64,000 nucleotides of DNA from Rhodospirillales bacterium (GTDB lineage: Bacteria > Pseudomonadota > Alphaproteobacteria > Bin95): NCBI GenBank assembly GCA_038143065.1, contig JAYQLI010000035.1, forward strand, positions 768,001 through 832,000, given 5' to 3'. This document shows, piece after piece, positions 1-64,000 of this stretch. The notes under the pieces are model-generated. The model worked only from the letters and a program-made list of their open reading frames with translations, did not search any database and was not told the DNA's origin. Positions within the stretch are counted from its first letter, which is position 1; each line of letters begins with the position of its first letter. The position numbers and the translations under genes are program-made.

Positions 1-390
1 AAGCAGCTCGCTAATTACTCGGAAATACCTCAGAATCTTATCCGGGCAATTGTCGATGCAAACAGTACTAGAAAAGACTTTATAGCCGACCAAATAATCT
101 CAAAAAAGCCAAGTATCGTAGGCGTTCATCGTCTTGTCATGAAAGCAGGCTCAGATAATTTCCGGCAATCATCAATTCAAGGCATAATGAAAAGAATTAA
201 GGCTAAAGGAATTTAAGTCATAGTTTATTAGACGAGTTTAAAGGAACATTACTTCTTTAATTCTCGTGTAATTGAAGACCTTGAAGCATTTAAAGCACAA
301 TCTGACATCATCATCGCTAATAGGCACACAAGCGAAATCGCCGATGTTGCTGACAAGGTATTCACGCGTGACTTATTCGGATCTGATTAA
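1..390 (+). pseudogene. ugd: UDP-glucose 6-dehydrogenase, 3' part, with two in-frame nonsense codons
   Basis: Frame 1 reads [30 protein letters not shown]...[40 protein letters not shown]...[14 protein letters not shown] at 214-216 and TAG at 229-231 fall at conserved Glu positions. Confidence 0.85.
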
Positions 391-556
391 AATACAGTTT
401 TAGTTACTAAAACTTTCAAGAAATAAAAATATTCGAAACCAAAACAGCCCCTCTAATCCTAATAATTTAGGAACGCTCTCATCACTAAATATTGCTAGTC
501 ACTAAACTCAGAAAACATTAGCCTACTTGTTTGGGCTGATAGCTAGGAGAAGTTGC

Positions 557-952
557 ATGTCCGAAGATCGTATGGCTAAGGGACGCAAAATTCGTCAGGA
601 ATTAATCGGCGATAAGTTAATCGGTGACATGGCAAAATCCGTTTATACTGACCCTATCATGCAAAAATTTGGGGATTATGCCACTGATGCCGTATTTGGT
701 GGCCTCTGGGGAAGGCCTGGATTAGATCTGAAAACTCGGGCTTTAATATGTGTGATTTCTGATACATCTACTGGTCGCTGGCCAGAGTTAAAGATCCATC
801 TTCGAATGGCAAGACGACAAGGCTGGACTGAAGATGAATTGTCTGAAGCGCTCCTTCACCTTTCTGGCTATGTAGGGCTTCCTCTAGTAAGAGAGGCAAT
901 GTTGATTGCTAGAGAAACATTTACTGAACTAAGCGATGAAGAAAAGGCTTAA
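557..952 (+). CDS. Carboxymuconolactone decarboxylase (CMD) family protein
   Basis: FGGLWGRPGLDLKTRALI and ELKIHL..A...GWTEDELSEALLH motifs; AGGAG upstream of ATG 557. Confidence 0.85.
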   Translation: MSEDRMAKGRKIRQELIGDKLIGDMAKSVYTDPIMQKFGDYATDAVFGGLWGRPGLDLKTRALICVISDTSTGRWPELKIHLRMARRQGWTEDELSEALLHLSGYVGLPLVREAMLIARETFTELSDEEKA

Positions 953-1409
953 AAAATACCCGCTTCAAGGCCAGAAGCAAAAGCAAGGCCAAGCTGCTCA
1001 CAATCTGTTTCAAATGCCTTGTCATATGGTCCTCTAAATATCAACGGCTCTTGCACTGCGCGCCATCGGAGACCAGTCACGATGCGCTCAACGCCCTTCT
1101 TAGCACCGGTGCCATCACTGCCGGCGCGGACATACAATGCGTAGGGCATACCTTCTTTTTAGAAATTGTCGGATAATAAATCCGGTCAAAGAAATCTTTG
1201 ACCGCTCCAGCCATGTAAGCAAGATTTTCCGTAACGCCTAGGATCAATCCATCTGCATCCAACACGTCATACGGTGTGGCTTCCATGGGCACTCGGGCTT
1301 TTATACTAATATCTAATACTTGGGGATGTTCAGCTCCTCTTCTAACAGCCTTAAACAAAGCTCGTGTGTTAAGAGATGGCGCATGAGCAATGATTAATAG
1401 TTTCTTCAA
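949..1409 (-). CDS. Flavodoxin / NAD(P)H-dependent oxidoreductase (one frameshift near 1150)
   Basis: LLIIAHAPSLNT, GVTENLAYMAGAVKDFFDRIYY, then PYALYVRAGSDGTG in the second frame. Confidence 0.8.
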
Positions 1410-1516
1410 CTTTCGCTCACCAAACAGCCGGAGAAATTGAGAAGTTCACTTTGCATGCCTGAAATAAGACAACAAATATTGAATGTTGAATTCCATGACG
1501 TGAATTATTTTTTAAC

Positions 1517-1957
1517 TCACTTTTTTTCCCTGAATTTTTTGTGACAGGCCCCACAGGTTTTTACCAAGTTCGTAAATGGCTGTTTAAGGGGTTTCTGATC
1601 TGACGCAGCATCTTTTATAGCAATGGCTCTTGTTTGAAGGTCATCTGAAATTTTTGCGAAACCATCCCAGTCTTGCCAAATAGAAGAACTTGCTTCGCTT
1701 GGTCCACCTTCACTCCCTTTTGGAAACAAATTGATAAAACTTTTCCCAGCATGCTTCTCAATTATTGAAGCATTCTCAATCACCACATTACTTGAATAGC
1801 TGTCACTGCTTAGTTGCCCTTTGATAGCCTTAACCGCAGAAGCAATTTCTTTCATTGCTTCCATTCTTTCCAATACTACCCCAGTGGCGCCCATATGTGC
1901 TTGAGCTCCGTTGACTACCAGAACTGCTAATCCTGCGAACAATAGGAATCTGCGCAT
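1517..1957 (-). CDS. Class II cytochrome c (c'/c556 type) with signal peptide
   Basis: Signal peptide MRRFLLFAGLAVLVVNGAQA, IWQDWDGF, C-terminal CGACHKKFR heme motif. Confidence 0.9.
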   Translation of the reverse strand: MRRFLLFAGLAVLVVNGAQAHMGATGVVLERMEAMKEIASAVKAIKGQLSSDSYSSNVVIENASIIEKHAGKSFINLFPKGSEGGPSEASSSIWQDWDGFAKISDDLQTRAIAIKDAASDQKPLKQPFTNLVKTCGACHKKFREKK

Positions 1958-1971
1958 AAATTCTAATCCTC

Positions 1972-2843
1972 TCAATGGCCAGTCAGTGATCGTAATGGCT
2001 TATCACCCTTAATAGTGGTCCTATGCATTAATCTACGGGTGTTTTCCTCATCAAACGGGCATGCACGATGCATAGTGGATCTGTTATCCCACATCACTAT
2101 ATCACCAGGTTGCCAAACGTGCTGATACTCAGCTTCTGGTTTTTTAGCGATTTCCATTACTTCAGCGAGCAAGTCCTGACTATCTGCTTCATTCATGCCC
2201 ACAAAGTACCTAACCCAGATGTCCGATAAAAAAAGAGCCTTCCGACCGGTCTCTGGGTGCGCCCGAACTGCAGGATGAACAATTGGTGGTGTCTTAGCTC
2301 TTTGAATTTCTGACAAAGGACCACGAATGCTGGCCATTCTCCGGTCATAACTCCACACGTAGTCATAAACCGCATCAAGCTCATCAAACATTAACTGGAG
2401 CCTTCTTGGTAAGGCATCATAAGCTGCAGCCATACTCACAAAAGCCGTTTCACCACCCTCCTCCGGACACTCAAGACATCGGAAAACAGACCCGAGACTT
2501 GGTTCTTTCAAGTATGCGAGGTCTGAGTGATATTCTTTTGCACCGCCATGTGCGCCTATGTATCTGCCGTTTTCAGTGATGTTAGAGACAACAAAAATCT
2601 CTGGGTGACCCGGCAATAAAAACTGGGTTAAGACATGTTCTTCTAGTGGACCGAAGCGTTTAGAAAATTCCACTTGATCAAGCGGTGAAATATGGCCTTG
2701 ATTTCTAATTAGCAGAACGCCTGACTCCGCAAAATCTTGCCTCAATTTTGAAAAACATCATCTGTAATTGCCTCTGAGAGATCTATACCTGAGATCTCTA
2801 AGCCAAAACACGGTGTCAGGGACCTTTTTACATAGTCGAACAT
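1972..2843 (-). CDS. TauD/TfdA family 2-oxoglutarate-dependent dioxygenase (frameshift near 2750)
   Basis: YHSD (HxD), HPAVRAHPETGRKALF, WQPGDIVMWDNRSTMHR; ATG 2843 preceded by GGAGGG. Confidence 0.9.
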
Positions 2844-3098
2844 CTGTCCCTCCAAGCAAAGGTGCTGCGCGCGCAGCTACTAGTCAAAGTATATGAACTC
2901 TACAAAACATTGTTGCTTAACTTGGAGATAAATTCAAAGCCTGGCTACAAACAGATATCAGTTTCAAGCAATCAAGGCCGTCAGATTAAAGAACTAGAAA
3001 GGCACCAACTGTTAACCAGTTTAACTGTTGCTAGTGCTGCCAAGCTCTCAACTTGGCAGGGTACCTGCGCAACAACAATAGGCCTCCCAACCGCACAC

Positions 3099-3124
3099 GA
3101 CTGATCTTTAAAGAAAGATCAGTC
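3099..3124. terminator. Perfect 11-bp hairpin just downstream of folE
   Basis: GACTGATCTTT-aaag-AAAGATCAGTC; no strong U-tract, so terminator function is uncertain. Confidence 0.4.
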
Positions 3125-3142
3125 TTAGGCTCAAGAACAGAG

Positions 3143-3762
3143 TTATTTGCCAATTAAGGTGTAGAACTCTCGCCGTAACTCTGAGTCAGATTTAAAAGCG
3201 CCCCGCATTGACGTCGTTACGGTATCTACACCAGGCATATGCACTCCTCGTGTAGTCATGCATTGGTGCTGAGCCTCTACGTAGACTGCTACACCTCTTG
3301 GCTCAAGAACAGACTCAATTGCATTAGCTATCTGAGCTGTCATAGTTTCTTGAACCTGCATGCGCTTTGAGTAAATCTCAACTACCCGCGCAAGCTTGGA
3401 AATCCCCACTACGCGATTATTGGGAAGATAAGCAACATGTGCCTTGCCAATGATAGGTACAATATGATGTTCACAGTGGCTTTCCACACGGATATCCCGC
3501 ATCAGAACAATCTCATCATACCCATCCACTTCCTCGAATGTACGAGCAAGTGCATCGATGGGGTCTTGATTGTACCCAGCAAAAAAATCATCCCATGCAC
3601 GAACAACACGACTTGGCGTATCGATTAAGCCCTCACGGGTGGGGTTATCCCCGCCCAGCGGATTAAAGTACGTACGGCGGCCTCTGCTTCCGAGCGGCTC
3701 GGACGCTCCTGGGCCAACGGGGCGGGTTCGTTCGCCGCGACGGCAAGGTTGCGATCAGTCAC
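3143..3762 (-). CDS. folE: GTP cyclohydrolase I (frameshifted 5' part)
   Basis: [42 protein letters not shown]; GTG 3762 after AAGGAG. Confidence 0.95.
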
Positions 3763-3873
3763 GAGGTCGACTAGCTCCTTCTCAAATGAGCACTAATGCT
3801 ACTTATTGGTTAAACTCATCCCTAATGTAGAACGCTACCACCTGAATTGCGAGGCCTTTTAGACAATTAGAAC

Positions 3874-5394
3874 TTAATTCGAACTCCGATTGCCAATCCG
3901 AAACAACGGTATCATGAAAAACATTACAATACTGGCGGCAGTATAAAGCGCAAAAGCATCAAGGAACCCAAGCATTTGTGCTTGTTTAGCGACACCTGAG
4001 CTGATCCGAGCCACTCCATCTGCAGCACTAATATTTGCAGCTCCACTAGCAATTGCAGCGCTTAAATTTTCATTAAAAGGATTAATGAATTCTGCAAGAC
4101 GACCGTAATTTATAGAAGATGATCGAACTAATGCAGTTACTGATAGGCTTATAAAAATGGATGAGCCTAAATTCCTTAATAAATGGAAAATTGCTGAAGT
4201 TTCCGCCAAATAAGCGGAATCAATAGTTCTAAATGTGGCAACCGTCAGTGGGGGCCACAATATACCTACCGAGTACCCCTGTAGCCCACTAGCAATGGCT
4301 ACTTCAACAAATGAAACATCGACAGAAAAAGTCATCATCCAAATGCCGGAGGCGCATTGAATTGCACAGCCAAGAGTGAGGCCAATTCTTGGATCTAACC
4401 GTCCAACCCACATAGCTGAGAAAAATCCGAGTACCGCTCCTGCCCCACGTGCGCCCAAGAGCTCTCCAATCACTTGATTAGGGTATCCCATTAAACCCTG
4501 TAACATCGGCGGAAATAAAACCATGGGGGTAAAGTTTAGCATTCCATAAACTGTCACGAAAATTAGCCCAAGGGCGTAATTACGGTCTTTCAGATGTTTA
4601 AGATTAAGGAATGGCTTCGATGTCGTAAGGCTGTGCGCGATAAAAAGATACAAAGCTAGAATAGCCAACCCAGCCTCGATTAGAATTTCTAAGCTATCGA
4701 ACCAATCTTGCCGATTACCACGATCAAGCATGAGTTGGAGAGAGCCTACCGCCACACAAAGAGTAAGAAATCCAGTCCAATCAAGTTTCGAAGGATTTCT
4801 GCTGCGACTATCCGGTATGAATAACAACAAGCCTGCAAGGCCTACTGCTGCCGCTGGTACAATCATGTAAAATGCCCAACGCCAATCATAGAGATCTGCC
4901 AAGTAACCACCGAACACTGGGCCAATCACTGGCCCAATGACTACACCCATACCAAATACAGAAGTTGCAAAAGCTTGTTTTGCCTTAGGGAATGAATCAA
5001 GAATTGTCGCCTGAGCTAAAGGAACTAACGGCGCCCCAAAAGCCCCTTGAAAAATTCGCGCTATAACCAGAAGTTCAAGATTAGGAGCTAGCGCACACGC
5101 CAACGTGGAAAACATGAAGCCAGCTTGGGCATAAATCATCGTTCTCCGGCGGCCAAAAGTACTGGCAAGCCAACCTGTCATAGGAGTGGCAACAGCTGTT
5201 GCCAGAATATTAAATGTTACAACCCACGCAATTTGATCTTGCGTAGCGGATAAAGAGCCCTGCATTTGCGGCAGGATCACACTCACCACCAGAATGGTCG
5301 TCGCATAAAGCGTTGTTGCCATTGTAGCGGATAATAAGATGAGCGCTCGTTGTAGTGGTGTATAATCTTCCGGAGCGGCCGCCTCTATCGCCAT
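3874..5394 (-). CDS. DHA2-family (EmrB/QacA) MFS efflux permease
   Basis: GSLSATQDQIAWVVT, GPVIGPVFGGYL, WRWAFY, LDRGNRQDWF; 506 aa, hydrophobic. Confidence 0.9.
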   Translation of the reverse strand: MAIEAAAPEDYTPLQRALILLSATMATTLYATTILVVSVILPQMQGSLSATQDQIAWVVTFNILATAVATPMTGWLASTFGRRRTMIYAQAGFMFSTLACALAPNLELLVIARIFQGAFGAPLVPLAQATILDSFPKAKQAFATSVFGMGVVIGPVIGPVFGGYLADLYDWRWAFYMIVPAAAVGLAGLLLFIPDSRSRNPSKLDWTGFLTLCVAVGSLQLMLDRGNRQDWFDSLEILIEAGLAILALYLFIAHSLTTSKPFLNLKHLKDRNYALGLIFVTVYGMLNFTPMVLFPPMLQGLMGYPNQVIGELLGARGAGAVLGFFSAMWVGRLDPRIGLTLGCAIQCASGIWMMTFSVDVSFVEVAIASGLQGYSVGILWPPLTVATFRTIDSAYLAETSAIFHLLRNLGSSIFISLSVTALVRSSSINYGRLAEFINPFNENLSAAIASGAANISAADGVARISSGVAKQAQMLGFLDAFALYTAASIVMFFMIPLFRIGNRSSN

Positions 5395-5415
5395 CTTCAG
5401 ACTTCCCTAATGCCC

Positions 5416-6597
5416 TTAGATAACTTCAAAAAGACCCGCGGCTCCCATGCCTCCACCCACGCACATCGTGCAGACGATATACCTGGCACCCCTGCGTTTT
5501 CCTTCGATAAGCGCATGCCCAACCATTCGTGCACCAGACATGCCATAAGGGTGACCAATTGAGATAGCCCCTCCATTAACATTAAGAAGTTCGTTTGGGA
5601 TGCCTAACTTGTCGCGACAGTAGAGGACCTGAACTGCAAACGCTTCATTTAATTCCCACAGCCCGATGTCATCCATCGTCAGTCCAAATTTCTTTAGGAG
5701 CTTCGGTACGGCAAAAATCGGACCTATACCCATCTCGTCAGGTTCACACCCTGCCACAGCAATCCCTTTATATAGTCCGAGTGGGATGATACCTCTTTTA
5801 GCAGCTTCGGCCGCTTCCATTACAACAGCAGCGCTAGCACCATCAGATAACTGGCTTGCGTTTCCAGCAGTTATTGATCCACCTTCAATAACTGGTTTGA
5901 GATTAGATAGGCCCTCTGCATTTGTATCTGGGCGGTTACCCTCGTCTTTTGTAAGCGTAACTCTTTCACGTGTAGCTGTTTTAGTCACTTTGTCAAAGAC
6001 GACTTTTTCTACGTCGATAGGAATTATTTCATCATTAAATTTACCTGCAGTCTGAGCAGCGGCTGTTCTCTGCTGTGATTGCAGTCCATATGCATCTTGA
6101 GCCTCTCGAGAAATCTGATACCGATTTGCAACTGTTTCGGCAGTTTCAAGCATCGCCATGTAAATATTGGGATGTTTGCTAACAAGGTTGGGATCTTCTG
6201 CCCGGTATGAATTACGGTGCTCGTTCTGAACTAAGCTAATCGACTCAAGGCCACCACCGACAACGATATTCATATTATCGGCAATTACCTGTTTTGCGGC
6301 TGTTGCGATCGCCATCATGCCAGAAGCGCATTGGCGGTCGATACTCATCCCGGCTACAGTAGTTGGAAGCCCACCAGCGAGAGCAGCTAAACGCCCGATG
6401 TTATATCCAGTGGAGCCCTGCTGCATTGCAGCCCCCAGTAAACAATCTTCAACCTCAGATGGATCTACTCCGGCTCTAGCAACAGCCTCATTAATCACAT
6501 GTCCTGCCAAGGAGGGCGCATCTAGGTCGTTAAAAGCACCTCGGTAGGCCTTCCCAATTGGCGTCCGAGCAGTGGATACGATAACAGCTTCTCGCAT
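5416..6597 (-). CDS. Acetyl-CoA C-acyltransferase (thiolase)
   Basis: [35 protein letters not shown]. Confidence 0.95.
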
Positions 6598-6638
6598 TTT
6601 TCTCTCTTTATGCCAGCAATTTAATTGCCAGATCTTTC

Positions 6639-6980
6639 TTACAGAATTTCTAAAACAGCTTCTGGGGGCCGGCCAAGCCTTGCCTGCCCTCCGCGAATAA
6701 CGACTGGCCTTTCAATTAAAATAGGATGGTCAGCCATAGCTTGAATGCGATCTGCATCGTTATCTAGCTCAAGCTCTTTAAATACAGGTTCCTTCACCCG
6801 CATTAAATCTAACGGCTTTATATCAAGAAGTTTAATTATCTTCTTAATTTCATCGGCAGTCGGCGGAGTTTTCAAGTACTCCACAATTACAGGCTCAATA
6901 CCCTTCTCTCTGAGGAGCTCTAGCGTCAACCTTGACTTACTGCACCGAGGATTATGCCAGATACTAATCTGATCCTTCAT
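6639..6980 (-). CDS. arsC: Arsenate reductase, glutaredoxin-dependent ArsC family
   Basis: [23 protein letters not shown]. Confidence 0.85.
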
Positions 6981-6998
6981 TATGCAACTCCTTGTAGA

Positions 6999-9655
6999 CT
7001 AATTTGCAAGAGCCGCCTCAATTGCTGAGAGAGCCTCATTGATTTTTTCTCCATCTGGGCCACCGGCTTGTGCCATATCAGGGCGACCTCCACCACCTTT
7101 ACCGCCAACCGCAGCCGATCCAACCCTAACCAACGAGACAGCATCTAATTTGTCCTTCATATCTTCAGTAACCGCCACGACAAGAGATGCCTTACCTTCA
7201 TTTTCCGCAATAACCGCGACAACTCCGGAGCCAACTTGTGCCTTCAACGCATCTGCCATTGACTTCAGCTCCTTGGCAGGAACACCGTTTAGTGCACGGC
7301 CAATAAAACTCACCCCGCCGATGGACTTTGCTTCGGGTGCCGAGGTCCCTTCAGCTCCTCCTGCTGCCAATTTCCGCCTTAAATCTGCAGCTTCACGTTC
7401 CAGCTTTCGTCGATCTTCTATTAATTGTGCAATCCTGCCGGGAGCGTCTTCCGGCGTTGTTTTTAGCGCACCAGAAATTTCGTCCAATAAACGACGGCGT
7501 TCCACCACATAGGCTTCTGCTGCTGCACCAGTCACAGCTTCTATTCTTCTTACCCCAGAACCAACAGCGCTCTCAGACATGATAATAAAATTACCAATAT
7601 CGCCAGTGCGTGAGACATGGACACCGCCGCAAAGTTCGACAGACCATTCCTTACTACTTTCGCCTAAACTAGGGCCTCCCATAGAGACTACTCGGACTTC
7701 GTCGCCATATTTTTCGCCAAAGAGGGCCATAGCACCTGCCTCAATAGCTTGGTCAGTTGGCATTACCCGCGTTTCTACCAGGGTATTCATTCGGATCCTG
7801 TCATTAACTGCCTTTTCAACTTCCAAGATCTCATCAATAGTTATGCCCTTAGGATGAGAGATATCGAAACGCAGCCGCTCTGGTGCAACAAGGGATCCTT
7901 TTTGGGCAACATGTGCCCCGAGTGAGTCGCGAAGGGCAGCATGTAAGAGATGGGTGGCGGAATGATTGCGCTTTATATGGCTGCGACGTTCTCCATCAAC
8001 CGCAAGTTCAACCGCATCACCAATTTTTAAAATGCCTGTTTCAACTTCAACTTGATGAACCCAAAGGTCTCCAACTTTTTCTGGACATCCATTACTCTGG
8101 CTGAAACACCATCGATACCTGTAAGACGCCCACAATCCCCAATCTGGCCACCAGATTCTGCATAGAAAGGGGTTTGATTCAAAATAACCAAGCCATTTTC
8201 ATTGGGGTTCAAGCATTCAACTTCTTCGCCCCCTACAATTAAGGCACTCACAACGCCTTCTGCATTTTCCTGCGCATAACCTAAAAATTCTGTTGCTCCA
8301 AAGCGCTCGCGCATATCAAACCAGACTGCGTCATTAGCTGTATCACCAGAGCCAGCCCAAGCCTGCCGAGCAGCCGCGCGCTGCCTATCCATTGCAGCGT
8401 CGAACCCTGTAACATCTACAGTGCGGCCTTGGCCCCGCAGAATATCTTGGGTTAGGTCAAGAGGAAATCCGTATGTATCATAAAGGCGGAAGGCTGTGTC
8501 ACCATCAAGAGGCTCAGCTGCCTCCAGCTCCTCAGTCGCCTCATCAAGCAACTTTAACCCACGATCAAGCGTAACTTTAAACCGCTCCTCTTCTAGTTTA
8601 AGTGTCTCAGTAATTAGAGGAAGTGCTCGCCTTAATTCAGGATAATCATCACCCATCTCACGCGCTAAAGTCGGAGCAACCTCAAAGAGTAACGGGTCTT
8701 TTGCGCCCAACATATGGGCGTGCCGCATACCCCTCCTATTTATGCTCCGAAGCACATATCCACGCCCTTCATTCGTCGGTAGCTCGGAGTCTGCTATTAA
8801 ATAGCTAGATTCACGTAAATGATCTGCTATGACGCGATGGCTTGCTTTTTGAGAACCGTCAGGATCAATGCTGGTACGAGCAGCCACATCTTCAATAAGT
8901 GCCCGCATTAAATCTATATCGTAATTGTCGTGTTTGCCTTGCAGAACAGCCGCAACTCTCTCCAATCCCATTCCCGTATCGATTGACGGGCGAGGAAGAT
9001 CAACTCGTTCCTCTTTGGATATCTGCTCGTATTGCATAAACACGAGATTCCAGATTTCGATAAAGCGGTCACCATCCTCGTCTGGAGAACCCGGTGGGCC
9101 ACCAGGGATGTGATCACCATGATCATAAAAAATTTCTGAACAAGGACCACACGGCCCCGTATCTCCCATCGACCAGAAATTATCCGAAGTAGAAATTCGA
9201 ATAATCTTATCATCACTTAGACCAGCTATTTTTTTCCAAAGATCTGCCGCCTGCTCATCTTCCGAATAGACCGTTACTAAGAGCTTTTCTTTTGATAGAC
9301 CAAATTCCTTAGTGACAAGGTTCCAAGCGAGCTCAATGGCTAAGTCTTTAAAGTAATCCCCAAAGGAAAAATTTCCGAGCATTTCAAAAAATGTATGGTG
9401 TCGTGCTGTATACCCAACATTTTCTAAATCATTATGCTTCCCACCAGCACGCACACATTTCTGGCTGGTGACGGCGCGACTATACGGACGGTTTTCCATC
9501 CCAGTAAAGACATTCTTGAATTGCACCATTCCCGCGTTTGTGAACAACAAAGTTGGGTCATTAAGGGGCACCAGAGGGCTAGATGACACGATCTCATGAC
9601 CGTTCCGCCCAAAATAGTCGAGAAACGCCCGGCGAATTCCGTTTGCCGTTTCCAT
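6999..9655 (-). CDS. alaS: Alanine--tRNA ligase (artefactual frameshift near 8080)
   Basis: [62 protein letters not shown]. Confidence 0.97.
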
Positions 9656-9765
9656 CTCACACCTCTGTACTATGAGTCATCCAAGCTGCGATCTAGCCCG
9701 TTGAGCACTGCAGTGTCCAGAGGGTATCACCTCAAAACTATGCCTTAATTAGATCAAAAAACCAA

Positions 9766-10857
9766 TCATAGAGCACCATCAGCCTCTCCATCATCGTCTT
9801 CTTCAGTTGGGTCTCCAATCATCATTTTTTCGGCGACCAATCCTGCGTTCTGACGAATACGGGTATCAATTATTTTAGCGATATCTTCGTTTTGGCTAAG
9901 GAAGGTTTTGGCATTTTCACGTCCTTGTCCCAACCGCTCACCATCAAAAGAGAACCACGAACCTGATTTTTCGACGATATTTGCCTTCACACCAAGGTCT
10001 ATCAGCTCGCCTGTCTTAGAGACGCCTTGACCATACATGATGTCAAACTCAACTGTCTTAAATGGAGGCGCCACCTTATTTTTCACCACACGCACTCTTG
10101 TTTGGTTCCCAACCACTTCGTCGCGATCCTTGATTTGGCCAATACGACGGATATCTAGGCGAACTGAAGAATAAAACTTCAGCGCATTACCACCAGTAGT
10201 TGTTTCCGGGCTTCCAAACATTACACCAATCTTCATACGAATTTGGTTAATGAAAATTACCAAGGTACGACTTTTGGAAATTGAGGCTGTTAGTTTGCGC
10301 AAGGCCTGGCTCATTAGCCGAGCTTGCAATCCAGGAAGGGAGTCACCCATTTCACCTTCGATTTCGGCGCGTGGTGTTAGGGCCGCAACACTGTCTACGA
10401 CCAATACATCGACTGCCTGCGAGCGTACTAATGTATCTGCAATCTCAAGGGCCTGCTCCCCCGTATCGGGCTGAGCAATCAAAAGCTCCTCCACATCTGC
10501 ACCAAGTTTCCGAGCATAAACCGGGTCTAAAGCGTGTTCAGCATCAACAAACGCGGCAACACCACCAAGCTTTTGCGCCTCTGCAAGTATATGCAGGGCA
10601 AGTGTCGTTTTGCCAGAACTTTCGGGCCCATAAATTTCGATGATACGACCACGAGGTACGCCACCTACACCAAGAGCAATATCTAAGCCAAGAGACCCAG
10701 TTGAAATGGCCTCAATCTCCATGGATTTCTGTTCACCTAACTTCATAATTGAGCCTTTCCCAAAGGCGCGCTCAATCTGGCCAAGTGCTGCTTCTAAAGC
10801 TTTTTGTTTTTCCATATCAGGGCTCTTCTCTACTAATCGAAGTGGGGAATCGATCAT
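9766..10857 (-). CDS. recA: Recombinase RecA
   Basis: [37 protein letters not shown]. Confidence 0.99.
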
Positions 10858-10915
10858 TTGTACCTCCATATTCACACAGTCAACGGCCTGAAACCAGCAA
10901 ACATTTTAAACATTT

Positions 10916-10951
10916 GTACTATTAATGTTCTCTTTTGGTCAATATTTGTTC
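10916..10951 (-). promoter_or_regulatory. Alphaproteobacterial LexA (SOS) boxes upstream of recA
   Basis: Plus strand GTAC-tattaat-GTTC (10916-10930, GAAC-N7-GTAC on the coding strand) and a second imperfect GGTC-aatattt-GTTC (10937-10951). Confidence 0.8.
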
Positions 10952-11106
10952 TCATTTTAAAAACAAATAGGCCGGTTGCATATGTGAACAAATTTAAAAA
11001 ATTGCTCTGTTGGCAGAGCAGGAAAAATAATTGCTCAAATAATTCTCTATTACCGCGAAGCCGAATAACTAATGAAAGTCACATTCATAAGTACTGCGAC
11101 ACGACC

Positions 11107-11832
11107 TTAATGATACTCGATAGCCTCTACACCATAACGACTAATTAAAGCTGGTACTGGGGCATTGACTTGCTGTGGAAAATTAACCTCCTGATCGATA
11201 AGGCTTAGAGCTGTTTCAAGTGCTCCCCGAGTTGGTGAGGGAGTCCTAGGCATGTTCATGGCATCGCGAATTGGTATCCATTGTAAGTCCACCAACTCTC
11301 CTGACCCGCCTATTTCGCCATGAGCTAAACTTGCATCAACTATGAAAAATCGCGCATCAAATCGACGAAAATTATCAGGAGGAGTAACTGCTCTAAACAG
11401 ATAATCGAGACCGTCTAGTGCCGGAGCGAAGCCAGTATCGAAAAACTGACGCCAATCTTTAGCTAAACTGCTTGGATCAACCTGCTCTTTTAAACGCCGA
11501 CCGAGCACCAGACCTGTTTCCTCAAATGTTTCTCTGATCGCCGCCAAAGCCAAAGCTCTTGCTCTTCGAGCACTAACACGCCCCTTTCGGCGCAAACGGT
11601 GCATGGTTTCTGAGGCTAACTCGCCCGAGGCTGGCGGAGTGTGATCATCTGGATCAAGTCTCCCGCCAGGAAAAACAAGTGTGTTAGGCATAAATTTATG
11701 CGCTGCGCTACGATACCCCATCAGAACAGTCGGCTCTTTTTCACGCCTTATAATTACGGCTGTTGCAGCATCAATCGGCTTCGGGAGCGGAGCGCCTTCT
11801 GGACGTCTTTGAGAGGGATCAAGTTTTCGCAT
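11107..11832 (-). CDS. NUDIX hydrolase
   Basis: FMPNTLVFPGGRLD, AAIRETFEETG Nudix box, RRFDARFF. Confidence 0.9.
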   Translation of the reverse strand: MRKLDPSQRRPEGAPLPKPIDAATAVIIRREKEPTVLMGYRSAAHKFMPNTLVFPGGRLDPDDHTPPASGELASETMHRLRRKGRVSARRARALALAAIRETFEETGLVLGRRLKEQVDPSSLAKDWRQFFDTGFAPALDGLDYLFRAVTPPDNFRRFDARFFIVDASLAHGEIGGSGELVDLQWIPIRDAMNMPRTPSPTRGALETALSLIDQEVNFPQQVNAPVPALISRYGVEAIEYH

Positions 11833-11865
11833 TAATCCAAGCTAAATCCATAAACTTGTTCAGTG

Positions 11866-12938
11866 TTATTGTTTTGAGTCCAACTTAATTGAAAGAACTT
11901 TTCCGAAATCACTTGTGGAAAGTGAGCCACCAAGGTCAGAAGTTCGTGTTTTCTCATCGGCAAGCATTACATCCAACGCCTCATCTAGATTAGCAGCAGC
12001 TGCAAAAAGGGTGTTTTCAGAACGCCTCTCAGCCAAATCCCGTAACATCATAGCTGTAGATCGAAGAATGGATGTTGGGTTTGCTATTCCCTGACCAGCT
12101 ATATCTGGAGCAGAGCCATGTGCAGCCTGAGCAAGGGAAACACTGTCACCGCGATTTAAAGACCCAGCTAAACCTAAACCGCCCGTTACTTCAGCTGCTA
12201 AATTAGAAAGTATGTCGCCGTACATATTTGAACAAAGGACAACGTCAAAACTTTCAGGTTTGCGCACCAAGTCAGACGCCATTGCATCAACATGCACTTC
12301 ATCAATTTCGATATCCGGGTATTGTTTTCCAATATTTTCGGCAGCCTCCAAGAACATTCCACAAGTCATCTTCAAAACATTAGCCTTATGCACCACAGTT
12401 ACTTTTTTGCGCCTGAGGGCCGCCCTCTGAAAAGCCACATGCGCAATTCGTTCGCTAGCTGATTTTGTAATCTTCCGAACGGACATAGCCAATTCAGAGG
12501 TAGGCATGAATTCACCGCCTCCGAAAAATAGGCTTCTGTCAGCATAAAAGCCTTCTGTATTCTCACGGACTATAACTAAGTCAACCCCAGGCTTTAAAGC
12601 CGGCGCACCGATAGCAGACCGGCTAGGCCGAATGTTTGCAAACAGATCCAGATTCTTTCTTGCAGCCGCTGAGGGCCCAATTCCCCCTCCTCCGGAGAGG
12701 GATAAGCCGCAGTGTCGGTGGGCCCCATAATGACGCCATCAGCTTTTCTGCAGGCATCTTCAATATCGGTGCTCCACGTTGCACCAGTCTCTTTAAGGGC
12801 ATCAAAACCAATAGGTTTGGTATTTATTTCTAGCCCCAGCCCTAGCTTCGCATCCAAAACCTCAAGTGCTTGTTTAGCCGTAGCTATAATTTCAGGACCA
12901 ATTCCATCTCCTGGAAGAATAAGAATTTTCAGAGACAC
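11866..12938 (-). CDS. Isocitrate/isopropylmalate dehydrogenase family protein (frameshift near 12680)
   Basis: LPGDGIGPEI, VHKANVLK, NMYGDILS, AHGSAPDIAGQGIANP. Confidence 0.9.
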
Positions 12939-13010
12939 TAGTAACTCCGTAGGCTATTTTTCTTAAAATTAAGATAGATAAGAACAAACTTCCTTATTTA
13001 TGTATAAGTG

Positions 13011-13016
13011 TTGACA
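13011..13016 (+). promoter_or_regulatory. Candidate sigma70 -35 hexamer for metY
   Basis: Exact TTGACA 91 nt upstream of the GTG start; -10 not clearly identifiable. Confidence 0.35.
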
Positions 13017-13101
13017 TACCGGCTTTGAACGTGTGGTTGTTAGCACTAAACACAAAAATAACAAGAAATTCTTGGAAAACTGCTAATCAAGGAAAGTTAC
13101 T

Positions 13102-14396
13102 GTGAGCGAGACTAACAAAAATATTGAAACTACTGTGTTACATGCTGGCCATAGAGCAGATCCAACAACGGGCTCTGTAGCGGTACCGATCCATCAAACT
13201 ACTTCATTCCAGTTCCGCGATGCAGAACATGCAGCCAATCTTTTCGCTCTCTCCGAACTTGGCAACATTTATACACGTATAATGAACCCAACCTGTGATG
13301 TGCTCGAGCAACTTTAATGACTGCAATGGAAGGTGGGGCTGCAGGTCTAGCTTTAGGGTCGGGCCAAGCAGCTAGTGCTTTTTGTATACAGAACATAGCA
13401 AAAGCAGGCGATAATTTCATTGCTTCAACAGATCTTTACGGTGGAACCTGGAATTTATTTGCTAACTCCATGAAAGATATGGGCATTGAGTGTCGGTTCG
13501 TTGACCCAAGTGATCCTGAAAACTTCCGCCGAGCAGTTGATGATAAAACACGCGCTTTTTATGCAGAAACTTTACCTAATCCAAAACTTAATGTTTTTCC
13601 AATTTCAGAGGTAGCAGCCATCGGTCGCGAGTTGGGCATACCTTTAATCATGGATAACACTGCTGCATCTGGCATTTGTAGGCCACTTGAACATGGCGCT
13701 GCGATCGTGATGTATTCAACAACAAAGTATATTGGCGGCCACGGCACATCAATCGGTGGTCTTGTTGTGGACGGTGGTAATTTTGACTGGGAAGCTCATG
13801 CCGAGCGTCAACCTTATCTTAATCAACCTGACCCGAGCTATCATGGAGCTGTTTGGACTCAGGCGGTTAAGGGCATTGGTCCAGTTGCTTACATCATTAA
13901 GATGCGCACAACATTGCTGCGTGACTTAGGGTCAGCAATGTCGCCCTTCAATGCCTTCATGTTTCTGCAAGGCTTAGAAACTCTTCCACTTCGGATGGAA
14001 CGACACTGCAGTAATACTGTAGCGGTTGCTGAGTGGTTAGCTAAACATCCCGCAGTTGAAACGGTTATTCATCCCAGCCAGCAGACAGGCGAACTAAAAG
14101 CCCGGGCGGATAAGTACCTAAATGGTCAATATGGTGGCCTTTGTGGCATGGTCCTAAAAGGTGGAAAGGATGCCGGAGCAAAGTTCATTGATAGCCTAAA
14201 AATGTTCTATCACGTTGCAAACATAGGTGATGCGAGAAGTCTTGCAATTCATCCTGCAACAACAACACACAGTCAGCTTTCCGCTGAAGAGCAAGAGGCT
14301 ACAGGCGTTTCAGCTGGGTACGTACGTCTTTCAATCGGCATTGAACATATCGATGATATCATTGCTGATCTCGATCAAGCGTTAGCTCAGGTATAA
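13102..14396 (+). CDS. metY: O-acetylhomoserine aminocarboxypropyltransferase (sulfhydrylase), frameshift near 13312
   Basis: [32 protein letters not shown] (PLP Lys), [23 protein letters not shown]. Confidence 0.93.
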
Positions 14397-14438
14397 TTAG
14401 TTAGCGTCTGCTAACAGCGCTTAACTCACACAAATCAG

Positions 14439-14467
14439 GGCCATGGAATTTTTCCATGGCCTTTTTT
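14439..14467 (+). terminator. Rho-independent terminator of metY
   Basis: GGCCATGGAA-ttt-TTCCATGGCC followed by TTTTTT. Confidence 0.9.
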
Positions 14468-14644
14468 ATTACATACTAAATTGTTAGATAATAATCATTA
14501 GATCTGATAATGCTGCAGTGAATGTTGGTCCTTAAAATTTCCAGCAATTGGGTGGAAAAATCCTAAACCTAAAATACTGCTAAGCCTGTGCGATCCTCAG
14601 CCCCAGAATAGCTCTGGGTTATGACGAAGCGATGCCTTAGATAT

Positions 14645-15808
14645 TTATTTCTTCGCGTACTGAATTGCTACGCGCCCAACAGTTTCTCTTGCCACAATCA
14701 TTTTAGACACCTGAGCGGTACCATCACCAATCTCAAGTCCCATGACGTCACGGAGGCGTTGCTGATGGGGTAAATCGCGGCTGTAGCCAAGGTGACCATG
14801 TGTGAGAAGACACTGGTGAATTGCATCAACTGATATCTTTGGCCCCATCCACTTAACCATAGCGGCTTCTTTTGTGTGAGGCTTGCCCTGCTCGCGAAGC
14901 CAAAGACACTCATACGCTAAAAGACGAGCAGCGCGGACCTGCGCATCCGCTTCGGCGAGCGGAAACGTAACCCCCTGGAACTGCGCTAAAGGACCACCAA
15001 AAGCTTCTCGATCTGTAATGTAACTCCACGTCTCATCAATGGAAGCACGAGCTGACCCCAAGCATTGTAAAGCTATGAGTGCCCGGGAGTAATCAAAACC
15101 CTGCATGACGCGTATGAATCCCATACCAACGTCACCTACTCGACGCGCATCAGGTACACGTACGTGATCGAACCAAATTGACCCTCTCCCAACAGAAATG
15201 CTGCCAAGATCATTATAATTTGATCTGGATACACCTGGCGCATCCAAATCAATTAAGAAAGCAGTAATACCCCTTGCACCTTCATCGACATCCCCAGTCC
15301 TAGCTGCCACCAAGACGAAATCAGCTTGATTAGCGCAAGAAATTGACGCCTTTTCCCCATCAATAATCCAGTCACTGCCATCTCTCCTAGCGCGCAACTG
15401 AAGATTTGCAGCATCTGTCCCACCGCGAGGTTCTGTTAGTCCTAAGCTTGGAATTATCTCGCCAGCTGCAAGTTTTGGCAGATATTCAGTTGCCAAATCC
15501 TTCGACGCAAACTGAGCTATAACTCCACCAATAAGTGATCCTAATAATTGGATGTAGGCGATATTTAGATCACCTCGACCAATCTCTTCAATGACTGCAC
15601 CTTGCGTTAGACCAGAGGCGCCAATACCTCCATATTCTTCGGGTAAGTCCGGCGCAACTAGTCCAAGGCCACCCATTTCTTTAAGCAAATCTCGATCAAA
15701 ATGATCAACGGCTTCCCTGGATTGATAGAAGGGCAGAAGTTTCTCGTCTGCGAAACGCCGTGCTGCCTCCCGAATAGCCTCACCAACCTCATCGAACTCA
15801 AAATGCAT
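14645..15808 (-). CDS. Acyl-CoA dehydrogenase, cyclohexanecarboxyl-CoA dehydrogenase (AliB)-like
   Basis: LGLTEPRGGTDA, GFDYSRALIALQCLG, HQQRLRDVMGLEIGDGTAQ. Confidence 0.85.
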   Translation of the reverse strand: MHFEFDEVGEAIREAARRFADEKLLPFYQSREAVDHFDRDLLKEMGGLGLVAPDLPEEYGGIGASGLTQGAVIEEIGRGDLNIAYIQLLGSLIGGVIAQFASKDLATEYLPKLAAGEIIPSLGLTEPRGGTDAANLQLRARRDGSDWIIDGEKASISCANQADFVLVAARTGDVDEGARGITAFLIDLDAPGVSRSNYNDLGSISVGRGSIWFDHVRVPDARRVGDVGMGFIRVMQGFDYSRALIALQCLGSARASIDETWSYITDREAFGGPLAQFQGVTFPLAEADAQVRAARLLAYECLWLREQGKPHTKEAAMVKWMGPKISVDAIHQCLLTHGHLGYSRDLPHQQRLRDVMGLEIGDGTAQVSKMIVARETVGRVAIQYAKK

Positions 15809-15812
15809 AATT

Positions 15813-16939
15813 CTACCCTTTAAATTCATCCCGGATGGATGAGCCGTGCTGATTAATTTTTGGAGCTAATCCGTACAATGGGGTATCATTAGCCCTTCGC
15901 ACCGGAGGAGCCGGCATATCAATCACACCTTTCTCTGTCTGAACCTCGATACGTCGTAATGCGGGATGGCTAACCATATCCTCAACGCTGTTAACGCTGG
16001 AATGGGCAATATCAGCCTTCCTTAGACGCTCCTGTAGGGTAGATTGGTCAATTGCTTTCAAAACGCGATCTATTTCACCTTCAACAAATTCTCTATTCGC
16101 CATTCTCGACTTGTTTGGCTGACATCTCTCATCAGTCGCCATGCTTGGTTGCTCAAGTACTATTTCAGCAAAACGCCCCCACTCCCGCTCGTTTTGAATA
16201 GCGATCATAGTTAATCGTCCGTCGCCAGTTGCGTAGGCCCCATATGGAACAAGGGCATTGTGGCGAAGTCCCGTTCGAGGCCAATCCCTTCCTCCATGCT
16301 GCTGGAACATTACCGGAGCTGCCATCAAATCAGCCATCGCATCGAACATAGAAACAGCTATGCCAGCCCCACGACCCGTCTTTTCTCGTGCGTACAGAGC
16401 TTCAAGAACGCCAGTTAGTCCGTTTATTCCAGTCGTTAAGTCACAGATTGATACTCCGACGCGGGATGGCTCAGAGGGAGAACCAGTAACAGCCATCAGT
16501 CCACTTTCAGCTTGGACCAAAAGGTCATATGCCTTTGCCGTATCAAAAGGTGCAGGCGCTTGTCCGTAACCCGATATATCTACCGTAATGAGGCGTGGAT
16601 ATAATTCTCTCAGTTCCTCTGAACCAAAACCGGCGCGCTCAGTGGCGCCTGGTGCAAGATTTTGGACCCAAACGTCTGCTTTGGCCAACAATCGGTGCAA
16701 CAATGCTTGGTCAGCTTCATTCTTGATATCTATCGCGAGAGATCTTTCCCACGATTTAACCAGACAAAGAATGATGAAAGCCCCTTTGATGTATCATCAT
16801 ACCCACGAGCAAAATCACCTTCAGCACGCTCTAGCTTAATAACACGAGCCCCAGCATCCGCCATTCGACACGTAAGAAATGGGGCCGCAACTGCTTGCTC
16901 CAAACTTACGACCAGGACGCCTTCGAGAGGACCACTCAT
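15813..16939 (-). CDS. CaiB/BaiF class III CoA-transferase (frameshift near 16735)
   Basis: PLEGVLVVSLEQAVAAPF, GARVIKLER, WLNRGK, AYDLLVQAESG. Confidence 0.9.
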
Positions 16940-18136
16940 TAATAGGAACGCGGCATACCGAGCACATGCTCGCCGATAAAGCTAAGGACTAAATTTTGGG
17001 ATATAGGTGCCGTACGATGAATACGTGCTTCTCTGAACTTCCGCTCGATACCGTACTCCTCGGCGAAGGCAAACCCGCCAAATGTCTGGAAACATGTATC
17101 TGCAGCTTTCCAGACAGCTTCAGCAGCTAAATATTTGCCTGCATTAGCCTCAGCCCCACACGGCAACCCAGCTTCAAAAAGCGCTGCCGCTTTTTGAATG
17201 ACAAGCTTAGCTCCCATGAACTGTGCGTAGGCGTCAGCAATTGGAAATTGAATACCTTGATTGGAACCAATAGGCCTGCCAAAAACCTCTCGCTCACGGG
17301 AGTATTCACTGGCCTTTTGAGCAAACCATTGGCAATCCCCAAGAGCTTCAGAAGCAACAAGCACACGTTCTGCATTCATACCATCAAGAATGTACCTAAA
17401 ACCTTTACCCTCTTCGCCAATCAGAGATGATGCTGGAATACGGAGATTATCAAAAAATATCTCCGTCGTGTTATGGTTGATCATTGTCTTGATCGGTTTG
17501 ATCTCTAAACCGTTACCTTTAGCCTCACGCATGTCGACTAAAAATACAGATAGCCCGTCTGTTCTCTTCGCAACTTTTTCTTTTGCTGTAGTGCGAGCCA
17601 ACAAAAGCATTAAGTCAGAATGCTCAGCCCGACTGGTCCATACCTTCTGACCATTAACAACATATTCATCACCGTCACGAACTGCCGTGGTTCTGAGACT
17701 TAGAGTATCAGTACCACTCGTTGGCTCTGTTACTCCAAAAGCCTGGAGTCTAAGTTCACCTGAGGCGATCTTCGGCAGATACATTCTTTTTGGTCATCTG
17801 ATCCATGCCTAAGGACCGTGCCCATTGTATACATTTGCGCATGACAGGCGGCCCCAGAACAACCATTCTTATGAATTTCTTCAAGGATTGCAGCACCCGC
17901 CGACAACGGTAAACCTGAACCACCATACTCTTTCTGGTATCAAAACACCCAGAAAACCGGCATCCAGTCAAAGCTTTTACAAACTCTGTAGGATAACCAC
18001 GCCGTTGATCCAGCTCATGCCAGTATTCTGAGGAAAATCCTTCGCAGAGCTTAGCTAGAGCTTCTCGGATTTCTGGGTAGGTCTCGCCAATCGGCATTAC
18101 AGGCATGTCAGTTGAAATTGAGACGCTATCAGGCAC
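16939..18136 (-). CDS. Acyl-CoA dehydrogenase (frameshifts in the 5' third)
   Basis: LQAFGVTEPTSGTDT, NGQKVWTSR, FGGFAFAEEYGIERKFRE. Confidence 0.9.
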
Positions 18137-18280
18137 GGCCTTCGGGCTCCTGAACAGTTAAAAGAATTTTTCCAAACATTAGCTTTTTTTTTTATACTAT
18201 CCTAAAGCCCCTTAGTTAGGGCTTGCAGAGATGCGCGGATAAGATCTACGTAAAACAAATCAATCTTAGAGGCCTCGGCC

Positions 18281-19509
18281 ATGATAAGCGGTAAAAGCAT
18301 CCTTTTAACTATCTCAGGCGGAATAGCTGCCTATAGAAGTTTGGAATTAATTCGTCGCCTTCGCGAACGTGGAGCTTCTGTGCGTTGCGTACTAACAAAA
18401 GGTGGGGCTGAATTTGTAACTCCACTTTCAGTCGCAGCGCTTAGCGAAGGGAAAGTTTACCAAGACATCTTTTCTCTAACAGACGAGAGTGAAATGGGTC
18501 ACATCCGTCTCTCTCGCGAAGCAGATTTAATTGTAGTTGCGCCAGCCAGTGCTGACCTCTTAGCTAAAATGGCTAACGGTCATAGTGATGACCTGGCTTC
18601 AACCGTACTTCTGGCAACAGACAAGAAGGTCTTAATCGCCCCCACTATGAATGTCCGCATGTGGGAGCACCCAGCGGTCAAACGAAATGTTGCGCAGCTT
18701 GAGGCTGATGGTGTGTTTCGCGTGGGACCAGGATCAGGTGAACTCGCGTGCGGTGAAACTGGGTCAGGCCGGATGGCTGAGCCATTGGACATCGTATCAG
18801 CTATCGAAAAGATACTAGATCCAACCAAGACAATTAAACCACTTGCAGGAAAAAGTGCATTAGTGACGTCTGGCCCAACCTGGGAAGCCATTGATCCTGT
18901 TCGTTTTATTGCCAATCGTTCTTCTGGCAAGCAAGGACATGCTGTTGCTAAAGCGCTGCAGGCACTGGGTGCCGAGGTGACTTTGGTTTCTGGACCAACG
19001 AAATTACCCGACCCAACCGGGATGAAGGTTATACACATTGAGAGCGCGCGTGAACTTTTGGCTGCGTGCATGAATGCCCTTCCACTGACATCGCAGTATG
19101 CGCGGCAGCTGTCGCTGATTGGCGCGTTGCAAATGAAGCAGACAACAAAATTAAAAAAGACGATAAGGGGGCTCTGCCAACTCTCTCTTTCTCTGAAAAT
19201 CCTGACATTCTTAAATCAATCTCGATGTCTGAAACCTCTCGCCCTTCCCTCGTGGTTGGTTTTGCAGCGGAAACTGAAAGCCTAATCGAGCATGCGAAAG
19301 CCAAGCTGCAGAAAAAAGCCTGTGATTGGATTTTAGCGAATGATGTATCGCGCGAAGCAGGCGTTTTCGATGGTGACGCTAACACACTGCATCTTGTGAC
19401 CAAATCAGGTGTAGAAGATTGGGAGAAGCTCGATAAACAGGCGGCTGCAAATCGCTTAGCTCAACGTATCGCAGAATTTTTCCAATCGAATGAGTTCAAG
19501 ACAAAATGA
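18281..19509 (+). CDS. coaBC: Bifunctional phosphopantothenoylcysteine decarboxylase / phosphopantothenate--cysteine ligase (frameshift near 19080)
   Basis: [52 protein letters not shown]. Confidence 0.95.
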
Positions 19510-19946
19510 TTGATGTAAAGATTAATCTTCTTTCGCACGGTGTAAGCGTCCCTAAATACGCAACTCCTGGTTCGGCCGGTGCTGATCTCTATGCTGCGAA
19601 TACTGAAGCGGTAGAACTGGCTCCAGGTGCTCGAGCCCTTATTCCGTGCGGCTTTTCAATGGCGCTGCCCGAAGGTTATGAGGCGCAGGTCAGACCCCGC
19701 TCAGGTCTCGCCCTGAAAAATGGAATTACTCTCCCGAATACACCAGGTACGATCGATGCTGACTATCGCGGTGAAGTAGGTGTAATCCTCTTGAACTTGG
19801 GCACAGAGGTATTTGTGGTCGAACGAGGAATGCGTATTGCACAAATGGTAATAGCACCTGCGCCGCAAGCGACATTCAAATTGGTTAACGGGTTAGACGA
19901 AACATCCAGGGGTACCGGAGGCTTTGGCTCCACTGGACGCGAGTAA
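19506..19946 (+). CDS. dut: dUTP diphosphatase
   Basis: [38 protein letters not shown]. Confidence 0.98.
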
Positions 19947-20701
19947 TGAAACTCGACCTCAATGATTCTCAGCTTGAACGCTACTCACGGCACATCCTAC
20001 TGCCGGAGGTTGGAGCAGTAGGCCAAGCTAAGCTTATGTCCTCAAAAGTGCTAATCGTTGGTGCAGGAGGTCTTGGCGCACCGATGATCCTCTATCTCGC
20101 CTCTGCCGGTATAGGCCGCATTGGAATCATCGATAATGATGATGTTGAGCTTTCAAACCTGCAGCGCCAGGTGGCTCATACCACAGGCCGCATAGGCGTC
20201 AATAAAGCTGCAAGTGCTGCCATGACAGCTCAAGAAATTAATCCTGAAATTCAAGTGGACGCGATCACAGAAAGGCTAACCGAAAAGAACATCGACACAA
20301 TATTCGCTGACTATGATGTCATTGCAGATGGAACGGATAATTTTGATACGCGCTATCTCATCAATGACGCTGCAGTGCGATTGGGAAAAATTCTTGTAAC
20401 AGCTGCATTACTTCGTTTCGATGGACAGCTAACAACGATCAAACCTGGTGGTCCTTGCTACCGCTGCCTTTTTCCAGAACCACCTCCACCAGGAGCGGTT
20501 CCATCTTGTTCAGAAGCCGGCGTACTTGGTTCAGTGGCAGGTGTTTTAGGCACCATGCAGGCAACCGAAGTGGTTAAGGAAATACTGGGTATAGGAGATA
20601 GCCTTTCTGGCCGACTGCTACTTTTTGATGGTCTTACAATGACGATGCGTGACATGAAAGCGAAACGAAGAATAGGCTGCAAGGCTTGTGATACTGATTA
20701 A
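19946..20701 (+). CDS. moeB: Molybdopterin-synthase adenylyltransferase MoeB/ThiF family
   Basis: RYSRHILL, GAGGLG, SNLQRQ, CYRC and CKAC zinc motifs. Confidence 0.88.
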   Translation: MKLDLNDSQLERYSRHILLPEVGAVGQAKLMSSKVLIVGAGGLGAPMILYLASAGIGRIGIIDNDDVELSNLQRQVAHTTGRIGVNKAASAAMTAQEINPEIQVDAITERLTEKNIDTIFADYDVIADGTDNFDTRYLINDAAVRLGKILVTAALLRFDGQLTTIKPGGPCYRCLFPEPPPPGAVPSCSEAGVLGSVAGVLGTMQATEVVKEILGIGDSLSGRLLLFDGLTMTMRDMKAKRRIGCKACDTD

Positions 20702-21151
20702 GCCTTCTTCACCTTTCTAACCACTTGCTCAAGAGAATTAAGAAACCGCGACCTGTCCGCCTTAGAAAAAGGGCGCCCCCTCCAGAAGCGCCCAAGGGAT
20801 TAGCGGACCTGATATCCGCCATTAAATCGCGCATGCCTAACTGTTGGCCAATATTTTGAGTGGTGAATAGATCACCATTGTGCCGTATTGCTGCAGCACC
20901 AGCCTCCAGCACTTTTGCGGCTAGTGGGATATCCCCAGTTACACAAATATCCCCTGGGCCCACCCGATCAGCAATCCACATGTCAGCTGCGTCTGCACCC
21001 TGTGCAACTATCACCGTTTCAATGAGAGGATTGGGATTGGGCCGAATGCCCCGTTCGAAACAACGTAGACTTTTAGGCCGTGCCGCTCAGCGACCCTGTA
21101 GGTCTCGTCTTTAACGGGACAGGCGTCGGCATCTATATAAATTACGTTCAT
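20698..21151 (-). CDS. YaiI/YqxD (UPF0178) family protein (frameshifted)
   Basis: N-terminal [13 protein letters not shown] read from DNA; [15 protein letters not shown]. Confidence 0.85.
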
Positions 21152-21211
21152 CCATGTGAGCTACGCTATAACGCCTAGGATTAAAAGAGGACGAGGTCTA
21201 ATCTTCTGATT

Positions 21212-21990
21212 ATGTGGGATTCAATTTACCAGGTAATTCAAACAGCGGGATACCATGGGTTAGCGATAGCGTGCTTAGCATCGCTAATTGCTGGGTTCCT
21301 GCGCGGTTTTATCGGCTTCGGCGCAGCATTGGTAATGACCCCTGTGCTGAGCTTAGTCTATTCTCCAACGATTGCGGTGCCGATTGCATTCCTTTCAGCG
21401 GTTCCCGCTGTTATTCAGTTATTGCCTCCCACAATTAAATATGGAGAGCGGGCCTTTGTCTTACCTCTAGGGCTTACCGCACTTTTTGCATCCCCTGTTG
21501 GGGCGTGGCTTCTATCTAATGGAGATCCAAGAATTTTAAAAATTGGCATCTCATCTTTAATCTTAATAATGGCGTTTGCCTTGTTCAGAGGCTGGCGTTT
21601 CAAAAATCTCCAGGAACAGTAGTTCTAGGAGCGGTCGGTTTACTTTCAGGATTTCTTCAGGGCCTAGCTAGCGTTGGTGGCCCCCCAGCCGTAGCAGCAG
21701 CATTGTCACGACCAGGGGATGTATATGCTCAGCGCGGCAATATTTTAGCAGCAGCCGCAGTCCTCACGGCTTCTAACATAATACCGCTCTGGGCCCTTGG
21801 TCTCTTTAAAGAGCAAACTCTTATTCTTGCGGCAATACTTGTACCACCTCATCTCATTGCTGCGTGGGTTGGCAATCGATATTCTGATGGCCGAGGTAAA
21901 ACACACTTCCATCGCGCAGCCGTCATAATGTTAATAGCAATTGCTTCGACGACTTTGATTCTATCGATTTCTGACTACCTGACCGGTTAG
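21212..21990 (+). CDS. Sulfite exporter TauE/SafE family membrane protein (frameshift near 21615)
   Basis: AGFLRGFIGFGAALV and second-repeat GFLQGLASVGGPP; hydrophobic. Confidence 0.8.
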
Positions 21991-22767
21991 CTGTTTATCA
22001 GCCCACCATCCACATTAAAGCCCTGGCCAGTTATATTGCGAGCACCTGGACCGGCCAAAAATACGGCCATAGCGGCGATATCTTCTGGGTCGTTTCCTCG
22101 GCGGATAGGAATACTTTTCCCAACCTCTTCCTTCAACTCTTCAACCGTTACCCCCTTCTCAGCTGAGCGCGCTGAAAGCAGGCCTTCAACAATTGCTGTA
22201 TAGGTAACACCTGGACATATCGCGTTTACATTAATGTTATTTGGGCCAAGTTGATGCGCTGCTACGTAAGTCATCGCAAGTACCGCACCCTTGGTACCTG
22301 CATATGCACAGTTTGAAGTTCCATAATATCCTCGACCAGCGACTGAAGCGATATTGATAATCCGACCGCCACCTTGAGAAATCATAGTTTTTGCAGCACG
22401 TTGCATGCAAAAAAAACACCTTTGGCATTAACTCTAAACATCCGGTCCCAGTCACTTTCATCAAGGTCCATGATGTGGCGTGCCTGGTAACGCCAGCGTT
22501 ATTTACGATAACGTCTAAACGCCCCATGTCTGTTACCGCTTTAGTTATCATTGAATCGATTGCTTTAAGGTCGCCACAATCGGCTTCAATTGCGCTAGCA
22601 AACCCACCAAATTTTGCGCATTCCGCCGCAACGTTATTGGCAGCTACTCCGTTAATATCAGCAACAGCTACATCAGCACCAGCTTCTGCCAGGGCCCTTG
22701 CACACGCAGCTCCAATTCCTCCACCAGCTCCCGTGACAAGTGTTTTTAGACCCTTGAGCACTGCCAT
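21987..22767 (-). CDS. SDR family NAD(P)-dependent oxidoreductase (frameshifted)
   Basis: TGAGGGIG, NNAG, YAGTK (YxxxK), VNAICPG. Confidence 0.9.
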
Positions 22768-22908
22768 ATTATTTCTCCTATTGATTTTAAATCCAGTCAA
22801 ATGGCCTTTTTATAGATACATCCATAACCGTATCGACTGGTGGAGCAATTTCAACTCAATGAGCTGTATACCAGAAGCTTTAGCATTGGTTGCTATACCG
22901 GCCCTATA

Positions 22909-23856
22909 TCAAACCTTAACTGGAGTCTTCAGCGGCTTCCCAGCAAAATGAAGATCAAGGTTCTCAACCGCTAGATCAGCCATTGCATTCCGTGTTGCAA
23001 CAGTAGCACTAGCCTGATGTGGCTGAAGCACAACATTATCTAGATCAAAAAGAGCAGAAGGGACCTTGGGCTCTGCCTCAAAAACATCCAGTCCAGCGCC
23101 CCAAATCCGTTTTGCCATTAAGGCTTCCACTAAAGCTTGCTCGTCTATGACAGAACCACGAGCAACATTTACAATCCATCCTTCTGGTCCCAATGCGTCC
23201 AGAACATTCTTGTTGACAAGGTGGCGCGTCGCAGGACCTCCTGGACAACAAAGCACCAGACCATCTGATTGCTCAGCCAAACGAGCAATATCAGGCTCGT
23301 AAGGATACTGGGCATCGGGCTTTGGACGAGGACCAGTCCATGTCACATTAGCACCAAGAGCTGTCAAACGATCCGCTACAGCGAGCCCAATGCCACCCAA
23401 TGCGACGACACCTATAGGACGACCAACGACCGTTTTATTGAGCGGGAGATCCGCCTTCAACCAACGACCATCACGGACGTAAGCGTCTGCTTTGGGAATT
23501 TCACGCGTAACTGACAAAACAAGTCCAATGGCGAGATTTGCCACTTCAGCACTGAGAACGCCTGGTGTATTTGTTGTTGCCGCACCTTTAGCTAAAGCAT
23601 GACGAACATCAACGCCATCATAGCCAACACCCATAACAGAAATCATCTCCAGGTTAGTTAACGCATCAATCATCGCTGCGTCGACTTTACCGTGGCCCAT
23701 TGTCAGGATGGCGCGGACCTCACTTCCGCGGGCCTCTAAGAGCTCGTCGGTATTTTGGGATTCCCAAAGGCGTAACACTTCGTATCGGTTCCCAAGGCGT
23801 TCGGTAATCCTTGGCGGCATCGCCATCGTTTGGAGAATAACGGGAACGTCAGACAT
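22909..23856 (-). CDS. D-2-hydroxyacid dehydrogenase (glyoxylate/hydroxypyruvate reductase-like)
   Basis: GVGYDGVD, NVARGSVIDE, GLDVFEAEP, QPHQAS. Confidence 0.9.
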   Translation of the reverse strand: MSDVPVILQTMAMPPRITERLGNRYEVLRLWESQNTDELLEARGSEVRAILTMGHGKVDAAMIDALTNLEMISVMGVGYDGVDVRHALAKGAATTNTPGVLSAEVANLAIGLVLSVTREIPKADAYVRDGRWLKADLPLNKTVVGRPIGVVALGGIGLAVADRLTALGANVTWTGPRPKPDAQYPYEPDIARLAEQSDGLVLCCPGGPATRHLVNKNVLDALGPEGWIVNVARGSVIDEQALVEALMAKRIWGAGLDVFEAEPKVPSALFDLDNVVLQPHQASATVATRNAMADLAVENLDLHFAGKPLKTPVKV

Positions 23857-23865
23857 AGACTTAAC

Positions 23866-24516
23866 TCAAACTACCGAAGCAATTTCATCGAAAGCAAACT
23901 TGGGCCCACGTTCCTTAACACTTGCTGGATCACCGTACCCAATATTGCATAGGAAGTTAGCTTTATAAGTGGTGCCTGACAAAAACGTCTCGTTGACCTT
24001 AGCTGCATCAAAACCCGACATAGGACCGCAATCCAGGCCGAGCGAGCGCGCAGCTAAAATCATATAACCACCCATTAATGAGCCATTACGGAAGCTTGCC
24101 TGCTCAGCCATTTCAGGGCTCTTCTCAAACATAGTTTTCATATCACCGTGAGGAAAAGCCTATCCATATGTCGCCAGAATTCTGGATCATAGGCAACAAT
24201 AAGCTGTCACCGGTGCTGTCATTGTTTTTTCGATGTTACCGGAAGATAAACAGGGTTTCAGCTTGTCCTTTCCTTCTCGTGATTTGACAAAAACAAATCT
24301 TGCTGGTGAGGAATTAGCACTAGTTGGTGGTAATAAAGTAAGTTCAATAAGACGATGAAGAAGTGCTTCAGGAACCTTTCTATTTAGCCAGCCATAGCAA
24401 GTCCTACCTTCATGGAAGAGAAGGTCAGCACCATTATCATCAAGCTTTGATACACGCTCTTTCATAGAGGCAAATTTTGACGCTTCTTCATTGGCATTGG
24501 ACATGTGATTATACAT
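23866..24516 (-). CDS. Malonic semialdehyde reductase RutE-like nitroreductase (frameshifted)
   Basis: PTSANSSPARFVFV, RNGSLMGGYMILAARSLGLDCGPMSGFD, NFLCNIGYGDP. Confidence 0.85.
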
Positions 24517-25223
24517 TAGTTGAGAAGTAACTGATCAAACAGTAGTTGAGGATTTTTAAACCTAATTTTAGTAAAACACTTTAGTTATGCATTTGGACCC
24601 ATCCCAAAAATAAAAAAGGCAACGGACACTCCGCACACGTTGGAACTTTTTTTGTCATAATGTGTCGGGGCGAGATCCAATGAAGAAAAAGTCGTATCAG
24701 AGGGTTAATTTTTTATCTTTTTCAAGTTTTTTCATACACCGCATGAGTCTTACTTCACTTATATCAGATGGATTGACACAGAGAATCCTATTATACTCAG
24801 AACGGTATAGTTATGTCCGCACCGCAAAGGCCCAAAGCCAGGTAATTTGTGGCGCACGCTTAAGCATTCAAAGCAACTTGAACAGCGTTAACCGCTTCAG
24901 AACCAAATTTCGCCACTAGACCTTTAACGCTTGGAAAACACCAGCAAACGCGCTACAACATTTCTGACCTACAGCTGTCGTACAAATCCCTCAGAGCTTG
25001 TCCCAATTGGTAATGATTACCTAAAAACTCCCAACAGGCGAACTTGATAAAGATTGATTAAGAAAAGTGAAACCAAACAATACACAAAGGGCCGAGTTGT
25101 GTTTCAGCTATAGAAGGCTTGTCAGCGAACAGCAAAAATAAGCCTATCGAAATTCGGTTGGCATGCAACCAGGATTGGAATGAATATGTTCAAACGCAGT
25201 GTCGTGAAGGTCAAATAATACTT

Positions 25224-25300
25224 GAGGCTGCGTAAGACGGGGTTTTGGATAACCCCTACCTCAGACTTCGGTAGCCCTAACTGAAAGGAGGCTAATCTTT
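25224..25300 (+). mobile_element. Possible relic insertion-sequence left end (IS256-like), no transposase
   Basis: GAGGCTGCGTAAGACGGGGTTTTGG...CGGTAGCCCTAACTGAAAGGAGG resembles recalled alphaproteobacterial IS256 left ends; strong SD with no convincing ORF after it. Confidence 0.3.
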
Positions 25301-25546
25301 CGCTGCCATTATGCCCTCAGATCGGCACTTAACTCCTTGTATTATCTCTTTGCAGAAGCGCGACGTCCCAACTCTAATATTTTTTGGAGCAGCAGATTAC
25401 ACTATTGTAATCCCTAATATACACCAAAAATTATAGACTTTTTCTATTCACACTATGGAAAACACTAAATATAAACCCAATTACGATGGTAAAGTAATAA
25501 TTCATATACATGTTATTTTTTTGACTATATACCATTAACTTACTAC

Positions 25547-28060
25547 TTATTTACTGCTTTTCCCAAATTCGACACCATATAGTTTTCTCTTACATCCTTA
25601 ACTGCAGATAGTTTGCGGCACCATTTTGTGAATTGTGGATAGCAAGATCTCTTAAATATCTAGGCTTTATCCCCCTAGTCTTCATAACCAGTTAACTTAA
25701 CAAATCCACCACCATACTCTTCCTTCTTCTTAAAAGCAGCAATTCCCAAGCGTACATCTGAAAGCGAAACAGGACCCCAGATCCAATACTGATAAATCTT
25801 TGCTTGTAAGCCCAATTTCAGCATTCAAAACTTTAACATTACTGCCTTTGATATGACTATTTTTTCTTCTTTGCGCCATACCCCTCTGTCACCAACCTGT
25901 TTTATCGAAACATTTTCTAGGAAATGCTTCACTTCCAGAAAATCTAAACGTCATTGACATTTTCAAAGACACTTCTTCTAATAGAACCGTTAGAAAAGTC
26001 GCTATCATTATGCGTCGCTATAAACATTTTTAAATGTTGAATTGCTTACAGTAAATGTTGACCTGAATGTGTTCAAAGTCTTCCGCTTTATTGGTAACAA
26101 ATGAGCAGTTCTCCAGCTCCACTTTTGTTTCGTAAAAAGTGACACTTGCAGTCAAGCTTGAATATTCAGGGTTTGGTGCACTTAACTGATGGAAGTTCAC
26201 GTTTCTAAAATATTACCAAAATTTTTACCCGAAATGTAACACCTCCACCAGAGAAATTTGATGATTGTAGTGATATGGGTTGATTTTGTACCAATAAATG
26301 AAATGGTGATCTGCTTATAATTGATGCGTGCCATTGATCAGGTTCACAACTAAACCTGCATTTCCAACACCACAAAACCCCTCAGGGATGAATAAATCTT
26401 TATCTAACTCGATATATGATGAAGAAAAAGTAATTCGTTTAAACTCCTCATCAACCAAAAAGCGTTGATCTCGCTTCAGCCTGTTCAGTGATGAACCCCA
26501 AAATTGAGGCAAATAATTTCCGTCGCTGTCAGAGATAGAAAAAATGGGCAATGTTCGTATTTTGCGGTTTCCCTTCACTCCCAGCGACACGGTAATCAAT
26601 GCTAAGATCAAGCTCGTGATCTCCTGTTCTAAACCTAGTCTCAAACATAGAAGTCGACCCTGGGGGAAGCATCTGCCACCAAAAATAGGCTCTTGGCGAG
26701 AATCATAGTTTGTTCCAACAAGCTCGATTGGCATGATCGACCAATTTTTGATTGTCATTTAACCTGCCCTCCATCAATTTGTTTACTTAATCCCAATAAA
26801 TGCATCTTACTATTAATAAAATTTTAATCTGCGCCTGACGCTGATATAAAACTCTTTAGGAAAATAGAATGGGTACTGCTTTAAATAATATACGCTCTTG
26901 ATGCTCAAACTGGTCGGATATTTCCTGAAAAACTCATCAAGATATTCTAAGTTACTTACACGGACAAGGCTTTCAACAAACCTCTTGTTAAATTATCATT
27001 CGTTAGAAGTTTCTTAAATAGAGGCAAATCTCTGCTCCCTCTAATATTTCCTTACTCAAGAAAATTCTGATTGAGGGGGACCATCTGAAACTCTTAAAGA
27101 GTTGTATTCTTGTAATCGGCTCAACAAGGTTAGAAACTGGGTTAAGGTATAGAAACGTGTTTCATTATTCAACCGCATGCCGGCTATCCATTAACTCTAA
27201 AAATTGCCAGATGCGATGCAAATTTCTTCACATCTAAAATATTCTCAATATCCAGGATACCGTCATTTTTCATTAAATCATGAAACGCAACCTCGATTAA
27301 TCTTGCCGTCGCCTCAGCAGGAGTTTTGTTGTATTTATTTATTTTCATTAAAAATTCCTAACATCACCGTCATTATTGACATTAAATATTATGCCTTCCT
27401 CTGTGCCCATTTCTTGCTCGATAAGCTCTTTCCAAAATGCTCCTCCAGCGCATAAATACCCCAACTCTCCCCGTTTACCTTGAGACTTACAAAAAAATAT
27501 TTAAGAGCTATCAGTCCTTCCCGTCTTTCCAGTTCATGGCCTACCCATTCCACCAAATTATGGCGTGCCTTTGGCGGGAAGTAGTTTGAATTCCGACATT
27601 CCAAGTATTTTTGATCTCTTCCTTACATTAACCTTAAACGCCCTTTTCTTGGCGTTACCAATCATGTCAAGATTCAGGCCAGTTGGAGAAATCTTACTTT
27701 GTAATTCTTACCATTAACCAACAGCTTGGCAGGAACTGAAATTTCTGTTCTTCCTACTAATTTGACCTTTATTCAGCGCAGCTTCTAGCTGCATTGAGTA
27801 ACCATATCTTCAAAATCTATATTATTTCAAATTATGCGTATCAACGCCAAAACTGGATACATAGTTTCTAAAAACCTTCAGTTTTTTGTTTTCGTGGCGT
27901 CGTAAATCACTTTGCGCCGACGCGGCAGTTTGGTTGCGCTGAAGATTGGCACCCAGTAAAATGCAGAAAAAGCCAAAACCCGCCAAGAAAAGACATAGAA
28001 AAAACCCAATCACGGTCTGTTTTGGAACAGATATCTCTACAAATTTTTAAAAAATTTCTC
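25547..28060 (-). CDS. CotH kinase-family protein with N-terminal membrane anchor and C-terminal beta-helix-like region (multiply frameshifted)
   Basis: N-terminal hydrophobic stretch IGFFLCLFLAGFGFFCILLG; HNLVEWVGHEL..REGLIALKYFFVSLKVNGESWGIYALEEHFGK (CotH G-x-Y-x-x-E-E motif); C-terminal SVTFYETKVELENC-type repeats. Confidence 0.65.
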
Positions 28061-28096
28061 CAGTATATTCTTACTCGGCAAAACTACCTTCATTTG

Positions 28097-28782
28097 CTAC
28101 ATTACCTTTCTCGTATCCAGGAAACGCACCTCAAGCGTAGGATCAAAATCAAGCAAACTATTTTGAAGATCGGTCAAGTGTGAGCTGCTAATAATGCTAG
28201 CAGTGAAAGAAATTTCGAAGACTCTGGCGTACTATCCAACCTCTTTAAGTCAGCAGATTCAGAATAACGAGAGAGAATTTCTGATTATCTGCTTCGGCTG
28301 CACCCGATCTGACCAGGCTTATTTATGGTTACAAACATTACATTTGAATCATGCGGATCACTAAACATTTGTTTGCGAAAAAATTAATGCCGACAACATA
28401 AACACAAAGCCAATTGACGTGATAATTATTTGGTTAGCGCCGTAGCCAACACCAACCATTATGCAAACAAACAAAATACCACCTCTGGTTCTTTTATCGC
28501 GGATCGAAAACGAACAATTGATAAAGCACCGACTAGGCCAAGTGATAACGCCAAAGATGACTTGACAATTGTTATAATCACCATTGTAGCCAAAGACTAA
28601 TGGAACGAAAATTTTGCCAAAAAGGCCCGATCAGAGAGCGATAAACCATATTTTTTGTAAATTTGTTGCAACAAAATAGCTGCAATAGATGTTAAAATTA
28701 AACCGATTAGAAATTCCAGAACTGAAACAGGTGTATTAGTAACAGCTAAGAACTTATTCATTAATTCATTGGTGACTTCCAT
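28097..28782 (-). CDS. DUF4956 family membrane protein (frameshifted)
   Basis: Signature IITIVKSSLALSLGLVGALSIVRFRSAIK read at 28495-28580, followed by GVGYGANQ TM segments. Confidence 0.85.
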
Positions 28783-28858
28783 TTAATTACCCTTTTCAGT
28801 TCTTAACTAATAATAACGCCTAGGTATCAGTAAAAAATATGAACAATATAAGCTATTC

Positions 28859-29536
28859 TTAGTTGCTACTCCAATTTCGAAGATTATCAATGCCAAAGAC
28901 ATACTTTGAACTTTTTGTAACTCGACTTCTTTAAAGCTCTGAGAAATGCTTCAGCTTTCGAAAAAGCCTCTGGCGAATTTAATTTCAACAATAACCGAAC
29001 GCGAACGGAACGGTGACGGGTGACAGCCGCAGAGGATTGATGTCATAAAATTTAAGTTGGTATCGACCGTTAATCTGAATTCTGCATCCCTATTCAAGAA
29101 GTACTGCCTATCATAGGAATTAACTAACGTCGGCTCGAGAAGACCAACATCAACAAAATTCTTACCAAATTTTTCAACTACTTCTCTATTTTTGAAATTT
29201 ATTATATTTTTAGTTGTAATTTTTTTAGAAAAATCAAATAACACGGGCTCTATCTCATTTATCTTTCCAGCCCTAGCATTCCAGATTTATCTTAATCTCC
29301 AGGATGGGAGAATTAGAAATGTCTTTTAATCCGCCGTACCATCTTAATCTGACTTTTTCTGACTTTTTCACCCTCAACATTATCAGCAAACGAAGATAGA
29401 TCAAAAGTATCAAAATATATATTGTTAATTTGCCGCTTATGATGAATTGATCGAAGTGCATCAGGTGTGTTTTCACCCTGTATAAAACCTCATGAATATC
29501 AGTGTCATCTATAAAAATTTTAAGTTCATATCTCAT
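28859..29536 (-). CDS. VTC-domain (polyphosphate polymerase / CYTH-like tunnel) protein (frameshifted)
   Basis: MRYELK (ExK), NNIYFDT, KVRLRWYG, ILEIK, YDRQYF..RLTVDTNL, VIVEIKF, SKYVFG. Confidence 0.85.
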
Positions 29537-29765
29537 ATTAGTGCCCCTACCTCATCGATGAATTCAACAAAAATCCATCGAACACTCCGGGATTCATAGA
29601 GTTAATCAGGATCTATGGACTTACAAAAATATCAATCCAGTTAGCAAACACCATTACAATTTCATTTAGGCAAAATACTTTTTATGAACTAGTGAGGCAC
29701 CAAAACCTGTTTCTAATCATATGCTGTCAGCGGACAGACTTTTTCATACTTAAGGTATTTTTGTT

Positions 29766-30770
29766 TTAACTATAGTTTAAACGCCCCTTTTGATGCCAGC
29801 GCCATGCGTCTGTTATGATTTTTTTTAAATCTGGATCGATGTGCAGACCAACCCAGTTCATTAAATGCGCGCATTGAGCCAGACACGAGCCTACTACAGT
29901 CCCCAGGCTGCCTTCTCAGCCACATTCACTGCTAGCTTGCGACCAGTAACACTCGATATGTTTTCTGTTACCTCTTTTTAACAGAGAACCCAGCTCCTGT
30001 CCCAAGATTAAATACGCCACATGTATTACCATTTTCCAACCATTTAAGACCCAAAATATGAGCATCAACTAAGTCACATACATGCACATAATCACGAATA
30101 CATGTTCCATCAGGGGTAATCATAGTCATCACCAAAAATTGTAAACTCGCCGCCTTTACCATCAACTGCAGCAAGTAAGTAGGGATTGGTGGAGTTTCTA
30201 TTGATGATATTCACAATTTCGAGCTTTCAGGGTCTGCCCCGCTACGATTGAAATACCTAAATATAACATAATTAAGATTAAATGATGCTCTAGTTCGCGA
30301 TAATGTTTTCGACAGCGAGCTTTGACGCTTCCCATAAGCATTTGTTGGATTTTGCAAACTGTTTTCGTCCAACAACACGTTGTCCTGCTCACCATACGTT
30401 GCACAAGTCGAAGAAAAGATAAAATTCCTTACACTCGTGTTCAACAGCTGACTGAATCAAATTCAATGAGCCCAAAACATTGTTTTTCCAATATTTGTCG
30501 GGAACGTGCATACTCTCATGAACTTGGCTAAGCGCAAAGTGCATGACCGCTACAGGCAAATATTTTTTAAATACATCATCTATTCGCTTTTTTTGTTTCG
30601 AAGATTCTACTAATTCGAAAGGGTCAGGAATTTCGCGGCCTCTTCCTTGCCGGTATATAAATTATCAACGGTGTCGCTTGGAACATAGCCTGCTATCTTC
30701 AAGCTCTTGCACGCATGTGAACCAATGCCATGCTGTACCTACCAGGTAACCAAGACTACTTTGCTGACTA
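29766..30770 (-). CDS. galE: UDP-glucose 4-epimerase (multiply frameshifted)
   Basis: [48 protein letters not shown]. Confidence 0.9.
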
Positions 30771-30789
30771 TACTATCCCGCTCCAATTT

Positions 30790-31927
30790 TCGAGCTTGTG
30801 AATTTAATTTTTAACGCAAACGTTGCGGCCGCAAAAAGTCCAACAAGCACAAATAAAGCTGCTGGGAAGCCAAGCGCTGGGGTGCGCTCATACATAAACC
30901 GAACTAAAGCGCGAGAAGATAAAAGTTTCAGTGATATGCTTCACACCACTAACAAGGGCCACAACAGACCACACAAGGCCGCCCAAGAAACTTACACTGT
31001 AACAAGTGCATCGCCATCAGCCAATCTAATGATTTCGTAATTTGCGGACGCAATACTACTGAAAATCCCGTCATACAACAATTGACGTTCAATAAACAAA
31101 GGATAAACCAAAAATATCCAAATCAAAAATGAATTCAGAAAGTATAAATTCCGTTTATCCCAAGACTGTTGCATCGGTGGCATTTCATACTCACGAAGGG
31201 ATAAATATACGACGGAAATCAGTCCATAGTACAAGAATAGCAATAAGAAATACCGTCGCCCCGCTCCGATCTTTAGAAATGATAAATTATAACAAAGGTT
31301 TAAGCGTGATATAAGTCATTGAAAAGAATAAAATGCCAGCAACTAAAAATATTAAGAACCAAAATCTCTTTAGTTCCGTGGGCATGCAGATAGACGTACA
31401 AAGGTAAAAACAAAAATGCTATGTGCGAAGGCTCATTGTAAACGCCGATACTCTTATCCCTGAGCAAGGGCGTACTGAATTTACATATGAAAAGTTTGCA
31501 AAGGCCTGGTATACTTAGCTCAAAACAACCGCAACTACAATTGAGAAAACGGATGCAAAAAAGAGCCCATTTTAATGATTTTAAATCGATTTTCCGAGAA
31601 ATAATAATCGCTACAACAACTAATAATAATTGCTTAAAATAATAAAAATTATTGTTGAAAGTCACAGAATTATCAAAATTTGAAAAAAATTGTCAGTAAT
31701 AAAAAAGAAATTACTAATATAAATGCAATATCTTGCACCTTCCATTTTGTGTTTGAATAATTATAAAAAAGTAGACCAATTAAAGGTAATTGCGACTTTC
31801 CTGCAGATAAAAATGCCGGGAATAAAAAAAATGAATAAATTGTTCTTTTAAAGAAATGTTTCACGATAATACTTTTCAATCTCGATAGCATCCTATTGGT
31901 GAATATTTATTATTTTTTGTTATCCAT
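30790..31927 (-). CDS. Multi-pass membrane protein, probable Wzy/O-antigen polymerase-like (fragmented)
   Basis: Hydrophobic ORF fragments with a GVYNEPSH motif inside the glycan cluster. Confidence 0.5.
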
Positions 31928-31929
31928 TT

Positions 31930-32888
31930 TAATATTATCAATATAAAAATCCTCCCCAGTTTGAAACTAGGAATTGTTTTCCAAAAACTGATCTTACGAC
32001 ATCAGATGCAGCATTTTTTTCATCAACAAAAATGGAATATTGTATTTTAATGCAAGCTGCAGAATCAAAGGGTCACAGTCTATTTGCCTAGCTGGATACA
32101 CAATCGCCGATGCCAAAGAAATAATGCTATGAACTTGCTCCTGCTGCAGCCATCCCAGATATGTTTCTCTAATGGAGCTTTCCCAGAAGCTCCAACATAC
32201 TTTATGATACTTATCGGTAATTAATTTTTAAATCTGTCATGCCCTTTATCTTTAGATGATGACTACGGCAAAACTGAAAGGAGTTTTTTTAACTCTAAGT
32301 GCATTATAGATGAATGGTTTGCCCTCCCCCAAACATAAAGATTTGCAATACTAGTGGATGTACAGCCAAGATGACGCTCAATTAATTTCAGTGATTTAAT
32401 GGGAGAGAGTTCGAATTTTAATTCTCGGAACCGGCAAACAATCCTCATACATAACGTAAATATCGCGTGGATGTATTTCTTCAAGGATAACCGCAGTCTC
32501 CCTTAAGCAATTAAATGATGCGCCTTTAAGTTCACATATGCTTTGCTGAACAAAGTTAAATCTGGCTTTTGAAGGACATATAGTAAAGATAATCGTGTAC
32601 ATAACAAACACAAATCTTTAGGACATATAAATGATAAAAATAAAACTATAGGAAAAAAACGAAAACGTATGAACTATAAATTTTCTGCGCGAAAATAAAA
32701 TATTTAAATATTCGTATATTATTATAGATAATACTCAATATTAACCTAAACGCATTTTCTCCAATCACTGAAACAGTGGACACAGAGTGCCCAAAACCAA
32801 TAAGGACATTTACTTCTTCTTTAGCGACGTGTGTAGCACCGCCATTATCACCGCTAGATAATCAAAAATGACACAAATTTTTGTTCAT
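31930..32888 (-). CDS. Glycosyltransferase, GT4-like (fragmented)
   Basis: N-terminal SGDNGGATHVAKE...GHSV; C-terminal DCDPLILQLALKYNIP resembling the GT4 nucleotide-sugar-binding segment. Confidence 0.5.
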
Positions 32889-32915
32889 GTTTTTTTCGAT
32901 AATGCGTTATAGATT

Positions 32916-33960
32916 TTATTCAAGCGCAGTCTTGACAAATCTACCACTTTGATGAAGCAGGTCGATTCCTATTTTGTTTTCGATTACTTCTTCAATGAAT
33001 ACTCTGTGGGGCTCAATATGCAAATACTGGCACAGCGCGCTGAGCTTACCTCCTCCTGGGGTATAATCCACTCCGACTGTTTTTTTGTCTAAAAGCAACC
33101 CAAGATAAATCCGTGATATCTAGCAGCAATTACAATCTCAGAAGACTTTATATTTTGGATGACATTATACATTGATTATCATAAACTGTCGATGCCAAGT
33201 GTGCTGCAAATTTCCTTTTACTGCTTTACTATCAGGCTTCCAATCTAATTCGTGTAGAGAAGAAAGTTAGTTTATAGCGGGATTTTCGGACGCTAAAAAC
33301 CTCGAGACACCTAAAAAAATGTATTGTTATATTGAACTAAGCTTTATAGCCTCCCGGAACATAAGAACGTGGCAAGAATCGCATGTTAACTGCAATACTT
33401 TTATGAATATGATCTGCACACACCCATTTCTGCAGTTCTCTCGCATAGAAAACTTGCATAGAGCTATTTTATATTGTTTTTGACTTTGCTTGAATCCAAA
33501 TTAAAAGTCGGCCGTAAAACGATGAAATCTTGCAGAGTGAGCAAAAACATTTACAAAAAGTGGCAAATCTTAATTTTCACCGGCCCTATTCCACCCCAGA
33601 TTATTCGCTACAAACTCACTCACCCTGGCCATCAAATTCTAAAAAAACCAAAACAGCATTCTCGGATCGTCCATTAGTGGTCCACCACCAAAAATAAGCT
33701 TATCTCCCTTTTTAAAAACAAGAGTTGTTGTTCTGATACTACTTCAACATATTTTTCTATTAAAATAGCATCAGCCTCAAAGGCTAATGCTATTAATTCC
33801 TGCAATGTAGCTTTTGTGTAACTCTCGGATTAAATGGAACAAATTAAAATAGGTCGACTTTTTGCGAATTAGCTTTTTAAGAATACCAAGTAATATTAAC
33901 TTATCGCCTAAAGTCTCTGTTCCATACCAGCCATAAATTAAAATACAGTTATTTTTCTTT
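32916..33960 (-). CDS. Polysaccharide pyruvyltransferase family protein (fragmented)
   Basis: YGWYGTETLGDKLIL N-terminal motif; IVIAARYHG and DYTPGGGKL near the C-terminus. Confidence 0.7.
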
Positions 33961-35149
33961 ACTCTCGATAACGACCAACAGCACCACTAAACTTGCTACA
34001 AAGTATAATCAGCTACTTAAACTTGTTTATATTCGCAAGCATGCAAAACTTACGATCTAACAAAAGCTTAAATACGCAAATAGTAGAAAAAAATACAAAA
34101 TTATATGTTTTAATTTAGATCCAGGCACAAATATAAAATAAACGCTAAGCATGGCATAAACAATCTTAAATTTCCAACATAGACAATTTATTTTTATTAT
34201 AAAAGCGTCCTTATGGGTATTCATGAAACACAAATGGCGTAGTAAAAGAGGTACCTGAAAACCAATACAACAAACGAATCAATTTCTGGCTGCAGCAGCA
34301 AAAATACAATCAGATGTTCAAATAGTAAACACACTCCAAGTCCACGAGCAACCAGAAAAAAACTAAGGACAGCGCTTAGCACTCGCTAAGGTAGAACACT
34401 TCCATTTTGGTTTGTAAACTTAACATGAAATGGATGGTGAGCTCACATTTAAAAGTGACGATATAAAACATATTTAAACTATTAAGGCGAGAAACAGCCC
34501 CTCACTATTACTTAAGCTTAAAATAGACTTATCAATTATATACCATAATTGTAATCATTCCTCCTTACTAAAATGTACACCAGATAATATGGATTACACG
34601 TTTATTATTTGAAAACTACGTTTCTTTTATAAAACAGCTTTATTTACTCTTTGTAGAGTATAAATAGATAATAAGGAAGATAATGAATAATACAATTACA
34701 ACAATAAAGCGTTTCAGGCTAATAAAGCTACCGCCACCACTAGTCCGACAGCTCTTTCAGAAGATCTAAAATGAAGAAGTTAAGGCATTAACACAACACA
34801 GACATTGCTTGGTGACGTATTTCCACAAAGGCCCAAAGAGGTATTGTTGCGAATTGCAAAAGGTTCAGGTTGAGAAAAAAAAAGCTATCAATAAACAGCG
34901 CTTTATTAACATCGCTGAAACACACCAAAAATGAAAAATATAACAATCATAGTAAAAGACACCTGGGGAGCTTTTGGTGATGGCTCCAATTAAATGGGTA
35001 TTTAAAAGTCGCGAAACAAGGTCAACTGTTAACTCAACACCAAATAGTGTATATACTGTGGAAAAGATCATTTGGATTTGATTTTACAATAAAGTCATGA
35101 CTAAACCAATTAATAAAGTTAATACAATAATTAATTGAAAAAACTTCAT
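33960..35149 (-). CDS. Multi-pass membrane protein of the glycan cluster (polymerase or flippase not resolved; fragmented)
   Basis: ATG 35149 MKFFQLIIVLTLLIGLV; hydrophobic AT-rich fragments. Confidence 0.35.
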
Positions 35150-36204
35150 ATTTTTTGCTTTATTTTTTTATTTGTTGTACAAAATCAGCAGGATCAACTT
35201 CAGAGACATGAGACATGTGATCGTGAAACTTAATTTATTAATCGTTTTACTTCTAACTGTGACGGCTTAGACGACATCTTTTCATTACCATGAATCATCA
35301 AGAAACCGTTACCAATCTTTTTGCATAGAAATGAGCAAACACAAATGTCGCGATTAGGATCAACCATTGTACCGTCGTTTTTCTTTTACACAAATTGAAC
35401 AGGTTGCTTTCAGTTTGGATATAGTCGAGCATCATGCGATAATATGCTGCCCCTTAAATCCATAGTTTGTTAACTTTCTCTCAAGGAGTTGTCGAACTTC
35501 TGAAAGACGGAATTTAGATGAATGAGCCCCATTTGACTTGAGCTAGTTCTTTATTAAAGTCCTATCACCTCAACGTGGTGATAGTTATCGGCAGTTACGT
35601 TTTATTGCGTACTCATTTTAATATTTGTTTTATAAAGGCTGTTTAGGCTTGGTAATAGTGCAGGCTAAATCAACTATGGTTCCAACATCAGCGATATTGC
35701 CTGTGGCAATCAAGCGTCCTTTCTACTTTTCGAAAAACACCGGGTACACCCGTGTGTGGTTATGTACATCACCAACGCCGTCAAGCGACTTACGGTGATG
35801 CGCAACCCAAACTGTTGTAGGTTTCGAGGCAATAATCTCAGGCATTAACCTGATAATCCGCTCAGAATTAAATCCATTAGTAGTGATGCCTATAACCGTC
35901 AATTAGGCAAAACATTGAGCTGCAGTCTTTATAACGCCTGGAAGGTCTTGCCTCAGAAAAGGTTCTCCACCGGTTATTCCAAAATTCTTAATTTCTGAGA
36001 GAAAAGTATTCCTTAGAGCCTTTTCTAACTCCTGAATACTGAAGTCATCGCTGTGATACCTCCATATATCACACATTTCACATCGTGAATTGCATCGATT
36101 GGATACAGAGAGGTTCATAAACGACGGTTTTCGGACATCAAACCAACTCCATGTACTAAAAGGTCGGTGCCATATTTACGAATGTTTTTCAGATTTATTT
36201 TCAT
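35150..36204 (-). CDS. Radical SAM protein (fragmented)
   Basis: SNRCNSRCEMC (CxxxCxxC), ITGGEPFLR, ITTNG, SLDG. Confidence 0.85.
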
Positions 36205-37247
36205 ATTTCTTGATATAGCCTTACTAATTTTTACATGATTAATTGGATCAAACATATTATTTAGTAATGACTGATCTATATTTGTACTACAGCAATTAAA
36301 TTCCTTAACCTTGGCTATGAACTCGGCGCCAGTTGAAAAAACGGCTAAATTGCTTGTTACGGTTTCAAGATCGCTCACTCCAGAAACATTAGTTGAAAAG
36401 ACTATCTTATTCCTCGAAAGGGCTTCAACCATTACCGTCGATAAACCTTCATAGCTAGATGGGATTATCAATGCGTCTATTTCTTCATCAAGTATTTCGA
36501 CATCGGAGACAAAACCTCTTAGCTCAATATTATTCCTGAAATGTCAGGAATCTCCCACATCGGGAACACTGATGCATCAAAGCCAAATAACAGGATTTTT
36601 ATCCCATGCCGCCCCAAAGAGACCGCCAGATCCTGTAAAAACCTTATCTGATTCTTTTGTTTAGAAAGTCTTCCAACTATTCCGAAATACGCCAAACGTT
36701 GGCTTGGTTTCGAGGGTAATTTGAGAGTTTTTCAGTCTGATTGGATTGTAAATCAATGAACATTTATTTGGGCCATTCAGCTGCTTAGTTCGTTTGAAAT
36801 CACGACTACATGATTATAAGAGAGAAATAGTAATTAGGCGCTCGACGAGAAACCCATATTTAAGTGAGAAAATAACGTTCATTGTGAACTGTTCGTATAA
36901 ACTTTGTGGATTTTCTTTTAATTCTAAATCTTAAAAATACTGTCAAGATGTCAGGTACTTCACCATGAGTATGTATTATGTCTGGTGTGAATTTTTTCGA
37001 TTTCATCAACTAAATATTTAAATTGTTCTGATATTTTCTTGAAATTCTTAATTCTCAGTCTTGGAAAATCGCAATATCTAACCCTATTTTCCAGCGCATA
37101 TTGCTTCTCAAGAAATGGATCAGCATTGCCTCGTGCTGCTATTAACCTCGTATCTACGTGTTGCCTTACCAAACCACTCGCTGCGTTCAGGGCCACAAGT
37201 TCAGAACCACCTAACTTTAACTCGTTGGTAAAAACTAAAACCCTCAT
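36200..37247 (-). CDS. Glycosyltransferase family 4 (fragmented)
   Basis: MRVLVFTNELKLGGSE; IPSSYEGLSTVMVEALS. Confidence 0.8.
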
Positions 37248-38387
37248 TTATCAACAAATTTTTCTAGGAATGCTTTGAACTGGTCGGAAAGTGGGTCTAC
37301 ATCATGACACCGTAAGTAGTAAGCTCTTGCATTTCCCCTCATCCTAGTACGCAATTCTTGGTTGCTAAAAACCCTTTCCATTGCTGCCACGAGTTCAGAT
37401 ACAGATGATGGTTGGACTACTAGCCCAGATCTTGACGCATTAGCAATTAATGGAACTCCAGACTTTTTTAGATTAGTAGTAATTACTGGTGTCCCACATG
37501 CATATGCTTCGATTTGAGATAAACCATACATTTCTTGGTTTAGTGGTTGAAGGCACTGAGCACAGATGCTAGCTCCAGCAATTTTTTGAAGCCTTTCATA
37601 AATTGAAGAGAGAGCTCTCAAAAATATAACTGTGATTCGTCGATTCCAAACTTTTTTGTTAAGTGCAAAATAGTTCTTATAGTTCACCCCAGACCCAATA
37701 ATGATAAGCTCAACATTTTGGATGTTTCTTACCAGAAACTCAGCCAAGAGGCAGAAATGGCTTACTTCAAAGCCTTTATATCCAACAAAACAGCCCGTAC
37801 ACACGAAGTAGGGCTTTACATCCTCGTTCATAGATCCTTCAGAATACCTTAGTATTTCAGATGACTGGGCTTTAAGTTCTGATGTGGCGAATAAATCTAT
37901 GAGGCAAAAACTCTTACTTTGCAAAAAACTTGGTACTGTTTCGATATGAGCGACCGTTGGCACGAGAATACAATCGAATCTTGAATAAAATATTCTCGTG
38001 AAAATATTATAAAAATGGTTTGAATTAATCCCTTATGAGATGTACTGGTGCATGCCAATATAGGCAGAACTTTTGATCGCTTTTTAAGCAGCGATAAAAT
38101 CAATGGGAATGGATTAGGAACATGAATAATTATGCATCTATATTTAGAAATATTTTTACTCACTGATTTTAATAAACTAAAGCTAAATGGAATATTGCGG
38201 ATTAATCGGTATTTAAATTTATAAACAGATAACCTAGGTTCATTTTCTTCTAGGTTGCTATGGACTACTGTGTCTAAGTGCCAGTCCTTAATATTATCAA
38301 AAACTTCAATATTACCAAGCGTTGCTGTTTCAATGCCCCCCCAATCAGGAGGAAAATATTTCCCAATTTGCAACAGGTTTTATTCAC
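37244..38387 (-). CDS. Glycosyltransferase family 4 (frameshifted)
   Basis: QIGKYFPPDWGGIE, HVPNP, EMYGLSQIEAYACGTPVI. Confidence 0.85.
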
Positions 38388-39269
38388 TATTTATCCCTCG
38401 TGTCGAAATTACCTGACACGAATGGAATACTATACAATTTATTAAATTTTTCACCGTTAAATTGTACAACCTTACGATAATCAGAAGTCTCCCTTTTTCA
38501 ACACTATCTTTTACCGATGGCAAAAAGTTAAAATTCATTACGCTATCCACATGAACTCGTTCCCCAGAAAAAACATAGAGAACAAGTTTATTATTTTCCG
38601 AAGGTATATTTGACAAAAAGTCTGTTTTGTCTTTTGCTCAGTCTTAAGTGATTGCACAATTTGCGCCCCACAGAAGAAGCGTGGGGAAACCGATTGTCAA
38701 AAATTACAAACTCACCCATTTCCGTCTTTATTTCAGGAAGTAAAAAATCGGGCAAAATCTTTTTTGCGATTTTTTAAAAATGTATTCTGCAACTGTAAAA
38801 CCAAAAGGTAATCGAACTAAGGAACGCGTCAGCTTAAATAACAGGGTTTCCGCAGATCCCACCGCAAACCCGCATTGAAAGTATCTTGAAAATAAAACCC
38901 GATGTTTGTCCACGAAGGTGTTTTATTTTTAAACGCTATACTGCGGGATGTAAGTTCGTTAGCTCCGTCGATGTGTAATCCAAACGACGTTTGAAGCCCT
39001 TTTTTGCGTAAATGAGTTAAATTGAGTTTGCAAATTTGGGTAAAATACTGGATGGATATACAGGCATGTTAAAGGCCTCTTTCAATTTTTCATCGTTTAA
39101 AATGCGCTGAATGTCAGGATCTGCTACCAGATCAGAAACTTGACGTACCCTTTGATTTTTTACTCTTCTCACAGAGCTTTGCTTTTATTTGTAAAACTTC
39201 TTCTACCGATAATAATGATCTAATTTTAACGTAACCGTCTCTATAAAGAAGCTTTTGATAGTAATTCAA
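38380..39269 (-). CDS. Phytanoyl-CoA dioxygenase (PhyH)-like 2OG-Fe(II) oxygenase (fragmented)
   Basis: RDGYVKIRSLLSVEEV N-terminus, LHIDG (HxD), GEFVIFDNRFPHASS distal His motif. Confidence 0.65.
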
Positions 39270-40040
39270 ATTTAATACCTCAGAGTATTCCTAAAAAACG
39301 TTTTCTCGGAAATTGTTTGCAATTAGGTCCAGGTCTTGCCAGCGTAAGTTGGATGACTTTTTGGGCTTTGCAAACCATAGATTTCCATAAATTTGATTCC
39401 TTTGATCAATTAAATGATCTTCATTTACTCTCACGGCATGTAGGGTATCAGAGCTTGGTTTGAATATTGATATACTATTGTTGAGTGTTAGTTTTTTTTA
39501 CGGTATTAGCCCATTCCCAAGGGAACCCAGCACGGATCAACATCGTTATATTCCCAAAATTTTCGATAAATTGGTATTGCGGCTTAAATTCACAGAAATG
39601 TGTATGCATGCTCATGTTCGTGACATCATGAGTATTGGTGTAAATGTTAACCATCATCTGTTAAAACCACGAGACGTGTCTGGGTGGGGAGATATTTCAT
39701 AGCCTTTTAGAATTTTTTTGTATACCACCCTCATAAGTTTATTGATTCAGTTATTAAAAACTTCTCAAGCTAATGCATCTAACCATCTACTACCCTCGAA
39801 AAATGCCATTAAATCAATCAGAAATGGGTCCTCTATTTTTTTCAAGCGATATGTTATTCCATTCAATCGTAATATCTCTTCCATACCCTTCAATCTTGAG
39901 CGTTTATATTTCCCACCAGAGAAAAACTTAAATATTCCGTTTCATCAGTGATGGAACCAGGAAATGGAATAGCCTCATACCCACACTTACGTAAAGTTTT
40001 CAGCAAATTCTCGTTCGTATCCTGTTGATTTAATTTAATA
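39270..40040 (-). CDS. Probable class I SAM-dependent methyltransferase (fragmented)
   Basis: Fragments LLKTLRKCGYEA, ISPPRHV and HDVTNMSMHTHFCEF, consistent with glycan-cluster methyltransferases. Confidence 0.4.
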
Positions 40041-40191
40041 TGTTTCTTTTCTGAATAGAATTAAAATGTTCAATAGAAAGAAATTCTCAATAACCACATG
40101 ATTAAATGGTTTTGGGTCTATTTTTGCTTTCGAAATTTTATTCCAAAGGTAGTCAAACTGTTCCATTACATAGTCCCTATTTTAACTTCTT

Positions 40192-41629
40192 TTATATTGA
40201 TCTTGATATCGTATAATATCGTCTTCGCCAAAATATGTACCAATCTGTACTTCTATCAAAACCATTGGAAGTGCATCGGCGTTCCTCCATCCGATGTATT
40301 GCACCTAATGGTACGTAAACTGACTACCCCGTTTCAACTAACTTTACGCGTTCGTCGACGGTCACCTTTGCTACGCCCTCAACAACAATCCAATGTTCCG
40401 AACGAAACTTATGGCTCTGCAGGCTGAGGGCTGCGCCCGGATTCACAAAGATTCGTTTTACCTGAAACCCATCAGACAGGACTAAGCTCTCGAACCAACT
40501 GAGGGCGATGTTCTTTTGAAATATTTTCTTTCGCTTGCAAAGTACCTTTTGCCTTGAGCAGCTCCACCACTTTTTTAACATCTTGGGCACGAATCTGTAT
40601 TACGCAACAAAAGAGGACTGCATCAGCTTGCATAAGTGATCGCCATGATATTGTCCAACCCCTAGACCAACGACTTGTTGGGATTAACTCGGATCGAAGC
40701 AAACTATTGGTGCATTCGATGGCGTGTGCATTTCGTTAGTCACATTGCCTAATTGATCTGGATTACTTTCTGTCCATACGGCATCCCAACCACCAAGATC
40801 AGACCACTTTGAGGCGTAAGGCACAGAAACTAAGTTCTGCACCTTCTCATAATGGCATAATCGATACTGATATCCTCAAGCTTGGACCAAGGATCTGGGG
40901 CAAGGCGCAAAAAACCCAAGTCTGAAGAGACATGATCCAATGCACGCGATACAAGATTTAAAGTTTCTGGCGCGTGGGTACCAAAGAGCTTCAATCATAT
41001 CCTGCGGACAGTTAGAAATATCCCTGAGTTCCAAAGATAGGAACCATCTTCGAGCATCTGATTGGCATCCTGCAGATTAGGCTTTCTACAAAAGCTTTAA
41101 AGGTCAGAAGTGCCGTATTTATCTATGGGGTCTTTAGATAGCTCTAAATAACCATACCCCGTCCTCTGGATGCGTAGGCTTAATTCCAAATGTGACTATT
41201 TTTTGGTTCTGGAGCGTATGATAAGCCTGTTTTTATTGCCTTATGGAACTCATCTCTGTTCGGAATCAAATGATCTGAAGGGGCGACTAACAATATGGCC
41301 CCTTCATCTTTTGAATGTGCAAATATGCTAGCGGCTAAAATCGCGGGTGCAGTATTCTTTGCCTCAGGCTCGATAAGGATCGTTCCAGGATCAATCCCCG
41401 GCCAGCATCTGCTCGCCGACAATGAAACGGAAGTTTGAATTGGTGAGAGTGATATGCGGGGCAAACTCAATAACCCCTGAGGAACTTAGGCGCATGGCAG
41501 ACTGCCAACTGAAACAATGAATGTTTCCCCATTAGCTCCGCAAACTGTTTAGGATATGACTTGCGCGACAGCGGCCACAACCCTACTTCCTGATCCACCA
41601 GCTAACAGGACAGGATAAATTTTTGGCAT
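40192..41629 (-). CDS. manC: Mannose-1-phosphate guanylyltransferase / mannose-6-phosphate isomerase (fragmented)
   Basis: LWPLSRKSYPKQF, ILIEPEAKNTAPAI, APSDH, WSDLGGW, LSLQSHKFRSEHWIVVEG. Confidence 0.92.
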
Positions 41630-41897
41630 TCTAAGACCCCATGCGCTTTTTATATCTGCTACTAGATGCACTCATGAAACCATTAAACTACCCGCAATCA
41701 AAACTGTTTTTAGAAATCTTGAACTATTTGAACCAACACTCGACTATTCAAAAAATAAGATACTACAAGCGCCATCACGAAAACATGCAATTTTCGATTA
41801 ATGATAAATTCCTGTACTAAACCTCTCGTCATCCTAAGTTCGTGTTTCGACAAAAGCTCAAACAACGCATAGCCATAACGCTCCATTATCAGCAAAT

Positions 41898-43271
41898 CTA
41901 AACCTGCTCCCCACCAATCAACTGCACAATCGTCATAATGTAAAAATCGAGCGTGTTCACTTTACCCTTACATTCAATATTCAAGCGCACCAACGGTTCC
42001 GTATTCGAGTGTCGCAAATTAAACCTCAATCCTCAAATACTAAACTCACGCCGTCAGTCCTATCGTGAAAGGGCATCCGCGCTGTAGGCAATTAAAACGT
42101 TCTCAATCGCTTTAGTAGCATCAGCAACTTTAAAATTCATTTCACCCGAGCTTGGGAAGGCGACGAATCGATCTTTCATCAAATTACCCAGTGAGCGTCC
42201 CGAGCGACACACAAACTCGGCCATTAGCAACCACGGAATCATGCCACTATCGCAATAAGGCAAAATCCTGGAAATAATGGTGAGCAGACATCTCGCCGCC
42301 GTAAACAGCATCATGCGAGCGCATTGTTTGCTTTATAAAGGCATGGCCCGTTTTGGATTGCACTGCAATACCACCTTTATGTGCAACAATATCTCGAATA
42401 TTTCAAATCACTCTTGGATCATGAACGATCTTTGCTCTGGTCTTTTCTCCAGAAACATAGATGCTAAAGAGGCCCATGACATATTCTCCTGGTACAAATT
42501 GTCCAGATTCGTCAAAAGAAAAAGCAGCGATCGAAGTCACCATCAAATGCCACGCCAAAGTCTGCTTCATTAGCCCTAACTACTTCAGAAGTTGCAGAAT
42601 GGTTTTTCGGGTAGAAGTGGGTTGGGATCCCATTTGGGAATGTCGCATCAGGTATATGATGCACCCGGATTAATTCAATTGCGCAAGCGTCCTCAATCTC
42701 TCTGCAATTGCATCAAAAGTTGGACCCGCCGCTCCGTTCCCAGAATTAACTACGAGCCTCAAGGGTCCGCCATGTTCTAGTATCCACGAATGAAAGAACC
42801 CTATCCACATAGGCCTTTCGCGCTTTCTCTGAACAGTTAAACTCTTTACCAGCCTCACCAACCACCATCCATTCTTGAGAACTTGCTAGTGCCTTGATCA
42901 CTTGAAAATCACCCGCGTCATCCAGAGGACGCGACTGAGACTTTACTATTTTCATGCCATTATAATTTGACGGATTGTGAGATGCAGTAACTTCAATACC
43001 TGCACAAGCGCCAAACTCAGTCACGGCCCAATACATCTCCTCGGTACCCGCCATGCCAATATTTAAAACATCTGCGCCCGCATCCATAACGCCACGCGCC
43101 GCCGCCTCCGCAAAGGCTGGACTTGTCTCACGCGCATCAAAACCAATAACAACAGACCCCGCTCTTAAATGTTGAGCCACTGCTCGACCAATTCGGTAGG
43201 AAATGCCCTCATCGATACTCACCAATTTCACCCCGGATGTCGTACATCTTGAAGCAGGTTAAGTCACTCAC
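41898..43271 (-). CDS. manB: Phosphomannomutase (CpsG/ManB) (fragmented)
   Basis: [38 protein letters not shown]. Confidence 0.92.
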
Positions 43272-43620
43272 CCCTGATGCTCTCTGGTGCTGGTGTCGCC
43301 TTAACGGCAAGCATTATGGCTTTCTCAAGTGCTTTAATTTCAGCCGTTTGCACCTCGAACTCTTCACACTTACGTTCGATTAACATGTGCGCGGGGCGTA
43401 ACCTGTTTCGAAACTCTCCTGGGATCAAGAGGTTACCATGTTGCTCTTTTCGTGGATATTTGTCTGTATTTTCAGACTTCACAAAGCCTTTTTCGACAAA
43501 GTCAGTGAGCCCATAACTGGTTGCACTAATTGCCCCCGCCCTCGTCATAAGCCAACTGGCGCGCGGACATCTTTGATTTCTGAGAGATTAAGCTCATAAC
43601 TTTCAAATAGGCCTCCGCAT
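43264..43620 (-). pseudogene. Degenerate MarR-family EPS-associated transcriptional regulator
   Basis: EKGFVKSEN...RKEQHGNLLIP...IERKCEEFE..AEIKALE aligns with the EPS-associated MarR pattern; many non-conservative changes and a broken N-terminus. Confidence 0.55.
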
Positions 43621-43869
43621 GCTGTTCTTTGTACTAAATAGCTAAAATATCAATTTAGAAAAGCGACCGCACCAGACTTCCAATAACGAGAAGACAAAGG
43701 CAAGGAACGTACCGATAAACGGAAGGATTATTAAGGGACGTGGGATAATCAACATTTGTCTGACATCAATAACAAAATAGAAATACACACGAAATATTTA
43801 GTTAATGGAATCATATGCAAGCAAGTAAACGGCATGTACTATCATTGACCTATTCCATGGATAACAGAA

Positions 43870-44331
43870 GTGATACACTGATACTCGATACAGTTTAAGA
43901 ACAGTAGCTATCCTTTGACAGAACGCAACTTGCATAGGCAAGGATGCCTATACAGCGTATCACCCGCAGGACGGCTCTCACTTTGTGACTGACCTTTAAC
44001 CCCTATTTCCCAAACAAATATTGGTAATCTTGAAATCTGACTTGGCTGCATAGCGCTTCCTCGAAGTACGATCGGGGTATGAAACCCTGTAAGCTTTGAG
44101 GGCAAACTAAAGCCGCTGTCACTTCAACTTATTCCTGGTTTGATTCTTCGATACGATGTACCTGATACACTAACACTACCCAAAAGTCTGAGCGAGGGCA
44201 GTAATATGAAAATGCCTGCCGGACCTTTTGCGAACTTCATAGCAACAGCAGGCACTGCAAATGATCAAGTAATTAATTTGGGTAATGATGAAGTTCATAG
44301 AACAGACTACGCACATAAAAGTCATAGCTAA
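43870..44331 (+). pseudogene. RfaH/NusG-family antiterminator pseudogene
   Basis: QFKNS...ERNLHRQG, FVTDL*PLFP, DLAA*R, STIGV*NPVSFEGKLKPL, KOW-like GPFANFIA; in-frame TAA, TAG and TGA plus indels. Confidence 0.75.
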
Positions 44332-44506
44332 GCGACTAAAACATACTTATCGGCTTACCTTCTAAGGCTCAGCGTTTGCTATTTGTTAAGAACGCTTCGG
44401 CCGTCCAGACGCATTACTTACATTGGTGTCTTGAGATTATATGAGGGGCGCGCAAGCGATCGAACAAACAACAAATGCATAGGGTTGCGAACGACAAGCC
44501 AAACCG

Positions 44507-45326
44507 ATCAAAATGCTTTCTGAGATCAGCAACGTACTTAATGGCATCCAAATAGCCCTCCACGCTCCCACAATCGAACCGGTGACCATTCAGTGTAACT
44601 GCTTCTACTGCATTATTGGACGCCTGCTTGTTAATTGCATCTGCAAGTTGAATTTCACCACCAGCTCCTACAGGCTGATTACAAAAAGAATATTAAAGAT
44701 GTCTGGAGTTAATACATAGCGACCGATGCTAGCTAGATTTGATGGAGCTTTGTCCGCATCTGGTTTTTCCACAAGACCTGCTACTGCACCTGGCTTACCG
44801 TTTTGGACTACAACCCCATACTTACTAATATCAGGACCATTAACTTCCATCGCTGAGTTGAGACTTACCGGATGCCGCAAACGAACGCACAAGATCAGCT
44901 GTAGCACCGCCCCCTCACACGTGAGAAAATCATCTGCGAGCAATACAGCAAAGGGAACACTACCTACGGCTCGTTCCGCACAGAGAACGGCATGGCCGAG
45001 ACCAAGTTGCTCAGGTTGACGAACAAAAATGCATTCTACTCCTGAGGCAAAATGTTCCTAACCATGTCGGCCTCTTGATCTTTGCCTTTTGCCCGTAGAG
45101 CCATCTCAAGTTCTTGGTTACTGTCAAAATGGTCTTCAATGGCGCGCTTATTGCGGCCTGTCACGAAAATTAGTGTATCAATGCCCGCCGCAATCGCCTC
45201 CTCTCTGCATATTGAATCAGAGGCTTGTCGACTATAGGAAGTAGTTCTTTCGGGTGCTTTTGTGGCAGGGAGAAACCTTGTGCCAAAACCAGCGACGGGA
45301 AAAACTGCTTTACGGATCTTGGTCAT
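44507..45326 (-). CDS. galU: UTP--glucose-1-phosphate uridylyltransferase (frameshifted)
   Basis: [48 protein letters not shown]. Confidence 0.93.
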
Positions 45327-45934
45327 AGGAAAATACGTCTAACTGATAACGATTGAGCTGAAGATAGTAGCACAAATGTCCATACACTAAAAAAATAAGC
45401 TACTATCTACCTAAACACCATACGTTTTTCAGATTGCTTCAGACAACTATCCTATTTTCGATCATAATGCATCGATAACAATAATCCTAGCATTTCTAAT
45501 TCTTAATATTAGAGCTATGCGATAGGGGCTTCCTTACTACGTAAAGAAGCAGCTCTAAATTTGAGAATAAAAAGTAGTTTTTGCTGAATGAACCAACTCT
45601 TTTGAAGACAACGTTTGAGGTCCGTTGGTTTGTTCCCTTTTTTGGATTTCGATCTGAACGTAAATAAACCTTAAGAACTTTGCATAAGTAAAATATCTGG
45701 AAATTTTCTACTTTTGGGTTGGTGAACTTTCCATTTTTCAAAACAAATCAATTTCTCACAAGAACCTCATCACTCTGGATAATGTTTTTACCCAACTTTG
45801 CAAATGAAGGCTACATTCACCAATGTTGCCTTAGATTTTCAAAATCATTATAAAGTTTTTAGCTTTGACGCTGATAAAAAACACTAAGTGTTTGGATCTA
45901 ATATAATTAATTTATACAGATTACGGCAAGTAAA

Positions 45935-47890
45935 ATGACCAATGAATCCCGAATAAACGAAGATGAAATTGATGTATTAGAATTACTATCTAGGTTGTGG
46001 GCGCACAAGATTTTCATCATTTTTTTAACCCTTACCTCAATTGGAATTGGTTTTCTTCATTGCTAAAAATGGAAAAAGTTTTTACGTCTAGCGCTATATT
46101 TATTTTGGAGGAAAACCCTCAAAACAATTTACAATCTCAATTGTCCTCTTCATTGGGGTCTTTTAGCGGTCTTATTGGAGTACCAATAATTCAATCTGAT
46201 GTCGATCAATTAATTGAAAGAATAACAGAGCGGAACTTTATTTTAGAGTTAGATAAGGAGTTAGGTTTTAGGCATGACAGATATTTCAATAATTATAACG
46301 AAAGTCTCTCAGACCCTGATTGGAAAATATTCCTAAAATCTCTGTTAAATTGGAACACCATACCGATAGATCCCGCTAGAAAGATAGATTGGAGTGTTGT
46401 CAATGGCTTCCATAAAAATGTTAAAATTACTCAAACAGAAGCAGGCGCCATTAAAGTAAGTGTGAAACATATTGATCCAGAAAAAGCTGCAGAAATTGCA
46501 AATCATATCGCAACAAAAACTATGTTGCTCGTAAAAAAGAAAATGTGGAGACATCTAACGAGAAGCTGACCTATTTATCTCAAAAACTTGCTGACTCGCT
46601 AATAAATTACGAAAATGCAGAGAAAAAGTTAAAAAACTTTGCTCTTTCAAATAGTACTGCATCTTTATCATCATTGCCACAGGATCTGTGTTACTAGATG
46701 ATCTCCGGTCTCAGCGAGAAAAAGCAAGACTCAAGTAGATGCTATTGATGTTTTGCTGCCGTTCGCGGCACGTACGATTCCGACAATTGAAGATTATGTA
46801 AAAAGTACGAAAGGACTACCCGATCTTAGACCAGTCCGATTTCCGTCGGATCCTAGGCATTTCTGAAGTACTTAGCACCTGGAGCTGGCCAAGTGCGAAA
46901 AAATTATCTCGAGTTCGAGACAGTATTAACGATCGGATTGGTTCTCTGGACGCTCAAATTGTAGCACTTGAAGCAGATGCCAAAAGATATGCACAAAGCG
47001 CCGAAGAAATGCAAAAAATTGAGGCGCGATCTTAAAATAGAAGGGAGGCGACATACAGCGTTCTTATTGAGCAAGTGAAGTCTCTATCGCTCGCCGCTGG
47101 CTTCACTCCTGATGACTCTCTATGTTTATCGCCGCTGCTGACGCAGCCATAAGTCCATCCCAACCAAAAATAATTCTTACACTTGCTCTCGCAACGGTCT
47201 TAGGTTTTCTTATCTCATGCCTTATAACTTTGACGCTGAGCTTTCGGGCGGGATTCTGTTATACAGAGAGAGCCGTGTTGGATCGGCTTAATCAAATTCT
47301 ACTCTTAAAATACGATCCCTTCGTGAAAACCGATGCAGAACTCTTACAGAGGCGCAAAACAGCCTCAACGGGCGTCCTATGGATTGGGCAAGACAAGTAC
47401 TTTTAGAAAGTGTAGCGAGTGACGGCACTTCTTCTACGCTTATTTTAGATACCACACCATCCCAGTACGCCTCCGCAATATCCCGTTTGTTAGGAATAGC
47501 GCTAATGACTTGGGCTTAACGGTAGCCTACATTGACCTCTCTAAAAATATTCAATCTGACAAAGCAAAACAATATGATTGTATTTCTGGAGCTGAAGACG
47601 ATTTAATAATTTCTGAAAAATTAAATGGATGTACTGAATTTAATTATATCAAGGGAAAACAAAATATAGAAATGTTGTTTTCTAAGTCATTTCAAGTATC
47701 TATTAATAGACTTGAGAAAAATTATGACCTTGTTATACTGTCTGCTGATATTAATTCTTTAAATATACTATATTCTTATAATATTCATAGTAAATTTAAT
47801 TTAGTAGCACATGTTTCAAAGGAAGGACGAAGGCTGAGACTCTTCGAGGATTAAACAAAAAAGGAAGTGTGAACTTTGCATTACTCATAA
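45935..47890 (+). CDS. Wzz/Wzc-type polysaccharide co-polymerase (fragmented)
   Basis: EDEIDVLELLSRLWAHK N-terminus, SVKHIDPEKAAEIANHIA, coiled-coil region, PSQPKIILTLALA TM2, C-terminal VAYIDL/YDLVIL domain. Confidence 0.75.
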
Positions 47891-49146
47891 GGCCTTTTCA
47901 AAAGAATTATCGGCATTGTATTTGTCCTTACTATTTCTGGATGTTCATCAGTTTTAGAGCCGATTAAGCTTCCCGATCTTACGCCTAACCCTCAGTTGCA
48001 AGAAAAGTTTGCTATAGACTTGGTGCCGCTTACATTTTTGCCTCGGCTTCGGCGCTAAATTCGAACCATATTCAAGGCAGATATCTCTTCCAGTAATGCC
48101 TACTCAGCTAATGTCGTCAGCGAAGACACGATCATAAAAACAATTTCCTCCCACCAGAGATGGGTTCTCATATCGACTTGGCATTGGTGATGAGTACCCT
48201 TGTACAGTTTGTGACTCACTCCCCTTCTTTAGGATTATTGATGAAACCCAACTTGGTGGGAAGGAAGCCGATGCCATTTCATTCGCACCAACAGCTGCAC
48301 CGGCATCTAGTATAATTTTCGACTAATGGCCGTGTAGCAAATGATGGAAGTTGTTACTCATTGGAGTTGGTCGTCTCGAAGCAAAGGACGCTTCTTGACT
48401 GACCTGCAAAAAAGTGAGAAGTATTCTTATACGAAATGGTAAAGCTCCGATTTTCAGTTAGAGATTGCAGGCTTTAACTCGCAGAAGGCTTTTTATCACC
48501 ACTGATGAACAAAAGCCTGGTCGACCAGTCATGTTTTGCCGATTACTGACCAAGGGACATCATTGCGAGAAACCCTCGCTTCCGCTGGTATCGCCTTCAA
48601 TGAGAGATTTTCACAGCTGTGAAAAATTCAACGAGACAGCAAAACATTTTCCTTTAGCTTGGCTGACCTTTTCTCTGAAGACGCACCGGAAGTATATTAA
48701 AAGATAAAGATCACGTATTCATTCAAAATCTGGAATACGTCAACGGAAATGTTTTTTTAGTTGGTGGGGTACAACCCAAAATAATCAAAATACAGCCAGA
48801 ACTTCGTCAAACATTAGCTGAGGTATTATTTGCTGAGGGTGGTCCACTAGGAGCACCGAACGCACAACGGTCAACAGTTTATTTATTGCGAGGGCTTGAT
48901 CCTATCAAAGCATATCATTTAGATGCTCAAAATCCCGCAAGAATTTTTGTAGCTGATGCCGTCGAGATGCGGCCAAATGATATCGTTTATGTAGCTGAAC
49001 AGCCAATAAATACATTCAATAGAGCTCTTCAAACAATACCTGCCATTGAGGCTTCTCTCAGGGATACTCAAAACGGAAATCTCCCTAAATGGAATAACCT
49101 CAAATTTTATAAACTGGAAAATAAAAAGTGCACTGAACAGGCCTAA
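47890..49146 (+). CDS. Wza-type polysaccharide export outer-membrane lipoprotein (fragmented)
   Basis: Lipobox VLTISG-C (Cys codon 47942-47944), YRLGIGD, GRVANDG, MRPNDIVYVAEQPI. Confidence 0.75.
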
Positions 49147-49413
49147 ACTCAGTTCCTAATGCTATTTTAATAGACACAGACACGACACAACTGCATCAGC
49201 CTGTTTCTGACCATTAATTTTTTATTTGATAATAAAGTCTCATTGGATACGAGAACTGCTCATGCTGGATTATTGATTTTCCAATTAACAGAAGTCTTAA
49301 AAAACCTAACCTTAGATCAAACATAACTCTGAATGTTGGTTGTTTTTCTAAAAGGGGCGCTTTCCGGGTAATTAGGGGACGGGCAAAGCACCCTATAAGC
49401 TAATTAACTAAAA

Positions 49414-51123
<1,710 letters not shown>

Positions 51124-51215
51124 GATAACACTCCAAAGAACGTCTTTCCCAGTCTCATCTAGAGCCCTAAATGACAAGTATTAATCTGTACAAAAATCAA
51201 TCAAACGAAAAATAA

Positions 51216-51274
51216 TGCCTGCAAAAAAGGCATTTGCGGAAAATTTAAACCTTTATGTGCTTAATTTGTATGCA
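51216..51274. promoter_or_regulatory. Two NtrC-type boxes upstream of amtB
   Basis: TGC-N11-GCA at 51216-51232 and 51258-51274, 42 bp apart. Confidence 0.55.
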
Positions 51275-52900
51275 CAAAGATATTCATCGGCTCGTCGGAG
51301 AATCAAAACCCCCGATTAAGTCGCCTCCCCATTGCCCAAGCATAAGGCGCGGCCTCTGCTAGCAGTCCATAAAGTTGGTCTGTGAGCTCGAAGTCTGCAG
51401 CTGCAGCAATCGCCCTTAAACGCTCACCTTCTACATCGCTAATTTCTATTTCAGGTGGTGGTAGAACCGGGGTCAAACTATTGGGTGGAGGTGCAACCTC
51501 TAAATTTGGTCTTAGACCCCGTAAACCAATAGATTTCTCTAGAACAAGGCCTGCTTTAAGTATCTTAGCATCATCAAACGGACGACCAGCAAGCTGTACT
51601 CCAGAGGAAGCCCCTCAGAATTAAATCCAACCGGCACACTTAATGCAGGCCCAGCTGTCACATCAAAGGGTGTAAGAATACTAGGTGTTGTCCAAAACGT
51701 TTTGGTTCTGTGCCCATCAAGTCTAGGTGCTGCTCCAAGCGCACTAGGGGCAAGTAAAACATCAAAACGATCCCAAAGAGCCTGCATCTCCCCCCATCAA
51801 TTGGCGCCGACGGCGTTGAGCAGCCACATAATCTTGACCTGTAAATAACAGAGCGCCAAGGCTTCGCGCGAGAAAATCCTGGCCAAAATCAGACGGGCGC
51901 GTCATTAAATTTCGGCGATGAACATTAAAAAGTTCAGTTTCAGCAATAACAATTTTTACATCATACCAATCCTGAACTGGTGCAATACGGGCTGTTTCCA
52001 CAACACATCCTGCATCTGAAAGCGCAGTGGCTGCTTGTTCCACGGCTTCTACCATCTCAGTATGAACTGAGAGATCCTCTTCCCAGAAATGCCTGAGAAG
52101 ACCAACTCGGAGACCTTTTATAGATTGCCCTAATTTTTTAAATGCATCGGGCGGCTGAGCATGTGCACTTGCTGGATCAGCGCCATCTGGCCCAGCTGCC
52201 GCATCCAGCATCAGGGCACAATCGGCAACCGTCCAAGCCAGCGGCCCTGCATGATCAAAAGTAAAGGAGTTGGGAATAATCCCTGCTCGACTTATGAGGC
52301 CATACGTAGGCATAAATCCCGCAACTCCACAGTAGGTTGCCGGTCCACGAATTGAACCACCTGTATCTGAACCCATAGCAGCAGCAACGTAACCAGCTGC
52401 AACGGCAGCACCAGAACCACTGGATGACCCCCGGTAAAATGCTCTAAATTCCATGGATTACGAGCAGGCGGCCACGGCAGATCAAAGCTCGGACCACCAT
52501 GAGCAAATTCATGTGTCGTTAGCTTTGCAAGTATAATAGCGCCCGCCGCTCGTAACTTTGCCACCGACGTTGCATCTTTATCTGGTATTCGGTTTTGCGT
52601 CGTCTTTGATCCTCCTGCCGTCAAAACACCTGCTGTATCGAAAATGTCTTTCAGTCCTACTGGCAGACCATGGATGGGACTAAGACGCCGACCATTAACT
52701 ATTTCAGTTGTGGCACTTTTAGCATTAGCCACTGCAGCTTCAGCCATTAAAGTTACGCAGGCACTGGTTTTTGAATCCAGCTGTTCAATCCGAGAAATTG
52801 CTGTCTCTACAATTTCACTTGGTGAGAGATCACCTTTCGCTACTGCTGCAGACTGTTCAGACAACGACATTTGCCAAATTTCAGTCACATAGCCCCCCAT
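51261..52900 (-). CDS. Amidase-signature family enzyme (GatA/AtzE-like) with C-terminal extension (frameshifted)
   Basis: GLKD, GSSSGSG, GSDTGGSIRGPA (Ser-cisSer-Lys triad), GLPLGVQLAGRPFDD. Confidence 0.88.
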
Positions 52901-53065
52901 GTATTTTTCTTAAGATAAGAACAAAACAGAGATGCAGTCGATATCAACTTCTCCCTGCCAGGGCATTGAGAGGATTAAAAAAGCTGAAACCTTTCAACTG
53001 CATGTAGCCATCGCACATTAATTTTCCTTGACCTTTTTTCAATATTGCAAAACCACAAAAAATAA

Positions 53066-53080
53066 GAACATAATAGGAAC
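53066..53080 (+). promoter_or_regulatory. LexA (SOS) box of the imuABC operon
   Basis: Perfect GAAC-ataatag-GAAC immediately before ATG 53081. Confidence 0.9.
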
Positions 53081-53771
53081 ATGAGATTCAATATACAGTC
53101 CTATAAAAATCAAAACTCTAGCCTCAAGGCAGTGCAATTTTCGCCTCGTGGTCCAGCATTGTCTTTTGGTGATAAAAGAATTGATAATATTTTTAATGGA
53201 GGCTTTAACAGTCATGCAATGCATGAAATCTATGGCCCTGCAGCTGTTGCCCTAACCTCTATGATTGCATCATTCACCACAGGAAAAATCATCTGGATTA
53301 GATCAAAAAATCAACTCAAACAGCTAAATCCAAATGGAATTTTTATATAAATAATAATTTAAACAATTATATAAATATTTTTTCCAAACCAAAATATATA
53401 CTTTGGGCAGTGGAGCAAGCAGCACGGTCTAGCGCATCTAGCGTAGTAATAGCAGAGCTTCCACAGTCACCTGATTTTGTTTCCAGTCGCCGCTTGCAAC
53501 TGATTGCACGTGAACAAGGCACGCTTGTAATAGTTCTTCCATACCATGATAGGAATATTCCACCAAGCGCTGCTGAAACCCGCCTTCGCGCCACTTCAAT
53601 TCCAGATCCATTCGTGAAGCACCAAGATTCCAAATAGATTTATTTAAGAACAAAAATGGTACAAATTTTAGTTGGAAGATGGAATGGCATGACCCGAAAG
53701 ATCGTTTCAGTATGGTTTCCCAATATAGCAACAGATCTAATTATGCGCCGCCATCCCATATGGCGGGATAG
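53081..53771 (+). CDS. imuA: ImuA mutasome accessory protein (two 1-nt frameshifts)
   Basis: GGF...AMHEIYG, LWAVEQAARS, SRRLQLIAR, SAAETR, PRFQIDLFKNKNG...EWHD; position upstream of imuB. Confidence 0.75.
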
Positions 53772-55182
53772 ACCATTAGCTCTCTTCAGCGATAGCAGTT
53801 CTAAACTAGTTGTTACTGCAGTTAATCCCGTTGCAAAGATTGAGGGTGTTAGAATAGGCATGACACTTGCCGATGCCCAAGCTGTCGTTACTACCCTCGA
53901 TACAATTCCCCACCAATTAGATAAGCAAAAACTGGGGCTGGAGGCACTTGCCCGCTTGATGGAGCGTGTTACTCCCATGGCTGCAATAGTTGGCAACGAT
54001 ACTCTATTTTTAGACATGACTGGCGGCACTCATCTGTTTGGTGGAGAGCACGCATTCTTGGAAAAACTTACTAATTGGCTAACTAAATTAGGTTTTTCTA
54101 TCCGCCTAGCTTTGGCTAATACCCCTGGCGCGGCATGGGCAATAGCCCACTATGGTGCCACGGGGACTGTAGCGCAGCAAAACAAACTCAATAGTGCCTT
54201 AGCCCCATTACCAATTGCTGCCTTACGTCTACCAGCAGAAACTGTAACTAAGCTAAAACGTTTAGGGATTAATTGCATTCAAGATCTGATTAATCTACCT
54301 CGCCAAGCCTTAGTTCGACGTTTTGGCATACAGGTAGCTACACGTATTGACCAAGCCTTAGGTGCTGTTAACGAACCAATTTCACCAGAAACCCCAAAAA
54401 TTTCTTTATTAGTTAGCCTTAACTTTGAAGAACCAATCACTGAACAACCAGCACTTGAAAAAGCACTTGATCACCTATTGGACAAACTAATCTTTCGTCT
54501 AGCTACGAGTGACTTAGGCGCAACCTTGCTTGACCTAACTATCAAGCGAGTAGATGGCAAAAACCAAGTGCTGTCTGTTGGTACAGCTTCTCCAAGTCGA
54601 GAAAAAACTCGTCTAGCCCGCCTCTTCCAAGAAAAATTAAAAACTGTAGAGGCTGGCTTCGGCATTGATACAGTAATTCTCTCCGCAAGTAACAGTGAGC
54701 CTCTTGATCATCGCCAGCAAGACGCTCTTGGGGCTGACTCAACGTCAAACGCGTTAGAAAAGTTAGTTGATACACTTGGCAATCGACTTGGCTTTGACGC
54801 CATTCAGTATTTTCAACCTGGAGAAAGCTGGCGCCCAGGACATGACTTTCATAACGTCCCTATAAAAAGCAATAATATAACCGATGATGATTGGCCAACC
54901 TTACCTGGGCCACGCCCTATTACCCTCCTATCAAAACCAATTCGCATACAGGCAAAAGCATCCCTAAACCACTTAGAGCCGCCAACTATTCTCATTCGAG
55001 GCCCTCTTCGTCGTCAGATTTGTTACGCACAAGGACCTGAACGAATTTTACCAGAATGGTGGATAGAAGACCCAACATGGCCTTCTTGCCGTGACTACTG
55101 GCAGGTTGAGGATGAAGCAGGAGAGCGACTATGGATTTATCGCGAAAAAAACGCTTGGTATCTGCACGGGTTTTTCGCGTGA
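53689..55182 (+). CDS. imuB: ImuB, inactive Y-family polymerase
   Basis: GVRIGMTLADAQA, LDMTGGTHLFGGE, PIAALRL, GPERILPEWW, RDYWQVEDEAG, WYLHGFFA. Confidence 0.92.
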   Translation: MTRKIVSVWFPNIATDLIMRRHPIWRDRPLALFSDSSSKLVVTAVNPVAKIEGVRIGMTLADAQAVVTTLDTIPHQLDKQKLGLEALARLMERVTPMAAIVGNDTLFLDMTGGTHLFGGEHAFLEKLTNWLTKLGFSIRLALANTPGAAWAIAHYGATGTVAQQNKLNSALAPLPIAALRLPAETVTKLKRLGINCIQDLINLPRQALVRRFGIQVATRIDQALGAVNEPISPETPKISLLVSLNFEEPITEQPALEKALDHLLDKLIFRLATSDLGATLLDLTIKRVDGKNQVLSVGTASPSREKTRLARLFQEKLKTVEAGFGIDTVILSASNSEPLDHRQQDALGADSTSNALEKLVDTLGNRLGFDAIQYFQPGESWRPGHDFHNVPIKSNNITDDDWPTLPGPRPITLLSKPIRIQAKASLNHLEPPTILIRGPLRRQICYAQGPERILPEWWIEDPTWPSCRDYWQVEDEAGERLWIYREKNAWYLHGFFA

Positions 55183-55185
55183 TTT

Positions 55186-58100
55186 ATGGGTTATGTAGAA
55201 CTTCAAGCACTGACTGCATTTAGCTTTCAAGAAGGTGCTTCATTACCCGAAGAAATAGCAAATAGGGCAGCAGAACTTAATCATACTGCCATAGCAACAG
55301 CTGACAGGAATAGCTTATCCGGTATCGTCAGAGCTCATGTTACCGCTAAAAAACTAGGACTTCGCTTTATTGTTGGAACGCGCCTTGATCTTGCGGATGG
55401 ACAAAGCTTTGTAGCATATCCCAAAAATCGGTCTGCTTATGGTCGCCTTTGTCGACTAATAACACTCGGCCGTCGACGGGCAGAAAAAGGCAATTGCGAA
55501 ATCTATCCGGTGGATCTGCTGGAGTATGCAAAAGATATTCTCTTAATAGCACTTCCAGATTCAAACATTTCACCCAACTTTATCCAAGATTTACAGGACT
55601 GGAGAGCAGCGCTTGGCGACCAGGTCTTTTTAGCTGCTTCCCGGCAACTTGGGGCAAAAGATACTAGCCGAATACAAAAATTATCAGACTTAGCTGAAGT
55701 ATCGCATACACCCCTAGTCGCAACGAATAATGTTATCATGCATACCGCCGAACGTCGCAAACTCGCTGACATTCTTGCTTGTGTACGGAACAAATGTACC
55801 GTCGATACACTTGGTCGTCGCGCCTTTAGTCAATGCCGAGCGACATCTGAAATCTGAAACTGAAATGTTAGAACTGTTTCCGGGGCTATGAAGCAGCCGT
55901 TACCCGTTCAGTCGAAATCGCTGAAAGTTGTGACTTTAACCTGGACGAACTCCGCTATGAATACCCAGAAGAGCCAGTGCCTTCAGGGGTATCAACACAA
56001 AACTATCTTGAGCAAGAAACTTGGTCTGGTGCACACCGTCGCTATCCGAATGGCATACCAGAGAAGATCCGTATTGATTTAGAACGGGAACTTGAACTTA
56101 CTTCCAAGCTTGGTTACGCGCAGTATTTTCTGACCGTGTATGACATTGTGCGCTTTGCTCGACACGCTGGCATTATTTCCCAGGGCCGAGGATCGGCTGC
56201 TAACTCAGCAATCTGCTATTGCCTTGGCATCACTTCTGTAAATCCAATGGAAGCAAACCTACTTTTTGAGCGCTTTATTTCTATCGAACGCGGCGAACCA
56301 CCAGATATTGATATAGATTTTGAACACGAACGTAGAGAAGAAATTATTCAATATATTTACCGTCGATATGGACGAGAGCGGGCGGGTCTTGCGGCAACAG
56401 TAATTCATTATCGTGGACGTAGTGCGGTACGCGATGTTGGAAAGGCCATGGGACTTTCATCAGATATTGTCTCAAAACTTGCCAGCCAGACTTGGAACTG
56501 GTCATTAGACAGCATCAATCGAGAACAGATTGAAGAAATCGGTCTTGATCCAAATAATAAGCGGCTAAACCTTACACTATACCTTTCCAAGGAACTCATT
56601 GGCTTTCCACGACACCTCTCTCAACACGTTGGTGGCTTCGTCATTACTAAGGGAGACTGGATGAACTAGTGCCTGTTGAGAATGCGTCTATGGAAGATCG
56701 TACTGTAGTTGAGTGGGACAAGGACGATCTAGATGCACTTGGTATCCTTAAGATAGATATTCTTGCTCTGGGTATGCTGAGTGTAATTAAAAAGAGCTTT
56801 GATCTTATTCAAAAACACTATGGCCGACGCTTCACTCTCGCAACAATTCCCCGAGAAGACCCAAGCGTTTACGATATGCTCTGTAGAGCTGACAGTATTG
56901 GTGTGTTCCAAGTAGAGAGTAGAGCACAGATAGCATTTTTACCAAGGATGCGTCCACGCACTTTTTATGACCTTGTCATCGAAGTTGCAATCGTACGCCC
57001 CGGCCCAATCCAAGGTGATATGGTTCACCCTTATATCCGCCGTAGAAATGGTGAAGAATCGGTCGATTATCCTTCACCCATCCTCCAAGAGGTACTAGGA
57101 CGAACACTTGGCGTGCCTCTTTTTCAAGAACAAGCAATGAAAATTGCAATTGTAGCTGGAGGTTTTACGCCAGGGCAAGCTGACGAACTACGTCGCGCGA
57201 TGGCAACCTTCCGCCATACAGGGAGAATTCACTCTTTCCGTGACCAATTTTACGAAGGCATGCGACAAGGTGGATATGATGATGACTTCGCCAAACAATG
57301 CTTTTCAATGATAGAGGGGTTTGGAGAGTATGGTTTCCCTGAAAGCCATGCTGCTAGCTTTGCCCTCCTGGTCTATGCCTCTGCTTGGATAAAAAAGTAT
57401 TATCCTGATGTTTTCCTCTGCGCCCTATTAAACTCACAGCCTATGGGCTTTTATGCACCTGCTCAGCTAGTACGTGACGCACGTGAGCATGAAGTAGAAG
57501 TTAGACCTGTCGACGTGAATTATTCTAGCTGGGACAATATTTTAGAACCTAGTCTAGATAAAACATTTTGGGCTGTCCGGTTAGGGTTCCGGCAGGTAAA
57601 GGGATTTAAAGAAGAAGATGCTGAGTGGCTTGTCGCTGCGCGAGGTAATGGCTATCGGTCAATTGAAGATATTTGGCGCCGTGCTGGTTTAAAAACTGCA
57701 GTTATAGAAAGACTTGCCCAAGCTGATGCTCTTCAAGATCTAGAGCTATCACGCCGCCAGGCCTTATGGGAGACCGCCGCACTCCAAAAGGGAAAGCCAC
57801 TTCCTCTATTTGCTGCTGCTAATGATGCCGAATATGGCGAAGAGGTTAAGGTAAGCCTGTGTCCACCAACACTCGGTGAGGAGGTCTATGAAGATTATTC
57901 TTGGCTTCGCTTGAGCCTGCGGGCACATCCACTAGCCCTACTCCGTGACGAGCTGATGCATTCCATTAAAAATAAAGCACTGACAACCACACCCAATAAT
58001 AAGCAAATAGATGTTGCAGGCCTGGTAATTGCCCGCCAAAGGCCTGGCAGTGCCAAAGGCGTTATCTTTGCAACTTTAGAGGACGAGACAGGGGTTGCTA

Positions 58101-58402
58101 ATGTAATCATATGGCCAAAAGTTTTTGAAAAATACCGGCGCATTGTGCTAACGGCACGACTATTGAAAGTGACAGGAAAACTTCAACGAGAAGGAATTGT
58201 AACTCACATTATTGCTGACAAACTAGAAGACATATCTCATCTACTCGAAAAACTTGTTTGCGACGAACAATCGGTCAGTCCGATTACCTTACCTGATGAG
58301 ATATCGCATCAATCTCCACCAGCTAAACAAGTTGCAATCCCTCGGCCACGTCATCCACGTGATCAAGCACGAGTATTATTTCCTAGTAGGGATTTTAAAT
58401 AG
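55186..58402 (+). CDS. dnaE2: Error-prone DNA polymerase DnaE2 (frameshifts near 55830 and 56655)
   Basis: PHP domain, QGRGSAANS, PPDIDIDFEH, GFPESHAASFA, C-terminal SRDFK motif. Confidence 0.96.
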
Positions 58403-58481
58403 CAATAGTCTTAGAAGGCATGCCTTTTGGGTTAAAAAAATCGCAAGGTCACAAATGCAGGATATGAAAGCCTATAAACGA

Positions 58482-59267
58482 CTACATTGCACTAATGCCA
58501 CCATCCACCAGCAGTTCCGAACCAGTTGTGTAACTACTCTCGTCAGAGGCTAAATATAAAATTGCATAGGCAACCTCTTTTGGCTCACCAACTCGGCCGA
58601 TTGGAACTTGCCGGGCGAGCTTTCGAAAAGCCTCATCCCTACCAAATCGTTCTGTGTGCTTATTTAAGATAGGAGTATCAACGAATGTTGGATGCACACT
58701 ATTGCAACGAATATCAAAGCCTTCGCGACAACAATGCAGGGCCACCGATTTAGTTAAATGCCGAACAGCCGCCTTTGCTGAATTGTAAGCGGCCATATTA
58801 TGGCCCGCTATGTTTCCCGCTATCGACGAAATATTAACTATTGAACCCTTTTTGCTGCCATTAATACCTGCCTGAATAGTCTCTGCAATTGCAGGTACGC
58901 CATGTTTACAGCCCAGAAATACGCCATCTAAATCAATAGCATGAACTCGTCGCCAGTCTTCTAGGGAGATCTCGGTAACGGGTTGAGTCCAACCAATGCC
59001 CGCACTGTTGAGCAGAACATGAACACCACCAAAACGCTCCTTACAGGCAGCATACGCTAAGACCCAGTCATCCTCAGAAGTGACATCGAGATATTGGAAC
59101 GCAGCCCTATCGCCGAGCTCTTGAACAACAGCAGCGCCAGCCTCCTCATTAACATCACCGATCATCACGTAGCCCCCTTCGGCTACAAACATTTCTGCTG
59201 CTGCTTTAGCAAGGCCAGAGGCCCCTCCTGTCATCAGCGCTATCTTACCCTCCACACGACCTGTCAT
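58482..59267 (-). CDS. SDR family oxidoreductase (3beta-HSD / cyclopentanol dehydrogenase-like)
   Basis: TGGASGL, YNSAK, IRCNSVHPTFVDTP. Confidence 0.88.
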   Translation of the reverse strand: MTGRVEGKIALMTGGASGLAKAAAEMFVAEGGYVMIGDVNEEAGAAVVQELGDRAAFQYLDVTSEDDWVLAYAACKERFGGVHVLLNSAGIGWTQPVTEISLEDWRRVHAIDLDGVFLGCKHGVPAIAETIQAGINGSKKGSIVNISSIAGNIAGHNMAAYNSAKAAVRHLTKSVALHCCREGFDIRCNSVHPTFVDTPILNKHTERFGRDEAFRKLARQVPIGRVGEPKEVAYAILYLASDESSYTTGSELLVDGGISAM

Positions 59268-59462
59268 CTTCTACTCCCCAGAACTCGATAAAGTAAAATT
59301 ATGCTATCACTCAACTTCAACTGCCAAATACACTCTCACAAACGATAAACCTCATCGATATTGCTTTTTACAAAAATTGAACTTTTAGCTGATGCCTCAC
59401 AACCAATTGCAAATTTACAAACAATCATAAGCAGTTCCTGCCTAATCTAAGTTGCTGAGGAA

Positions 59463-60779
59463 TCAATTTTTCCGCTCAAATAAACATGCCACTTCAAGGT
59501 GCGGTGTCCAGCGAAATTGATCGATCGGTTGTGCTTCACGAAAATGATATCCACCGTTTACCAGAACTTGTGCGTCCCGGGCCAATGCTATGGGATTACA
59601 AGACAAATACACAATGCGATTGGGTCCACCTGCAGCTAGCAATTGAGACTGTTTGAACGCTCCTGAACGTGGCGGGTCTAGCACTATGGCATCAAACCGA
59701 GACAACTCATTCTCTAATAATGGTTGTCGTTCTAAGTCTCGCGTAAATCCTGTCACATAACCCCTTAATCCAGCTGCACCTGCTGCTTGGTTTAAACTGG
59801 AAATCATTAATTCTGAACCTTCATAGGCCTGCACATGCATTGAACCAGCCAATCGAAGTGCAAATGCGCCCCAGCCAGAAAAAAGATCCGCAACATGGCT
59901 TGAGCCTTCTAGACGAGCAGCAACGAATTTTGCCATGAAGGCTTCACCTGCTGCGGTAGGTTGCAAGAAGGCACCAGGCGGAGGCGTTACAGACATTCCA
60001 TTGATGTCTAAGGATGGAGGGCGACGTTCAATGATGATTTCTGGAATCTCATTGTCTATTGGGAGCCAAGCAAATCGGGCTCCATCAAAGTCAGACATCC
60101 ATGACGCGATTTCGATGCGTTCCTGGTAATTTAACTCTCGTGCACGAACTAACAAAAAATCTAAGCCAGAAACAGAATTACGCACCTCAAGATCCGCCGC
60201 CTCTCTTGTACCCAGTAACTTCGTTAGAAGCGGTCGAATTCGTGGAGCAATATCAGTTAGTTCGGGAATAGCCACATGGCAGTGTTCAATACCCACTATT
60301 TTTCGACTTGCTTTAGAATTAAATCCAAGTACGGCACCGGTCGATGTACCAATAGCGGCAAATCTTAGACGGCGGCGTCCGTCCTCCATCTGAATAATTG
60401 GGTGACGCTGCTCTACAACAAGTCCTTTTGAAGATAAGGCTTTAGTTAAAAGATTTTCTTTCCAATCTAAATAAGCAGACGATGACAGGTGCTGAACCGA
60501 GCATCCTCCGCACGACTCAGCATGAAGACAAACAGGAGTTATCCTGTCCAAGCTGTTGCTGTGTCTAGTAATAATCTCAGCAATTCTGCCGTCTCCACGA
60601 TTATTAGTTAATCTAACTAATGCCTTTTCTCCTGGTAGCAGACCTGGGACATAAACTGGTTTGCCGAGGTGCTCAGAAATTCCATCCCCTCCACTTCCGA
60701 GACGGTCAATTTTAATATCGACCTCAACCGGTGGTGGCGGGCGCTTACGTTTTCGTCGCTGCGACCACGAATTCGACAT
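59463..60779 (-). CDS. RlmD/TrmA-family RNA (uracil-5)-methyltransferase
   Basis: TRAM domain, CLHAESCGGC, FLQP, LDPPRSG, YLSCNP, DQFRWTPHLE. Confidence 0.9.
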   Translation of the reverse strand: MSNSWSQRRKRKRPPPPVEVDIKIDRLGSGGDGISEHLGKPVYVPGLLPGEKALVRLTNNRGDGRIAEIITRHSNSLDRITPVCLHAESCGGCSVQHLSSSAYLDWKENLLTKALSSKGLVVEQRHPIIQMEDGRRRLRFAAIGTSTGAVLGFNSKASRKIVGIEHCHVAIPELTDIAPRIRPLLTKLLGTREAADLEVRNSVSGLDFLLVRARELNYQERIEIASWMSDFDGARFAWLPIDNEIPEIIIERRPPSLDINGMSVTPPPGAFLQPTAAGEAFMAKFVAARLEGSSHVADLFSGWGAFALRLAGSMHVQAYEGSELMISSLNQAAGAAGLRGYVTGFTRDLERQPLLENELSRFDAIVLDPPRSGAFKQSQLLAAGGPNRIVYLSCNPIALARDAQVLVNGGYHFREAQPIDQFRWTPHLEVACLFERKN

Positions 60780-61482
60780 TTCCCTCAGCTCCCGTTATCG
60801 GACTTTCAGTAATACCCATCACACTCCAGCCCGGCAGGTCATCGAGCCACTGAACGATGCTATCAACACACAGCTGTCGCGCAGCCACATCTCGAACAAC
60901 ACCATTTTTACCAATGTACTCTCGGCCAACTTCAAACTGTGGCTTTATTAATGCGGCTAACCAGCATCCAGATTCAGCGAATTCTATCGGGCGCTGCAGA
61001 ACAGTCCGGAGGCCTATGAAGCTCGCATCACAAACGATAGCTGAAACATTTTCAGGTACCTGCTCGTCGGTTAGGTGGCGTGCATTTACACCTTCAAGTA
61101 CAACAACACGAGGATCATTACGAAGGCGCCATGCTAATTGCCCTTTACCAACATCCACAGCGTACACCCGTGCAGCTCCGGCATCTAGCAGAACATCGGT
61201 AAAACCGCCCGTTGAAGCCCCAACATCCATTGCGACCCGGTCTAAACCGCTTAAACCAAAAACTTTTATTGCATGATCAAGCTTTAGACCGCCGCGACCC
61301 ACCCATGGGTGATCTTTTCCTCGCACCTCAAGGGCTGCATCATCTTTGATCTGCGCCCCTGCTTTATCGACGCGCACATCACCAGAAAATACCTTACCAG
61401 CCATTATAAGCGCTTGAGCTTTTGCGCGGCTTTCTACCAAACCCCGTGCAACTAGCGCTACGTCAGCTCGTGATTTGGCCAT
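60745..61482 (-). CDS. tlyA: TlyA family rRNA methyltransferase
   Basis: S4 domain, RGGLKL, DVGASTGGFTD, LIKPQFE, SPITGAEGN. Confidence 0.93.
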   Translation of the reverse strand: MAKSRADVALVARGLVESRAKAQALIMAGKVFSGDVRVDKAGAQIKDDAALEVRGKDHPWVGRGGLKLDHAIKVFGLSGLDRVAMDVGASTGGFTDVLLDAGAARVYAVDVGKGQLAWRLRNDPRVVVLEGVNARHLTDEQVPENVSAIVCDASFIGLRTVLQRPIEFAESGCWLAALIKPQFEVGREYIGKNGVVRDVAARQLCVDSIVQWLDDLPGWSVMGITESPITGAEGNVEFVVAATKT

Positions 61483-63404
61483 CAGCGGCGCTGCATAGCC
61501 TTTGCAGGAGATCCTACAGCGGAAAGTGCTGTGTTCATAATCGACTTTGCATCAAGGCACGCGCGTTCAACCTGAAGTACAGGTTTATCCTGATCAAGGA
61601 AAATGTCAGGCATTGTCATCGTTCTGACTGCTAGTCCTGTATCAAGTAAACCAGCCCCCGCCATGTAGTGCAGAACAAGTGCACCAAAGCCACCAGTCGA
61701 ACCCTCTTCTACAGTTATTAAAGCTGAATGATCTCGTGCCAATTTAGAAACCAGATCTGTGTCTAAGGGTTTAGCAAAACGAGCGTCTGCAACTGTCGCC
61801 TGCAATCCTCTTTCCGCAAGCATTTCCGCTGCTGCAAGTGAGTCCGCGAGACGAGAGCCGTAAGATAGAATTGCAACTGAGTCGCCTTCACGAACAATAC
61901 GGCCCTTGCCCAGCTCCACAGTTGAACCGCCCTCAGGCATTTCAACCCCAATGCCTTCACCACGGGGAAAGCGCAATGCCGAAGGGCGATCATCTATTTG
62001 CGCTAAAGTGTTAACCATCCGAACGAGCTCAGCCTCGTCAGCGCAGGCTGCCAAGACCATGTCAGGCAAGCAACCGAGGTACGCAACATCGAACGCACCA
62101 CAATGCGTTTGACCATCAGCACCAACGTACCCAGCTCGATCCAGAACAAAACGAACTGGAAGTTTCTGAATGGCCACGTCATGTACGATCTGATCATAGG
62201 CACGTTGCAAGAACGTAGAATAAATCGCGACGAACGGTTTCATACCCTCAGCAGCTAACCCTGCAGCAAAAGTAACCCCGTGTTGTTCAGCAATTCCTAC
62301 ATCAAAGGTTCTGTTTGGAAACTTCTTAGCTACCTTATCAAGACCAGTACCGGAAGGCATCGCCGCAGTGATCGAAATTACTCTAGGGTCTTGCTCTTTA
62401 AGCTTAATTAATGTGTCGGCGAAGACATTAGTATAACTGGGTGCTTTGGCCACACTTTTTGCTTGGGTTCCTGTATCAACATCAAAAGTTGACACACCAT
62501 GATATTTGTCTGAAGCCGCCTCAGCAGGTTGGTAGCCTTTACCCTTTTCAGTTATCACATGCAGTAATACTGGCTTGTCGCCAGGCGCCTGATTTTTTAG
62601 ATGTTGAAGTACTGGCAACATATCGGGGATCGAATGACCATCTATGGGGCCAACATAATAAAACCCGAGTGCCTGAAATAATCCTCCACTGCCAATAATA
62701 TCGCGAGCCATTCCCTCTGCTCGCCGCGCTGCTTCTTCAAACGGCTTTGGAAAGAGCTTGGCCACGTCTTTCGCAATATTGCGCAGATTTGCATAAGGTC
62801 GTGAGGAAGCAAGCTTAGACAAGTAGCTCGAAAGAGCACCAACTGGAGGAGCAATTGACATTTCATTGTCATTTAGAACGACAACAAGAGGCAACCCTTG
62901 AGCACCGGCATTATTCATAGCCTCGTAGGCCATGCCAGATGTCATTGCTCCATCCCCAATAACAGCAATAGCCCTATCAGGCTTCCCCATCAAATCAAAA
63001 GCCGTCGCCATACCTAGAGCAGCTGAAATTGATGTGGAAGAGTGAGCGGCGCCAAATGGGTCGTAAGCGCTTTCACTGCGCTTGGTAAAGCCTGATAGCC
63101 CTCCCCCTTGACGAAGAGTCTCCATTTCAGCCCGGCGACCGGTCAGTATTTTATGCGGGTAACACTGGTGACCAACATCCCAAATCAGACGGTCATGCGG
63201 TGTATCGAATACATAATGGAGAGCAACAGTTAATTCGACTACGCCAAGAGAGGCTCCGAGGTGACCTCCCGTTTTGGCAACACTTTCGATTGTGTCCCAT
63301 CGGAGTTCATCTGCAAGACGCGTCAGATCACTTTCAGGAAGCTGACGTAAGTCTGCAGGATCTCTAATCCTATCCAACAATGGCGTTGGCCGGCGAGACA
63401 TCAA
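61482..63404 (-). CDS. dxs: 1-deoxy-D-xylulose-5-phosphate synthase
   Basis: [48 protein letters not shown]. Confidence 0.98.
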
Positions 63405-63412
63405 TCTCTCCC

Positions 63413-64000
63413 TTAGTTGCGGCGCTGCAGAGAAAATTCTGCAGCTTCGCGCAGTAGATCAGCTTTTGCACCAAATAGGTCTAACTTGGCAACAGCCTGT
63501 TTTACAAGCATCTCAGCGTATTGGCGAGCATTTTCGATCCCCATGACATCTGGCAAGGTACCTTTTCCTTTGTCCGCGTCTTTAGACAGGCGCTTACCGA
63601 CTTCCTCCTCATCACCCTCGATATCGAGAAGATCATCTGCAATCTGAAAAGCCATACCAATATCAAAACCATAACTTAAAAGCGCTGCTCTGCGCTGCTC
63701 TGCACTCTCGGTTAAAATAGCGCCGGCTTCACAGGAAAATGCTATAAGAGCGCCCGTTTTCAGCCGTTGCATCCGAACAATCCAGCCCATATCACGCTCA
63801 GCTGAACCGGCAGAGAGATCAAGAGCCTGACCTCCACACATTCCTAATGCTCCAGAAGCTTGAGCCAGCGCAGCAGAAAGGCGTATTCGCACCTCAGCGT
63901 TTGGGTGTGTTTCAGGCATCGCAAGAATTTGAAATGCATAGGCCTGCAGAGAATCACCAGCCAATATAGCGGTTGCCTCATCAAAAGCCTTATGAACAGT
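63413..64000 (-). CDS. ispA: Polyprenyl (farnesyl/geranyl) diphosphate synthase, 3' part (truncated by the window edge)
   Basis: [29 protein letters not shown]; upstream of dxs. Confidence 0.9.

Follow-up and report, generated by a model that had tools for sequence, protein, structure and literature searches.

A linked VTC, DUF4956 and CotH-like gene cassette in a bacterial glycan island and its possible role in polyphosphate-fuelled surface phosphotransfer

The window, a stretch of 64,000 nucleotides from a Rhodospirillales bacterium (GCA_038143065.1, contig JAYQLI010000035.1), holds on its minus strand, just past a galE-like gene, a real three-gene cassette encoding a VTC-family, a DUF4956 and a CotH-like protein, which is located within the following features:

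24550..49300 (borders approximate), no strand: low-GC glycan island holding the cassette, delimited by GC content and Pfam on fragments
25547..28093, minus strand: CotH-fold protein of ~850 aa with N-terminal anchor, kinase fold, small beta linker domain and C-terminal right-handed beta-helix; matched by the intact-relative profile, at least 18 frame breaks
28097..28782, minus strand: DUF4956 inner-membrane protein of ~228 aa, MgtC/SapB-like, with five helices in its N-terminal part and an ACT-like domain at the C-terminus; PF16316 above cut-off, 3 frame breaks
28859..29536, minus strand: stand-alone VTC-family triphosphate tunnel protein, Vtc4-like, cytoplasmic, ~225 aa when intact; PF09359 above cut-off, 5 frame breaks
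29766..30750 (5' end approximate), minus strand: galE-like NAD-dependent epimerase, the upstream neighbour, frameshifted; Pfam Epimerase on three fragments

An initial annotation made from the letters of the DNA had described three co-oriented genes 3' of galE, and this arrangement was confirmed, as were the protein motifs it quoted for all three products, each of which is present in minus-strand frames. The galE-like stop lies at ~29766, and gaps of about 230, 76 and 3 bases separate galE from the VTC gene, VTC from DUF4956, and DUF4956 from the CotH-like gene. None of the three genes is continuous, the longest open reading frame within 25547-29536 being at most 147 aa. Even so, two of the three family assignments could be recovered directly with Pfam at the cassette position in the organism's own genome, namely VTC (34.8 bits vs. 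a cut-off of 23) and DUF4956 (32.5 bits vs. 30.6), whereas CotH (PF08757) remained below its cut-off on the window's gene because the reading frame is broken. A profile built from 60 intact relatives matched the latter gene with E values of 2e-18 and 4e-11. Frameshift-aware alignment to intact-relative profiles, from which the frame breaks given above are counted, yielded 136 bits for VTC, 190 for DUF4956 and 250 for the CotH-like gene, compared to at most 19 bits for shuffled DNA (10, 10 and 3 shuffles, respectively). Protein searches with single window fragments, which are short and partly out of frame, returned no match, and a scan for promoters and terminators (13 vs. 18.8 and 7 vs. 5.1 in shuffles) gave no excess over shuffles. 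The cassette frameshifts most likely represent assembly errors, in which case the organism itself would carry an intact copy. Since its frames are broken, the window copy makes a poor experimental model. Among the related loci, intact cassette copies are present in cultured flavobacteria, examples being Flagellimonas (L005) and Algibacter (L046).

Intact relatives show an obligate-looking cassette, in agreement with the co-occurrence of the triad in other bacteria that the initial annotation had stated. All three genes are found in 65 of 80 related loci, in five different gene orders. Among 400 genomes of the same class, VTC exceeds its cut-off in five, the beta-helix CotH occurs in the same five, and all three genes stand together in each of them (5/5). 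Of 14 control genomes, VTC was found in three and DUF4956 in the same three, each of which encodes CotH as well. The pairwise distances of the three proteins correlate over 43 triads (Spearman 0.42-0.56), for which shared ancestry alone could suffice. In some genomes VTC stands apart from DUF4956 and CotH (4/7 loci), and two of the seven same-class DUF4956 loci examined have no partner nearby. Verrucomicrobial loci employ an Asp-type lamin-tail CotH as the outer partner, and exported phosphoesterases or a pyrophosphatase lie near 11 of 48 loci. A Pfam scan of 34 representatives revealed no DNA-binding regulator that stands out; one histidine kinase family occurs in four loci.

The three-gene set itself is already published, as cotH, polyphosphate polymerase and DUF4956 genes have been described as accessories to the pel operons of Gram-positive bacteria (bioRxiv 10.1101/768473), with SIR_1592-1594 representing this accessory set in S. 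intermedius (bioRxiv 10.1101/2024.04.20.589940). According to the latter study, Pel and aggregation were still present upon deletion of each gene, the DUF4956 knockout had a small modulating effect, cytoplasmic polyphosphate was proposed, SIR_1594 appears to retain its catalytic residues, and the set was not found outside pel operons (bioRxiv 10.1101/2024.04.20.589940). The notion that the set is pel-specific is contradicted by the present loci, since it is common outside pel operons here. The initial annotation knew of no demonstrated function for the triad. In the literature searched, no activity of any bacterial cassette member has been demonstrated; the set had, however, already been published, and S. 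intermedius continued to produce Pel after its deletion. Like the pel accessory set, the present cassette combines the same three families contiguously and next to polysaccharide genes. In both, the CotH fold is secreted or anchored, the VTC fold is cytoplasmic, and the membrane protein is MgtC-like and bears an ACT domain. It differs in its location within a Wza/Wzc-type island of what, judging from gene content, is a double-membrane host, and in a CotH protein in which a beta-helix takes the place of FN3 and His that of the catalytic Asp. Pfam named no Pel family on 76 island fragments, most of which are too short to score.

The island has a GC content of 35-45% in 2-kb windows, compared to a genome median of 47%. 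Pfam on its fragments identified GT4 glycosyltransferases, radical SAM, manC-like, PGM/PMM and galU-like NTP transferase genes, together with Wzc-like GNVR and Wza-like SLBB fragments. In genomes of the same genus just the left flank of the region 24000-43500 matches (5/5), and in genome G007 a branched-chain amino-acid ABC cluster, as read from its ORFs, lies between the same flanking genes. As part of the phosphotransfer reading developed below, and held as tentatively as that reading in its entirety, the cassette could have been acquired here together with a surface-glycan island. At least two glycan genes are found near the cassette in 20 of 48 long loci, whereas the organism's own genome reaches this number in 4 of 206 bins. 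This control favours enrichment, as the profiles were built from those loci and reading frames are broken in the own genome. With the same profiles, no more than one glycan gene was found in the remaining 28 long loci, and four of the five same-class loci have none or one. The proposed nearness to wza/wzy loci can thus be maintained as an enrichment; as a rule ("always beside wza/wzy") it was rejected, with glycan genes near only 20/48 loci.

With regard to the VTC protein, the proposal that it is of the polymerase rather than the hydrolase type is favoured by its predicted tunnel residues, which agree with those of Vtc4. Hydrolytic tunnel enzymes require three site-2 glutamates, and in the bacterial VTC family two of these three positions appear to be Arg and Lys, resulting in the patterns R-x-E-x-K and E-x-K with one Glu retained. 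The N-terminal ExE motif was placed by residue spacing and by what we take to be the canonical motif. The positions of Vtc4 R196, K200, R264, R266, K281, E426, K428 and K458 bear the identical residue in 62-63 of 63 relatives (K458: Lys in 62/63), and the window path carries equivalents of R264, R266, E426, K200, K281 and K458; R264/R266/E426 and K458 are catalytic residues in Vtc4 (PMC9911596, PMC4641920). When the PDB was searched with the family profile at E<=10, all matches were chains of Vtc2/3/4. A hydrophobic segment is absent from all 63 relatives (205-260 aa), PF09359 is the sole Pfam domain in the three relatives scanned, with no SPX domain, and no longer, fused forms were found among 8000 scored candidates, which is weak evidence. 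No VTC relatives were found in plasmids. The bacterial enzyme hence shares with the eukaryotic VTC complex (Vtc4/Vtc3/Vtc1; PDB 3G3Q, 8I6V, 7YTJ; PMC9911596) the Vtc4 catalytic set in the tunnel domain, what appear to be basic residues at the acidic patch of hydrolases, and a genetic tie to a small membrane protein. It differs from this complex by lacking SPX and membrane helices (0/63), by an invariant Glu in the tunnel where Vtc4 has T198 (63/63), by the tie to an outer kinase-fold protein, and by an MgtC-like membrane partner that apparently has no mid-membrane Lys/Arg ring. The host genome encodes PPK1, and therefore bulk cytoplasmic polyphosphate needs no second enzyme; searches for CYTH or PPK2 in the same genome gave no match.

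The idea that DUF4956 represents a Vtc1-like translocating subunit was not borne out. The model of an intact relative (L023; pLDDT 85.9) consists of five helices plus an ACT domain at the C-terminus, which resembles ACT-type folds (Z 8-10), among them the C-terminal domain of MgtC (Z 8.4, rmsd 3.5, 86 aligned). At E<=1, 56 of 69 DUF4956 members gave weak MgtC profile matches, the best with an E value of 5e-4. None of these reached the curated cut-offs (11.9 bits vs. 31.4 in Pfam, 20-27 vs. 214 in NCBIfam). Vtc1 is built from three-helix units, and the yeast VTC channel carries mid-membrane K24/R31 and K622/R629, whereas the invariant basic residues of the five-helix DUF4956 are located in predicted cytoplasmic loops, apart from one invariant Lys in an outer hairpin, and its predicted helices contain no conserved Arg or Lys at mid-membrane. 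A fold search with the same model listed no Vtc1 chain, its matches being filled by the ACT domain and the membrane part barely probed. Homology to Vtc1 was rejected for lack of support. DUF4956 resembles MgtC/SapB in its approximately five membrane helices and ACT-like domain, and is set apart by its own invariant VKSSLALSLGLVGALS.R.R motif and its fixed partners. No relatives of DUF4956 fragments were found in viral contigs.

For the CotH-like protein, both the membrane anchor and the beta-helical C-terminus that had been claimed were found on intact relatives. The family profile matches B. cereus CotH (5JD9; E 1e-15), and the model of one relative (L017) superimposes on CotH (Z 27.7, rmsd 2.8, 313 aligned) as well as on the epimerase AlgG (Z 27.2, rmsd 2.9, 279 aligned). 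Alginate epimerases and lyases match the beta-helix best, and the modelled resemblance to polysaccharide enzymes is consistent with the suggested link to polysaccharides. An N-terminal hydrophobic segment is present in 57 of 60 proteins, and in 48 it is the flank on the N-side that carries more positive charge, from which the outward-facing type II topology assumed earlier is also predicted; the hydrophobic anchor was found in the window's own frame. The Asp/Lys ladders of the beta-helix (D720, D723, D725, D742, K791, D792 and K815) are conserved in 149-150 of 150 relatives, exceeding the kinase core.

The position of the catalytic Asp (D228 in B. subtilis), assigned by alignment to 5JD9 and by the 23-residue spacing between D228 and D251, is occupied by His in 57/60 and 144/150 relatives. 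In B. subtilis, a D228Q exchange is reported to result in an inactive CotH enzyme. The metal-binding Asn is kept in 136 of 150 relatives, and the position of the DFG-like Asp (B. subtilis D251) holds Asp in 135 and Glu in nine. The catalytic residues, whose absence would have spoken against the initial annotation, are hence retained in part, with the metal Asn and Asp in place and the catalytic Asp exchanged. Because His replaces this Asp, the protein is not an ordinary CotH kinase, and since His is conserved as strongly as the metal residues, a new role in catalysis is favoured over decay. In the window itself, His and 57 of 84 conserved positions are kept, and the metal Asn and Asp both lie beside frame breaks and are unreadable. 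Profile positions 133, 173, 218 and 325 appear conserved as basic in the CotH-like family and non-basic in the aligned B. cereus CotH. The protein thus shares with Bacillus CotH (PDB 5JD9/5JDA) the fold, the positions of the metal Asn and Asp and a number of positions in the N-lobe, and differs by His for Asp, an N-terminal membrane anchor, a 300-residue beta-helix, extra conserved basic residues and no sporulation context. The His at this position had gone unnoticed in the initial annotation. The His-type CotH/beta-helix subfamily comprises 6381 clusters at 50% identity with E<=1e-30, fragments included. A literature search found no publication on it, the matches listed for Cthe_2159 contained nothing on a cassette operon, an Atlas search returned CotH and unnamed clusters alone, and no relatives were found in phages.

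From our point of view, the cassette could tentatively be regarded as a three-part envelope module for polyphosphate-fuelled surface phosphotransfer, by which the earlier interpretation as a polyphosphate-export and phosphorylation system would be partly supported. Judging by its tunnel residues, (i) VTC would, like Vtc4, bind ATP together with one metal and would transfer gamma-phosphates to a phosphate acceptor, giving polyphosphate or short chains at the inner membrane face. In the weakest step, (ii) a DUF4956 oligomer of MgtC-like rather than Vtc1 fold may use its ACT domain and the basic loops on its cytoplasmic side to dock VTC, and may then transport the phosphate donor to the outside in the form of a chain or bound to a lipid carrier. 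Outside the membrane, ATP is scarce. There, (iii) the anchored CotH-fold protein, predicted to face outward, might use the donor through its His-altered site, possibly with a phospho-His step, and thereby modify a glycan of the envelope or some other surface acceptor that the beta-helix holds. This reading draws on the linkage of the genes, the Vtc4-type tunnel residues, the presence of PPK1 in the host, the predicted topology, the conserved His and metal residues, the conserved basic residues of CotH and DUF4956, and the glycan genes near the loci. It is weakened by the DUF4956 helices devoid of mid-membrane Arg or Lys, by the inactive D228Q enzyme, by the invariant tunnel Glu, by loci poor in glycan genes or with the partners set apart, by the outcome of the S. 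intermedius deletions, and by the divergent N-lobe of the window copy. One could further speculate that this constitutes a widespread prokaryotic machine, in which cytoplasmic polyphosphate passes via an MgtC-like oligomer to a His-type kinase fold that phosphorylates surface glycans through a phospho-His relay, a generalization that we regard as unlikely in this complete form.

Several other readings have to be weighed against polyphosphate-fuelled phosphotransfer. Exported polyphosphate could itself be the product, serving as surface polyanion, cation store or glycan counter-ion, with the CotH fold as a non-catalytic or slow binder by which the chain is captured, capped or measured, while metal or glycan is bound by the acidic beta-helix. 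The loss of the catalytic Asp, ladders more conserved than the kinase core and the variable outer partner (Asp-type lamin-tail CotH, phosphoesterases or pyrophosphatase) would all agree with this; however, His, Asn and Asp held at >=90% fit catalysis better than a dead site, and export is itself putative, so that we consider it rather unlikely. Trans-membrane signalling, where CotH/beta-helix senses a glycan or nucleotide, DUF4956 relays via its ACT domain, and VTC makes cytoplasm-retained polyphosphate or another phosphorylated signal, appears less likely still. It would account for the MgtC-like architecture with a regulatory-type ACT domain and for the lack of a basic ring at mid-membrane, and it accords with the cytoplasmic polyphosphate proposed and the small DUF4956 effect observed for S. 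intermedius (bioRxiv 10.1101/2024.04.20.589940), but the host already has PPK1, no DNA-binding regulator stands out among the representatives, and Asp-type, apparently active CotH kinases partner the same VTC-DUF4956 pair and would therefore need an outside donor.

We think it quite improbable that VTC is another triphosphate tunnel enzyme, i.e., a hydrolase or a transferase to lipid or sugar, in a different envelope chemistry such as that of a beta-helix epimerase or lyase. One site-2-type Glu is indeed invariant, near-identical tunnel centres catalyse different reactions (PMC4641920), and alginate epimerases and lyases are the closest beta-helix folds; however, two of the three water-activating glutamates appear to be replaced by basic residues, Lys is nearly invariant at the K458 position, the profile finds Vtc chains only, and a beta-helix fold match shows no function. 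Least probable of all, and concerning the window copy and not the family, is that the genes have decayed to pseudogenes as part of a dying island. This would fit the frame breaks, of which there are at least 26 in the 4 kb of the cassette, their lack of clear enrichment at homopolymers (11/26 vs. 8.2 expected) and a CotH N-lobe that departs from the family motif at profile positions 133-135, 141 and 147-148 by error or real divergence, but is opposed by only two stops on the aligned paths of the three genes, by conserved profile positions that are mostly retained (26/28 strongly conserved ones in VTC, 24/26 in DUF4956), by a neighbouring ammonium-transporter-like gene with four frame breaks, no stop, intact counterparts in 5/5 relatives and a divergence of 0.63-0.68 at third vs. 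0.13-0.16 at first and second positions, and by similar frame-broken stretches at normal GC elsewhere in the assembly (6.6% of 426 10-kb bins).

Overall, the predicted properties of the proteins suggest that the three linked genes probably bring phosphate chemistry to the cell surface. In the literature, PPK enzymes are given as the makers of polyphosphate in bacteria, and polymerases of the VTC type as eukaryotic (PMC12526157). If the phosphotransfer reading is true, bacterial and archaeal VTC proteins, linked to a membrane protein and a kinase fold facing outward, would represent a second route to polyphosphate and possibly a route for its export. They would further provide a phosphoryl donor for envelope kinases. 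Should the generalization regarded above as unlikely also be true, there would be a general answer to how such enzymes are fuelled without ATP, and the CotH-like family would offer a kinase fold that runs on polyphosphate with its catalytic Asp swapped for His.

All motifs quoted for the three genes in the initial annotation were found in the window, on the minus strand, where the order is galE-like gene, VTC, DUF4956 and CotH-like gene. Motifs and frame reading place the three genes as follows:

29536-28859, minus strand: VTC protein
28782-28097, minus strand: DUF4956 membrane protein
28093-25547, minus strand: CotH-like protein

Continuous ORFs are absent for all three, the longest in the interval comprising 147 amino acids. 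When Pfam was run on the genome itself, the VTC and DUF4956 assignments scored over the cut-off at these places and that of CotH stayed below it. Of 236 confirmed loci, which came from at least 601 pattern matches, the best 80 supplied intact relatives; once filtered for length and duplicates, these gave alignments of 63 VTC, 69 DUF4956 and 60 CotH-like sequences (A1-A3). A frameshift-tolerant alignment of the window DNA to these profiles reached 136 bits for VTC, 190 for DUF4956 and 250 for the CotH-like gene (shuffles at most 19), and crossed five breaks of frame in VTC, three in DUF4956 and 18 or more in the CotH-like gene, where the count covers profile positions 109-830 of 874; two stops lie on the aligned paths.

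From our point of view, these breaks are very probably not real and reflect sequence error. About 30 kb (window 22000-53000) are frame-broken, and core genes beyond the low-GC island that holds the cassette are affected too; stop-free frames of at least 200 amino acids cover 2-10% of this stretch, the genome median being 73%. Similarly broken are 6.6% of the 426 10-kb bins of the assembly, many with normal GC and on many contigs. An adjoining gene, named ammonium-transporter-like from reading its sequence, is intact in all five same-genus genomes; its window copy has four breaks and no stop, and its divergence (0.63-0.68 at third, 0.13-0.16 at first and second positions) looks like the pattern of a gene under selection. 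Against an error, the breaks show no clear enrichment at homopolymers (11 of 26, with 8.2 expected). Any 'split gene' finding in window 22000-53000 is suspect, and the window copy of the cassette is unusable without re-sequencing.

Linkage of the triad is not absolute. Among the best 80 of 236 loci, VTC is present in 67, a CotH-like match in 76, and all three lie within the fetched flank in 65; several of the remaining 15 stop at a contig edge. Five gene orders occur among these 80, and that of the window is seen in L012, L017, L023 and L049 (loci of intact relatives, as are all L numbers below). Across 400 evenly drawn genomes of the same class, VTC scored over the cut-off in five, with one further weak match full of stops, the CotH/beta-helix profile matched the same five, and DUF4956 matched eight, six over the cut-off. 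Seven of these eight DUF4956 loci were inspected, five holding the complete triad together and two DUF4956 alone. Four of five genomes with a DUF4956 locus lacking a nearby VTC have VTC elsewhere, and of seven VTC loci in such genomes three adjoin a DUF4956 gene and four are without partner within 1.5 kb. Five loci (L012:827-1255, L023, L003, L019, L025), two of them with the window's gene order, encode an exported protein of 140 amino acids, without Pfam or NCBIfam match, that separates VTC from DUF4956 or adjoins them.

The VTC family profile, searched against the PDB up to an E value of 10, matches Vtc2/3/4 chains only. At the equivalents of Vtc4 R196, K200, R264, R266, K281, E426, K428 and K458, mapped by counting along the alignment, the identical residue is found in 62-63 of 63 sequences, and all eight are present on the window's aligned path. 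As described in the accessible parts of the sources, R264/R266/E426 form an inactivating triple in Vtc4 (PMC9911596), K458 is catalytic, and hydrolysis by tunnel enzymes requires a second metal, bound by three glutamates (PMC4641920). The motifs here are R-x-E-x-K and E-x-K, and one Glu is retained in the tunnel at the site of a Thr in Vtc4. Since two of the three second-metal Glu positions are basic, as in Vtc4, the residues would favour a polymerase or transferase over a hydrolase. The first tunnel motif was mapped by reference to the ExE motif.

In the model from relative L023, DUF4956 forms five helices followed by an ACT-like domain, in agreement with the description of SIR_1592 in the accessible part of the Streptococcus intermedius study (bioRxiv 10.1101/2024.04.20.589940). 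MgtC matches far below the cut-off occur in 56 of 69 members and, with NCBIfam, in both members scanned. By the positive-inside rule, loops 43-58 and 90-100 and the ACT domain are predicted to be cytoplasmic. The invariant basic residues lie in these parts, except for one Lys on the outer hairpin, and no helix carries one at its centre, whereas the yeast VTC channel depends on mid-membrane Lys/Arg (PMC9911596, accessible part). Since such residues line its cytoplasmic side, DUF4956 could provide a putative anion-binding entry.

The CotH-like model from L017 (pLDDT 86.5) matches Bacillus cereus CotH (Z 27.7) and also beta-helical polysaccharide enzymes, AlgG being first (Z 27.2) of many similar folds. 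Of 60 proteins, 57 carry a hydrophobic segment at the N-terminus, as does the window's frame, and the more positive flank is N-sided in 48 of the 60, so that the bulk is predicted to lie outside the membrane, as the initial annotation had supposed. In an alignment to 5JD9, a His stands opposite the catalytic-loop Asp, and 23 residues further along Asp is matched by Asp; these positions correspond to B. subtilis D228 (His here) and D251 (Asp here), each essential for activity according to the accessible part of bioRxiv 10.1101/469122. The His is present in 57 of 60 aligned proteins, 144 of 150 best representatives and 92 of the 103 different CotH-like ORFs collected over all loci (the rest being eight gaps or truncations and one each of S, N and D). 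The lamin-tail CotH of verrucomicrobial triads keeps the Asp in five of six printed sequences. With His replacing the catalytic Asp, the protein is not a canonical CotH kinase. Because this His is so tightly held beside retained metal ligands, a changed chemistry is suggested and not a dead site, and one could speculate on a phospho-His step.

The His loop is lost in CotH/beta-helix paralogues (L005:6632-9256, L007:6621-9266, L044:14084-16663), and in L005 and L007 a shorter, CotH-only second gene follows DUF4956, which suggests a possible split of labour. CotH/beta-helix genes are tandem or duplicated inside Wzx/Wzy loci in L008, L014, L027, L044 and L049, the last with three cassettes or part-cassettes in 11 kb. 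The archaeal (Methanosarcinales) L067 carries a His-type cassette in the order DUF4956-CotH-VTC.

A Pfam scan of 76 island fragments, most without match, returned epimerase, GT4 transferases, radical SAM, manC-like, PGM/PMM, NTP transferase, GNVR and SLBB. The radical SAM fragment and a fragment that by motif, without Pfam match, resembles the start of a polysaccharide pyruvyl-transferase lie at window 35700-36200 and 33780-33990. As only the left flank of window 24000-43500 matches in all five same-genus genomes and different genes occupy the site in the genome G007, we infer that the island is a lateral, strain-variable insert. A search of 60 relatives, 36 of them of the same family, did not detect DUF4956. 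The host genome carries PPK1. Between cassette and left flank (window 24900-25450), a stretch whose five scanned fragments have no Pfam match is possibly an insertion-sequence remnant, and just right of the island (window 53300-55860) lies an imuA/imuB-like pair, with an IMS domain by Pfam and a partner that resembles imuA. The proposed proximity to glycan genes held in part: at least two accompany the cassette in 20 of 48 loci of at least 15 kb and not in the other 28, as against 4 of 206 bins of 20 kb across the host genome, a control that tilts toward enrichment because the profiles were built from these loci. Close to the cassette, 11 of the 48 encode an exported calcineurin-like phosphoesterase or, sometimes, a soluble pyrophosphatase (L091:4167-11152, L005, L013, L057, L073 and others; in L091 a TPR protein separates DUF4956 and CotH), possibly an eraser of a phosphate mark.

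The gene set has already been flagged in print. In the accessible parts of these sources, cotH, polyphosphate polymerase, DUF4956 and DUF4832 are listed as pel accessory genes (bioRxiv 10.1101/768473), DUF4956 genes appear only in expression tables (PMC13454231; PMC10434189), and the S. intermedius study describes the three proteins, reports that knockouts do not lose Pel and that loss of DUF4956 slightly lowers aggregation, and could not find the set beyond pel operons (bioRxiv 10.1101/2024.04.20.589940). On export, the His variant and assays of bacterial members we found nothing further, subscription papers being mostly outside coverage. Differing from the published set in its CotH and apparently in its location, the cassette is a His-type, beta-helix variant of this unexplained gene set, apparently outside pel.

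The cassette does not belong to the eukaryotic VTC complex; by analogy, its nearest working parallel would be a split VTC machine joined to an envelope kinase, much as first proposed. It would polymerise phosphate at the inner membrane, a phosphoryl donor would go outward through DUF4956, and the altered kinase fold would spend it on an acceptor at the cell surface, in many cases a glycan, a scheme that is the likeliest of those considered but that as a whole we advance tentatively. Export of polyP for its own sake, together with a partner that binds it, seems doubtful next to the conserved His. A signalling module using cytoplasmic polyP, the location proposed for S. intermedius (accessible part of bioRxiv 10.1101/2024.04.20.589940), is unlikely, and a VTC-type protein with a different tunnel chemistry, set beside the conserved Vtc4 residues, is quite improbable. 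If the split machine with its envelope kinase is true, its biology would be important, and it is open to direct tests.
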